41,326 nucleotides of DNA from a virus (lineage: Duplodnaviria; Caudoviricetes), in IMG/VR virus record IMGVR_UViG_3300024344_000040, positions 1-41,326 of that record; one strand, written 5' to 3'. Made by a program: the position numbers and the translations under genes. The notes below the pieces were generated by a model, which was not told where the DNA came from, did not search any database, and worked only from the letters and a program-made list of their open reading frames with translations. This document shows, piece after piece, positions 1 to 41,326 of this stretch. Within the stretch, counting starts at the first letter, position 1. Each line of letters starts with the position of its first letter.

Positions 1-133
1 AACAAAGAGTATTTTAAAGCTAGGTACGTATGCTAAGTATAAGCGTATTCTTACAGGAGAACCAATTACTCGGTCTCCTTTAGATCTATATAGTCAGTGC
101 CAATTTTTAAGTCCCGCTATTCTTGGGTTTAGC
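1..133 (+). repeat. Terminal overlap, copy 1 (assembly circularity)
   Basis: Matches 41194-41326 except position 7 (G) versus 41200 (A). Confidence 0.97.
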
Positions 134-994
134 AGCTACTATAGTTTTAGAAATAGATATGCCATTATGGTAGATATGAAAACAGGGATGCGCAGTTTTA
201 AAAAAGTTGTGGGCTTTCAGAGACTTGACGAGTTAGGAGGTTTAATCCATGATTTTAGTTATCGCTGCAAGAAAGACGAGTGCCTAGATCTACCTGACAA
301 GATTTACCAATATAGAACCGTTGAATTAACTAAAGAACAAAAAGATCTATACAACAATCTATCCAATGCTGCAATGACTCTATACAAAAGTCAGAGTTTA
401 ACAGTGGATAATGCTCTTACATTAATGTTACGATTACATCAAATAACCTGCGGTCATTTTGTATCTGATGATGGAGAGGTAAGCAGTATACCAGATAATA
501 GACTAGCGGAACTAGAACACGTATTAGAAGAAGCACCTGACAAAGTTATTATATGGGCCACCTATGTAAATGACATTAAGAGGATATGCTCTCTCATCGG
601 AGAAAAATATGGATTAGACTCATATGTCCCATACTATGGGGCAGTATCTCAAGATGATAGAGAGACGGCATTAACTAGGTTTCAAAACGAAGAGGCGTGT
701 CGTTTCTTTATTGGAAATCCTCAAACAGGAGGCATGGGTTTAACTCTTACAGCTGCCAATACTGTGGTTTATTACTCTAATAATTTTAATCTAGAACATA
801 GAATACAATCTGAAGATCGCGCCCATAGAATAGGTCAGAACAGAAGTGTTCTTTATGTCGATCTAATTTGTCCAGGAACTATTGATTCAAAAGTAGTGAA
901 GTCACTTAGAGATAAGAAACAGGTGGCTCAACAGATTATGGGAGACAAGATTCAAGATTGGTTGGGCTCAGTTCGTTCTGCTACTTCACCCTGA
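2..994 (+). CDS. SNF2-family helicase, C-terminal part (continues from 40715 across the join)
   Basis: Open from base 2 (TKSILKLG...LTGEPITRSPLDLYSQ); helicase-C motifs KVIIWA, GGMGLTLTAA, QSEDRAHRIGQ. The ORF-track start at 167 is a window artefact. Confidence 0.93.
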   Translation, partial: TKSILKLGTYAKYKRILTGEPITRSPLDLYSQCQFLSPAILGFSSYYSFRNRYAIMVDMKTGMRSFKKVVGFQRLDELGGLIHDFSYRCKKDECLDLPDKIYQYRTVELTKEQKDLYNNLSNAAMTLYKSQSLTVDNALTLMLRLHQITCGHFVSDDGEVSSIPDNRLAELEHVLEEAPDKVIIWATYVNDIKRICSLIGEKYGLDSYVPYYGAVSQDDRETALTRFQNEEACRFFIGNPQTGGMGLTLTAANTVVYYSNNFNLEHRIQSEDRAHRIGQNRSVLYVDLICPGTIDSKVVKSLRDKKQVAQQIMGDKIQDWLGSVRSATSP

Positions 995-1104
995 CAACAG
1001 TCATCTATATTACATTTACAATCAGCACATTGATAATGGCCATGTACAAAGATCTTTGGCTTTGTACAACCACACTTGTAGCATACTGGTTCTTGTAATT
1101 CCAT
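952..1104 (-). CDS. Small Cys/His-rich zinc-finger-like protein, 50 aa (not in ORF track)
   Basis: Hand translation MELQEPVCYKCGCTKPKIFVHGHYQCADCKCNIDDCCQGEVAERTEPNQS; two CxxC pairs plus HGH and CC; last gene of the late arm. Confidence 0.75.
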   Translation of the reverse strand: MELQEPVCYKCGCTKPKIFVHGHYQCADCKCNIDDCCQGEVAERTEPNQS

Positions 1105-1137
1105 AGCTCTTACCCAAAGCATCCCAATCATAGATCA

Positions 1138-1218
1138 CTAAAATAATACTAACCAAAATACTCCGGCAAGGAATATAAGAAAAATAAATGCTAGTGCGGC
1201 TTCTCTTTTATCAATCAT
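1138..1218 (-). CDS. Putative 26-aa membrane peptide (not in ORF track)
   Basis: MIDKREAALAFIFLIFLAGVFWLVLF; ATGA overlap with the endolysin stop; one hydrophobic helix. Confidence 0.5.
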   Translation of the reverse strand: MIDKREAALAFIFLIFLAGVFWLVLF

Positions 1219-1670
1219 ACTAGTAACTCAAAATGTGGAGCATCAATAAAGGGTCGACGACCTTCACTTCGTCTTTGGTCTATATAAGAATTCATAGCTT
1301 CTTCCATAGTCCCTGACCAATCAAGTATACTGGGAACTGTCCATGCTGCACCCCAACGTATAGGTATATATAAAGCAGATCCTGCAAGTTTAAATGCCTC
1401 TGCTATCTCGTCATATACATTTAACTCCCAGCATCCTCTACCATCTACATAGGCCATCACGTCTATAGCTTTACCTTCAAGATGTTTGCTGTTCATGGTC
1501 TGAGAGGCCCCTTTTTCTACTAGTTCTTTTTGTTTCTCAACGGTTCTTAGACCTTCAATAACAGCAAAATCGACAGTTGTAATATCTATAGCAGCTTTAG
1601 CAACACTAATTAAATCTTCATGGACTCCTTCTAAATTATCTAAAGAACGTTGACTTAACTTAAAACTCAC
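1215..1670 (-). CDS. Endolysin, peptidase M15 family (L-Ala-D-Glu-peptidase-like)
   Basis: EGLRT, SKHLEGKAIDV and DAPHFEL zinc-peptidase motifs; adjacent to holin. Confidence 0.92.
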   Translation of the reverse strand: MSFKLSQRSLDNLEGVHEDLISVAKAAIDITTVDFAVIEGLRTVEKQKELVEKGASQTMNSKHLEGKAIDVMAYVDGRGCWELNVYDEIAEAFKLAGSALYIPIRWGAAWTVPSILDWSGTMEEAMNSYIDQRRSEGRRPFIDAPHFELLV

Positions 1671-2074
1671 TTACTTACCCCTTTAAATTTTTCGAACGTG
1701 CGAAGACCTCCTAGTCCCAACATGCCCATTAACACGGGCATCATTTGAGAAAGATCTAGTGCTGGTAAATCAATCAGATGTCCACTTTGAGCTAAGCCAA
1801 AAGCTAAAAAAGGTTGTGCGACATAAGTCCAAGCTATCGCTATACCGCACGTCCAACCTATGAATGGTCTCCAACCTGCGACAAAAATAGATCTATGAGC
1901 AGCTTCAGCTTTGTTAATCTCTAATTGAGCTAAATCAATCTTAGCTAAATGAGTCGCTAATTTTGCTTCTAATTCGCGTTCTGCTTTAGCGCGCTCTTCT
2001 TTGTTTTCAGGAAGAAATCTTCCTACAATATCTGTAACTGCCGGTAGTAACTGTGGCAGTAATGCCTGTAGCAT
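1667..2074 (-). CDS. Holin, 3TM (GTA-holin/DUF3154-like)
   Basis: FVAGWRPFIGW and LMGMLGLGGLRTFEK signatures; hydrophobic segments; coupled to endolysin. Confidence 0.88.
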   Translation of the reverse strand: MLQALLPQLLPAVTDIVGRFLPENKEERAKAERELEAKLATHLAKIDLAQLEINKAEAAHRSIFVAGWRPFIGWTCGIAIAWTYVAQPFLAFGLAQSGHLIDLPALDLSQMMPVLMGMLGLGGLRTFEKFKGVSK

Positions 2075-2081
2075 AATTACC

Positions 2082-2357
2082 TCACGTTGCTCTAGCTGAC
2101 TTTAATAATAACTGATCTAACTTTTCATCTAGCTTATCAAAGCGCCTTATAATATCATCTTGTGCTCTATCAAAATCATCTTTAGCTACATAGTTTTTAG
2201 CTATATCTTCACGAGTATCGGCCATACGTCTCTTGACATCGCCAATCATATCATATACATTTTGAAACTCATTCTTTATAGAGCGCATCCACCATACAAA
2301 TGATCCAGCCGCGATGCTTAATATCGCATTCCATATCATGGCTGGGTCCTCCATCAC
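2082..2357 (-). CDS. Small membrane-anchored coiled-coil protein in lysis cassette
   Basis: N-terminal hydrophobic helix, C-terminal RFDKLDEKLDQL coiled coil; coupled to neighbours. Confidence 0.7.
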   Translation of the reverse strand: MMEDPAMIWNAILSIAAGSFVWWMRSIKNEFQNVYDMIGDVKRRMADTREDIAKNYVAKDDFDRAQDDIIRRFDKLDEKLDQLLLKSARAT

Positions 2358-2728
2358 GAAACATCTAACCTATCGGTTAGAACTTTCTTTATCTCGGTTT
2401 TTATCTTAGCTATATCATCAAGAACTGTCTTATCAGATTCTCTTAGTGCTTCAAGCTCTTGTTCAACCGAATACTTATTCCTAATAGCCTTTCTAATTTT
2501 ACCATCAGTATCTGGTTTTTCACTAGCAACAACTATCTTTACATCATCAGAATCAGCTTTTGCTATTGTTACCTTTGGATTAAGTTTTTTAAGAACATCA
2601 AAAAATCTAGTATCGCATGAGATAAACTTTCCACTCCACCATTTTGGCGGTGACCATGAGCCGTCGTAATCTTTGGGGTGAATAAGTTGATCTCTTGGTA
2701 CATCAAACTTATATAACTTCTCTGCCAT
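2354..2728 (-). CDS. Hypothetical protein, possible tail-fibre assembly chaperone
   Basis: Directly follows the RCC1 protein; helical IRNKYSVEQELEALR segment. Confidence 0.6.
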   Translation of the reverse strand: MAEKLYKFDVPRDQLIHPKDYDGSWSPPKWWSGKFISCDTRFFDVLKKLNPKVTIAKADSDDVKIVVASEKPDTDGKIRKAIRNKYSVEQELEALRESDKTVLDDIAKIKTEIKKVLTDRLDVS

Positions 2729-2729
2729 A

Positions 2730-4712
2730 TTAACCTCCAGGATACATTGCTACAAATTGAGTTCTATCGGTAGTAGTAGAAAAGCCCATTTGACTATTTG
2801 TGTTATCACCTAAGAAGAACATCTTACCGTCAGATGCTTTTAAGATAGTCATGGGTAACGCACTACTATCAATATTACCGAAGTTTATTATGTCATCAAT
2901 TGTCGAATTTGTCTTGCCTATATAGGCTGTTCCTGAAGCTCTTGTATGTGACCAGGAAACTGGCATTGGAAATGCATTAGTAAAACTAGTAGCTGCTTCA
3001 TCTACCTGATGATCGTTGGTATTTAAATGATAGCCAGAAGTCCAAAGTCTACCTAAATTATCGACGAAGAAGAAAGCATTATTTGCGGCAGCAAACCTAG
3101 CAGGAAATACAGAAGTTATATCAGCCCTTGGGAATGTTAACTCAGTCTTAGTTAAGGAACCATTAGCACTTGTTACACTAACAGCTATATTTGTACCAAA
3201 CACTCCTGTTCCCGGTTGAGTCCATGCAGATAAGTTAGTAGTGTTACCTTGCATTAAGACACCACCTCCGTTATAACCTGTCATATAAATGTCACCGTTA
3301 GGAGCTCCCGGAGTACCACCAATTGCACAACCAGCGTGATAAGCACCTTGTCCAGATTGCTGCACGGAACTAAATGTGTTTGAACCTCCTACGTCGACCC
3401 ATGCCGCTCTATCTGTAGTAGAGCCATCTCCAAGCTGTCCAGCAGAATTTTCACCAATTGCGTAAAGATCGCCATCAGTCTTAAGAGCGTAGGCCACGGC
3501 GCTATATGTTGAAGAGTAGGTCCCAGAGGCACAAAGTATTTGACTTACTCCACTGACTCCACTTACCGCAGTTGGGGCTGTTCTGGTAGAACCTTCTCCC
3601 AAGCCGCTTGTATTGTTGCCTGTATAAGTCATGGCACCAGATGTATCAACAAAGTAAGTATCTCGAACACCAGCACTTATTTGAATTGTATTTGTTATAC
3701 CAGATAAGTGTGTTGGAGTTGTGACATTAGATGTGGAACCCACACCAGCTTGACCCTGAGCATTATACCCCCAAGAGTGAACTCTCTTTGAGCTATCAAT
3801 AGCAAAGCAAGTCATAAAAGGTATGCCAGTATATCCATATCCATGTGAAAAAGTAAAAGCAGATACAGTACAAGCTGTACTAGAAACAGTAGCATCAGGC
3901 CCAAGATAAGGATTACGACACCAAAGGTATCTATCTGTTGTATCTCCAAGTCCTAATTGACCATACTGATTTTCACCTCTAACAAATAAGTCTCCGTCAT
4001 TTGTAAGGAACCAAGCATTACCATCGTTATACCATATTCTTACAGGATAATCTCCAGAACGAAGCCCACCAAATTCTGTAGAGATATTAGCGTTAATTAC
4101 AGGACCACCATTATCTTCTGTAGTCCCTGCTCCATGACCGCGATAAGTGTCATAACCACGGAATACTGGTTCATGGTTAGTGTTTAAATACCAAAAGGCG
4201 ACTCCTACACTATACGCGTATTGACTGTTCCGATCTCGCTTTACTGGGCCACAAGCACCATTAGGCATACCATCATAAGGGACCCAACTATTACCATAGT
4301 CAGCAAACCAAGGATACTTACCTCCTTCACCGTGTGTTGTACCATCGTCACTATCAGCGTATAAAGGTATGTTTGTACCTAATGGTGTAAATCCCTCATA
4401 ACCAGAAGTTGACGCCCATTCAAGATCAGTAGCACCTGCTTTTAATATTTGACCAGAAGTTCCTTTTGCTAATCTTGTATTAGCTGAAGCACTTCTTGTT
4501 AGTAGATCTCCTCTTGTTGTTAGAGTATCAAGACCCTCAGCCATAACATTCCAGAATGAGGAACCATCAGCTGGTGTTTGACCGGTTCCGTTTTGGATAC
4601 ACACCCAAGAACTTCCGGTGTGGCTTACAACATCATCAACGACATATGCTGTTGATGCTCCATAAGCTCCCCTCCAATTGAACCTTATTGAACCAACATT
4701 AATTGTTCCCAT
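2730..4712 (-). CDS. RCC1-repeat beta-propeller protein, probable receptor-binding tail protein
   Basis: Repeats such as GENQYGQLGLGDTTDR, GYNAQGQAGVG and GENSAGQLGDGSTTDR; N-terminal WRGAY...YVVDDVVSHTGSSWVC module; follows tail fibre. Confidence 0.85.
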   Translation of the reverse strand: MGTINVGSIRFNWRGAYGASTAYVVDDVVSHTGSSWVCIQNGTGQTPADGSSFWNVMAEGLDTLTTRGDLLTRSASANTRLAKGTSGQILKAGATDLEWASTSGYEGFTPLGTNIPLYADSDDGTTHGEGGKYPWFADYGNSWVPYDGMPNGACGPVKRDRNSQYAYSVGVAFWYLNTNHEPVFRGYDTYRGHGAGTTEDNGGPVINANISTEFGGLRSGDYPVRIWYNDGNAWFLTNDGDLFVRGENQYGQLGLGDTTDRYLWCRNPYLGPDATVSSTACTVSAFTFSHGYGYTGIPFMTCFAIDSSKRVHSWGYNAQGQAGVGSTSNVTTPTHLSGITNTIQISAGVRDTYFVDTSGAMTYTGNNTSGLGEGSTRTAPTAVSGVSGVSQILCASGTYSSTYSAVAYALKTDGDLYAIGENSAGQLGDGSTTDRAAWVDVGGSNTFSSVQQSGQGAYHAGCAIGGTPGAPNGDIYMTGYNGGGVLMQGNTTNLSAWTQPGTGVFGTNIAVSVTSANGSLTKTELTFPRADITSVFPARFAAANNAFFFVDNLGRLWTSGYHLNTNDHQVDEAATSFTNAFPMPVSWSHTRASGTAYIGKTNSTIDDIINFGNIDSSALPMTILKASDGKMFFLGDNTNSQMGFSTTTDRTQFVAMYPGG

Positions 4713-4727
4713 CTAAACCTCCTTCAA

Positions 4728-5660
4728 CTACGGCGTCGTCATTATTAAATTAACACCGGATGTGGAAAACGTTAAACCAGTTGCTGCGGTTATTGTATCA
4801 TCGTAATCCGATAATGTAAATGATTCTGATCCGCCACCAGTTGTTACATCTACTTGTAAAATGTTTCCAGTCTTTTTGAAACCATAAAATGCAGCATTAC
4901 TAACAGCGCCTTGATTAATAGTAATTGCTTCTTTTGTACGTAACGGCGACATACCTTTAGTATTATCAGTGCCTGCCTCAGCTTCAGCTTTAGAAGCTAT
5001 AGCGGAAAAAACTGAGGGCGGTCCTGTTTCCCCAGTCGCGCCAGTAGGAATTCCCAGCGCAAGAACTCCTGTCGTGGGTGTATAGGATACAGTCGCAGAG
5101 GACCCCGCCCCCAAGGTGGTGGCAGAAACTGAAGATATTGCAGCATCTGTAGTAACAAGTGCAGTACCAGCTGCGTTATAAGCTATTTGTTTATTAGCCT
5201 GATCTGACGCCGTTTCAGCGTAAGGCCAAGTTAAAGCATCAGCTCCTAAAGCAGTGGTAACTGGAAGTTTAATTGCTCTATCAACACGTTCAGCAATTTG
5301 AGTATTGATTAAGGTTAACTTATCAAGTGCACCTTCGTGTGTAGAAGCACTAAATGGATCTCCTTCTACGTAATCTACCTCTTGAGTATTAGTAATATTC
5401 CGAACAATAACAATACGATCGTTGTTTGGAAGATTATTATTTAACGTAATAGTAGCGAACTCAGTAGAGGAGTTTATAGCCACAGCATAGTCATACGTAC
5501 CACTACCGCCTCTTGATTGAGTAGTTACCGTCCCGCTTGTTACAGCGACAGTATACACCTTTAGATCATCAACTCCTTTAACTGGCCCATTAAAGAAGAA
5601 CGTTTTGGTACTTCCTGTACCAGCACTACTACTCCGTTTTAGTTCACTAGCGACTGTCAT
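4728..5660 (-). CDS. Tail fibre/adaptor with T7 gp17-like N-terminal anchor
   Basis: TFFFNGP...DLKVY...IVIVRNI...HEGALDKLT anchor pattern; short GATGETGPP triplets; follows ejection genes. Confidence 0.8.
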   Translation of the reverse strand: MTVASELKRSSSAGTGSTKTFFFNGPVKGVDDLKVYTVAVTSGTVTTQSRGGSGTYDYAVAINSSTEFATITLNNNLPNNDRIVIVRNITNTQEVDYVEGDPFSASTHEGALDKLTLINTQIAERVDRAIKLPVTTALGADALTWPYAETASDQANKQIAYNAAGTALVTTDAAISSVSATTLGAGSSATVSYTPTTGVLALGIPTGATGETGPPSVFSAIASKAEAEAGTDNTKGMSPLRTKEAITINQGAVSNAAFYGFKKTGNILQVDVTTGGGSESFTLSDYDDTITAATGLTFSTSGVNLIMTTP

Positions 5661-8215
5661 TAACGCACTCCTTCAAATAATCTATCACCACCACCTCTTG
5701 GAATTAAATGACTTGGTGGTACACGAAATTGTTGCCCTTGTTCTCTCATTATACGGCGTTCCATCCTGCGAAGATACCCCGGATTCATAGTTTCTTGCAA
5801 TTGATATAATATTAAGTAATCTAACGCCATTCTTGTATAAAATAAATTAATAAATGGAGTATTATTAATAGCTGTTCTTAATAAATCAGCCTTAAAATCT
5901 TTACCCTGCCTGATTCTAGTGTATATATCCATCACTGTATCAAATTGTCCTAGGGTAGGACCTGCCGCCGTTGCAAGCGCTGATCTTCCATATCGCGAAT
6001 ATTCTCCAAATAAAAAGTCACCGTATATACCTAGACCACCTCCTTGACTCATAGCAGCAAAAAGCAATTTAGCATTGTGCCCCGGGTCATCTGTAAATTC
6101 TCGCGGTGTTTGTCCTCTTAAATAAGACTTTGCCGTTAATGAAGCGTATCCAAATAAGGTAGTCATAACGATTAGTTGTGATAATCCAGATATGTCTTTC
6201 TTACCATTAAGGTTACCAAATAACTCTCGAGCGACTCCTTTTCTAATCATTGTAATTGGAAAAGATTTAAACTGGAAGAAGTGTCTAAACATTTCTCCTG
6301 TCCACGTTCCTGATTGAGTACCTTGATTCATGATTGCGCGCTCAGCGGCTCCAGGCATTGGAATCCCTGAATCAGCTCTATCCATATAAAAGGTATCTAG
6401 CATACTTTCTAGATCTGTCCTTGCAATCTCTATACGACGTCTAGTTGGTTCCTTGATTCCTTTATAGCGTTTAAGATAGTCAACTATAATACCCTCAGGT
6501 ATATATTGCGCGCCTTCTGGTAACATGTGAGCATTACCATCTACCTCTGTGACCAAGTGGTTTCTAAAGATATTCCATTCAGCTTGTCCAATATCATATA
6601 ACGCCAAGACATTTTGTAGTCTCTGGCCTAGCTTATTAAAAGTTAAGTTTTTATTACTCGCTAAATTATGACTCATCATTAAAGCGACACCTGTCCTATG
6701 ACTATCGTTCCACCAAGACATAAGATTTAACTTAAAAAACTTTTGTTGACCCTTAGCCAAGGTCCCAGGGACGTGGTCAGTAGCTGCCCATCTAGATATC
6801 AAATCACCAGTCATCCCATCGAATCCTATACCTAGACTTCTAGCAATAGTCTTTTGTTCCTTATTTCCTCGGCCGCGCAATAAATTACCAAAGGCCCTTG
6901 AATATCCAACTAATGGGTGTACACCTTGAAACCTTAATTCAGCGGCTTGATTGGGAATATCTGTGAATGATGAAATTGTGGCAGCGCCTAGTCTAGCCAT
7001 ATTTTGAACAGCACGAACACCGGCGTTAATTCTTGCAAAGGTTAATTTTGCAGGTATTCTTGTAGTTCCATCTATCTCCTTAAGAGCATTTTCTAGAGCG
7101 ATATGTTTAAACTTATCAGCTTGTTTCCAGCTTAGTTCTTTTGATGCGGCTAGAGCATACTTCCTTTTTAACTTATCCATCATAGCCACTGGGTTTGTTC
7201 CTAAACCTCTCATTAAAGCGGTATTTCTAGCCATGTGCTCTAACCCGTGTATAATACCTTCTCTTAAATCTCCAGTTCCAAATTTACCGTTATACGCCAT
7301 AAAGTCACTAGATGTTCTGAAATGTAATAACCGAGGTTGACTACTCTTTTTTGCTATATTAGCAGGGCCCTTGAATCCCATGACAAAATTACTTTCATCG
7401 GCAGCATTAAATCTTTTATGAAAGCCCGAGGTCAATCCTTCATAAGCTCCTCTTAAGAATTTTTCAGGATCGGCTCCCTTAAATGTTGCTTCATGGTCAA
7501 GTTTATCAATAATAAAATTATACCAAGCCTTAAAACTTTCCTCTGGAGTTGCCTTTTTACCTCCAGCTTTTCTTAATCTAAGCATATCATGGCTCTGTCT
7601 CATGATATATCCAGGCATGTTTCTTATATACGTACCAGCTTGATTAGAGTGAGACACCGCCGTATTTTGTAGTTCATGTATGTTTTTTGCGATCCTCTCT
7701 GCAGCTGGATTTTTTGTGATACCTGGAGTACCGCCTTCTTTTATTTCCCATAATTCAGCGGCAATATCATGATCAATTTTCCCACTGTTAAACATACCTA
7801 GATCGCCATCTTTATCTACTCTATCTATTAAACGACCAATATACTTATTTGCTAAGGCTTTTCCTTGAGCGTCTATACTAAGTTTTCCTCCTTCTTCTCC
7901 ATAGACTCCTACCATAAGAGCCATTAAACCCTTCTGCTTATCTTTAAATTTATCCACTCTAGCCATAGCTTTAGTTTCAGCAATCAAATTTAAGATATTA
8001 TTTCTTTTTTCTATCGCTGCTTGTAATATTGATTCTTGAAGACGATCATCAACATACTTGCTAACTGTTGCATCTACATTAGCGTCCTGTGTTGCCTGCT
8101 TTTTTAATTGAATAAAATCGTCAATATCAGACAATAATGCCTCAGCTTGATCATCAGTAATCTTAGTATCACCGGCTGCTTTTTTAATTACATTTATACA
8201 ATCTTTAATACTCAT
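5660..8215 (-). CDS. Large internal virion (ejection) protein
   Basis: 851 aa, helical; FFQFKSFP, GGGLGIYGDFLFG and TPFINLFYTR motifs typical of epsilon15/BPP-1-like core proteins; synteny. Confidence 0.8.
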   Translation of the reverse strand: MSIKDCINVIKKAAGDTKITDDQAEALLSDIDDFIQLKKQATQDANVDATVSKYVDDRLQESILQAAIEKRNNILNLIAETKAMARVDKFKDKQKGLMALMVGVYGEEGGKLSIDAQGKALANKYIGRLIDRVDKDGDLGMFNSGKIDHDIAAELWEIKEGGTPGITKNPAAERIAKNIHELQNTAVSHSNQAGTYIRNMPGYIMRQSHDMLRLRKAGGKKATPEESFKAWYNFIIDKLDHEATFKGADPEKFLRGAYEGLTSGFHKRFNAADESNFVMGFKGPANIAKKSSQPRLLHFRTSSDFMAYNGKFGTGDLREGIIHGLEHMARNTALMRGLGTNPVAMMDKLKRKYALAASKELSWKQADKFKHIALENALKEIDGTTRIPAKLTFARINAGVRAVQNMARLGAATISSFTDIPNQAAELRFQGVHPLVGYSRAFGNLLRGRGNKEQKTIARSLGIGFDGMTGDLISRWAATDHVPGTLAKGQQKFFKLNLMSWWNDSHRTGVALMMSHNLASNKNLTFNKLGQRLQNVLALYDIGQAEWNIFRNHLVTEVDGNAHMLPEGAQYIPEGIIVDYLKRYKGIKEPTRRRIEIARTDLESMLDTFYMDRADSGIPMPGAAERAIMNQGTQSGTWTGEMFRHFFQFKSFPITMIRKGVARELFGNLNGKKDISGLSQLIVMTTLFGYASLTAKSYLRGQTPREFTDDPGHNAKLLFAAMSQGGGLGIYGDFLFGEYSRYGRSALATAAGPTLGQFDTVMDIYTRIRQGKDFKADLLRTAINNTPFINLFYTRMALDYLILYQLQETMNPGYLRRMERRIMREQGQQFRVPPSHLIPRGGGDRLFEGVR

Positions 8216-8219
8216 ATCA

Positions 8220-11200
8220 TCACCTAGTTAAACATACTGCTGCCGCTCTGGCAGCTTTTGCTAAATTCTCACTATCAATTAAATCTTTTTCATACGTTGC
8301 TGAAACTTCTTTTAAGGCGTTATCTAATTCTTTTGCTAATGCTGGCTCTATATTTGCAAGTTCAGCTTCTAAATCAGATTGAACTTGAGTTAACTCCTCA
8401 TTTTGCTTTGTAATCTCTCTCGATAATTCATGAGGTTTAAGAGCAGCATTTCTTGCAGAATCTGTTTCACCAACTAGATATTCTGCCGTATCATTAGTCC
8501 CATTACTTTTACCAGTTTCTCGATGCTTAGTAGCTAGCTTTATTGCTTCTGTTTTTGTTAGTTTAGGTGGCTCTACAAAACCCTGAGGTAACATATCCAT
8601 CACGATTATTACTTTTCCAGATTTATCAGTGCCTACATCAACAACTCTATATGTCTGGTTAGGGGGTAGTATAACTTCTGTTTCTCCAGTTCCATATTGC
8701 CAAACAGCTTTCATATCTCCTTTTGAAGTTAACATATGCGCGTTCTCAGGTAAATTTATTTTTATTGTTGGTGCTGAAGAAGATTCAAAATTTTGGGCTG
8801 ACAAATAATTAAGAGCGGTAGACATCGCTCCAGTTAATTTAACTTTTTTCCCTACCATAAGTTTTGCAGTTTCAATATCTTTAGCATTATTCATATTAAT
8901 ATCTTTACCTGCAACATTATTAAAAGCCTGATATGGAGTGTTTTGGCGCCAAACAATCATAGGTTTACGTATTCCACCAGCCTCAAGTGCTTGGTTAAAA
9001 CCCTCAACAAGGCCCTTATGGACTCGATAATATTTAGTTACTGTTTTAGTCCAGTCTATCCTATCCAATTCAAAAATCTGGGTCAGATAATCATCACCTT
9101 GGAATTGCTTGCCTATATCACTAGAAACAGAGTGAAAGTCTTTTTTCGCCTGCGTTAGTAGTTTTATCCACTCTCCTAAACTTATAAGACCAAGGGTTTT
9201 ATTATCCTTTGTCCCCGTGAGATTAGGCTCATAATAGTTGATAGCGCGAGTTATGGCATTATACGTGCCGCTAGCACCGGTAAATTTTGCTATGGCAAAT
9301 TTTGTATCTTCAGAGTACTTAGCTTTTTTCTGTAAGCTGTTTAAGATACTTTTGGCAGTTGATCCACTCATTGTAACCCAGGATAAATCAGATTCGGGAG
9401 CTGTTGCTTCAAACTGGTCGGGATACTGAGAAGATAAAGCATCTCGGCGTAATTTCATAAAAGCCTTTAAATCTTGAGCATCATTAACTCCAGACATTGC
9501 GATGAGTTTATCTATCATCTCAGGAGAAACCTTAAATATTGCTTCTGCCGCCTCGCTTTCTAAGTCAGTCATTCGTTGGGCCCCAAGACTCTCTTTTACG
9601 TGTGAGTATACAACGTGTCCATTAGGGTTGCTAGTCTTACCAGTTAATTGGCCCATATTAAATTCTAGACCTTCAGGAAGAGGAGATTTTTTCTTTCCTT
9701 GAGCTCGATAATATAGTGAAGCACCGGGATCGATTCTAACGACTGATCCATCTTTAAGTTGCATCATATTAAAATTTGGAGGATTTCCTACCCAATCGTA
9801 GTTTGCTAACATAACATCAACTAAGTGGCCTCGCCAAAAGTCTTCTAGAACTTTTTTAGGTAAATCTTTAAAATCTTGAGGTGTAATAGTTTTTGCCTCT
9901 TGCAGTTTACTACTAGCAATACCAACAATCTTCTTATTTTGGTGGACAAGTTTATAGTGCGGCATTGGAACACCGAACGCTCTATAAAGTTGAGATGCAA
10001 GCCATTCACTTCGAGCAAGATCTCCAGAAATAGCTCCACTACGCGCGTCTATGGGTTTCTGGTGGTGTTTAAGCAAAGCTAAAACGGCTTCATCTTTAGC
10101 CTTTTGATTAACCGCGTTTCTTAAAAAAGGTGATCTTGGATTATCTAAGCTGTGACCAGAAAGACTCTTTGTTTCTCTTAAATTATCTGGAAAATGCTTT
10201 GTGATTTCTGAGTATGATAAATCACTTTTTCCTATAAAAAATTGGGTATATCGACCACCGGCACCCGCGTGAAAGTATCCGGGAAGAGTAGATTCAATAT
10301 TATATTGATCAGCATCGATCCCCATCTCCTCTTGAACTTCTCTCATAGCGGCCATTTCTGGAGTTTCTCCAGGATTAGCCTGACCTTTTGCATACGTTGT
10401 CTGATACCCGCCAAACCCATCTTCTAGTGAGTCTCGAGCAGGTTTTGGCTGTCTTAAAACAACTTGATTATCTCGTGTTATTATAATAACGCCGTAAGCT
10501 AATTCCTGATTACCTGGATCAGTACTATGTACCTTACCGTAAAGTTTTTTCCAACCTGAAGGATATTGGTTATCAACAAGATCTTTAGGAAACTTAACAT
10601 AATATTCATCTCCAGTCGCCTTATCAATGTGATACCCTCCTGGATGACTTCCACTCGGTTGTCTTCTTGGATTTCCTGAGGGATGGAGATTTTCTATATT
10701 TAGAGCCGTATCAATTTGTTCAACAGCAAAGTCATCGCCTAAAAATGAATTATCCGGAGTCTCGTATGCTTTTTTAAGTTGTGTTCCTTTAATTAAAGGA
10801 CTGAACGCCGCTTTTTCCTCGTTATCGAGAATTGAAAAAGCCTTTGTGGGTTGTGTAAGCTGTACATCTGCTTGATTCATTTGAGAATCAAATCTAACAT
10901 TTTCAGCAGAGATTACATGAACCGATGATTTTTGAGCTTGATTTACATTTGTTCCAACATACGTAAAATTAGCATCAGAAGCATCTAATCCTTTCATAGC
11001 TAGAGCAGGAATTAGTTTTATCACATCTCCTTCTAGTGTTGGAGCTCCATTTCTATTTACAGATAGTCCTATGCCTGCTTCTGAAGTAGCATCAAATAAT
11101 TTAAGAACTCCCGCTTTATTCCTCACTAAGATTGTTCTAAGACCTGAATCAGTCTCAATACGTAAAGCTATTCTTTGTTTATATTTAGATTTTTGAGCAC

Positions 11201-12521
11201 CATTAACGGCGTTAAGTAACTCTTCACTATTTAGTGCTCGCGTGATGTTGTTTTTAAAGTTAGATGTCTTTTCTTTATTAGTAACGAGTCTATCTATTAA
11301 GGTTAAACTTTGATCAATATTCTCATGAGGAATAAACTGTTCTGAGGCGTCTAGCCTAGTTGGACCAATATTAGAATCACCTTGATGCACGCCAACTGGT
11401 GCTTCAACTTCTGCCTGTCTGGCCTCGTGCACTATAGGTGCAGCGCCATCAACATCATTTATTGGAGTCTCTACTTGAGGTTCAAATTCTCCGTGTGTTA
11501 TAGGAGAAACCTCAATGTCTTCTCCGTTCATTGCCTGTTTTACAGCTGTGTCAATTGCCTTAGCGTGTCGTTTTCGAGATATACTTCTCATCATAGGACT
11601 TACTACTCCAGAACCTATGGTGTGTAACCCTCCTCCTAAGACTCCTCCAAAAGCAATATTAACAATCGAGTCAAGAGCGGTATAGTTACTTTGAGAGTGG
11701 TGAGCAGAAGCTAATATCAAGGGCTCGATAGAAGCAGCTCCATACATTCCAGATAATGTTCCTCTGATGGCAGATGAGCCTACTCGACTTCCTTGAACTC
11801 CAACAATTCCTGCTAATCTTGCAGCTCCAATAGGAGGGATAATAGCAGATACTGTTAGACCAATAGGATCGACTATAGCCGTCGCCATTTCTAAACCAAA
11901 GCCTTTCCACCAATGCGCGCCTGTTGCTCTATTTAAAGTAAACTCATAATCTATCTCTTCTTGTTTTCTATGGTGTAAAAAGAAAGCCTCAAGATTTGAG
12001 ATATTTTCTGTAAATTTTAAGTCACCTACTTTCCAGCGAGCGTTAGCTTCTTCTGCGGTTAATATTTTTGTAGGATCTTCATCACCAAAACCAGGATATC
12101 TTTCTTTTATTTGTTGAGGAGCAAATGGTAAACTGTGCTCAACTTCCCACTGAATTCGTTCTCTAGTTCCAGTAAATGGTTGAGCCTCTGGATATACTTC
12201 CTCTCTAAATTGAGAAATAGGTTTGTCATTTTTTTTACCGTATCCACCGGCTATAATACTTGCAGGACTACCAGGACTTTCTGGATTAGTACCATATTTT
12301 TCATAAGCTAATCTTGAAACTTCTCGCTGCTGATCAGTAGCCTCAACAAATTGTCTAATCTCATCTATTTCATTAAAGTATTCTAATCCGCCGTATCCCG
12401 TATATCTCCAACCACGGGTAGTAGCAGCATCCCAAATTTCAGTTGACGATGTTTGTAATTGAAATAAACCTAAACTAGTAGACGTCTGGCTAGGTTTTTG
12501 ATTTTTAAGACCTATATCCAT
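8220..12521 (-). CDS. Polyvalent internal virion protein: kinase-like + Nudix + ADP-ribosyltransferase
   Basis: Gly/Ala-rich hydrophobic N-terminal core-protein segment and AAAVCLTR C-terminus; exact Nudix box at 10317-10385; YVK...E...D...N...IDPG kinase motifs; WR...ST...ETE ART motifs. Confidence 0.85.
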   Translation of the reverse strand: MDIGLKNQKPSQTSTSLGLFQLQTSSTEIWDAATTRGWRYTGYGGLEYFNEIDEIRQFVEATDQQREVSRLAYEKYGTNPESPGSPASIIAGGYGKKNDKPISQFREEVYPEAQPFTGTRERIQWEVEHSLPFAPQQIKERYPGFGDEDPTKILTAEEANARWKVGDLKFTENISNLEAFFLHHRKQEEIDYEFTLNRATGAHWWKGFGLEMATAIVDPIGLTVSAIIPPIGAARLAGIVGVQGSRVGSSAIRGTLSGMYGAASIEPLILASAHHSQSNYTALDSIVNIAFGGVLGGGLHTIGSGVVSPMMRSISRKRHAKAIDTAVKQAMNGEDIEVSPITHGEFEPQVETPINDVDGAAPIVHEARQAEVEAPVGVHQGDSNIGPTRLDASEQFIPHENIDQSLTLIDRLVTNKEKTSNFKNNITRALNSEELLNAVNGAQKSKYKQRIALRIETDSGLRTILVRNKAGVLKLFDATSEAGIGLSVNRNGAPTLEGDVIKLIPALAMKGLDASDANFTYVGTNVNQAQKSSVHVISAENVRFDSQMNQADVQLTQPTKAFSILDNEEKAAFSPLIKGTQLKKAYETPDNSFLGDDFAVEQIDTALNIENLHPSGNPRRQPSGSHPGGYHIDKATGDEYYVKFPKDLVDNQYPSGWKKLYGKVHSTDPGNQELAYGVIIITRDNQVVLRQPKPARDSLEDGFGGYQTTYAKGQANPGETPEMAAMREVQEEMGIDADQYNIESTLPGYFHAGAGGRYTQFFIGKSDLSYSEITKHFPDNLRETKSLSGHSLDNPRSPFLRNAVNQKAKDEAVLALLKHHQKPIDARSGAISGDLARSEWLASQLYRAFGVPMPHYKLVHQNKKIVGIASSKLQEAKTITPQDFKDLPKKVLEDFWRGHLVDVMLANYDWVGNPPNFNMMQLKDGSVVRIDPGASLYYRAQGKKKSPLPEGLEFNMGQLTGKTSNPNGHVVYSHVKESLGAQRMTDLESEAAEAIFKVSPEMIDKLIAMSGVNDAQDLKAFMKLRRDALSSQYPDQFEATAPESDLSWVTMSGSTAKSILNSLQKKAKYSEDTKFAIAKFTGASGTYNAITRAINYYEPNLTGTKDNKTLGLISLGEWIKLLTQAKKDFHSVSSDIGKQFQGDDYLTQIFELDRIDWTKTVTKYYRVHKGLVEGFNQALEAGGIRKPMIVWRQNTPYQAFNNVAGKDINMNNAKDIETAKLMVGKKVKLTGAMSTALNYLSAQNFESSSAPTIKINLPENAHMLTSKGDMKAVWQYGTGETEVILPPNQTYRVVDVGTDKSGKVIIVMDMLPQGFVEPPKLTKTEAIKLATKHRETGKSNGTNDTAEYLVGETDSARNAALKPHELSREITKQNEELTQVQSDLEAELANIEPALAKELDNALKEVSATYEKDLIDSENLAKAARAAAVCLTR

Positions 12522-12523
12522 TG

Positions 12524-15469
12524 TTAGTTCTTTTCAGCTCCAGGTGTTACACCAGACTCCGGTACTCTATCACTAAAAAGCCCAATAAATGATTCCCAAA
12601 TTGTACCGTCATGAGCACTTAGAAGACTCATTGGGATCATAAACGGCATTGACTCGTCACCGGTGTCCATAGTATATTGTAGTTCTAAAGGAACAAATTG
12701 ACCTAGATTATCTTTATATCCAACAAGGTATTGATCATCGTGCTCAGAACTTGTTTTTAGTACGATATTTTCTTTTATGCTTTCAAGAGCAATAGCGTTT
12801 CCTACGTCTGCGGTAAGTAACGCTAGCGTCGCGCCTCCGGGAAGTTTAATTTGAACGTTTTCATAAGGTAAGCCAGATTTGAATTTTGCTGCAGCTAAGT
12901 TAGGTGTCTTACCTTGCATAAAACCACCAGCGACTAGATTATCCCTAAATATATCAGGAAGATCTGTGTTTCCCCTAATAATCAGTTCAAATAGGCCTGC
13001 CAGATCTTCTTTGTCCAAGTCTTTAAAATTTTTAACAAAAGTTTCAGCATTCCCATGCACAGTTTCGGGATTGATTCGAACAGGTTCTTTTAGTTTTGTA
13101 TAATAACTAGTGTTCTCGTCCGTTGTCCAACCGTAACTAATCATAACATTTCTTGGAATGAGCGTAGATACTCTACCGTCGTCTGATCTTTGAGTATACA
13201 AGATTTTATGAAGAGCTCCAGCAAAAGTTGTAGCTGCCTCAGCTGGACCTGGGAGGGAGCTCCACGATCCTATCGTACCTGGTTTGCTATTTGTTCCAAA
13301 AATTTGTTCTGCGTCTTTTTCAAAATCGTCACCTTTGCCGCGATTCATTGCTAGTGCAAAAGATATAGCGGCTCGGTATAGTTGAGATTCTACTTCGGCA
13401 GCTATATTAATATCATCATTATGTAACGTTCTAGCAAAATCTCTGATCCACTCGTGGTTTTCCTGGACCATAGCTTCAGCTTTTTTATATGTGGCTTGCG
13501 AATTAGTATCTGTTCCTACATTAATGCCATTTAACTCTTTTTTCATAAGCTCATCATTTTGAGAAAGTAGAGCAGCATTTGCTAACATGACTCTCCCAAT
13601 TTGACTTGCTGGATCTGTTGCCTTAATATCAGCAAGGGCTAAAGTAAAAAAACCAAGCCCAACATTATCGTGTTCTGACATAGTTGCATAGACCAAACTA
13701 TCAAACTCGTTCCCCGTAAGCTCTTGAAGAGCATCAAGGCGCTGAAGAAATTGTTCACCATTTTTTGCTGTTTTAAATAAATTTGCTACATTACTAGTCC
13801 AGACTTTTGGAAAGCGAAATGGTATATTTAGTTCTTTAGAACCTTGTTTTAACCTAAGTAACGTCTCCCCAAAATCTTCTATTTTTAACGCACGCAACTT
13901 TGGGTTTTCTTCATTAGCAACATCTGATAAGACTGCAGTGATATCTCTATGTGCAAATGACCGACCATTTCTTATAGAATTATTCTCTAGACTTTGAAGA
14001 ACCATACCCCCAGGATCAGTAGTCATCATTGTATTAATTTGTTTTATGGTTGGCATTATAGTGCGTACAACGGCTTGGGCATCTGCCGTTGTCATAACAG
14101 CTAATAGTTCATAGCCATTGTGATGATCTGTGTATCTATCTAGATTCATCTTTTTTATTGGTTTATCTGGATAAGGCCACTTTTCCCATCCGCCAATACC
14201 TGCAGCACTAAAACTAGTAACCTTTGTTTCCTTATTGGGTGGGGATGGAGCATAGTTTTGAAGCATACCCTTTAGATAAGTGGCACCTTGATGGCCACCA
14301 TCTAGATACTTAAGAAGAGATAGAATCTGTTCTCGGCGTTCTTTACTTCCGGTTAAATATTCATCTTTTATATAACCTGAAAGTTTTGCTATACGTATTT
14401 TTGCATTTTCCTCGTTTCTATAAATGGCTCGTCTTTCTTCATCTTGCTTAGTTACTCCAGGATAAACCTGCTCAGCGGCATCAGCAACCATACTTGTAGT
14501 CATCGTTTCTACTGTACCAACCGCAGGATCAATAAGTCTTGTTTGCTGGGTGACAAAATTATTCATCGTTTTGTCATGATCGTCTTTAGCAATTATTGAT
14601 CCAACCCTAGCTTCATTAACGGCTCTAGATCGAAAAGCCTCTATTTTTTCTGCAGGCATACTAAGAGACTTTAGGAAAGCGCTACCCGGCTGAAGCATAT
14701 TAACTACTTCATGAGGGTCTCTTGCTAGCATTCCAGATAAGAAAGATACCTCAGCTGCTTCAGTTTGTCTCTGTAGTTCTTCTTCTAAGATAGCAGGAGG
14801 TAATGTTATCGCGTAATCTATCTCACCTTGTTTTTTATCTTCAAGAATCCCTAGACTATTTTTAAATGTTTCCTTAATATTTTGTTTTAGTTCAGCAAAT
14901 TCATCTACGTCAGTTATGTCTCCTGCCCGAACCTCATATTTTTCTCCAATTTCTCGAAGGTCTAAAAGTTTTAGTTTAATGCGCTCCCTGCCCTCGTATT
15001 CAACAGCATTTTTTAATCCAGTTCTAAGAAGTTTATCCCACTGAGTTCTATAATATTTTTCGACGTATTTATTTCCTGGAAGTGCTTTTTTAGCAGCTGC
15101 CATAGATGCTTCTAGCTCGTTAGTGTGTATACCTCTAACTTGTGAGTTGTAACCAGTTACGCTTTTTGTAGCAGCAACAGTTCTAAATTCGTCTGAATCG
15201 TGTCGTTCTTTTGCATTTACAGTAGCTAGAGTAATATTATTTACAGAGTCTGGTATACGCTTTTGAACCCAAAGATGTGCTGCTTCTTTTGCTTGTCTCT
15301 CTTGTTCATCTAATACATCTTTACCTGCCTGCCATAAGCCTTGTCCAAGGTTTTGTCCACCGGTATTTGTAATAGCACTTATATCAGATTCAGAGGCGAT
15401 AGATCGACGGAAACCAACATCTTTCATTTGTTGCTTTGCCTGTTCCGCGTATGTCGTAATTTTTACCAT
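12524..15469 (-). CDS. Internal virion (ejection) protein, gp15-like position
   Basis: 981 aa, helical; MVKITTY start; lies between the gp14-like gene and other core genes. Confidence 0.7.
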   Translation of the reverse strand: MVKITTYAEQAKQQMKDVGFRRSIASESDISAITNTGGQNLGQGLWQAGKDVLDEQERQAKEAAHLWVQKRIPDSVNNITLATVNAKERHDSDEFRTVAATKSVTGYNSQVRGIHTNELEASMAAAKKALPGNKYVEKYYRTQWDKLLRTGLKNAVEYEGRERIKLKLLDLREIGEKYEVRAGDITDVDEFAELKQNIKETFKNSLGILEDKKQGEIDYAITLPPAILEEELQRQTEAAEVSFLSGMLARDPHEVVNMLQPGSAFLKSLSMPAEKIEAFRSRAVNEARVGSIIAKDDHDKTMNNFVTQQTRLIDPAVGTVETMTTSMVADAAEQVYPGVTKQDEERRAIYRNEENAKIRIAKLSGYIKDEYLTGSKERREQILSLLKYLDGGHQGATYLKGMLQNYAPSPPNKETKVTSFSAAGIGGWEKWPYPDKPIKKMNLDRYTDHHNGYELLAVMTTADAQAVVRTIMPTIKQINTMMTTDPGGMVLQSLENNSIRNGRSFAHRDITAVLSDVANEENPKLRALKIEDFGETLLRLKQGSKELNIPFRFPKVWTSNVANLFKTAKNGEQFLQRLDALQELTGNEFDSLVYATMSEHDNVGLGFFTLALADIKATDPASQIGRVMLANAALLSQNDELMKKELNGINVGTDTNSQATYKKAEAMVQENHEWIRDFARTLHNDDINIAAEVESQLYRAAISFALAMNRGKGDDFEKDAEQIFGTNSKPGTIGSWSSLPGPAEAATTFAGALHKILYTQRSDDGRVSTLIPRNVMISYGWTTDENTSYYTKLKEPVRINPETVHGNAETFVKNFKDLDKEDLAGLFELIIRGNTDLPDIFRDNLVAGGFMQGKTPNLAAAKFKSGLPYENVQIKLPGGATLALLTADVGNAIALESIKENIVLKTSSEHDDQYLVGYKDNLGQFVPLELQYTMDTGDESMPFMIPMSLLSAHDGTIWESFIGLFSDRVPESGVTPGAEKN

Positions 15470-15478
15470 TTCTTACTC

Positions 15479-15940
15479 CTATTGCACTTTTAGTGCGTCG
15501 CCCTGCGTACTCTTATAGTATTGTCCACCAGCCTTAAAGCCTGTAGAAAGAGCAGACATATACCCGGCTTTTTGCTTGCTTTTTCCCTTCATTGTTTCTA
15601 ATCGTCCACGTCCTCTATAATCAGCTGCTTCAATAGCTCCTTCATACATAATAGTTAAACGATCTATCTCTCCCTCTATCACATCATTCATCCGGACATC
15701 TAACGCTGATCCGGTATCAGAGACAACTCCCGAAGCCCCATAGCCTGCACGTTGCTTTCCTAACGCCCGTCGTAAACGTCTTTGCTGTTTATCTGCATCA
15801 TACCTAGCTTTTTCTTCTCTGAACTGGGCGTTTTGTTCCATTAATTGAGCGTTATACCGATGCATGGCATTAGCGGCTCTACCTTGCTGAATCGAACTAA
15901 CAGCAGAAAACGCTGCTCCTATCGCCATCATAACTGCCAT
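15479..15940 (-). CDS. Internal virion protein, gp14-like
   Basis: Ala-rich hydrophobic N-terminus, GKQRAGYGASGV and GSALDV motifs; synteny. Confidence 0.8.
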   Translation of the reverse strand: MAVMMAIGAAFSAVSSIQQGRAANAMHRYNAQLMEQNAQFREEKARYDADKQQRRLRRALGKQRAGYGASGVVSDTGSALDVRMNDVIEGEIDRLTIMYEGAIEAADYRGRGRLETMKGKSKQKAGYMSALSTGFKAGGQYYKSTQGDALKVQ

Positions 15941-15950
15941 TATTTAACTC

Positions 15951-16367
15951 CTAGTCGTAAATTTTTGCAATTCTAATATGATCTTCTAAGTTAGGACCAT
16001 AATAGCGCATTATACCCTCTTCCTCATATCCCAAAAAATCAGCCCATCTTTTTAACCCTATATTACCGTAAGGGATCGAACTTTGAAATCTTTTTATTCC
16101 GAAATGGTTTAAAGCATAATCTTCATTTTCTTTTATTCGTTTAATACAACCTAATGCCTTTTGCTTTATTTTCGGACTAGGAAATAAAAAAGTTTCCGCA
16201 ACATGGTCCCAAATTGGAACAAAACCAAAAATAGCATATATTTGTCCCCCTTCAAATAAAGACATTGAGACAGCATTTCTTGTAAAATCTACGGATTTAT
16301 TAACAAATTTAAGATCATTATCAACAAAATCAAAATGCCAGTCTTCCGTAGGAACTGTTATTATCAT
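15951..16367 (-). CDS. gp13-like GNAT-fold protein
   Basis: RWADFLGYEEEGIMRYYG acetyltransferase-like C-terminus; follows tail tube B. Confidence 0.75.
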   Translation of the reverse strand: MIITVPTEDWHFDFVDNDLKFVNKSVDFTRNAVSMSLFEGGQIYAIFGFVPIWDHVAETFLFPSPKIKQKALGCIKRIKENEDYALNHFGIKRFQSSIPYGNIGLKRWADFLGYEEEGIMRYYGPNLEDHIRIAKIYD

Positions 16368-18403
16368 CTATCAGATACTACCAAAGCATACATGATTGCT
16401 AATATCGTGCACGGGTGAGGAACGTCATGAGAGACATGCAATTCAAAAGAACGGTTTGGTGTATGAGATAGCAGTACTCTTTTATCTCCTGAATAAAATT
16501 GAACTGAGCCCATTGGAATAGAAGGCGTTCTAAAAAGAACATCTGATAAACTATCAGCATCAGGACCAAATTTTAAACCGTACGTATCAGCTACTCTAAA
16601 TGTAACTCGTTCTACTCGTCTAGTTTTACCTTGAGAGACTCCGTCGTCTGTTTTTACCTCAGGATCTAATGTCACAAGTTTAGCTGTGTATGGTAAACCA
16701 ACATGAACTACACTTGCTGAACGAGATAATGCAATTGCTCCACTGGAGACAGTACGATTAGCATGTGTTGCTCCATCAGCTAGTACAGCTACGACCTGTC
16801 CTTCTAGGTGTGCTAATCCTGAAATACTTGTAGCAGGTGAACCTGAATAGGTTAATCCACTGTCTACAAAGAAAGCATTGTTAGGAATGTGTCCCTTTGC
16901 TGAATCATATGATTCCTCTAAAAGTTCAACATACTGCTTAGTTGCCCCGTTAATAGTTCTAGAGACAACTAGATATAATTGTTCTTGAGATTCGTCAGTT
17001 GATGGGATGCAGCCAATAGACTTTATTGAAACATTTGTTCCACCTATCGTGTGTCTTGACCAAGCTACCACGTCTTGAGCTCTTTCATACGTCATAGATC
17101 TAAGCTCACCAGTAGCTAATAATACAAATACAATTGAGTCAGGAGATCTGGCATATGCTAACTCGGAGATATTACCAGTTGTTATATGCTCAGCAATTAG
17201 AGACATATCAGGAGTTGTAAATCCATCACTATCCAAGCTGTATGCTAGTTCTCTAATCTTTAATTTATTTCTGTCTACAAACAAGGTAGCCTTTGAGGCT
17301 CCTATTGGTTTAATATCAGCTGTACCGTCGGTTGTTTCCTTGCCAACGGTAACGTTTGTTGGGGTTAAAGCTAAATTATCTGATCCAGAAGACATGATAA
17401 ATGGACCATCCGCTGTTCCAAGTTGTAAAACTTTAGAACCATACATCCATCTAATAGCATTCACTTGGTCTGTATTTAATGTAAAATCTAGACCTCGATC
17501 ATCTGTAACTTCAGCAGCGTTATCAGTAGTACTAAAAGTATCAAAGTTTGCAGTCTCAGAAGCCCAAACAGTGTTCGGCTGAGTTGCCGTGTTTGCTGCA
17601 AAAAAACGCTGCTGATAAAAAGTAGCACATGTTGGCCACTTAGTAGTATCTGACCATGCCCCTAATTTCCAATTATCTGTGGCACTTGTAGCACCAAAAT
17701 TAAAATTTTCAAATGTAGATACTGTACAATGAGTAGTATCAGTAACTCCAGTAATTTTAGCCGATCCCCATTTATTAGACACAAGTGTTCTAATATGTCT
17801 TCCTACATCTGTGCTTTGAAAGCCGTCACCATCATTTACCCCGGTTGTACCACTTGCTGTAATTGTAACAGAAGTCCCTGACGTTGCAGATGCCGTCATT
17901 GTTGTTGCGGTATTATTTAATGGCCCAAATGGACCGTCAACTGTCTCAAAGTTTGTTATCGTCCAGGACGTATGGCCCGTACGACTGACTTTACGCGGTT
18001 GATAATTTTTGTGAAAAACGTACAAAATATCTGCACTTTGTGTCCAATCCAAGTCAACAAGGTCGTTTTGACCCCACGGACTCGCGAGCTCATACGCTGA
18101 ACCACTGCTTTGAATTTGTCCTTCATCACGGTAAAACCTAATATACTCATCTCCAAACTCCAATATATACGCTTGTTCTGTACTAAAAATAAATGGGACC
18201 AAACGTACTTTTTTACTGCTATCTTTTACTTCAGCAATGAAACGTGTGCCTGATCTTTTTGTTACTCCTCCATGCGGAAATACTAAAAAATTCTCCAAGT
18301 GCTCAAGACTTGAAGCATACTTTTGAAGATCAATACGCCCGTAGAGTCTTGGACTAATTTCACCTCCAGCAAAATTTGTTTGAATTGGTGTGACTTTAGC
18401 CAT
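16364..18403 (-). CDS. Tail tubular protein B (nozzle, gp12-like)
   Basis: QTNFAGGEISPRLYGR N-terminus, QSADIL, FYQQRFF, FVDSGL and VGLPY motifs. Confidence 0.92.
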   Translation of the reverse strand: MAKVTPIQTNFAGGEISPRLYGRIDLQKYASSLEHLENFLVFPHGGVTKRSGTRFIAEVKDSSKKVRLVPFIFSTEQAYILEFGDEYIRFYRDEGQIQSSGSAYELASPWGQNDLVDLDWTQSADILYVFHKNYQPRKVSRTGHTSWTITNFETVDGPFGPLNNTATTMTASATSGTSVTITASGTTGVNDGDGFQSTDVGRHIRTLVSNKWGSAKITGVTDTTHCTVSTFENFNFGATSATDNWKLGAWSDTTKWPTCATFYQQRFFAANTATQPNTVWASETANFDTFSTTDNAAEVTDDRGLDFTLNTDQVNAIRWMYGSKVLQLGTADGPFIMSSGSDNLALTPTNVTVGKETTDGTADIKPIGASKATLFVDRNKLKIRELAYSLDSDGFTTPDMSLIAEHITTGNISELAYARSPDSIVFVLLATGELRSMTYERAQDVVAWSRHTIGGTNVSIKSIGCIPSTDESQEQLYLVVSRTINGATKQYVELLEESYDSAKGHIPNNAFFVDSGLTYSGSPATSISGLAHLEGQVVAVLADGATHANRTVSSGAIALSRSASVVHVGLPYTAKLVTLDPEVKTDDGVSQGKTRRVERVTFRVADTYGLKFGPDADSLSDVLFRTPSIPMGSVQFYSGDKRVLLSHTPNRSFELHVSHDVPHPCTILAIMYALVVSDR

Positions 18404-18406
18404 GGA

Positions 18407-19003
18407 CTACCTCGGGGGTGTATCAATATTCGTAGATCTTGCTCCTAATCGAGAATCTAACCAGTAGTCAGCATCAAGAACATCTTGAGCATTTTCTTGA
18501 GCATCTACAAATTTTGCTTCTCTAAGTTTTAATTCGTACATTCGCCACATTGATTCCATAGCAGCAGTACTATTTAATAGCGGTTGTGCTAAATCAGCTG
18601 CAATGCGTGAAGCGAGTGCATCTATTAAAAGCGTGTCATACGTTGTTACATCTGTAATTAATGCCGTATAAATTATATTTAGAGCATCATCATCTGATAA
18701 AATAAATCTTCCCTCAATTTGAAACTTGTCAAGAGGTTCTTCCATTCCAAGTAGTCTTAAATAATCGGCAGGTAAAACAAACTTATTTGTAAATTCAAAG
18801 ACAGGAGCGACCGAGTCTTTTGGAAGAGAAGCTCTTCTAGTTAAACAATTCCATGGGTGTGCTCTAAAAACAGATGCTCTAGAATCATTAAACAAAGTAT
18901 TAGCAGCCGATGCTTGCTTTGAATTATCCGTCAAAGCGGTTATCGATTCTGTTCCTAATAAGGCTAATGCTCTATTTACAATTTCAATATCTGTTGAAGC
19001 CAT
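18407..19003 (-). CDS. Tail tubular protein A (adaptor, gp11-like)
   Basis: IVNRALALLG, HPWNC and LPADYLRL motifs; synteny. Confidence 0.9.
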   Translation of the reverse strand: MASTDIEIVNRALALLGTESITALTDNSKQASAANTLFNDSRASVFRAHPWNCLTRRASLPKDSVAPVFEFTNKFVLPADYLRLLGMEEPLDKFQIEGRFILSDDDALNIIYTALITDVTTYDTLLIDALASRIAADLAQPLLNSTAAMESMWRMYELKLREAKFVDAQENAQDVLDADYWLDSRLGARSTNIDTPPR

Positions 19004-19013
19004 AATATCCTCG

Positions 19014-19049
19014 AAAAAGGTGGGACCCCGCTTGCGCGGAGCCCCTCCC
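19014..19049 (-). terminator. Intrinsic terminator after the capsid/cement genes
   Basis: Minus strand GGGGCTCCGC-GCAA-GCGGGGTCCC followed by ACCTTTTT. Confidence 0.85.
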
Positions 19050-19054
19050 GTTGG

Positions 19055-19549
19055 TTAGTCAACCACGTAGATCAAATATCCTACTAGGTCATCACCAGAA
19101 GCAATCGCAGTTCCTTGAGAAGTAGCACGGATAACAACACCGTCCTTACTTTCAAAGATATGCGTACCGCCAGTAGCTTTAATACCAGCTAAAGCTCCTT
19201 CGAACGTTTGGTACCCTACAGTATCAACGTTTAGTCCATCAACAAGACCATCCGCATCTGCTGCAACAGCAGTACCATCGAAGTCGGTATATGCATCCCA
19301 TCCAAGATCTAGAGCTGCTGAACCAGTAGTCCAGTTTACGTATGCTCTAGAGAGACTTGTAAGAACACGTACACGTCCTCCGGGTAGCTTACCAAGTGCT
19401 ACAGACGATGTAGCGTCACCGGCACCGTCTTGATCATGAGTAAAAAACATTACTCTTAATCGACCTTGTGCCTCGGTAGGCTGAGCCATAGTAGGAGGTG
19501 ATGCAGTAGCATTAGTGTGCTCAGTTGACTTTTGAGTTGTAACAGCCAT
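19055..19549 (-). CDS. Capsid cement/decoration protein (Bbp16-like position)
   Basis: Beta-rich 164 aa directly after the major capsid gene and before the terminator. Confidence 0.7.
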   Translation of the reverse strand: MAVTTQKSTEHTNATASPPTMAQPTEAQGRLRVMFFTHDQDGAGDATSSVALGKLPGGRVRVLTSLSRAYVNWTTGSAALDLGWDAYTDFDGTAVAADADGLVDGLNVDTVGYQTFEGALAGIKATGGTHIFESKDGVVIRATSQGTAIASGDDLVGYLIYVVD

Positions 19550-19561
19550 TGTTCAGCCCTC

Positions 19562-20449
19562 CTAACTTTCGTCGCACTTGATTTCAAGAACCTTCTCTTC
19601 TTCCATTCGAACGGAACCGAAAGAAGCTGAGCAGTACACCTGAGTACTATTTCTTTTATCGCGACGTGGGCCAATATCTACATTAACATCTGCACCGACT
19701 GCAAGCAGCAATCCAGATTTAGTGTAGGCGATAACCCTACGATATGAATTAGTATCAGTTGCAACAAGTTCAGTGCGAACGAACTCGAAGCCCATGAAGG
19801 TATTTATATCGCCCTGAACGAGAGCTTTAACAGAGTTATAATCAGAACTAGTTACCTCTGTTGTCTGCAAAAGATCATTGACTTGTTTTGCAGTTAACAC
19901 GATGTAACGAGCTTCTGATGGATCTGTTTCAGATGCGTCCAAGAGCTCTTTTGCTCGACGGAGCTTTCCAACTGTTAGACCTGAGTTAGCAGCACCACCT
20001 GATTCCACGTAGTTAACAGCAATTTGCTGTCCAGCGGGGAACGTAACGGTACTAGAACCAGTTTTACCAGTTGAAACTGAACCAAAAGCAGACTCGATGA
20101 TGATCTCATCCATCTTACGACCAAGAGCATATGATGCGTTTTGGCTATAAGGTGAAGTAGGATCTACGAGCATACGAATGCGATCAGTTCTATCAATTAA
20201 CTCTGCCCAGTCAAAATCCCTCAATGAGACTCTACGTCTGTCATGAGGAACATTAATAAGCGGAGTGTCTTGATGTCGTCCAAGCACTTCCTGTGCAGAA
20301 GTCGCGCCGATCCGGTCGTAGAAATCGAACTCAGCATTTTGAGTTTCGACCCGCACAAACGGACGAAGACGTGAACCTTTCTGCTGTAGGAGGTGCTCAA
20401 CATTTGCTTTGTACTGTTGTACAAAGGCGGTCGTGATTTGAGTAGACAT
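19562..20449 (-). CDS. Major capsid protein
   Basis: MSTQITTAFVQQY, QQKGSRLR, ALGRKMD, LVQGDINTFMGFEF motifs; GGAGG Shine-Dalgarno. Confidence 0.95.
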   Translation of the reverse strand: MSTQITTAFVQQYKANVEHLLQQKGSRLRPFVRVETQNAEFDFYDRIGATSAQEVLGRHQDTPLINVPHDRRRVSLRDFDWAELIDRTDRIRMLVDPTSPYSQNASYALGRKMDEIIIESAFGSVSTGKTGSSTVTFPAGQQIAVNYVESGGAANSGLTVGKLRRAKELLDASETDPSEARYIVLTAKQVNDLLQTTEVTSSDYNSVKALVQGDINTFMGFEFVRTELVATDTNSYRRVIAYTKSGLLLAVGADVNVDIGPRRDKRNSTQVYCSASFGSVRMEEEKVLEIKCDES

Positions 20450-20485
20450 AAGTCAACCCTCCATTAGTTAAGGTTACAATACTTC

Positions 20486-20566
20486 GCTTCGGCTACCCTT
20501 TCGGACCGTCGCTCCCCGTTTATAGTCATGGGGTATTAAGACTCGGACGTCATAGACGCTACCCAA
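20486..20566 (-). ncRNA. Candidate structured cis-regulatory leader of the capsid mRNA
   Basis: Two hairpins share the GUCC/GGGUAGC bulged helix (20543-20566, 20490-20508), with a possible H-type pseudoknot between them; folded by hand. Confidence 0.6.
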
Positions 20567-20572
20567 TTCTAG

Positions 20573-20601
20573 AATATAAACTAAAAACGACGGCTTGTAA
20601 A
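20573..20601 (-). promoter_or_regulatory. Sigma70-like promoter for the capsid gene
   Basis: TTTACA-17 nt-TATATT on the minus strand; same -35 as the early promoters. Confidence 0.65.
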
Positions 20602-21441
20602 TTACATTGCTACCGCTTCATCAGGATAGGCAAAATTAAACAACCTCTGCATCTTTTCTATCGCTTCTGGATGTCCGTCAGATTCCTTATCATGATATTG
20701 TTTCATAAAGTTGCCATCTCTTTGAAGTCGAGCAATTTCCTGTCGAGCTTGATCTGGAGTCATAAGGAATTGATTCTCTCCTTGTCCAAGTTCTGGATTT
20801 GCTTCTGACATCTTTTCGCCGATCTTAGCAAACATTTTAATCAATAAAGGATTATTGCCTTGTCCTGTATTTTCTAAAAATTTCTTAAGTTCTTCTCCTC
20901 CAAATTCTCGAACAGCTCTTTGAGCCATATCAATACGTTCGTCATAGGCCTTACCAAAATCTTGCCTAATTTCTTTATCCCAGTCTGCAAGTTGAAGTTC
21001 TTGCTCTTTGGAATGCTCATTAAATTGATTAGTGACCTGTTCCCAATATCCATCATGTAGAGCTTGCGCCTGAGCGTTTGTTAGGCCTGCTTTATGCATA
21101 AGTGCATTAAGAGCCTCACCCATGGGTTCATCTTGCTCTATTCCCTCAGGAAGTTTTGGGGTTGTGATCTCATATTTTTCGGGTCGACCAAGCCGGTTAT
21201 AAAAGTTGTCCCACTCTTCTGGCTCAGCTGTTTCAGTGGGTAAGACAATCTTATCTGCACCTACCATCTTTTGTGCATGTATATAAGATTTAGCTAAACC
21301 CGTTATATCCTTAATATCAGCTAAACTTGGATCTTCTCTAATTGACTCATCAACGCCCGATAACCAGCTAGTAGGTTCCGAGCTACCCGCTTCTGGAGCT
21401 GCCTCAGGGGCTGCTTCAACGGACCCAGTTTCTTCACTCAT
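20602..21441 (-). CDS. Capsid scaffolding protein
   Basis: Acidic N-terminus, LAKSY, LGRPEKY and GNNPLLIKMFAKIG motifs; precedes capsid. Confidence 0.9.
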   Translation of the reverse strand: MSEETGSVEAAPEAAPEAGSSEPTSWLSGVDESIREDPSLADIKDITGLAKSYIHAQKMVGADKIVLPTETAEPEEWDNFYNRLGRPEKYEITTPKLPEGIEQDEPMGEALNALMHKAGLTNAQAQALHDGYWEQVTNQFNEHSKEQELQLADWDKEIRQDFGKAYDERIDMAQRAVREFGGEELKKFLENTGQGNNPLLIKMFAKIGEKMSEANPELGQGENQFLMTPDQARQEIARLQRDGNFMKQYHDKESDGHPEAIEKMQRLFNFAYPDEAVAM

Positions 21442-21685
21442 TGTATATCTCCTCTGTAAGTTTTAAGATATCTTGAGGGCTTCTCGCAATAAACCTCAAG
21501 ATGCTAAGTACGAGACGTCGTTGACCTTCTCTGTGCGCCGTCTCATGGGGATCACCTGGTACATAGGTGGTATCATTAACAAAACCTATTTTACACAGAT
21601 GATCTAAAACTCTTTCTCCATCCTTACTTTCAAAAACTACTCTATATGAATCGTGTAACTCTTTAATAGACGGCTTCTTCGCCAC
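21434..21685 (-). CDS. Bbp19-like small protein between portal and scaffold
   Basis: YRVVFESKDGERVLDHL...TAHREGQR motif. Confidence 0.85.
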   Translation of the reverse strand: MAKKPSIKELHDSYRVVFESKDGERVLDHLCKIGFVNDTTYVPGDPHETAHREGQRRLVLSILRFIARSPQDILKLTEEIYNE

Positions 21686-23315
21686 CGGCTTCTCCTTCTG
21701 CTTCTACTTGTTCAGCTTGAGTTAGATCTTTTTCAGCCGTTGCTACATCTTTAACGGCGCTTGCTTCTTGTTGAGCTAATGCAGCTTGCTGAGCAGCTTG
21801 TTCAGCTTCGGCTCTTTCTTGTCTTTGTTGGTCGCGTTCTTCAACGGGAAGTATTGTATCCATTGGAACGTCTAAAGTAGCGTGAGCCCATCTAAAGGCA
21901 TTATCAGCATCTAAGTTATCAAAAATCTCTGGTTTTATATTTGCTAGTGGAATAATAGATTCTAAGAAGCGACTAAAATTAAAAACAAGTTGAGCTTTCT
22001 GGGCTCTAGCTACTGGAGAGATATAGTCTACTTGTAGGTCTTCTCCAATATAAGATTCAGGAGGCATGGCAAATAGTTCACGCCTTGATAATATTTTAAA
22101 TACTCTATCGACTAAGGGACCTAAGAACTCGGTCTGTAATCTACCAACCATTGGACCCATAAGTCTCATCTTATCTTCTTGACGTTGAATAACTTCAGTA
22201 GCGGTCATCTGAGGTGTTTGACCAAGTTGTAACCAATCTACATGAAAGGCTCTCTGTATATGTTCTCTTCTGTTATCTATAAAATCCATACCAAGATCCG
22301 GTCGGCTGCCGCTCATTAATGGTTCAACCTTATCTCCTGTACCAGACCTATAATAGTTAAGACCTCCAGGAATTGTTCTTAAAGGAAGCATAAAGCCATC
22401 ATCAGGAACCATGAGGGGAGGATCAGTCGCTTTTTGAGAAGCCCTAATGACTGTCTTCATCATCTCATTTACCATCTTTATATCTGGCATGCACATCATA
22501 GCTGGAGATCTTCCGTACACTTCTCCAGCAGTTTTAGACCATCGAGGTACTAAATAAGGAAACTCATTAAAGCCTCCTTCTCTTAACATTAACTTTTCTT
22601 CAACTAAGACGTAACAAGATTTAAAAGGTAAGTCCTCAGACTTTTTACTTTCATCATTATAATCATCTCTAGGTTCAACAGCATGTATACATGTATACTC
22701 TTGCTGTGGTGTCTTAAGAGCTGCTTCTTTTACTCTATCGGGTAGAACATCTTCATATAACTGGACGAGTTGTCTAGCGGTATGTTTATACTTTCTATAT
22801 AAAGTATCGACACGACCTTCATGATTTTCTGCTATATAACAATCAGCTAGGTGATAGGTACGAAAGTTAATTACTCTCCCTGGTCTATCTTCAACGTACA
22901 TAACGGCGGTTCCATAGGAACCTAGATCCAAATATAACTCATGAAGAGCCGTGGTAAAATTTGTTGCTGGTAGAGCAAAGGTAGAATCAAACATTGTCTC
23001 GACAGTATCGTCGATCCATGCTCTCATGCTATCGTCTTCAGTTACAGTATTTTTAAGGCGAAGGGTAAACCAATGTTCAGCCTCATTTGTTAGATGCCCG
23101 TGAAGTCCAGCTGCTAACTGTTCATTAGCAATACCCGCGGTAGAGTCAAACACTTTATCAAAGCGATTTCTAGAAGCTCGAGCCTGTGTACTATTAAAAT
23201 CACCGCGTCTTGGATTTACAAAATCTGTACAATCTTGCCATAGTTGTTCCCAAGGTGATCTAAAGCTATTAAGCTGATCGGCTCGTTTTATAATGTGCTG
23301 GACCGTATTATCCAT
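21663..23315 (-). CDS. Portal (head-tail connector)
   Basis: LAAGL...WF, GEVYGRSP, MTATEV and GRLQTEFLGPL motifs. Confidence 0.95.
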   Translation of the reverse strand: MDNTVQHIIKRADQLNSFRSPWEQLWQDCTDFVNPRRGDFNSTQARASRNRFDKVFDSTAGIANEQLAAGLHGHLTNEAEHWFTLRLKNTVTEDDSMRAWIDDTVETMFDSTFALPATNFTTALHELYLDLGSYGTAVMYVEDRPGRVINFRTYHLADCYIAENHEGRVDTLYRKYKHTARQLVQLYEDVLPDRVKEAALKTPQQEYTCIHAVEPRDDYNDESKKSEDLPFKSCYVLVEEKLMLREGGFNEFPYLVPRWSKTAGEVYGRSPAMMCMPDIKMVNEMMKTVIRASQKATDPPLMVPDDGFMLPLRTIPGGLNYYRSGTGDKVEPLMSGSRPDLGMDFIDNRREHIQRAFHVDWLQLGQTPQMTATEVIQRQEDKMRLMGPMVGRLQTEFLGPLVDRVFKILSRRELFAMPPESYIGEDLQVDYISPVARAQKAQLVFNFSRFLESIIPLANIKPEIFDNLDADNAFRWAHATLDVPMDTILPVEERDQQRQERAEAEQAAQQAALAQQEASAVKDVATAEKDLTQAEQVEAEGEAGGEEAVY

Positions 23316-23342
23316 CAGCCTGTCCTATATTAGAGTGTATAA

Positions 23343-23579
23343 TTATACGCCAGTTCCTGACCCAAGAAGTTTTTGCTTCTTGATATCTTCCATTGCAATA
23401 CCCTCACCCCCAGTCAAAATAGTTGATGCGTATCCTTTACGGTCTTTAGTCGCGGCTAATTTCTTCTCAGCCGTTTCCGTGGCTGCAGCAGCCGTTGGTG
23501 CTGGAAAACTAATTTGAGGAACAGGCGGTGGTTTTGGTGCTCTGAATATACTTGTAATTGCCCTGAATACTTTACCCAT
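23343..23579 (-). CDS. Small virion/assembly protein
   Basis: Pro/Ala-rich, RKGYASTILTG...KLLG motif typical of the gene before the portal. Confidence 0.75.
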   Translation of the reverse strand: MGKVFRAITSIFRAPKPPPVPQISFPAPTAAAATETAEKKLAATKDRKGYASTILTGGEGIAMEDIKKQKLLGSGTGV

Positions 23580-24024
23580 AACTTATCTCCTTTTTAAACG
23601 AATACCCAGAAATATCATAACCCATAATCTGATGTAAACGAATACTATTATCAACTTTTTTACCGCTGTGTATAGAACTATGCATATCTTTTGCACCTTT
23701 TGACTTTGCCCACTTTTCAAAATCCTTAAATATACGAACAGCAGCGAATGCATTAATAGCATAAAAATGATCTATATGCACCCCTACTCTATCAGAAATA
23801 GTATACTCCGTAAATCCTCCAAGGTACATCGCCATTATTGTTTCACCATCGTCGCGCAATACGATACGTCCAAATGTATCCTCCATTGAGATATATTGAT
23901 CTAAAACGTCAGTTAATTTATCAATATTAATTTTAGCTTCAAAAAAGGGAGAATCATTCCACTGGTCCTGGACAAATGGAACTAGTTTAGGATAATCGTC
24001 TTTTGTTAAATCTCTAATATGCAT
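23572..24024 (-). CDS. GNAT-fold acetyltransferase-like protein
   Basis: MHIRDLTKDD start (ATG at 24024 preferred), FEKWAKSKGA and LHQIMGY GNAT-like motifs. Confidence 0.7.
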   Translation of the reverse strand: MHIRDLTKDDYPKLVPFVQDQWNDSPFFEAKINIDKLTDVLDQYISMEDTFGRIVLRDDGETIMAMYLGGFTEYTISDRVGVHIDHFYAINAFAAVRIFKDFEKWAKSKGAKDMHSSIHSGKKVDNSIRLHQIMGYDISGYSFKKEISYG

Positions 24025-25315
24025 TGAAGATATGATAATCACCTTCAGCCATTCTAGGTAAATTAGCCCTCTGTTTATTTAAACGATCTCGAACACCAAG
24101 AGCCATATATCTCATAGCATCTGCCGGATGACTAGTCCAATCATGAAGTGGTCGATCCCTAAATGTCTTATTTTTTTCATCAAAATCTTTTCGATACTGT
24201 CTTAAGGCTTCTATAAGGTGGGAACACTTATCTTCGTCTATATAACAACGAGGTAAAATAGACCTTACAGCCTCTATGCCATCCTCTACTCTTAGATTAG
24301 GAAGGACCCTATATCGTATTCCTAACTCACGGGCAACCTCTAAGCGAGACTTACCGGTACTAAAATCTCTAACTTTTATATCGTGAGGAGCAAGATGTTC
24401 ACCGTAGACGTATTCTTTTTCTCTGACTGTCTTAATATAGTGGGCTATTCCTTCGCCCTGATTTTCATAATAGTCTATTATTCTGATCTCATTTCCATGT
24501 AACTGGAAGAATATAATGACAGTAGAGTCCCCCACACCTAGGTCCCAAGAGGTATGTACATCTAAAAGGGGATCATAGGGCACTTTTGTAATATGTCTAT
24601 CAGCAAGTAACCTAGCCATAGCGTTACCATAATACGATCCTACTAATGGTGCATCAAAAGAACAATAAAATTCTTGTTGTATCATCTCCTCAGGCATACC
24701 AGCAGCGCGTTCTTCATCTATTGCTTCTATAGAAATAGCCCGAGTATCTTCAATACTTAAGACTTGTTGGAACCAAGTCTCATTCTTTTTAGCTATATTA
24801 AGTAATTCATATCCGTGATTTCGACCTCTAGCGGTATAAATAAATACCGCCCATCCTCCATTTTCAGCCAAGATGGGACGAATGTAATCCCAGGCCCTTG
24901 GGTCTTGAAGAGCGTACTCAGAAAAAATAACTCCGACGGGGTTAGCTCCCACAAGTCTGTCAACATTATCGGTACCGACAATCTGATAGATTGAGCCATT
25001 CTTTAAAGTAAGCCGCATTTCTGTATTATTAACAGCGGTCCATGTTTCTTCAGGGAAGTGTTCAAGGAATTTTCGTCCATCACGTGTCATTCCATCCCAA
25101 GCTATTTTTCTCCCCTGGTTATATGTGGGAAATAGGTGCCAATATAGTCCGGGTCGCTGTAATGCAGAAACCACGCACCAATTTACCATACTTAAATCTT
25201 TACCAGCTCGGCGATGCCAAACACAAACTGCTCTTTTACCGCCGTTTTCTAAAAACTTCCACAACGGTAACTGGTAAGATCTAGGTGTCCAATCAACCGG
25301 AACCTGAATTGCCAT
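24014..25315 (-). CDS. terL: Terminase large subunit
   Basis: PRSYQ, WHRRAGKD Walker A, VIFSE Walker B, WDLG nuclease and SHPADAMRY; ATG at 25315 preferred. Confidence 0.95.
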   Translation of the reverse strand: MAIQVPVDWTPRSYQLPLWKFLENGGKRAVCVWHRRAGKDLSMVNWCVVSALQRPGLYWHLFPTYNQGRKIAWDGMTRDGRKFLEHFPEETWTAVNNTEMRLTLKNGSIYQIVGTDNVDRLVGANPVGVIFSEYALQDPRAWDYIRPILAENGGWAVFIYTARGRNHGYELLNIAKKNETWFQQVLSIEDTRAISIEAIDEERAAGMPEEMIQQEFYCSFDAPLVGSYYGNAMARLLADRHITKVPYDPLLDVHTSWDLGVGDSTVIIFFQLHGNEIRIIDYYENQGEGIAHYIKTVREKEYVYGEHLAPHDIKVRDFSTGKSRLEVARELGIRYRVLPNLRVEDGIEAVRSILPRCYIDEDKCSHLIEALRQYRKDFDEKNKTFRDRPLHDWTSHPADAMRYMALGVRDRLNKQRANLPRMAEGDYHIFNAY

Positions 25316-25607
25316 CGTCTTTCTTTGGTACCTCCTGAGGAGCAAACTTTACAACCTCAATTGTTAAATTACCATCAGTTGTTTGCGCCATATCCACGGC
25401 TTTTCGTTTTGGTGCCACATATTGCGCCAATTCTTTATAACATTGCAGCTTAAGCTCAGGCGAAGACATAGGATCAACGGCTATCATTGCCATACCCTCG
25501 ATAGGATCGCAATCTAGCTTGTCAAGTTTTTCCTGAATCTCTTGCGAACGCTTATTTGTCGCGCCTGGCGGCCTTCCAGCCCCGGGTCTCGCTCCACCTT
25601 GTGCCAT
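25293..25607 (-). CDS. terS: Terminase small subunit
   Basis: GGARPGAGRPPG and ELAQYVAPK motifs; TAAGGAG Shine-Dalgarno before the ATG at 25607; overlaps terL. Confidence 0.8.
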   Translation of the reverse strand: MAQGGARPGAGRPPGATNKRSQEIQEKLDKLDCDPIEGMAMIAVDPMSSPELKLQCYKELAQYVAPKRKAVDMAQTTDGNLTIEVVKFAPQEVPKKDDGNSGSG

Positions 25608-25635
25608 ATGAAACTCCTTACTATCTATATATATC

Positions 25636-25665
25636 ATTATAACACGCCCCATGTAAACTGTTTAC
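25636..25665 (-). promoter_or_regulatory. Late-arm promoter: extended -10 with palindromic site
   Basis: TGTTATAAT on the minus strand (25636-25644); palindrome GTAAAC-N-GTTTAC at 25653-25665 in place of a good -35. Confidence 0.6.
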
Positions 25666-25679
25666 GAATTTTCTTGGAT

Positions 25680-25755
25680 TATTAGCATATTATATTTATT
25701 GGCATCCTCAGAAAAGATCATAATTTTTTTTAATATTATTACTATATACTAATAT
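25680..25755 (-). repeat. AT-rich element A (inverted degenerate copy of 27421-27497)
   Basis: Reverse complement reads ATATTAGTATATAG, an A-tract, then three YAATA at the same spacing as copy B. Confidence 0.6.
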
Positions 25756-25892
25756 AAAGTTGTCGACTTTTATCCGATTAGAAATATTGTCCCCCGCAGA
25801 ACGACTAGGTAGGCGATTAAGGGCCTCGCGCGCGGGGTTTGCGCCCCCGGGCCCCCATGCCGCACGGCGCACACTTTATTAAAATCATTTAA

Positions 25893-25905
25893 AATCAAGC
25901 ACTTA
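25893..25905 (+). promoter_or_regulatory. Candidate IHF binding site
   Basis: AATCAAGCACTTA matches WATCAANNNNTTR with an upstream A/T tract. Confidence 0.45.
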
Positions 25906-26044
25906 GATCCCAATGAACCCGTGCCTTGGACCTAGGGGATATGGATCAGGGAATAGGGGGAGAGAGATACGGGAGAGGGAGAGAGAAGAATAAAATAGAT
26001 ATTAAATCAAAGGGTGGGAGAGTAAGGATATAAAGAGAAGAGAG

Positions 26045-26111
26045 TTATTTAAAATATATTTTAAAATAAATTATAAAAAGTATTTACAAATCGGATTAAA
26101 TAGATTACAAT
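26045..26111 (+). promoter_or_regulatory. Strong early sigma70 promoter P1 with UP element
   Basis: TTTACA (26083)-17 nt-TACAAT (26106) after an A/T-only tract. Confidence 0.8.
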
Positions 26112-26158
26112 AATAAAAGAGTAATACATTTCGTATTAATAAAGGAGAAAGAAGAGTA

Positions 26159-26311
26159 ATGGAAATAGATATTTGTGAAGATCTAAGAGATGTTGTTAGT
26201 CAATTAGAGATGGGTAAGATAACTGAAGAAACCGCGGTTGAGGTTTTGGAAAATATTGTAGAGTGGTATAAAGAGGAGATCGACTTCTCTTTAAATAAGA
26301 AAGGAGAATAG
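26159..26311 (+). CDS. Small acidic early protein, 50 aa (not in ORF track)
   Basis: MEIDICEDLRDVVSQLEMGKITEETAVEVLENIVEWYKEEIDFSLNKKGE; AAAGGAG upstream; first gene after P1. Confidence 0.75.
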   Translation: MEIDICEDLRDVVSQLEMGKITEETAVEVLENIVEWYKEEIDFSLNKKGE

Positions 26312-26313
26312 TA

Positions 26314-26415
26314 ATGAGAGATTTTGTGATTGAGTTTTGTGGTTTAGTTGTTTTGATGTTCTCATTATTGACGTTCATGTTTTTACTTGCAGCCATTCTG
26401 GGTGTTACCATCTAA
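26314..26415 (+). CDS. Small membrane peptide, 33 aa (not in ORF track)
   Basis: MRDFVIEFCGLVVLMFSLLTFMFLLAAILGVTI; AGAAAGGAGA Shine-Dalgarno; followed by terminator. Confidence 0.7.
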   Translation: MRDFVIEFCGLVVLMFSLLTFMFLLAAILGVTI

Positions 26416-26435
26416 CAATTCAAGAGTTTTACCTG

Positions 26436-26470
26436 AAACCGTACTTCAAAAAATTGAGGTACGGTTTTTT
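26436..26470 (+). terminator. Intrinsic terminator
   Basis: AAACCGTACTTCAA/TTGAGGTACGGTTT stem ending in a T-run. Confidence 0.85.
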
Positions 26471-26471
26471 A

Positions 26472-26538
26472 TTATTTAAAATTAATTTAAAAAAAAATTA
26501 AAAAAAGTATTTACAAATAAAATATAACAGTATATAAT
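26472..26538 (+). promoter_or_regulatory. Strong early sigma70 promoter P2 with UP element
   Basis: TTTACA (26510)-17 nt-TATAAT (26533); shares AAAAAGTATTTACAAAT with P1. Confidence 0.85.
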
Positions 26539-26569
26539 AGTGAAATACCAGATAAGAAAGGAGAATGGT

Positions 26570-26842
26570 ATGAGTTTAGTAAATGACGCAGGAACGTTGA
26601 TTCTTCAGATGACTAATGACGAGTTAAATGAAGTAATTGACATGATTAAGCTGAAAAGAGGTCAGTTATCTGCAGCAGCAGTTAGAAACTTTTCAGAAAT
26701 GGATGAAGTTACTTTTGAACACAAGGGACGCATCGTTGAGGGTGTGGTCGCGAAAGTAAATCAGAAGTATATCCATGTGGAAACAATTAGTGATGGTAAG
26801 TGGAAAGTGCCCGCTGCCTATCTAACAAGGATGGGGGGATAA
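26570..26842 (+). CDS. Hypothetical early protein with SH3/KOW-like C-terminus
   Basis: AGAAAGGAGA Shine-Dalgarno before the ATG at 26570; DEVTF...EGVVAKVNQKYIHV...WKVPAAYL beta pattern. Confidence 0.75.
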   Translation: MSLVNDAGTLILQMTNDELNEVIDMIKLKRGQLSAAAVRNFSEMDEVTFEHKGRIVEGVVAKVNQKYIHVETISDGKWKVPAAYLTRMGG

Positions 26843-27051
26843 TGAGTAAAGTGTCCGCTTACAATCTTCAACCGGTTCTCGATTGGGTAAATACCTGCCC
26901 ATTCGATTACCAAATCTCAACTCTTCAGGGCGGGTATCTTCATTTGAAGGTACAAGTCCCTGATGAGAGAGGGCTGCCAGACTTAAGAGAGCTGGACAGC
27001 GCAACATTAACCAAAGTCGAGTTAGACTTTTTTAAGAAGGAAGGAAAATAA
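26842..27051 (+). CDS. Hypothetical early protein
   Basis: TAATG coupling with the previous gene; GGGGG upstream. Confidence 0.7.
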   Translation: MSKVSAYNLQPVLDWVNTCPFDYQISTLQGGYLHLKVQVPDERGLPDLRELDSATLTKVELDFFKKEGK

Positions 27052-27369
27052 ATGGTTCAGCCACTTGGATCAATCGGAAATATCCGAATATCAGACTATA
27101 TGTATAAACAGGGCTTTATTATTACCTTGTTTATTGATGAGACAAGACAAGTCGGAGAGTTTAGTGACTGGTTGAAAGACTGGAACCTACACCCGGACTT
27201 GTACGGCCGACAAGATGGTCAAATCATTTTTAAGGTCTGGTCGGGAAATAAGGGAAACCTTATAGCAGCACTTTTACACTGGTATTCAACCACCGTAGAT
27301 GAGCTTAATAGACAAGGTATAATACCAGCAGCGGTAGACCAAAGTCGAGAATCTGTGCTGCCAACTTAA
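27052..27369 (+). CDS. Hypothetical early protein
   Basis: AAGGA Shine-Dalgarno, abuts previous stop, followed by terminator. Confidence 0.7.
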   Translation: MVQPLGSIGNIRISDYMYKQGFIITLFIDETRQVGEFSDWLKDWNLHPDLYGRQDGQIIFKVWSGNKGNLIAALLHWYSTTVDELNRQGIIPAAVDQSRESVLPT

Positions 27370-27389
27370 CAACATCACGGGGGATAATC

Positions 27390-27413
27390 AAGGGAGCTTC
27401 GGCTCCCTTTTTT
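27390..27413 (+). terminator. Intrinsic terminator
   Basis: AAGGGAGC-TTCG-GCTCCCTT plus T-run. Confidence 0.92.
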
Positions 27414-27420
27414 ATTGAAC

Positions 27421-27497
27421 ATATTATATATAGAGAGATTTTTAAAAAAATAATTTCAATCTTATGTCCCAATGTCAATAGATACAATATCCCAATA
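27421..27497 (+). repeat. AT-rich element B (inverted degenerate copy of 25680-25755)
   Basis: ATATTATATATAG, an A7 tract, and CAATA at 27476, 27485 and 27493. Confidence 0.6.
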
Positions 27498-27587
27498 CAT
27501 CTCTTATTTTGTAATGATTAGGGAGGGTAGAAACTGTGTTGGGCCATGTTTCTCGGTCCAATAACCGAGACTATCCGAACAAAGTGT

Positions 27588-27617
27588 TGTACAAATACGT
27601 TCGAACAGTGTAGGATA
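27588..27617 (+). promoter_or_regulatory. Promoter P3 carrying an 18-bp motif shared with 35937-35954
   Basis: TGTACA-17 nt-TAGGAT; TTCGAACAGTGTAGGATA at 27600-27617. Confidence 0.65.
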
Positions 27618-27661
27618 GATATATCAGCTGCAATGGTGCGGCTGAAGAAAGGAGAATCGTT

Positions 27662-27883
27662 ATGAAAGTAAAAGAACTTATCGACATCCTTTCTGATGGA
27701 AGAGATCTAGATGCTGAAGTAAAACTCGGGATGAATAGAACCAGACCGATGATTGCTTCACTTCGCGGTGTAGTTCAGAAATCTGATAGCGGACCTGTGT
27801 TCCTTCTTGAAGATTATGATCCTATACCATTCTTGACATCAGATCTATGGGAAGACCTTGACGGTCCTCTCTCATATAAATAA
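27662..27883 (+). CDS. Hypothetical protein
   Basis: MKVKELIDIL start common in phage small proteins; GAAAGGAGA Shine-Dalgarno. Confidence 0.75.
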   Translation: MKVKELIDILSDGRDLDAEVKLGMNRTRPMIASLRGVVQKSDSGPVFLLEDYDPIPFLTSDLWEDLDGPLSYK

Positions 27884-27895
27884 GAGGAGATAGAT

Positions 27896-28420
27896 ATGAC
27901 AATTGATATGTCAGACTTATCGGTCGAAGATAATACTATGGCCGAACTTCAAGCGGCGTATACAACCGTCACTGGTTTAGAAGCGCCAAAATTCTCAACT
28001 AAGACCGCTGCCTATGAGCGGATTGCAAAGGAGTTAGAAAAAGTGGCACCAGAACAAGACGACATTAGTTTAGAAGGTGACATTATTGCGTACAATGCCG
28101 CACTAAAGTCCGGAGAATTGATGAAAGACCCACCCAAAAAACCGGGTCGACCTAAGTCAAAACCTCGGATTTACGAGTTTTCTGAGATTGATGAAAACAG
28201 TGAGAAATTTAAGGGTATGGCGAAACAAGCTCGCGATATTCTTATGCACACTGGTTTAGAAAACGCTGGTAGAGTATCTGAAGATGATCTAAAGATACGT
28301 ATGCAGCAGCTCTCTGATGAGGGTCTTCTAAATACAAAACAGTCACCTTGGAGGATCTTCCAGTATTATCGCGCTGAGATGATATATGCTGGTTGGGTCA
28401 AGATGTCTAATGACTCTTAG
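27896..28420 (+). CDS. Putative DNA-binding protein (AT-hook-like motif plus winged-helix-like C-terminus)
   Basis: KKPGRPKSK; C-terminal domain resembles 29668-29898; GAGGAG Shine-Dalgarno. Confidence 0.6.
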   Translation: MTIDMSDLSVEDNTMAELQAAYTTVTGLEAPKFSTKTAAYERIAKELEKVAPEQDDISLEGDIIAYNAALKSGELMKDPPKKPGRPKSKPRIYEFSEIDENSEKFKGMAKQARDILMHTGLENAGRVSEDDLKIRMQQLSDEGLLNTKQSPWRIFQYYRAEMIYAGWVKMSNDS

Positions 28421-28643
28421 AGACGTCTTGATAGGTATATTAGAAGGGCTCGCAATGGGAGCTCTTCTAGTTACCCTTGTCTTGGTACTTACTATGGCGT
28501 GCATGTTCATTGACCGCTGTGGTTCGTATTACTTTTAATGAAAGAGAACATTATTGTATTCTTGGTAACAGTCCTCACACCGTTTGTGGGGCTGTTACTA
28601 ATGCAGCTTTTTCTCTGGATGATTATGTAACCGAATTTTTCCG

Positions 28644-28672
28644 TTTACATTATCTGAAAAAGTTGGTAGAAT
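28644..28672 (+). promoter_or_regulatory. Sigma70 promoter P4 upstream of DUF932
   Basis: TTTACA-17 nt-TAGAAT with TGn extension. Confidence 0.75.
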
Positions 28673-28702
28673 GTTCTTGTTAATTAGAGAGGAGAACGAA
28701 GT

Positions 28703-29668
28703 ATGTCACACGAAGTTGAAACTATGGCTTACGCTGGGGAAGTTCCTTGGCACGGTCTTGGTGTTAAAGTTGAAGAAGACTTGACACCAAAAGAAATGGT
28801 TGTTGCTGCAGGTCTAGATTGGAAAGTCACTAAGAGACCAATACAATGGACAGATGATGAGGGTACGTTATTCACTACTCATGACTACAATGTATTGACT
28901 CGGGATAGTGACGGCTCGGTCCTTGGTCCATGTGGTAAGAACTACACACCAATCCAAAATGAGGAAGTGTTCACCTTTTTCGATAAGTTCGTTAAAAGCG
29001 GCGATATGAAAATGGGGACGGCTGGTTCTTTAGATTCCGGTCGAAAAGTTTGGGGTCTTGCTAATATAAGACAAGGGTTTAAACTTCCCGGTGGTGACGA
29101 AGTTCAAGGTCACTTACTCATTAATCACCCGCACCAATGGGGTAAGGCATTAACTATAATGTTCACTCCTGTTCGTGTCGTGTGTAACAACACTCTTCAA
29201 TTGGCTTTATCTGGTAATACCAACTTTAGAATGCCACACATACATTCTTTTGATGATATTGTCCAGTCAAAAGCCGAAGAAGCTCTTGGTTTATCTACTC
29301 AATTATTAGATGAGTTCCAAGAGAGAGCTGAGTTTCTTGCGCGTATTCAATATGATGAAGAAGTGCTTGATAGGTTTATTGCTCAGCTATTCCAACCTCA
29401 GCTTGTAAGTTCTGTGAATGATAAAGTTGATCGCACACAGTTCAACCGCACCTCAGAAGCTGTTTGGGAGTCTGTTTGGACTCAACCAGGTGCAAAGACC
29501 ATGTCTGAGGGTTCATGGTGGAGTGCTCTCAATGGTGTTACATACTATGTGGACCATAAGGCTGGACGAGATCGTGACGCTTCTCTACAGTCTGCGTGGT
29601 TTGGACCAAGAGCTGCCACCAAACGTAGAGCTCTTGATCTTGCAACGGAGTATGCGGAGGCTGCATAA
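28703..29668 (+). CDS. DUF932 (phage/plasmid-like) protein
   Basis: MAYAGEVPWHGLG, AGLDWKV, PIQN, TPVRVVCNNTL and WSALNGVTYYVDH signatures. Confidence 0.92.
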   Translation: MSHEVETMAYAGEVPWHGLGVKVEEDLTPKEMVVAAGLDWKVTKRPIQWTDDEGTLFTTHDYNVLTRDSDGSVLGPCGKNYTPIQNEEVFTFFDKFVKSGDMKMGTAGSLDSGRKVWGLANIRQGFKLPGGDEVQGHLLINHPHQWGKALTIMFTPVRVVCNNTLQLALSGNTNFRMPHIHSFDDIVQSKAEEALGLSTQLLDEFQERAEFLARIQYDEEVLDRFIAQLFQPQLVSSVNDKVDRTQFNRTSEAVWESVWTQPGAKTMSEGSWWSALNGVTYYVDHKAGRDRDASLQSAWFGPRAATKRRALDLATEYAEAA

Positions 29669-29898
29669 TGAAGACAACTTTCACTTTTGTGAAAGCCTCA
29701 CATAATCGGGATGGTCTGGCTCGTCAGGGTCAGGCCATTCTGAACATTGTTGAGGCAAAACAATCTATTTCGAAAGAAGAATTACTAGAACAGATAGTTC
29801 TCGATGTTAAGAGTAAGCAGAAAGCAACACGTTTACTTTCATACTACAAGGGGATCTTAGTATCTCGAGGATATATAGAGGAGAAACGACATGGCTAA
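29668..29898 (+). CDS. Small winged-helix-like protein, paralogue of the C-terminus of 27896-28420
   Basis: LARQGQAIL...SKQKATRLLSYYKGILVSRGYI; TAATG coupling. Confidence 0.6.
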   Translation: MKTTFTFVKASHNRDGLARQGQAILNIVEAKQSISKEELLEQIVLDVKSKQKATRLLSYYKGILVSRGYIEEKRHG

Positions 29899-30733
29899 CG
29901 CCAAAGGAAGTAAGATTGATAAGACTCACTTATCAGTTGATGCTGCGGAGGAACGAGGTTTCCTTCACAGAGATTACATTGCCCACTGTTTAAGGTGGAC
30001 ACACGTTGTTAAATGGTTAAACCAAAGTGCTAGGTATAAGACAGCACGAATACTAGATGTCGGCTCTGGGAAAGAACTTCCCCTAGCTAAATTGCTTCAT
30101 AGCAGTCGAATGGCACCAGCTTGGTATGGTGCAGTTGATGTAGCTGCACTAACGACACCTGAACAATTTAGAAATTCCAAGTGGAAACCTGATGTCTTAT
30201 TCAGTAAGACAGACGTTTGTGATCTACAAGAAAGTGACTTGCCAGCTCGACCTAACGTGATTGTTTGTTTTGAGGTGCTTGAACATGTCGAACCAGACCA
30301 TTGTAGACGAATCCTTTCAAGTTTTATCCGCCATCTGGACAGTGGAGGCACTGCATTTGTCAGTACTCCTTGTTGGGATCCTGACGTGGGTGCTGCTGCA
30401 AATCATGTCAATGAAATGACTTACCACGCTTTTGGTGCTGCATTAGAAGATTCAGGGTTCTCGATTAAAGGACATTGGGGAACCTTTGCTTCAATGAAGG
30501 ACTATAAAGATCACTTATCAGAGTCACAAAGAGAGGTGTGGGAAGACTTAAGAGGTTATTATGATACTAACTATCTCGCAACTATCATGGCTCCATTAGT
30601 TCCTCAACATAGTCGTAATTGTTTATGGCAGCTAGAAGCGCCTCCAACCCCTGAACCACGATACTTCCCGGGTCTTCGAGATATTCCTGAACGATGGGGA
30701 AGTTCTGAGATATGGGAGAAGTTACAACCATGA
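29891..30733 (+). CDS. Class I SAM-dependent methyltransferase (small-molecule/O-methyltransferase type)
   Basis: ILDVGSG motif I, VCFEVLEHV, FVSTP; no DPPY/NPPY or C5-type PC plus ENV motifs. Confidence 0.88.
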   Translation: MANAKGSKIDKTHLSVDAAEERGFLHRDYIAHCLRWTHVVKWLNQSARYKTARILDVGSGKELPLAKLLHSSRMAPAWYGAVDVAALTTPEQFRNSKWKPDVLFSKTDVCDLQESDLPARPNVIVCFEVLEHVEPDHCRRILSSFIRHLDSGGTAFVSTPCWDPDVGAAANHVNEMTYHAFGAALEDSGFSIKGHWGTFASMKDYKDHLSESQREVWEDLRGYYDTNYLATIMAPLVPQHSRNCLWQLEAPPTPEPRYFPGLRDIPERWGSSEIWEKLQP

Positions 30734-31107
30734 GTATGATACGCGATATAAAAGAGTTTCATGAAAAGTTCAACTTGACCTATGAAGGAGGTCCTAGAGA
30801 GTTACCCGTAGAGTTAGACATCTTTAGGACTAACTTTATTCAAGAAGAACTAGATGAATATATCGATAGCAGCAATCTTGAGCATAAATTTGATGCTCTT
30901 ATTGATATGGTTTATGTAATTCTTGGAACTGCATATATGCATGGTTTTGATTTTGAAGAGGGATGGAAGAGAGTTCACGAGGCAAACATGACAAAAATTA
31001 GACAACCATCTGAAAGATCAGGTTTTGATGTGGTTAAACCTGATGGATGGAAAGCTCCTGATTTAGGTGATCTTGTTGTGGCGCCTCTTCCTTTATTTGA
31101 TGAATGA
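30730..31107 (+). CDS. MazG-like all-alpha NTP pyrophosphatase
   Basis: EELDEY, DALIDMVYV, VHEANMTK and KPDGW motifs; ATGA overlap with the methyltransferase. Confidence 0.9.
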   Translation: MSMIRDIKEFHEKFNLTYEGGPRELPVELDIFRTNFIQEELDEYIDSSNLEHKFDALIDMVYVILGTAYMHGFDFEEGWKRVHEANMTKIRQPSERSGFDVVKPDGWKAPDLGDLVVAPLPLFDE

Positions 31108-32114
31108 TATATATAGTCGACGGTCCTGACGGATCAGGAAAAACAACTCTCGCTCGTGAACTGGTTGAAAAGATAGGTGGAAGGTATATCCATCTAACTT
31201 ACCGGTTTAAAGAAAGAATATTTGATTACCACACTGCCGCGATAAGGTTGGCTGCCAGAAGTAAAGTTCCGATTGTTATAGATCGGTGGTGGCCAACCGA
31301 AGCAATATACGCTAAAGCATATCGTGGAGGAAGTACTTGGCCGATGCAGGGTAGACTAGCAGATAGGATTGCTAGGAAGTTTGGAGCAATATATATCTAT
31401 TGTTTACCTTCATCAGTTAACTCTGGTGTTGCAATGTTTAACAAGTTGAAAGAAGAAAGAGAAGAAATGTACGAAGACATTCAAGATGTAATAGACTTAT
31501 ACATCAAGTTGTGGGATGGTCATCTAGAACACGAAGATAAGGGTCAGTATATAGACTTTCTTATTCGTAATGGTGGATTAAAAGATAGGCCAGATCATAG
31601 ATACTATAACATTGGACATTGGGGTCATGCAAAAGATCTTTTTTGTGAACGAGTAATTGAACAATCATATGTTTGGAGAGGACTACAATATGAACCCGCT
31701 TTGGATTTTAATGAGTGGAACGTTACTGGTCATCTTTGTGGGAGTAGTTATTTGTTTGTAGGTGATCAAGCTAATCCAAAATTTAGAGAACTGTCTTGGC
31801 CTTTTTATGAATATGGTAATAGCAGCTTATACCTAACAGAACTTCTTCATCGTCTAAACTTTAAAGAAGATGCTGCAATGTGGTGTAATGCGTACAATGT
31901 GGATGGTTCTATGAATAGACATATACAAGGTATTGTATCAAGGAACCCTAAGATTAAGGTTATTACACTAGGAGAAAGAGCTCAAGAGGTCTGTGATAAA
32001 AATTCAATACAGACTCACGCAAATGTTTGGCATCCTTCTTATGCTAAGCGTTTTAATAAGAAAGAAGAATATGAAGATCAAATAACGGAGGCATTAAAGC
32101 ATGAGTTGTGTTAA
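31104..32114 (+). CDS. dNMP (thymidylate-type) kinase fused to a uracil-DNA-glycosylase-fold domain
   Basis: GPDGSGKTT and IDRWW in the N-half; LFVGDQAN, PF, WCNA, VITLGERA and HPSY in the C-half. Confidence 0.8.
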   Translation: MIYIVDGPDGSGKTTLARELVEKIGGRYIHLTYRFKERIFDYHTAAIRLAARSKVPIVIDRWWPTEAIYAKAYRGGSTWPMQGRLADRIARKFGAIYIYCLPSSVNSGVAMFNKLKEEREEMYEDIQDVIDLYIKLWDGHLEHEDKGQYIDFLIRNGGLKDRPDHRYYNIGHWGHAKDLFCERVIEQSYVWRGLQYEPALDFNEWNVTGHLCGSSYLFVGDQANPKFRELSWPFYEYGNSSLYLTELLHRLNFKEDAAMWCNAYNVDGSMNRHIQGIVSRNPKIKVITLGERAQEVCDKNSIQTHANVWHPSYAKRFNKKEEYEDQITEALKHELC

Positions 32115-32886
32115 TACTGAATGGTGTTATACTGCTAAAGAAATCTTGTTACACGGCGATCCAGCCTATACTCGAGACAAGGCCGTCACTGAGATACTAG
32201 GTAAACAAACATCGGTAGATATGAACTATCCTATCTTGACTCAAGCTAATCGAGAGTTAGGATATAAGTTTATGTTTGCTGAAGCCCATTGGATTTTATC
32301 TGGTGATAATAGAGTTCAAAATATTGCTCATTATTCTCGAATGATAAAAGATTTTTCAGATGACGGAGTAACTTTCTTTGGTGCATATGGTCCTAAGATA
32401 GTGTCTCAACTTGGACACGTTGTTAAAGCCTTACAAGACGACGATGAGACAAGACAAGCAGTTATTAATATATGGCGAGAGAGTCCTCCGCCCAGTAAAG
32501 ATATCCCTTGTACAATAAGTCTACAATTCTTAGTAAGATATAATCAGTTACACATTATTGATACTATGCGATCCTCTGATATATGGTTAGGCTGGCCATA
32601 TGATATATTTAATATGAGCATGGTGGCACGTTATGTTCTTTCTTATCTTAAAGAAATTGATCGTGAAGTCTGGGATCAAGTGACACTAGGAAAACTATAT
32701 CTTAATGCTGGCAGCATGCACCTATATAATACAGAAGAACAAAAACTTGCATTTTTACTTGAAGATGGTTTTCAGCCATCAAAGAGTACAGTAAAAGTTC
32801 CTATCTTTAACAACCGTGCTGAATGTTTAGCTTATTTACTGGGAGGGATGGCCGGTGGGAGAGCTTACTTTGATACCGAAGCGTAG
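32101..32886 (+). CDS. Thymidylate-synthase-fold enzyme, dCMP (hydroxy)methylase type
   Basis: AEAHWILSG, GAYG, RQAV, DIPCT catalytic Cys, MRSSDIWLGWPYD (Asp at the specificity site), GSMHLY. Confidence 0.85.
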   Translation: MSCVNTEWCYTAKEILLHGDPAYTRDKAVTEILGKQTSVDMNYPILTQANRELGYKFMFAEAHWILSGDNRVQNIAHYSRMIKDFSDDGVTFFGAYGPKIVSQLGHVVKALQDDDETRQAVINIWRESPPPSKDIPCTISLQFLVRYNQLHIIDTMRSSDIWLGWPYDIFNMSMVARYVLSYLKEIDREVWDQVTLGKLYLNAGSMHLYNTEEQKLAFLLEDGFQPSKSTVKVPIFNNRAECLAYLLGGMAGGRAYFDTEA

Positions 32887-33328
32887 ATTAGATGTCGATA
32901 CCTACTTTCTCGCGATGGCAGATTTGGTTTCACAACGTAGTACTTGTCGTAGGCGTTCCGTTGGTTGCGTTCTGGTGGATGACCGTAATCGTGTTTTGGC
33001 TACTGGTTACAATGGTGTGGCTAGTGGTGACGTGCATTGTTTGGATATGCCATGCCCCGGCGCTGGCCTTCCAAGCGGTACTGGTCTCGATGAATGTCAC
33101 GCCATACACGCCGAGCAAAATGCGATTCTACAGTGTCAAGATGTTACGAAAATCTTTTCGGCGTATATTACAGTCAGTCCGTGCGTTTCTTGCGCGAAAC
33201 TTTTAATGAATACTAGTTGTGGTCGTATTGTATTCTCTGAAGAATACACTAGTACTGCAGCAAAACAATTTTGGAATAGAGAATGGATATGTCATGGCTC
33301 AATTAAACATGTTTTTACCCGAAAGTAA
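32855..33328 (+). CDS. dCMP deaminase
   Basis: STCRRRSVG, TGYNG, HAEQNA and PCVSC zinc motifs; exact start uncertain. Confidence 0.93.
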   Translation: MGELTLIPKRRLDVDTYFLAMADLVSQRSTCRRRSVGCVLVDDRNRVLATGYNGVASGDVHCLDMPCPGAGLPSGTGLDECHAIHAEQNAILQCQDVTKIFSAYITVSPCVSCAKLLMNTSCGRIVFSEEYTSTAAKQFWNREWICHGSIKHVFTRK

Positions 33329-35189
33329 GTGGGTTCCTCCTAAGGAGTTACCAGATCTTAGTGCAGCAAAGGTAATCTCGTTAGACGTTGAAACCTGTGA
33401 TCCTAATTTATTAACCAGCGGACCAGGAGGTGTAAGACATGACGGAAAACTTGTGGGAATATCGGTGGCAACAGACACTGGTTTTAAAGGGTACTTCCCC
33501 ATCGCTCACGAAGGAGGAGATAATCTTGACCGTGACGCTGTGCTCAGATGGGCCTCAGCTACATTTGGAGGAACACAAACAAAGGTTGGAGCAAATCTCC
33601 TCTACGATCTTGAGTGGTTGCGCGCAACAGGGATTGACGTTAAAGGTCCTCTCAGAGATATCCAAGTTGCAGAGCCCCTGATAAATGAAGAACGTGATGG
33701 AGGTTATTCTTTAAACAACTTATCTAAGGTATATCTTGGAGAAGAAAAAGAAGAAAAATTATTAACTGAAGCAGCCATTGCTTTTGGTGTTGATCCTAAA
33801 GGTGGTTTATGGAAACTTCCTGCTAGATATGTTGGACCGTACGCAGAAGCAGACGCCGAGTTACCACTAAAGATATGGGAACAGCAAGAGACAATCCTTA
33901 GACGTAATGATTTATGGGACGTCTTTGAGATGGAGGCTGAGTTACAACCAGCTATTTTAGATATGAGATTTAAGGGAGTACGTATTGATTTAGATAAAGC
34001 AGAACAGTTAAATGAAGATTGTCTAACTGAAGAAGTAACTCTTTTAAAGAGTCTTAGAGAGGAGTGCGGCATGGTTATAGAGCCGTGGTCTAATGATGAC
34101 ATGGCTAAGGCTTTTGATAAACTAAAGATATGGTATCCTAGAACCCAAAGAGGAAATCCGTCATTTGTTTCTGACTGGCTTAAAAACCATGAACACCCGT
34201 TTGCTAAAAACATTGCAAAATGGCGGCGGGTAAATAAGATGCGGCGTGATTTTATTGAGGGCGTTTGTTTAAAAATGAGTTATAATGGTAGAGTACATGC
34301 TCAGTTTCATTCGCTGCGCAAAGATGCTGAAGGTACGCGGTCAGGTAGATTTAGCAGTTCAACACCTAATCTGCAACAAGTCCCTGCTCGCGATCAGCAT
34401 TGGGGTCCACTGGTACGCTCTCTTTTCCTCCCTGATGAGGGCTGCCGGTGGGCTTGTTTAGATTATAGCCAGCAAGAACCCAGAGTCCTACTACATTACG
34501 CATCTCTTAGAAAATTATCTGGTGCTGATGAAGCTGTTGAATTATTTAAGACAGATTCTAATGCTGACTTTCATACTATCGTAGCAGACATGGCAGGTAT
34601 TCCTCGCAAGCAAGCAAAGACAATCAACTTAGGTATGTTTTACGGAATGGGAATATATAAATTAGCAAGTGAATTAGATATTGATTTATCAGATGCGAAG
34701 TCTCTTTCAGAACAGTATCACCAAGAGGTTCCATTTGTAAGACAGCTTGCAAATGAGTGTACAAAAGCTGCTAATCAAAAGGGTTATATAAAAACTCTCC
34801 TAGGAAGAAGACGACACTTTAATTTGTTTGAACCAGCTGATAGTAGAAACACGTGGCCCAATAGAGAGACGCCATTAAATAAAGAAGCTGCTCAAAAAGT
34901 TTGGAGTGATAGACGACTTAGACGATCCTTTACACATAAAGCCTTAAACGCCTTGATCCAAGGATCTAGTGCAGATATGACAAAGAAGGCGATGTTAGAT
35001 TTATATCGTGAGGGCATCACGGCTCACATAACTGTACACGACGAGTTAGACTTCTCAATTAACGAAGGTGTACAATCGGACCTTTACCGTGATATAATGG
35101 AAAAGTGCGTTGACCTTGCAGTACCTCTAAAGGTTGATGTAGAAATTGGCCCTAACTGGGGTGAACTAGAGGAAAAGAAAGGAGACTGA
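33294..35189 (+). CDS. polA: Family A DNA polymerase with 3'-5' exonuclease (Leu762 type)
   Basis: Exo DVET, NLLYD, YAEAD; GRFSSSTPNLQQ, DYSQQEPR, KTINLGMFYG, VHDEL; ATG at 33294 preferred. Confidence 0.96.
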   Translation: MAQLNMFLPESKWVPPKELPDLSAAKVISLDVETCDPNLLTSGPGGVRHDGKLVGISVATDTGFKGYFPIAHEGGDNLDRDAVLRWASATFGGTQTKVGANLLYDLEWLRATGIDVKGPLRDIQVAEPLINEERDGGYSLNNLSKVYLGEEKEEKLLTEAAIAFGVDPKGGLWKLPARYVGPYAEADAELPLKIWEQQETILRRNDLWDVFEMEAELQPAILDMRFKGVRIDLDKAEQLNEDCLTEEVTLLKSLREECGMVIEPWSNDDMAKAFDKLKIWYPRTQRGNPSFVSDWLKNHEHPFAKNIAKWRRVNKMRRDFIEGVCLKMSYNGRVHAQFHSLRKDAEGTRSGRFSSSTPNLQQVPARDQHWGPLVRSLFLPDEGCRWACLDYSQQEPRVLLHYASLRKLSGADEAVELFKTDSNADFHTIVADMAGIPRKQAKTINLGMFYGMGIYKLASELDIDLSDAKSLSEQYHQEVPFVRQLANECTKAANQKGYIKTLLGRRRHFNLFEPADSRNTWPNRETPLNKEAAQKVWSDRRLRRSFTHKALNALIQGSSADMTKKAMLDLYREGITAHITVHDELDFSINEGVQSDLYRDIMEKCVDLAVPLKVDVEIGPNWGELEEKKGD

Positions 35190-35194
35190 TTATT

Positions 35195-35554
35195 ATGTGG
35201 TTGTTTACTAAAAAGGGAATGGTCTCAGTAGTTAATGACTGGGACAATATTAATAAATTGCTTGTACGTTCCCGTGATAAAGCAGTATTAGAATACTATA
35301 GTCAAGGTAGGTACACGATTTATGAGAGTCCTCACTCTGATTATCTTTTTAGAATGATCTTAGATAAGGATGTATTTAAAGAGATGTTTTTAGATAAAAT
35401 CATAGCTGAACTTGATTATCCTAACTTCAAGGATGAAGTTAAAACGTCATTGCCTGGGTATGCGTACAACGTCTATACTTCTGTTTGGCATGTTGGATTA
35501 GGACTAGAGAGAAGGGACGAGCGTGCGAGAGTCGAATCTTTGGCAGCAAATTAA
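35195..35554 (+). CDS. Hypothetical phage protein
   Basis: MWLFTKKGMVSVV...LVRSR...DYPNFK; GAAAGGAG Shine-Dalgarno. Confidence 0.75.
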   Translation: MWLFTKKGMVSVVNDWDNINKLLVRSRDKAVLEYYSQGRYTIYESPHSDYLFRMILDKDVFKEMFLDKIIAELDYPNFKDEVKTSLPGYAYNVYTSVWHVGLGLERRDERARVESLAAN

Positions 35555-35936
35555 GAGAAACGTTCCTGGTCATTTAATCAGGATTGAGAATCTAGTAGGC
35601 GCCGGGGTTCCAGATGTCAATGCTTGTTATCAAGGGTCGGAGGTTTGGATTGAGCTAAAAGTAGCGAAAGGTCACTGGGTACATTTCAGAACTTCGCAAA
35701 TAGCTTGGTTTGCAAAAAGACTTCCGCACCTTGGTAATGTAAAAGTAGTTATGCGTAAAGGTGATATGCTATACGTAGTAAAAGCAGAAACAGTTCTTGC
35801 TTTAGAAGAATTTTTTGTACCAAACAAAGATCAATCCCTTAGAGTACCCGTCGAAAAACTTTTTGGTTTTGTTTGTACCAAGCCGTTTCCTTGGAAAACA
35901 ATTACGGAAAAAATATATGAGGGGTGTCCCGATTAA
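35523..35936 (+). CDS. PD-(D/E)xK nuclease (VRR-NUC/Holliday junction resolvase-like)
   Basis: ESNLW, RIEN, GVPD...WIELK and QIAW motifs. Confidence 0.88.
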   Translation: MRESNLWQQIKRNVPGHLIRIENLVGAGVPDVNACYQGSEVWIELKVAKGHWVHFRTSQIAWFAKRLPHLGNVKVVMRKGDMLYVVKAETVLALEEFFVPNKDQSLRVPVEKLFGFVCTKPFPWKTITEKIYEGCPD

Positions 35937-35954
35937 TTCGAACAGTGTAGGATA
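35937..35954 (+). promoter_or_regulatory. Promoter motif identical to 27600-27617
   Basis: TTCGAACAGTGTAGGATA, intergenic, ahead of the replication genes. Confidence 0.65.
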
Positions 35955-35982
35955 TCCTTAGACTGTAAGAAAGGAGAATACA

Positions 35983-36309
35983 GTGTCAACAGTATTTGTA
36001 GTACAAGAATCCATTGGTAAGAATATCTTATCCGCATCTGAATTCGGAGAGATAGAGGTTTTATTACCACCTGGAAATATAGCTTTTTCTTCAGGTCCTA
36101 CAGTTAAGAGACTTAAGAGAAATTTAAGATTATTCAATGATGAAGATTTTCTCTTATTGATGGGAGATCCTGCGGCTATTGCTATTGCGTCAGCAGTTGC
36201 AACACAAATTAATAACGGCCGTATGAATCTTTTAAAGTGGGATAGGCAAGAACGTAAATACTATCCCGTTAAAGTTGATGTCTATGCTGGAGGCTCCAAT
36301 GACAGATGA
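35983..36309 (+). CDS. Alpha/beta protein of unknown function in the replication module
   Basis: AGAAAGGAGA Shine-Dalgarno; VFVVQE, DFLLLMGDP, LLKWDRQ. Confidence 0.8.
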   Translation: MSTVFVVQESIGKNILSASEFGEIEVLLPPGNIAFSSGPTVKRLKRNLRLFNDEDFLLLMGDPAAIAIASAVATQINNGRMNLLKWDRQERKYYPVKVDVYAGGSNDR

Positions 36310-36856
36310 AATTAAACACGAACCTATGGTCATAAATATGGATGACAGGCTTGATGAACATTTAAGGTCTGTTGCTGCATTAGCATCATTGCAGCTAGAA
36401 TTAGAAGAAGCTATTAAGGCCCAAGAAGATGTACTTAAAGGTCTAAAAAATTCCTATAAACAAGTATCACAAGTGGATATTCCTGAAGCACTAGCAGAAG
36501 CTGGGGTATCTAGTTTTAAACTTAAAGACGGTATGAAAGTAGATGTTCAGCCGTTTTATAGTGCAAGTATTCCTAAAGATAGATATGACGAAGCGATGGA
36601 CTGGTTACGTAATCAGGGCCATGGCGATCTTATTAAGAATACAATATCAGTAGATTTTGGTAAAGGTGAAGATGATGCTGCTAATGCAATGAAAGAAATC
36701 TTAAATCACGATGGCCAATCATTTACTGATAAGACCGGTGTTCACCCACAAACACTTAAGGCGTTTGTAAGGGAACAAACAGAGCTAGGACAGAACCTGC
36801 CCCTGGACTTGCTTGGTGTATTTATAGGGCAGAAAACCACGATTAAGGAGGCGTAA
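36299..36856 (+). CDS. Phage replication-module protein (coiled-coil N-terminus)
   Basis: GGAGG before the ATG at 36299; WLRNQGHGDLIKN and VHPQTLKAFVRE motifs. Confidence 0.8.
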   Translation: MTDEIKHEPMVINMDDRLDEHLRSVAALASLQLELEEAIKAQEDVLKGLKNSYKQVSQVDIPEALAEAGVSSFKLKDGMKVDVQPFYSASIPKDRYDEAMDWLRNQGHGDLIKNTISVDFGKGEDDAANAMKEILNHDGQSFTDKTGVHPQTLKAFVREQTELGQNLPLDLLGVFIGQKTTIKEA

Positions 36857-36860
36857 TACT

Positions 36861-37595
36861 ATGGCTCGTAGTGTAGCAAATAAAAAAGAGCAATTGCCTG
36901 CTGTGATCAATTTTGAAGAAGACTCATCTCAAGGTTTTGATGGGATGACTTCTCAAGATCTAGCAATACCATTCTATAAAGTACTACAAAAAACTTCACC
37001 TATTCTTGATGATAGAGAAGATCTAAAGGCTGGAGATATATTTAACACGGTAACTGAAGTTGGTTACAAAACAATGGATGTAATCCCGTGTGGATATAGA
37101 AGAGAGTTCGTAGAGTGGATTCCTCAGGACCAAGGTGGCGGTCTAGTAGGTACACATAGTTCTAACAGTGAAACAGTAAGAAAAGCTAGAAGACAAGATG
37201 GCATATTGCTCTCTGATAATGGGACAATGTTAGTCGAGACAGCAAGTCATTTTGTTTTAGGTTTAGTTCCAGATGGAATTGAACGAGCTGTGCTCGCTAT
37301 GAAGAGTACAAGTCTTAAGCTGAACAGACGTTGGAACAGTCTAATGATGGGCATAAAACTTCCTGGAGAAAATGGTCCTTTTACTCCGGCTAGATATAGC
37401 CACATCTATACGTTGTCTAGTTTATCTCAAAAGAACGATAAAGGTTCTTGGTTCCAATGGGACATTGAACTAAAAGAACAGGTTCAAGATGCTGGAGTTT
37501 ATGCACTAGCAAAAGAATTTGCCACCGCAGTTACAAGCGGGGAAGTTCAAGTAGGTAGACCCGACGATAACGGAGACGAAGATATTCCATTCTAG
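36861..37595 (+). CDS. Single-stranded DNA-binding-like protein
   Basis: DLAIPF...LQ, NDKGSWF beta-rich core; acidic DEDIPF C-terminus; position before primase. Confidence 0.75.
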   Translation: MARSVANKKEQLPAVINFEEDSSQGFDGMTSQDLAIPFYKVLQKTSPILDDREDLKAGDIFNTVTEVGYKTMDVIPCGYRREFVEWIPQDQGGGLVGTHSSNSETVRKARRQDGILLSDNGTMLVETASHFVLGLVPDGIERAVLAMKSTSLKLNRRWNSLMMGIKLPGENGPFTPARYSHIYTLSSLSQKNDKGSWFQWDIELKEQVQDAGVYALAKEFATAVTSGEVQVGRPDDNGDEDIPF

Positions 37596-37617
37596 GCACC
37601 CTATGAGTGGAACACTT

Positions 37618-37731
37618 GGGGATAGGAGATAGGCTATGTGTATGATATTATTTATAATTTTTACTGCTCCGACAGTTTTAAGTGTAATTGATATCGCAAC
37701 CTACTCCTATCCTCCCCTTTAGAAAGGAGAA
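37618..37731 (+). promoter_or_regulatory. Long-range stem enclosing a 28-codon mini-ORF upstream of the primase
   Basis: GGGGATAGGAG-A-TAGG (37618-37633) pairs with CCTA-CTCCTATCCTC (37700-37714); ORF 37636-37722. Confidence 0.5.
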
Positions 37732-37736
37732 ATAGT

Positions 37737-39224
37737 GTGCTTGCAGATGATTTTGCGTTATACTTTAATGGTCTAACAAGGGCTCATGGTGAATATGAAA
37801 TCAAAGGACAACGCGCTGACGGGAAAAAGCAAGGCCGTGCTAAGACTATTAGGGAAGACGTTACTTTGGATAAGTGGAAAGATCACTTGGAAGGTAAGCG
37901 CGGTCTCGGTATTATTCCTATTAATGATGATAGTATGTGTCGGTTTGGGGCTATTGATGTCGACCAATACGACGGACTCGATTTTTCAGAAATCAACAAG
38001 CGGATCGACAAATACAGTTTTCCCTTGTTTCCCTGTAGAAGTAAATCAGGGGGTGTGCACTTGTACCTCCTTTGTAGTGAGTGGGTCGGTGCAGACACAA
38101 TGCAGCGCAAACTTCGTGACATCGCAGCAGCCCTTGGGTTTGGCGGTTCAGAGATATTTCCAAAACAAACTAAGATCCTTTCTGAAAGAGGTGATATCGG
38201 ACAGTGGATAAACATGCCATACTTCGGCAAGGAGCGCTGGTGTAATGAGATGCCTCCCGAAGTATTTATTAAGAGAGTCTCTGAACAAGCTATATCCGCT
38301 AAAGAATTAGAATCACTTGTAATCCCAGAAATATCCTCGCAATTTGAAGATGGGCCACCGTGTCTACAACACCTAGCTGCTCAAGGTTTTCCTCAAGGAA
38401 CTAGAAATAACGGCTTATTTAATATAGCTGTCTATTGTCGTAAACGAGATCCAGATAACTGGCAACGCGACATGGAACAATTTAATAGTAACTTAATGGA
38501 TCCGCCTCTCTCTAGTTCTGAGGTTCAAGGTGTTATTAAATCGGCTAGCAGAAAAGACTACCAGTTTACTTGTAGTAAAGCACCTATCGCTCCTTATTGT
38601 AATGCTCCTGTTTGCAAACTTAGAAAATTTGGAATAGATGGCAGCAACGATTTACCAGCAATACACTCACTAACTAAGTTTAATACCTCACCTCCTATAT
38701 GGTTTTTAGATGTTGATGGTGGCGGTAGACTAGAACTTGAAACAGACGACTTACAGAACCAAAGACGTTTTCAACGTAAGTGTATGGAAAAATTAAATGT
38801 CATGCCTAACCGTATGAATGATAATGCTTGGACTAAATTAGTTAACCATCTATTAGAAGAGTTAACTATAGTTGAAGCACCAGTTGATGCTAGTCCAGTA
38901 GGACAACTGTTTGAACACATAGAAAGGTTTACCACCGGGCGTGTCCAAGCTAAAACAAGAGACGAACTATTATTAGGGAAACCGTGGACAGAGAACGGTA
39001 GACATTATTTCAGGGTTGGAGACTTAATGGCTTTCTTAGATAGGTCTCATTTCCGTGATTACCGTGTTCACCAAGTTACCGCGGTATTAAAAGCAAATTC
39101 TGCAGAGCACCACTTCTTTAACTGTAAAGGTAAGGGCGTCAACTGCTGGTCTATACCAGAATTCCAGCAAGCCACTGAAGAGTTAGATATACCTAGAGAG
39201 GAAGACAATGACATCCCCTTCTAA
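37737..39224 (+). CDS. AEP-superfamily primase-polymerase with PriCT-like domain
   Basis: AIDVD, RSKSGGVHLY, GPPC, GTRNNGLF, Cys cluster; GTG start with AGAAAGGAGA Shine-Dalgarno. Confidence 0.88.
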   Translation: MLADDFALYFNGLTRAHGEYEIKGQRADGKKQGRAKTIREDVTLDKWKDHLEGKRGLGIIPINDDSMCRFGAIDVDQYDGLDFSEINKRIDKYSFPLFPCRSKSGGVHLYLLCSEWVGADTMQRKLRDIAAALGFGGSEIFPKQTKILSERGDIGQWINMPYFGKERWCNEMPPEVFIKRVSEQAISAKELESLVIPEISSQFEDGPPCLQHLAAQGFPQGTRNNGLFNIAVYCRKRDPDNWQRDMEQFNSNLMDPPLSSSEVQGVIKSASRKDYQFTCSKAPIAPYCNAPVCKLRKFGIDGSNDLPAIHSLTKFNTSPPIWFLDVDGGGRLELETDDLQNQRRFQRKCMEKLNVMPNRMNDNAWTKLVNHLLEELTIVEAPVDASPVGQLFEHIERFTTGRVQAKTRDELLLGKPWTENGRHYFRVGDLMAFLDRSHFRDYRVHQVTAVLKANSAEHHFFNCKGKGVNCWSIPEFQQATEELDIPREEDNDIPF

Positions 39225-40680
39225 ATGGAATATTATCTTTGGTCCTCCCGGAACTGGTAAGACAACGTTCGGTATGAATTTTATCGAAGAACAATTAAAC
39301 AATAAGATAGATCCTTCAAGGATAGGCTATATTGCCTTTACTAAAAGAGCGTCCATTGAAGCTAAAACAAGAGCTCAAGAAAAATTTAATTTGACAGATG
39401 AAGATTTACTTTATTTTAGAACGATACATAGCCTGTGTTTTATGGAACTTGGATTAAACCCAACAAACATGATGCAAAAAAATCATTGGATTACTTTAGG
39501 AGAGATATTAGGTATTGAGGTAAAAGCAGCTGGGTCCATGAATCCTGAGGCATATAGCTATGGAACTCCATTAGGAGATCGACTTTTCTTTTTAGATAAC
39601 TTAGCACGTTTAACTAGAACATCATTAAGAGAAGTTTATGAAAACACTGTTGATGATGATATTAACTACCTACAATTAGTTATGGCTTCTGAGTCATTAA
39701 AGATATATAAGCAGCAACATGGGTTATATGACTTCACAGATATACTTATAAACTTTTTGAATAAGGGAAAATCCCCTAAGCTAGATGCCTTGTTTGTAGA
39801 TGAAGCGCAAGATCTATCTAAACTACAATGGGACGTCGTTAAAAAGATAGGCAATGATGTTGAATTAAAGTATGCAGCAGGAGATGATGACCAAGCAATA
39901 TACCGTTGGGCAGGTGCTAGCATCGATGACTTTATTAATTTACCTGGTGAAAAAACAGTACTCTCTCGTTCATATCGTATACCAAGGGCTGTACATACCC
40001 TTGCTAATGATATCCTACAAAACATAGTACAGCGACAAAGTAAAGACTTTAAGCCTAATGATGTGGAAGGATACGTTAATCACTGCTGGTCAGCAGATGA
40101 TCTAGACCTCAGTAAAGGTGACTGGTTACTATTAGCACGTAATGCTTATCTATTAAAAGACTACGAGCGAGTCTGTGAACAAAGCGGATATCCATATGAA
40201 AGTCCTACTAAAAAACCTCTTCAATCATCTGCTCTTCGCGCTGTCAAAGATTGGACGAGACTTGGAAAAGGAGAAACTCTTACGGGTGCTCAGTTAAAGA
40301 ATGTACGACGGTACCATGGCTTTAAATTAAGAAACATAGATGAAGAAAGAATATACGATCTTACAGATCTTCCAGTTGAGTATGAGCCGTGGTTCGAGTG
40401 CTTCCAACGTATCAGCGCTACACTAAGAGAATATTTTTTAGCAGCTAAAAGAATGGGAGAAAGTTTAACACGACCAAGAATTAGGATTAACACGATCCAT
40501 GGAGTTAAAGGAGCTGAGGCAGATCATGTTGCTATTATCACTGATCTTGCTACTAGATCTTGGAGATATATGGAAATGTTTCCTGATGACGAGCACAGAG
40601 TCTTCTATGTGGCAATTACAAGAGCCAAGAGCGGAATTAATATCATTCAGCCACAATCTCGAATGTTTTATGAAATTTGA
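39208..40680 (+). CDS. UvrD/Rep-like superfamily I helicase
   Basis: GPPGTGKT, FTKRA, TIHS, DEAQD, GDDDQAIY, SYR, TIHGVKGAE, YVAITRA. Confidence 0.95.
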   Translation: MTSPSKWNIIFGPPGTGKTTFGMNFIEEQLNNKIDPSRIGYIAFTKRASIEAKTRAQEKFNLTDEDLLYFRTIHSLCFMELGLNPTNMMQKNHWITLGEILGIEVKAAGSMNPEAYSYGTPLGDRLFFLDNLARLTRTSLREVYENTVDDDINYLQLVMASESLKIYKQQHGLYDFTDILINFLNKGKSPKLDALFVDEAQDLSKLQWDVVKKIGNDVELKYAAGDDDQAIYRWAGASIDDFINLPGEKTVLSRSYRIPRAVHTLANDILQNIVQRQSKDFKPNDVEGYVNHCWSADDLDLSKGDWLLLARNAYLLKDYERVCEQSGYPYESPTKKPLQSSALRAVKDWTRLGKGETLTGAQLKNVRRYHGFKLRNIDEERIYDLTDLPVEYEPWFECFQRISATLREYFLAAKRMGESLTRPRIRINTIHGVKGAEADHVAIITDLATRSWRYMEMFPDDEHRVFYVAITRAKSGINIIQPQSRMFYEI

Positions 40681-40714
40681 CCTCCTAGGATGCTCATAGA
40701 GAACGGAAAAAAGT

Positions 40715-41326
40715 ATGACCCATAGTAACATATACCCTTTTAAGACCCGCCCTTACACTCATCAGAGGGAGGCCTGGGACATATCGAAGAATTTAGATGA
40801 GTTCGCCCTGTTTATGGAGATGGGAACCGGGAAGTCTAAGGTAATTATTGATACAGTTGCGTATCTTTATGATGCTGGTCGGATAGACTCCGTGTTAATC
40901 ATCGCTCCTAAAGGTATGTATAAGAATTGGATTAATAACGAACTTCCCACGCACCTTCCAGATCACATAGTACATAGAGCCGCTGCTTGGTCTTCAACAA
41001 TGCGTAAAGCAGAAGAAGAAAAAGTCAGGTCTTGTCTTGAAGCTGTCGATGATCTACGTATTATAGTAATGAATGTTGAGGCCTTTAGTTCAAAGAAAGG
41101 TGGCAAGTTTGCAGAGTTGTTTTGCACCTGTGGAGGTAATGTCTTTATGGTTGTTGATGAATCCACAACGATCAAGAATCCTAAAGCTGCTAGAACAAAA
41201 AGTATTTTAAAGCTAGGTACGTATGCTAAGTATAAGCGTATTCTTACAGGAGAACCAATTACTCGGTCTCCTTTAGATCTATATAGTCAGTGCCAATTTT
41301 TAAGTCCCGCTATTCTTGGGTTTAGC
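40715..41326 (+). CDS. SNF2-family helicase, N-terminal part (joins 2-994; about 490 aa in total; not in ORF track)
   Basis: Hand translation MTHSNIYPFKTRPYTHQ...MEMGTGKS...IIAPKG...VVDESTTIKNP; in frame through the terminal overlap. Confidence 0.93.
   Translation, partial: MTHSNIYPFKTRPYTHQREAWDISKNLDEFALFMEMGTGKSKVIIDTVAYLYDAGRIDSVLIIAPKGMYKNWINNELPTHLPDHIVHRAAAWSSTMRKAEEEKVRSCLEAVDDLRIIVMNVEAFSSKKGGKFAELFCTCGGNVFMVVDESTTIKNPKAARTKSILKLGTYAKYKRILTGEPITRSPLDLYSQCQFLSPAILGFS
41194..41326 (+). repeat. Terminal overlap, copy 2
   Basis: Matches 1-133 with one mismatch. Confidence 0.97.

Follow-up and report, generated by a model that had tools for sequence, protein, structure and literature searches.

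The internal virion proteins (IVPs) of podoviruses host domains bound for the cytoplasm, and in the passages of Hardies 2016 (PMC4819975) that deal with them, gp15/gp16 are assigned to IVP-C, while the cargo named there is a lysozyme, an RNA polymerase or a methylase, carried mostly on IVP-D. Polyvalent proteins, as portrayed in the pertinent parts of Iyer 2017 (PMC5512222), are likewise large, multidomain and presumably virion-delivered, and include ADP-ribosyltransferases (ARTs) of the H-Y-D type and a kinase without a C-terminal subdomain. T4 Alt and the Alt/VIP2 ARTs and Nudix domains fused to MuF or portal proteins, covered in sections of Iyer 2022 (PMC9503650), are head-linked R-S-E ARTs or Nudix enzymes that have been proposed to be injected; according to the same sections, Nudix domains occur in < 1% of non-myoviruses.

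The 1433-aa protein analysed here is encoded in a window of 41,326 nucleotides, which is the whole stretch of viral DNA under study and comes from an uncultured podovirus. Its slot and conserved ends are those of epsilon15 gp16, N4 vRNAP gp50 and H66 gp60 as described in those passages of PMC4819975, but its cargo consists of a predicted kinase, an ART and a Nudix hydrolase carried on a gp16-type protein. Unlike the polyvalent proteins in the parts of PMC5512222 considered, it combines a kinase modelled with a full CtkA-like C-lobe and an ART of the R-S-ExE type. Whereas the carriers in the cited sections of PMC9503650 are head proteins, the carrier here appears to be a podovirus ejection protein, and the passages, sections and supplement of that work that were searched make no mention of a CtkA-like kinase partner. 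In the cassette of phages fHe-Yen8-01, Mecenats66 and Dolphis, a member of the same kinase family, fused to a VIP2-type ART, is followed by an orphan gene and, two genes downstream, by a Nudix gene; these, however, are 86-94 kb phages without the ejection N-core, and their Nudix is free-standing and belongs to another clade. The best reading of the 1433-aa gene is that of a fresh variation on known injected polyvalent effectors. It suggests that a podovirus of 41 kb can adapt some of the apparatus that ejects its DNA to carry effectors, something that has mostly been ascribed to myoviruses and MuF phages.

The ejection slot and the carrier

The gene is located in the late structural operon, among core-protein genes, where a sequence-only reading had placed it: its neighbours include a tail tubular B gene, and it lies between homologues of IVP-B and IVP-D, the arrangement expected of an IVP-C (Table 1). 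On sequence grounds, the protein occupies the epsilon15-gp16 ejection slot and keeps the N- and C-terminal parts of its family, the C-terminus being conserved in sequence. The N-region is indeed hydrophobic and rich in Gly and Ala, with a G+A fraction of 0.30 at residues 200-310 vs 0.17 in the whole protein and a Kyte-Doolittle 19-mer maximum of 1.68 at 224.

Table 1. Features of the 1433-aa gene and its neighbours in the window
Feature	Position	Strand	Remarks
851-aa neighbour, IVP-D / epsilon15 gp17 homologue	5660..8215	-	downstream; phrog_684 virion protein; E 2.7e-30 to gp17
Probable ejection-protein gene, 1433 aa	8220..12521	-	epsilon15-gp16 slot; internal virion protein with predicted enzymatic cargo
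C-core, ends in AAxxC	8223..8504	-	conserved; terminal Cys motif also in epsilon15 gp16 and Tyrion gp17
Predicted VIP2/C3/Alt-type ART, aa 1045-1322	8556..9389	-	R1192, S1234, E1280/E1282
Predicted kinase, alphaC and C-lobe, aa 835-1040	9402..10019	-	E839, D902, N907/D909, N918, D931
Nudix hydrolase insert, aa about 646-834	10020..10586	-	beta3-alphaC loop of kinase
Nudix box GX5EX7REUXEEXGU, residues 713-735	10317-10385	-	exact match
Predicted kinase, first part of N-lobe, aa 606-645	10587..10706	-	Gly-rich loop G624/G628, YVK643
'Mid' domain, alpha/beta, aa about 385-600	10722..11369	-	common to most kinase-ART orthologues
N-core, aa 140-345, Gly/Ala-rich hydrophobic segments	11487..12104	-	conserved; phrog_3003, also phrog_342
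981-aa gene, epsilon15 gp15 slot	12524..15469	-	upstream; slot by position only
gp14-like / IVP-B internal virion protein	15479..15940	-	phrog_418, E 5.9e-30

In HTVC010P-type pelagiphages and in Ab31, the 'putative internal virion protein' encoded at the same gene position matches the N-core, and the slot-mates HTVC035P gp48 and Ab31 ORF15 of cultured phages (phrog_3003) are homologous to the 1433-aa protein (E 1e-10). When an N-core profile was compared with 10 proteins, epsilon15 gp16 and Tyrion gp17 ranked as the top two, the match to gp16 being weak (E 1.5e-3); an hhalign comparison with gp16 gave a probability of 3%. A locus scan with the single N-core sequence yielded four matches, none of them confirmed, and neither the N-core nor the 851-aa neighbour had a match among PDB sequences. 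With the whole protein as query, there were 3 matches among 7,993 candidates. Cargo swapping, for which the earlier reading had proposed to compare orthologues, was found in the slot itself: ddrB-ParB and a Zeta kinase, cargo also seen in polyvalent proteins, occur in the same gp16-type slot.

The earlier reading had missed the 'mid' domain, which in P0023/L019 hosts a second, independent Nudix insertion. An ESM Atlas search with this domain gave no usable match, and in a model of residues 385-1050 the fold-match lists were taken up by the kinase. A match to ParM at 380-466 (14.6-16.7 bits vs a cut-off of 27.4) was taken as chance, and identity with the 160-aa orphan of the cultured-phage cassette was rejected, there being no match between the two.

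Predicted kinase and ADP-ribosyltransferase

All the motifs from which a HipA/PI3K-like kinase had been proposed are present, namely, G624/G628, YYVK643, E839, N907-Y-D909, N918 and R929-I-D931-P-G, and the structure prediction recommended as a check recovered both the kinase and the ART fold. The identity of the kinase is supported by a predicted fold comprising both lobes, rather than by Pfam. The model aligns with CtkA at Z 17.6 (rmsd 3.4, 222 aligned residues on both sides of the insert; Foldseek E 4.5e-4), with HipT at Z 13.1 and with HipA at Z 12.2, whereas the Pfam scores remain below the cut-offs (HipA_2, PF20613, 13.4-16.4 against 27; PF07804, 12.7 against 30.5), no NCBIfam model matched, and an ESM Atlas search returned unnamed clusters only. 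The kinase-Nudix model has a mean pLDDT of 65.5 and a pTM of 0.45. We assign the predicted domain to the CtkA/HipA/PI3K-like superfamily, with the set of Lys, Glu, Asp, Asn and Asp complete; by the Pfam cut-offs it falls outside the HipA family proper, and its modelled helical C-lobe, which aligns with that of CtkA, sets it apart from the polyvalent kinase of Iyer 2017, in which the C-terminal subdomain is lost. The fold and the K-E-D-N-D set are common to CtkA, HipA and HipT, but identity to these is only 13-17%, the spacer to the Asn is longer, no antitoxin was seen, and the Nudix insert splits the domain. The catalytic loop of HipA and PI3K has a His, which is absent from the N-[WY]-D loop here.

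Across 15 aligned orthologues, the catalytic residues vary little or not at all, and D909 and D931 are kept in 163 and 164, respectively, of 172 kinase domains. Among Nudix-free relatives, as distinct from the 1433-aa gene itself, dN/dS was 0.03-0.10 for the kinase in all 7 pairs compared and 0.03-0.19 for the ART in 5 of the 7, with the other 2 saturated. In a scan of about two-thirds of IMG/VR, 483 matches to the kinase were confirmed, exposing a widespread phage kinase family that has no Pfam or NCBIfam model and is accompanied by ARTs, Nudix domains and, in some cases, the anti-CBASS protein Acb1 (P0081, P0161). Our literature search found no description of the family or the architecture; the external architecture files of Iyer 2017, subscription papers or bioRxiv supplements outside this search may list one.

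The ART proposed from the sequence likewise held up. Its motifs, R1192, S1234-T-A and E1280-T-E1282, follow the R-S-ExE pattern, the Pfam score for ADPrib_exo_Tox (PF03496) exceeds the cut-off (30.8 against 23.4), the profile match to VIP2 has an E of 8e-29, and the predicted fold aligns with C3stau2 at Z 20.7 and with VIP2 at Z 20.3. ARTs with an ExE motif usually modify Arg. We infer an R-S-E (ARTC) enzyme of the VIP2/C3/Alt type, with Arg as the predicted target residue.

The Nudix insertion and the make-up of the cargo

The exact Nudix box claimed by the sequence-only reading occurred in 0 of 20,000 shuffles, and the domain scores 33.8 bits with Pfam NUDIX (PF00293; cut-off 21.1). That reading had not noticed, however, that the Nudix domain, judging from sequence and model, is nested inside the kinase N-lobe, where 185 aa are inserted between the catalytic Lys and the alphaC Glu. 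The Lys-to-Glu spacer is 196 aa long vs 10-19 aa in 31 homologues, and in two orthologues the beta3-alphaC loop has a longer spacer, of 16 and 19 aa. Although the Nudix part of the model is mostly of low confidence, the kinase fold still closes around the insert. An assembly chimera was ruled out because contigs from independent studies bridge the junctions (the C-side one in runs X2, X3 and X4, which belong to three studies other than that of X1, the possible source, and the N-side one in X4), each junction is covered by variants at 97-99%, and no contig omits the insert.

Kinase and ART are both present in all 19 syntenic loci, whereas the Nudix is found in 1 and missing from 18; it is also missing from 13 of 15 family representatives, and 10 near-complete relatives, all with the ART intact, encode no Nudix at all. 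As far as sequences can tell, the conserved unit is kinase plus ART, and the Nudix is an accessory. An approximately unbiased (AU) test rejected a single origin of both Nudix domains of the ejection-protein clade in favour of two independent gains (p 0.0003), in an analysis of 24 of 75 Nudix domains, a subset picked after the first tree, with P0001 forming a long branch. The earlier notion that an ART and a Nudix that write and trim ADP-ribose form the core function is, as an obligatory mechanism, unsupported because the Nudix is mostly absent and was gained twice.

Nor is the three-enzyme chain unique, as that reading had thought possible: 18 of 135 matches outside the family contain all three enzymes in one polypeptide, and this cargo also rides on MuF (P0050, P0109) and minor capsid protein 2 (P0138). 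Another 51 of the 135 combine kinase and Nudix with the ART undetected, a class inflated by the narrow ART profile, which undercounts ARTs in these matches. With at least two conflict enzymes per polypeptide and variable cargo, the protein fits the broad notion of phage polyvalent proteins. The idea that modified DNA makes the Nudix necessary for sanitising dNTPs was rejected, given that a TS-like gene is present in all 10 Nudix-free relatives; a separate PRA-PH/MazG-like gene in the window also counts against it.

Function and alternative explanations

In the scenario that we consider probable, the 1433-aa protein is a virion-delivered ejection protein whose predicted kinase and ART modify host proteins before phage expression, and the separately acquired Nudix likely destroys ADP-ribose, NAD-derived or dinucleotide signals. 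The N-core and C-core would retain a conduit role of the epsilon15-gp16 type, with packaging in the head suggested by the slot, homology and conserved ends. The hydrophobic N-core may then anchor in the inner membrane, and the cargo would refold on the cytoplasmic side because ATP and NAD are available only there. Going by folds and residues, the kinase would phosphorylate Ser/Thr and the ExE ART would ADP-ribosylate Arg of host proteins, most likely components of transcription, translation or defence. The Nudix, presumably with a clean-up role, was gained twice in this clade from a shared pool of kinase-associated phage Nudix domains. Virion delivery, anticipated by the sequence-only reading, is likely, given that in fHe-Yen8-01 a GenBank note annotates the kinase-ART gp129 and the Nudix gp131 as 'particle associated'; a point against it is that the 1433-aa chain would have to traverse the tail unfolded. 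The best reading, based on sequence and models, is that of a first-minute effector for host modification or anti-defence.

The enzymes could instead act late in the producer cell, in host shut-off, superinfection exclusion or virion modification, with fusion to a late gene mainly providing the timing. Residence in the late structural operon is compatible with such action, and activity against packaging-targeting immunity has been raised for head-linked ARTs in passages of Iyer 2022 (PMC9503650). We regard this as unlikely, however, because a free late gene would suffice, and yet in-frame cargo recurs on unrelated packaged carriers (ejection protein, MuF, minor capsid); the particle-associated homologue points the same way. 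Still less likely is a lipid or small-molecule kinase, rather than a protein kinase, that operates at the inner membrane, close to where the ejection conduit lies. Lipid kinases are close behind in fold score (MavQ, Z 14.4; PI4KIIalpha, Z 12.9), PI3_PI4_kinase is found in 12% of the members of one Atlas neighbour cluster, and the carrier has hydrophobic segments, but the best fold matches are the protein kinases CtkA and HipT/HipA, and the kinase is also found stand-alone and on non-membrane carriers. To our knowledge, phosphoinositides are absent from most Gram-negative bacteria, which counts against this possibility as well.

A coupled pathway, in which ADP-ribose put on a target is then cut back to phosphoribose, or NAD cleavage is followed by destruction of the ADP-ribose, is very unlikely, even though ART and Nudix share one chain, the Nudix was acquired twice, ADP-sugar hydrolases (NudE and NUDT5, for example) are its closest matches in the PDB and NCBIfam, and 21 of the 61 kinase loci outside the family encode a Nudix within the kinase gene or in one close by. 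The 10 near-complete relatives, whose ART is intact, do without it, kinase-Nudix chains occur with no ART detected by the narrow profile, and all Nudix subfamily models score far below their cut-offs (NudE, 29.4 against 169). Most improbable of all is that the insertion inactivated the kinase, leaving an ART-Nudix effector on a kinase scaffold: the insert does come between the catalytic Lys and the Glu of alphaC, and the model is of low confidence near the junctions, but no catalytic residue has been lost, the branch has an ordinary length, the fold can be aligned on both sides of the insert, and the same loop is extended in two orthologues.

Beyond the preferred reading of an injected first-minute effector, kinase and ART, with or without Nudix, might constitute an undescribed, widespread 'minute-zero' anti-defence module mounted by unrelated phages on any injected protein; in the 1433-aa protein, the Nudix in the beta3-alphaC loop might, by binding or cleaving an immune signal of the NAD/ADP-ribose type, switch the kinase on. 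This loop governs kinase activity, and such a switch would make the 1433-aa chain a sense-and-strike device, although we consider module and switch together rather doubtful. The kinase family is also present in the cultured phages Dolphis (P. putida) and Sixama (G. terrae), whose hosts are harmless, and the first-minute targets of injected phage kinases and ARTs are therefore directly testable.

Carrier slot and enzymatic domains

The open reading frame, its neighbours and all the motifs quoted in the sequence-only reading are present. Its N-core (residues 140-345) is matched in 22 of 50,697 phage records, the annotated ones being for the most part pelagiphage entries named 'putative internal virion protein', and homologues of 489-579 aa occupy the same slot in HTVC035P, Ab31 and a Manatee Spring phage. 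When the N-core profile was compared with 10 proteins, Tyrion gp17 (E 1.3e-5) ranked top, followed by epsilon15 gp16 (E 1.5e-3), both weak matches with similar Ala-rich Cys motifs at their C-termini; profile-profile support for likeness to epsilon15 gp16 is negligible. The 851-aa product of the downstream gene resembles epsilon15 gp17 (E 2.7e-30). Hardies 2016 (PMC4819975) assigns epsilon15 gp15/gp16 to internal virion protein (IVP) class IVP-C and gp17 to IVP-D, and describes IVPs as hosting domains bound for the cytoplasm; a 2022 review (PMC8954989) has epsilon15 internal proteins ejected into a tail-like apparatus. Comparison of orthologues, suggested earlier as a check for cargo swapping, revealed such exchange: database proteins P0003, P0004, P0201, P0205 and P0210 combine the same N-core with other long cargo, namely ddrB-ParB (P0003, P0004, P0210), ddrB-ParB plus Zeta kinase (P0205) and an unnamed 2087 aa.

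Pfam matches to HipA in the protein are sub-threshold only. In an AlphaFold2 model of residues 385-1050 (11 sequences, pLDDT 65.5, pTM 0.45), which includes a further domain at residues ~390-600 upstream of the kinase, the best match is CtkA (Foldseek E 4.5e-4; VIA Z 16.0 against 48,161 chains; Z 17.6, rmsd 3.4, 222 residues aligned on a second look). This alignment covers the kinase on either side of the Nudix domain; the next matches, at Z 12-14, are MavQ, HipT, PI4KII, CotH and HipA. The HipA/PI3K-like kinase proposed from the sequence is thus upheld as a predicted fold, with CtkA at the top. Among the matches to the kinase fold are also proteins of halophilic archaeal tailed viruses (BFVD R4T6E8 and L7TJZ0). 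The ADP-ribosyltransferase (ART) claim is likewise supported, by Pfam ADPrib_exo_Tox above cut-off at residues 1172-1306, by matches of the ART model (pLDDT 72.4) to C3stau2, Certhrax and VIP2 at Z 20-21, and by the match of the family profile to VIP2 (E 8e-29). The Nudix box is indeed exact, with Pfam NUDIX above cut-off at residues 675-744 and no box in 20,000 shuffles; no Nudix subfamily was assignable.

A conserved kinase-ART pair with an accessory Nudix

Residues 600-1330, searched against 1.84 billion representatives, gave 1,341 matches. The analysis took the best 150; 14 of these share the N-core, and together with the query they carry kinase and ART in 15/15 and Nudix in 2/15. A kinase-motif scan of IMG/VR (483 of 603 matches confirmed, 80 loci kept) yielded 19 N-core family loci, which overlap the protein representatives and are not all independent: all 19 encode kinase and ART, one encodes Nudix, and gene order is the same wherever the contig reaches. 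Across the aligned family the catalytic residues show little or no variation, and among relatives the kinase has a dN/dS of 0.03-0.10 (7 pairs) and the ART one of 0.03-0.19 (5 of 7 pairs). In a 150-row FastTree, the 16 ejection-protein kinases lie on one side of a branch with support 93, two unrelated long branches falling inside, a topology consistent with a single acquisition.

The spacing from catalytic Lys to alphaC Glu is 196 aa in the query versus 10-19 aa in 31 other sequences, and no Nudix occupies this position in the other 149 representatives or the 80 loci. Contigs of three further studies span the insert junctions; none skips the insert. In the relative P0023/L019, the Nudix sits in the mid domain instead of the kinase, and the two Nudix domains fall into separate clades in a quick tree of 75 kinase-associated phage Nudix domains. 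Placing both in a single clade was rejected by the AU test (p 0.0003); the 24-row subset used was selected after the first tree, and P0001 is a long branch. PF00293 turned up in one of the 16 related records and in none of the 10 whose completeness is 90% or more. Given the separate gains and this absence from near-complete relatives, Nudix is repeatedly useful but not required.

The possibility that three enzymes in one chain are unique to this protein did not hold: among the 135 non-family matches (of the best 150 of 1,341), to a query favouring multi-domain matches, 18 contain the trio, 51 a kinase with Nudix, 24 a kinase with ART, 41 a lone kinase and one a lone Nudix. Of the 18, 16 have Nudix as well as ART in Pfam, and six have MuF, minor capsid protein 2, Acb1 or WGR partners; in P0081, P0161 and P0140 a kinase-Nudix-ART chain is joined to anti-CBASS Acb1 or a WGR domain. 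Nudix is encoded by the same gene or by one close by in 21 of 61 non-family loci. Three cultured phages (fHe-Yen8-01, Mecenats66 and Dolphis) have kinase-ART, a 160-aa orphan conserved among them and Nudix as adjacent genes, all three annotated as particle-associated in the fHe-Yen8-01 record, and in Sixama kinase and ART adjoin MuF and portal genes. The orphan may be a chaperone or an immunity protein; the one copy scanned had no Pfam match.

Proposed action and alternatives

The query's slot and conserved ends are established, as are its three folds or motifs and the integrity of its catalytic residues; so are carrier swapping and, in relatives, purifying selection. We consider it probable that this is a packaged ejection protein, which would pass from the virion to the host cytoplasm and deliver a predicted protein Ser/Thr kinase and Arg-ART, along with a Nudix that would destroy signals. 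It is unlikely that the enzymes act late, in the producer cell, and rather more so that the kinase targets lipids or small molecules. Coupled ART-Nudix chemistry is improbable, the lack of PF00293 in the near-complete relatives counting against it, and a dead kinase is the least probable reading.

The literature already describes ARTs that are injected, Nudix domains fused to head proteins, polyvalent proteins and IVPs that bear cargo (PMC5512222, PMC9503650, PMC7824862, PMC4819975), and the query is a well-supported real variant of injected effectors. A term search of the Mecenats66 paper found no mention of its kinase-ART, orphan and Nudix genes, and full-text searches of openly accessible papers yielded no account of the kinase family, its ART/Nudix pairing or such cargo on a gp16-type protein. 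The unnamed kinase-ART module, together with the nested Nudix, is where the main value is found.

Genome setting

The window, a 41,326-base virus record, carries its podovirus head-tail block on the minus strand, and its replication genes are plus-strand. Its major capsid protein shares 47-59% identity with the counterparts in HTVC010P-type pelagiphages and in one uncultured podovirus. The gene was compared with four sequencing runs, labelled as subsurface, hydrothermal-vent and marine metagenomes; one of these, X1, may be the source. The gp15-slot gene, for which no family match was found, may also be a cargo carrier. The thymidylate-synthase-like gene of the probable modification cluster, with CMP 5-hydroxymethylase as its best PDB match (E 5.5e-18), is present in 10/10 near-complete relatives. 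In three relatives (L014, L016, L020), the IVP-A-slot gene weakly matches the GNAT acetyltransferase of the window.

Coordinates of the gene and of associated features
Feature	Position (strand)	Remarks
Probable ejection-protein gene	window 8220..12521 (-)	1433 aa
gp15-slot gene	window 12524-15469 (-)	981 aa; syntenic relatives 729-981 aa, mostly shorter
Tail fibre	window 2730-4712 (-)	RCC1-like repeats, CBM5/12-like N-terminus; other fibres substitute in some relatives
GNAT acetyltransferase gene	window 23572-24042 (-)	near portal
Probable cytosine-modification cluster	window 29891-33328 (+)	SAM methyltransferase, PRA-PH/MazG-like pyrophosphatase, NMP kinase with second domain, thymidylate-synthase-like gene, dCMP deaminase
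160-aa orphan	L084:8740-9219	between kinase-ART and Nudix genes
160-aa orphan	L085:8724-9212	between kinase-ART and Nudix genes
160-aa orphan	L086:8737-9240	between kinase-ART and Nudix genes

Follow-up and report, generated by a model that had tools for sequence, protein, structure and literature searches.

In phage T4, glucosylated 5-hydroxymethylcytosine (5hmC) depends on the dCMP hydroxymethylase gp42, the gp1 kinase, the gp56 dCTPase, the cd deaminase and the α- and β-glucosyltransferases. A 5hmC pathway described by MetaGPA joins a thymidylate synthase (TS) homologue, a PRA-PH pyrophosphatase and a dCMP deaminase to a capping transferase that adds no sugar, a carbamoyltransferase (PMC8670742). 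In the 5-methylcytosine (5mC) pathway of Xp12 and PaMx74, an N177D TS lies beside a dCMP deaminase, PRA-PH and PolA (10.1101/2024.12.05.627091), and the 5-hydroxy-dCMP synthases of RB69, DLP3 and RL38JI combine N177D and an acidic residue at position 143 with D169N (PMC13326640). The bacimethrin pathway, which uses CMP and yields a free antivitamin, links a hydroxymethylcytosine synthase to a methyltransferase. Among cultured phages, the siphoviruses Stenotrophomonas phage AXL3 and Pseudoxanthomonas phage PW916 carry genes for a methyltransferase, NTP-PPase, kinase-UDG, TS and deaminase in that order, which their authors or annotations read as thymidylate synthesis or dUMP hydroxymethylation.

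The window, the whole 41,326-nt stretch analysed here (IMG/VR record IMGVR_UViG_3300024344_000040), is the circular 41-kb genome of an uncultured phage, with a 133-nt end overlap containing one mismatch. The assembly is supported by run X1, one contig of which (41,223 nt) may be its source, and by pieces in runs X2, X3 and X5. Gene calls with Pfam and PHROG matches verified the cluster that an earlier note had described, running from a methyltransferase (MT) to PolA, as six plus-strand ORFs at 29891-35189, each overlapping the next (Table 1). The MazG-like ORF probably begins at 30730, where it is ATGA-coupled, and PolA, from its start context, probably at the ATG at 33294. Both T4 and the window encode a pyrophosphatase, kinase, deaminase and polymerase, with the same TS signature; unlike T4, the window packs its genes, PolA among them, into a compact podovirus operon, joins the kinase to a UDG fold, and has a TS of a MilA-like clade (22% identity to gp42) and a SAM methyltransferase, with no glucosyltransferase found. 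The earlier note had likewise seen no glycosyltransferase: none was present among the 43 ORFs by Pfam and PHROG, nor was a carbamoyltransferase or ThyX, although several small ORFs are without annotation and a very divergent glycosyltransferase could still lie among them. Six-frame searches of the window with a BGT-like profile (ESM Atlas PF09198 clusters at 0.95), T4 BGT and five further candidate modifier proteins gave no match, and neither a C5-MT profile match nor a second TS was found there. Palindrome observed/expected ratios in the window are 1.0 (4-mers) and 0.93 (6-mers) and, lacking an unmodified control, carry no evidential weight.

Table 1. Genes of the cassette in the window, with their domain matches.
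Feature	Coordinates	Strand	Match
MT, class I SAM methyltransferase	29891-30733	+	Methyltransf_23 PF13489, E 2e-11
MazG-like pyrophosphatase	30712-31107	+	PF01503, E 9e-10; PHROG 671
Kinase-UDG fusion	31104-32114	+	P-loop kinase Pfam match weak; PHROG 761, E 2e-12
TS homologue	32101-32886	+	PF00303, E 9e-17
dCMP deaminase family protein	32855-33328	+	PF00383, E 6e-20
PolA, family A DNA polymerase with 3'-5' exonuclease	33219-35189	+	PF00476, E 1e-65; PF01612; NCBIfam

The key residues of the TS homologue (E61, R118, D134, C137, S158, D160 and D168) reproduce the active-site signature of T4 gp42, with Asp at ThyA positions 143 and 177 and Asp169 kept. The best PDB match is MilA (E 6e-18), and an HH alignment to gp42 has a probability of 97.7. 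The catalytic residues C137 (ThyA C146) and E61 (gp42 E60) are present, D134 aligns with gp42 D145, and Asp168 sits at the ThyA N177 position. At the residues diagnostic for deoxyribose versus ribose (PMC5175136), the deoxyribose-preferring Ser167 and Arg126' correspond to S158 and R118, where MilA has Ala176 and Lys133. N177D marks dCMP use, an acidic residue at 143 marks hydroxymethylation (a rule that the paper calls a correlation) and D169N marks 5-hydroxylases (PMC13326640). All of these key residues are identical to gp42 in 155 of 155 TS sequences, window and gp42 counted, collected with a pattern that fixed S158 and D160 and left D134 and D168 free; all 52 of the MT-first metagenome loci likewise have the gp42-type signature. 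A TS with this signature is therefore a predicted dCMP hydroxymethylase rather than a dTMP, 5mC, hmU or 5-hydroxy-C synthase, and we predict from its residues that the window enzyme is a dCMP 5-hydroxymethylase of the T4 gp42 type.

Each of the other TS chemistries was rejected on residues. Canonical ThyA does not fit Asp168 in place of Asn177, and the ThyA equivalogs score 29-48 bits against cut-offs of 108-405. A dUMP hydroxymethylase of the SPO1/ViI type requires Asn at 177; an Xp12-type dCMP methylase needs a hydrophobic residue at 143, where the window TS has D134 (a residue rule, the Xp12 enzyme itself lying outside the alignment); a 5-hydroxy-dCMP synthase of the RB69 gp48 type requires D169N, whereas D160 is kept throughout the 155 sequences; and a CMP-preferring, bacimethrin-type synthase would not carry S158 and R118. 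The earlier note's proposal of C5-pyrimidine modification feeding PolA, by a TS that is no ordinary dTMP synthase, is thus supported. It had invoked T4- and SPO1-type logic, of which T4-type dCMP hydroxymethylation holds by residues and SPO1-type dUMP chemistry does not, and had suggested 5-methoxy-dC or -dU, which would need a 5-hydroxylase, a class with D169N (PMC13326640), where this TS keeps Asp160.

The MazG/PRA-PH-type dNTP pyrophosphatase is likely the dCTPase/dUTPase, a role that gp56 has in T4. The kinase-UDG fusion comprises a dNMP kinase (residues ~1-195) and a family-4 UDG-fold domain (~200-336). Its AF2 model (pLDDT 91) matched, by Foldseek, the kinase YorR (2axp, E 2e-6), the family-4 UDGs 1l9g (E 3e-5) and 1vk2 (E 6e-5), and UdgX entries. 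The UDG domain has no Pfam match; against motif A (GEQPG..PF..N) and HP, it conserves GDQ, PF/PW, N262 and HP, and its UdgX sequence match has an E of 1.1. Fe-S cluster cysteines are a feature of family-4 uracil-DNA glycosylases, and no conserved Cys was found in 22 aligned UDG-fold domains. The deaminase likely channels dCMP into dUMP, from which the host can make thymidylate. PRA-PH is enriched in modified-cytosine contigs (50 versus 179; PMC8670742 supplementary table 2), and the dCMP deaminase family is strongly tied to modified-cytosine phage contigs (10.1101/2024.12.05.627091).

The AF2 model of MT (pLDDT 88) gave generic structure matches, with Z of 15-19 over many class I methyltransferases at 9-17% identity. 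In searches via VIA, CmoM and ChlM scored Z 18.9 each and HEN1 Z 16.9. The nearest folds are O-methyltransferases, and N-methyltransferases score nearly as high. Small-molecule-type enzymes, as which the earlier note had classed MT, are among these nearest folds, but so are the nucleic-acid O-methyltransferases CmoM and Hen1. MT shares the class I fold with Hen1, UbiG and CmoM at 15-17% identity, and its site is Hen1/UbiG-like (ExxEH...STP...NH), the EVLEH and STP motifs aligning with HEN1. Its CFEVLEH aligns with CLEVIEH of HEN1 (3htx, E 8e-4), a motif that UbiG also has, and the ExxEH falls on the HEN1 Mg2+ ligands E796, E799 and H800 (as named in PMC10781085); H172 is in place to match the fourth ligand H860, but beyond the printed alignment. 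E128, E131, H132, H172 and E175 are invariant in 116 of 116 homologues, and the family has its own invariant motifs, HRDY..H..RW at the N terminus and AP..P...RN at the C terminus. Pfam matches are confined to Methyltransf_23, 25, 12 and 11, with none to DNA methylase families, and the family numbers 1184 clusters at E<=0.001.

CmoM and ChlM act on carboxyls, the one methylated by CmoM being part of a side chain at C5 of a tRNA uridine. Hen1 binds the vicinal 2',3'-diol (PMC10781085). The proposed target of MT, a primary alcohol on the base, differs from both kinds of substrate. The enrichment of Methyltransf_23 in MetaGPA is no more than nominal (27 versus 1436, corrected p 1; PMC8670742 supplementary table 2). 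The pI of MT is 5.9, but charge proved uninformative for deciding between DNA and nucleotides as substrates, the BGT-like family having 6.2 and T4 BGT 9.05. We consider MT, a member of a phage family, likely to be a 5hmC O-methyltransferase.

The earlier note had proposed to test whether the genes co-occur across viral contigs. In MT-first loci with 3 kb or more of flank on each side, a gp42-type TS lay near MT in every case (49/49 viral, 31/31 metagenome; the two sets partly overlap), which ties MT closely to the cluster in relatives. Every one of the viral MT loci without a TS (17/80) ends within 1.9 kb on one side, and none of the corresponding metagenome loci (27/80) has 3 kb on both. One MT locus, L227, resembles L050, where the TS lies ~5 kb upstream. 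The TS partners of MT fall in the MilA-like clade, in a T4-gp42 clade that has 52% identity to gp42, and in other clades. Three T4-like contigs (L078, L080 and L081) have the order TS, MT, deaminase, two sugar genes, UvsX, and L059 the same minus the deaminase; the order in T4 is 42, β-gt, segA, uvsX, so MT occupies the β-glucosyltransferase slot. A scan of cellular genomes found three MT loci, on 4-42 kb contigs in MAGs, two of them with cassette genes.

Across 50 TS-bearing contigs of at least 28 kb, 29 had MT, 8 the BGT-like gene, none both and 13 neither, which makes the cap optional; the Fisher p for exclusion (4e-4) is overstated, since the contigs are kin. The TS tree requires at least seven label changes, with cap labels assigned in this analysis. 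The identity of the BGT-like family found no confirmation (hhalign probability 6.8, no PDB match, Pfam 0 of 55 members). PF09198 itself matched nowhere in the 50 contigs, with positive controls equally silent, so that this search is uninformative; no carbamoyltransferase was found in any of them (0/50), with controls detected. An 'AADT' reading of a three-gene set was rejected, a PLP-enzyme match being its sole support and the third gene having no phage match; the PLP gene matches part of a DNA methyltransferase ORF of Erythrobacter phages, and the set was left out of the count of hmC caps.

From the gene complement, the folds and catalytic residues, the linkage of MT to the TS and its exclusion with the BGT-like gene, we predict that the cassette replaces cytosine with 5hmC, which MT may then O-methylate to 5-methoxymethylcytosine, the leading candidate among the products named in the earlier note; we give this reading an even chance. 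The MazG-like enzyme would convert dCTP (and dUTP) to the monophosphate, and the TS homologue would combine dCMP, methylene-THF and water into 5-hydroxymethyl-dCMP; the kinase would phosphorylate this product, host NDP kinase would form the triphosphate and PolA would incorporate it, while the deaminase would drain dCMP to dUMP, feeding host thymidylate synthesis. MT would methylate the 5-CH2OH through its Hen1-like metal site, most likely once the DNA has been replicated, in the way of T4 β-glucosyltransferase, with a nucleotide-level step nearly as likely. The UDG-fold domain would likely remove uracil or deaminated modified cytosine. The cap would differ from that of MetaGPA in being a methyl ether, and may protect the DNA from type II restriction enzymes while concealing the hydroxyl or sugar recognised by type IV systems. 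Literature searches, mostly outside subscription journals, found no report of 5-methoxymethylcytosine in DNA, and an earlier prediction is possible; one paper places O-methyltransferases near phage dioxygenases and gives no product.

AXL3 and PW916 share the window's TS signature (27% identity in MT, 44% in TS), and the literature searches turned up no cassette-bearing phage with a nucleoside analysis. For AXL3 DNA, 37 enzymes are reported, of which just two, each AT-only, cut it, in a paper whose gel legend names only four enzymes; the AXL3 genome has 13 KpnI, 14 AhdI and 21 PdmI sites. KpnI, which AXL3 resists, fully cuts 5mC and hmU DNA and does not cut 5hmC DNA. XmnI partly cuts T4gt 5hmC DNA and not glucosylated T4 DNA, and resistance of AXL3 to the isoschizomer PdmI is a weak hint of more than plain 5hmC. 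The AXL3 comparison as a whole spans different labs and isoschizomers.

Nearly all of the AXL3 resistances are also displayed by T4gt 5hmC DNA, as would be expected if the DNA held plain 5hmC and MT acted elsewhere, on an RNA 3' end in the manner of Hen1, a sugar, a protein or a pathway by-product. The diol-binding character of Hen1-type sites, the 13 contigs with neither cap gene and the UDP-sugar dehydrogenase and epimerase genes in T4-like MT loci also favour this possible but rather unlikely account. It leaves unexplained the linkage of MT to several hydroxymethylase clades, the β-gt slot and the exclusion of the BGT-like gene, and no glycosyltransferase to supply a sugar was found in the window or, by six-frame searches, in AXL3.

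The distribution of the UDG-fold domain (23 of 29 MT loci, 0 of 21 others) bears on a second alternative, which we consider improbable: that MT methylates hydroxymethylcytosine at N4, where it would still pair, or at O2 of the free base in the manner of bacimethrin, the UDG-fold domain serving as the base-releasing hydrolase. The bacimethrin route starts from CMP and uses a TS homologue, base release and a methyltransferase (10.1101/2025.04.17.649140), the antibiotic enzyme MilA is the nearest PDB sequence to the TS, and N-methyltransferases are among the fold matches of MT. However, the UDG-MT link is inflated, the UDG profile having been built from close kin, and 6 of the 29 loci, as well as T4-like and T7-like ones, have MT but no such domain. 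Moreover, the TS is deoxy-specific at Ser158 and Arg118 and accompanied by a kinase and PolA, and the mutual exclusion of MT and a BGT-like gene argues for the hydroxyl.

That the deaminase instead turns 5hmdCMP or 5hmdCTP into the uracil form, so that hmU or 5-methoxymethyl-U replaces thymine, is very unlikely. Some deaminases beside N177D synthases deaminate 5hmdCTP (mSCD-B5, 65% in 30 min), and the window lacks ThyX and a second TS; but the deaminases selective for 5-substituted cytosine adjoined 5mdCMP synthases (5 of 7 confirmed; 10.1101/2024.12.05.627091), and AXL3 DNA is cut by AT-only enzymes while resisting KpnI, XbaI and the XmnI isoschizomer, full cutters of hmU DNA. With Asp168, this disfavours the dU products of the earlier note. 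Least probable by our estimate is an ordinary thymidylate supply cassette or an Xp12-type 5mC pathway, in keeping with the AXL3 and PW916 annotations and authors' text, with deaminase, TS and kinase as the textbook dTMP route and with 5mC phages that pair N177D synthases with a deaminase (10.1101/2024.12.05.627091), but contradicted by Asp168 and Asp134 in every homologue, by ThyA equivalog scores far below cut-off, by the separate ThyX-type gene of AXL3 and by KpnI, which fully cuts Xp12 DNA and not that of AXL3.

If 5-methoxymethylcytosine is the product, it would be a new base in the phage DNA alphabet and a third 5hmC cap after sugars and carbamoyl groups, and would account for the so far unexplained restriction resistance of AXL3. 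A widespread MT family, interchangeable with glucosyltransferases, may then cap 5hmC as a methyl ether in many aquatic podo-, sipho- and T4-like phages, whose DNA would carry 5-methoxymethylcytosine in place of cytosine, a generalisation that could equally prove right or wrong. MT would also be a candidate 5hmC-specific methyltransferase, possibly useful to label or protect 5hmC in epigenetic sequencing. Even without the MT step, hundreds of phage genes now labelled 'thymidylate synthase' (at least 594 relatives), that of pelagiphage HTVC119P included, are predicted cytosine hydroxymethylases.

The window, a circular phage genome whose ends overlap by 133 nt, encodes T7/Bbp-like portal and tail proteins on the minus strand and replication proteins on the plus strand (Pfam and PHROG assignments), and the sequencing runs containing at least half of its words come from subsurface and marine metagenomes. 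The run of overlapping modification genes described in the earlier note was borne out as a chain of six overlapping plus-strand genes, in which the C-terminal domain of the kinase has a family-4 UDG fold (predicted structure and fold search). As that note had also reported, no glycosyltransferase was found in the window by Pfam, PHROG or profile searches, nor did these detect a carbamoyltransferase or ThyX. The top NCBIfam match of PolA is phage DpoZ_1, at 318 bits against a cut-off of 500, and PurZ was absent from the Pfam scan of the window; for these two reasons we take PolA as probably a relative of the DpoZ_1 clade and not a Z polymerase. Elsewhere in the genome, the 1433-aa protein of the virion gene block may be an injected host-takeover enzyme resembling T4 Alt, judging from its domains.

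Locations of features in the window and in related contigs (L-numbered loci)
Feature	Location	Strand	Remarks
Cassette: SAM methyltransferase (MT), MazG-like pyrophosphatase, kinase with C-terminal domain, thymidylate synthase (TS) homologue, dCMP deaminase, PolA	window 29891-35189	+	
PolA	window 33294-35189	+	
SNF2 helicase gene	window 40716-41326 and 1-994	+	spans the end overlap; copies differ by one mismatch
1433-aa protein	window 8220-12521	-	NUDIX (E 4e-8), ADP-ribosyltransferase PF03496 (E 2e-7)
Tail-region protein	window 2730-4712	-	CBM5/12-like N terminus, RCC1 repeats
346-aa family	L013:700-1737; kin in L007-L012, L128, L157, L170		same TS cassette; ESM Atlas likeness to T4 beta-glucosyltransferase (BGT)
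Three-gene set: PHROG 13881, PLP enzyme, unannotated gene	L133:11151-13868; L124:333-3059; L142; L136		MT-less
Sugar-pathway-like genes and 416-aa ORF	L153:5972-9360		MT-less TS locus; ORF weakly like T4 BGT (18%, E 0.02)
HtrL/YibB gene	L117:7075-7821		MT-less TS locus
Kinase and TS of pelagiphage HTVC119P	L003:7439-8723		

The closest solved relative of the TS homologue is the CMP hydroxymethylase MilA (E 6e-18), and the active site of its family aligns with that of T4 gp42 (probability 97.7). According to PMC13326640, use of dCMP goes with Asp at ThyA position 177, hydroxymethylation with an acidic residue at 143 and hydroxylases with D169N; the window enzyme has D168, D134, D160, S158 and R118, and residues matching S158 and R118 have been tied to deoxyribose preference (PMC5175136). 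This signature is common to all 155 sequences of an alignment that includes the window TS and gp42, and to 52 of 52 sequences in a separate metagenome set; the search pattern behind the TS set fixed S158 and D160 and left D134 and D168 free. We infer that the product is 5-hydroxymethyl-dCMP, and synthesis of 5-hydroxymethylcytosine (5hmC) by the cassette is very likely. Because the signature is of the dCMP hydroxymethylase type, dTMP, 5mC, hmU and 5-methoxy products are disfavoured, and with them the 5-methoxy base once proposed for this phage; D168 and D134 likewise speak against the possibility, raised at the same time, that the TS homologue simply makes dTMP.

Kinase and TS genes also occur in the cultured T7-like pelagiphages HTVC119P and (by tblastn only) HTVC200P. 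The HTVC119P TS is annotated as thymidylate synthase and carries the hydroxymethylase signature, and neither genome gave a tblastn match to MT. 5hmC DNA is predicted here.

In the proposed pathway, dCTP would be hydrolysed to the monophosphate level, and dCMP would be hydroxymethylated, then phosphorylated and incorporated by PolA, with surplus dCMP deaminated to feed host dTMP synthesis. MT would methylate the oxygen of the 5-hydroxymethyl group, giving 5-methoxymethylcytosine; we hold the case for such an O-methyl cap to be evenly balanced overall. Methylation after replication is favoured, since a glucosyltransferase-like gene takes the place of MT in some contigs and the majority of known caps are put on at the DNA level (PMC13326640); protein charge did not discriminate between a DNA-level and a nucleotide-level step.

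Searches starting from MT gave 107 viral loci; of the best 80, 63 contain TS, and at each of the remaining 17 one side of the contig breaks off within 1.9 kb. Where both flanks measure 3 kb or more, TS was present at 49 of 49 viral loci, confirming in relatives that MT is linked to the cluster, and at 31 of 31 metagenome loci (within the best 80 of 336), the two sets sharing some contigs. The TS partners fall in several distant clades. In one of these, with 52% identity to T4 gp42, MT lies immediately after TS and upstream of uvsX, the slot occupied in T4 by beta-gt. Near TS at 14 of the 80 MT-first loci (L059, L062-L088), which are T4-like and T7-like, lies a gene encoding DUF1599 ('nucleotide modification associated domain 1') that searches of the window did not detect.

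Starting from TS, 50 contigs (48 of at least 28 kb among the best 80 of 594, plus L015 and L017) held MT in 29 cases, an unannotated 346-aa gene in 8, both in none and neither in 13; 26 are at least 90% complete (16 with MT, 3 with the 346-aa gene). Kinship among these contigs means that the exclusion depends on few swaps; the TS tree has at least seven label changes. In the ESM Atlas, the 346-aa family is similar to clusters of T4 beta-glucosyltransferase (0.95), an identity not borne out by hhalign, PDB or Pfam. Genes for a C5 DNA methylase and for an NDP-sugar epimerase often lie nearby. The UDG-fold domain accompanies 23 of the 29 MT loci versus none of the 21 others, by a profile skewed to close kin. 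The PHROG 13881/PLP set occurs at MT-less TS loci of two unrelated phage types and is possibly another DNA modification.

The MT model has a class I fold (pLDDT 88), and no close solved relative was found. CmoM (Z 18.9, r.m.s.d. 3.6, 209 aligned), ChlM (Z 18.9, 2.7, 187) and HEN1 (Z 16.9, 2.7, 185) match it in VIA, as do numerous other class I enzymes at Z 15-17. Plain 5hmC in the DNA, with MT acting on an unrelated substrate, is a rival reading that we consider unlikely beside the constant company of TS. UbiG and HEN1 are also profile matches, and the EVLEH and STP motifs of MT align with those of HEN1, in which E796, E799, H800 and H860 are ligands of Mg2+ and ribose hydroxyls (PMC10781085). 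The MT residues E128, E131, H132, H172 and E175 are kept in 116 of 116 homologues, many of them near-copies. Methylation at N4, or at O2 by a bacimethrin-like route (10.1101/2025.04.17.649140), appears quite improbable. Pfam gave no recognisable DNA C5 or amino methylase match. The family comprises 1184 clusters, and only three loci, on short MAG contigs, turned up when 185,579 cellular genomes were scanned.

The cassette genes are present in two Manatee Spring genomes, and their order is identical in the cultured phages AXL3 (Stenotrophomonas) and PW916 (Pseudoxanthomonas). The AXL3 genome contains 13 KpnI sites and 21 XmnI sites, XmnI being taken as the isoschizomer of PdmI in the AXL3 panel. 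Only 2 of 37 enzymes, both AT-only, are reported to cut AXL3 DNA (PMC7504290). KpnI fully cuts 5mC and hmU DNA and leaves 5hmC DNA uncut (PMC7653180), so the resistance of AXL3 DNA to it argues against 5mC and hmU there. XmnI partially cuts T4gt DNA (83% 5hmC) and does not cut glucosylated T4 DNA (PMC7653180); AXL3 resistance to PdmI/XmnI hints weakly at a capped base, in a comparison that crosses laboratories and for which the AXL3 gel legend names four enzymes only. None of the known cap genes searched for was found in AXL3. An hmU route by way of the cassette's deaminase is very doubtful. Ordinary dTMP supply or a 5mC pathway is the least probable reading; AXL3 carries a separate ThyX-type gene and can make dTMP without its TS homologue.

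A TS/PRA-PH/deaminase/PolA neighbourhood has been linked experimentally to modified cytosine in metaviromes (PMC8670742; 10.1101/2024.12.05.627091), and within the limited literature covered we found no published account of MT as an add-on to it. To this our analysis adds the KpnI/XmnI comparison for AXL3, the link of MT to the UDG domain, the mutual exclusion of MT and the BGT-like gene across whole contigs, and the placement of MT in the beta-gt slot of T4-like contigs.
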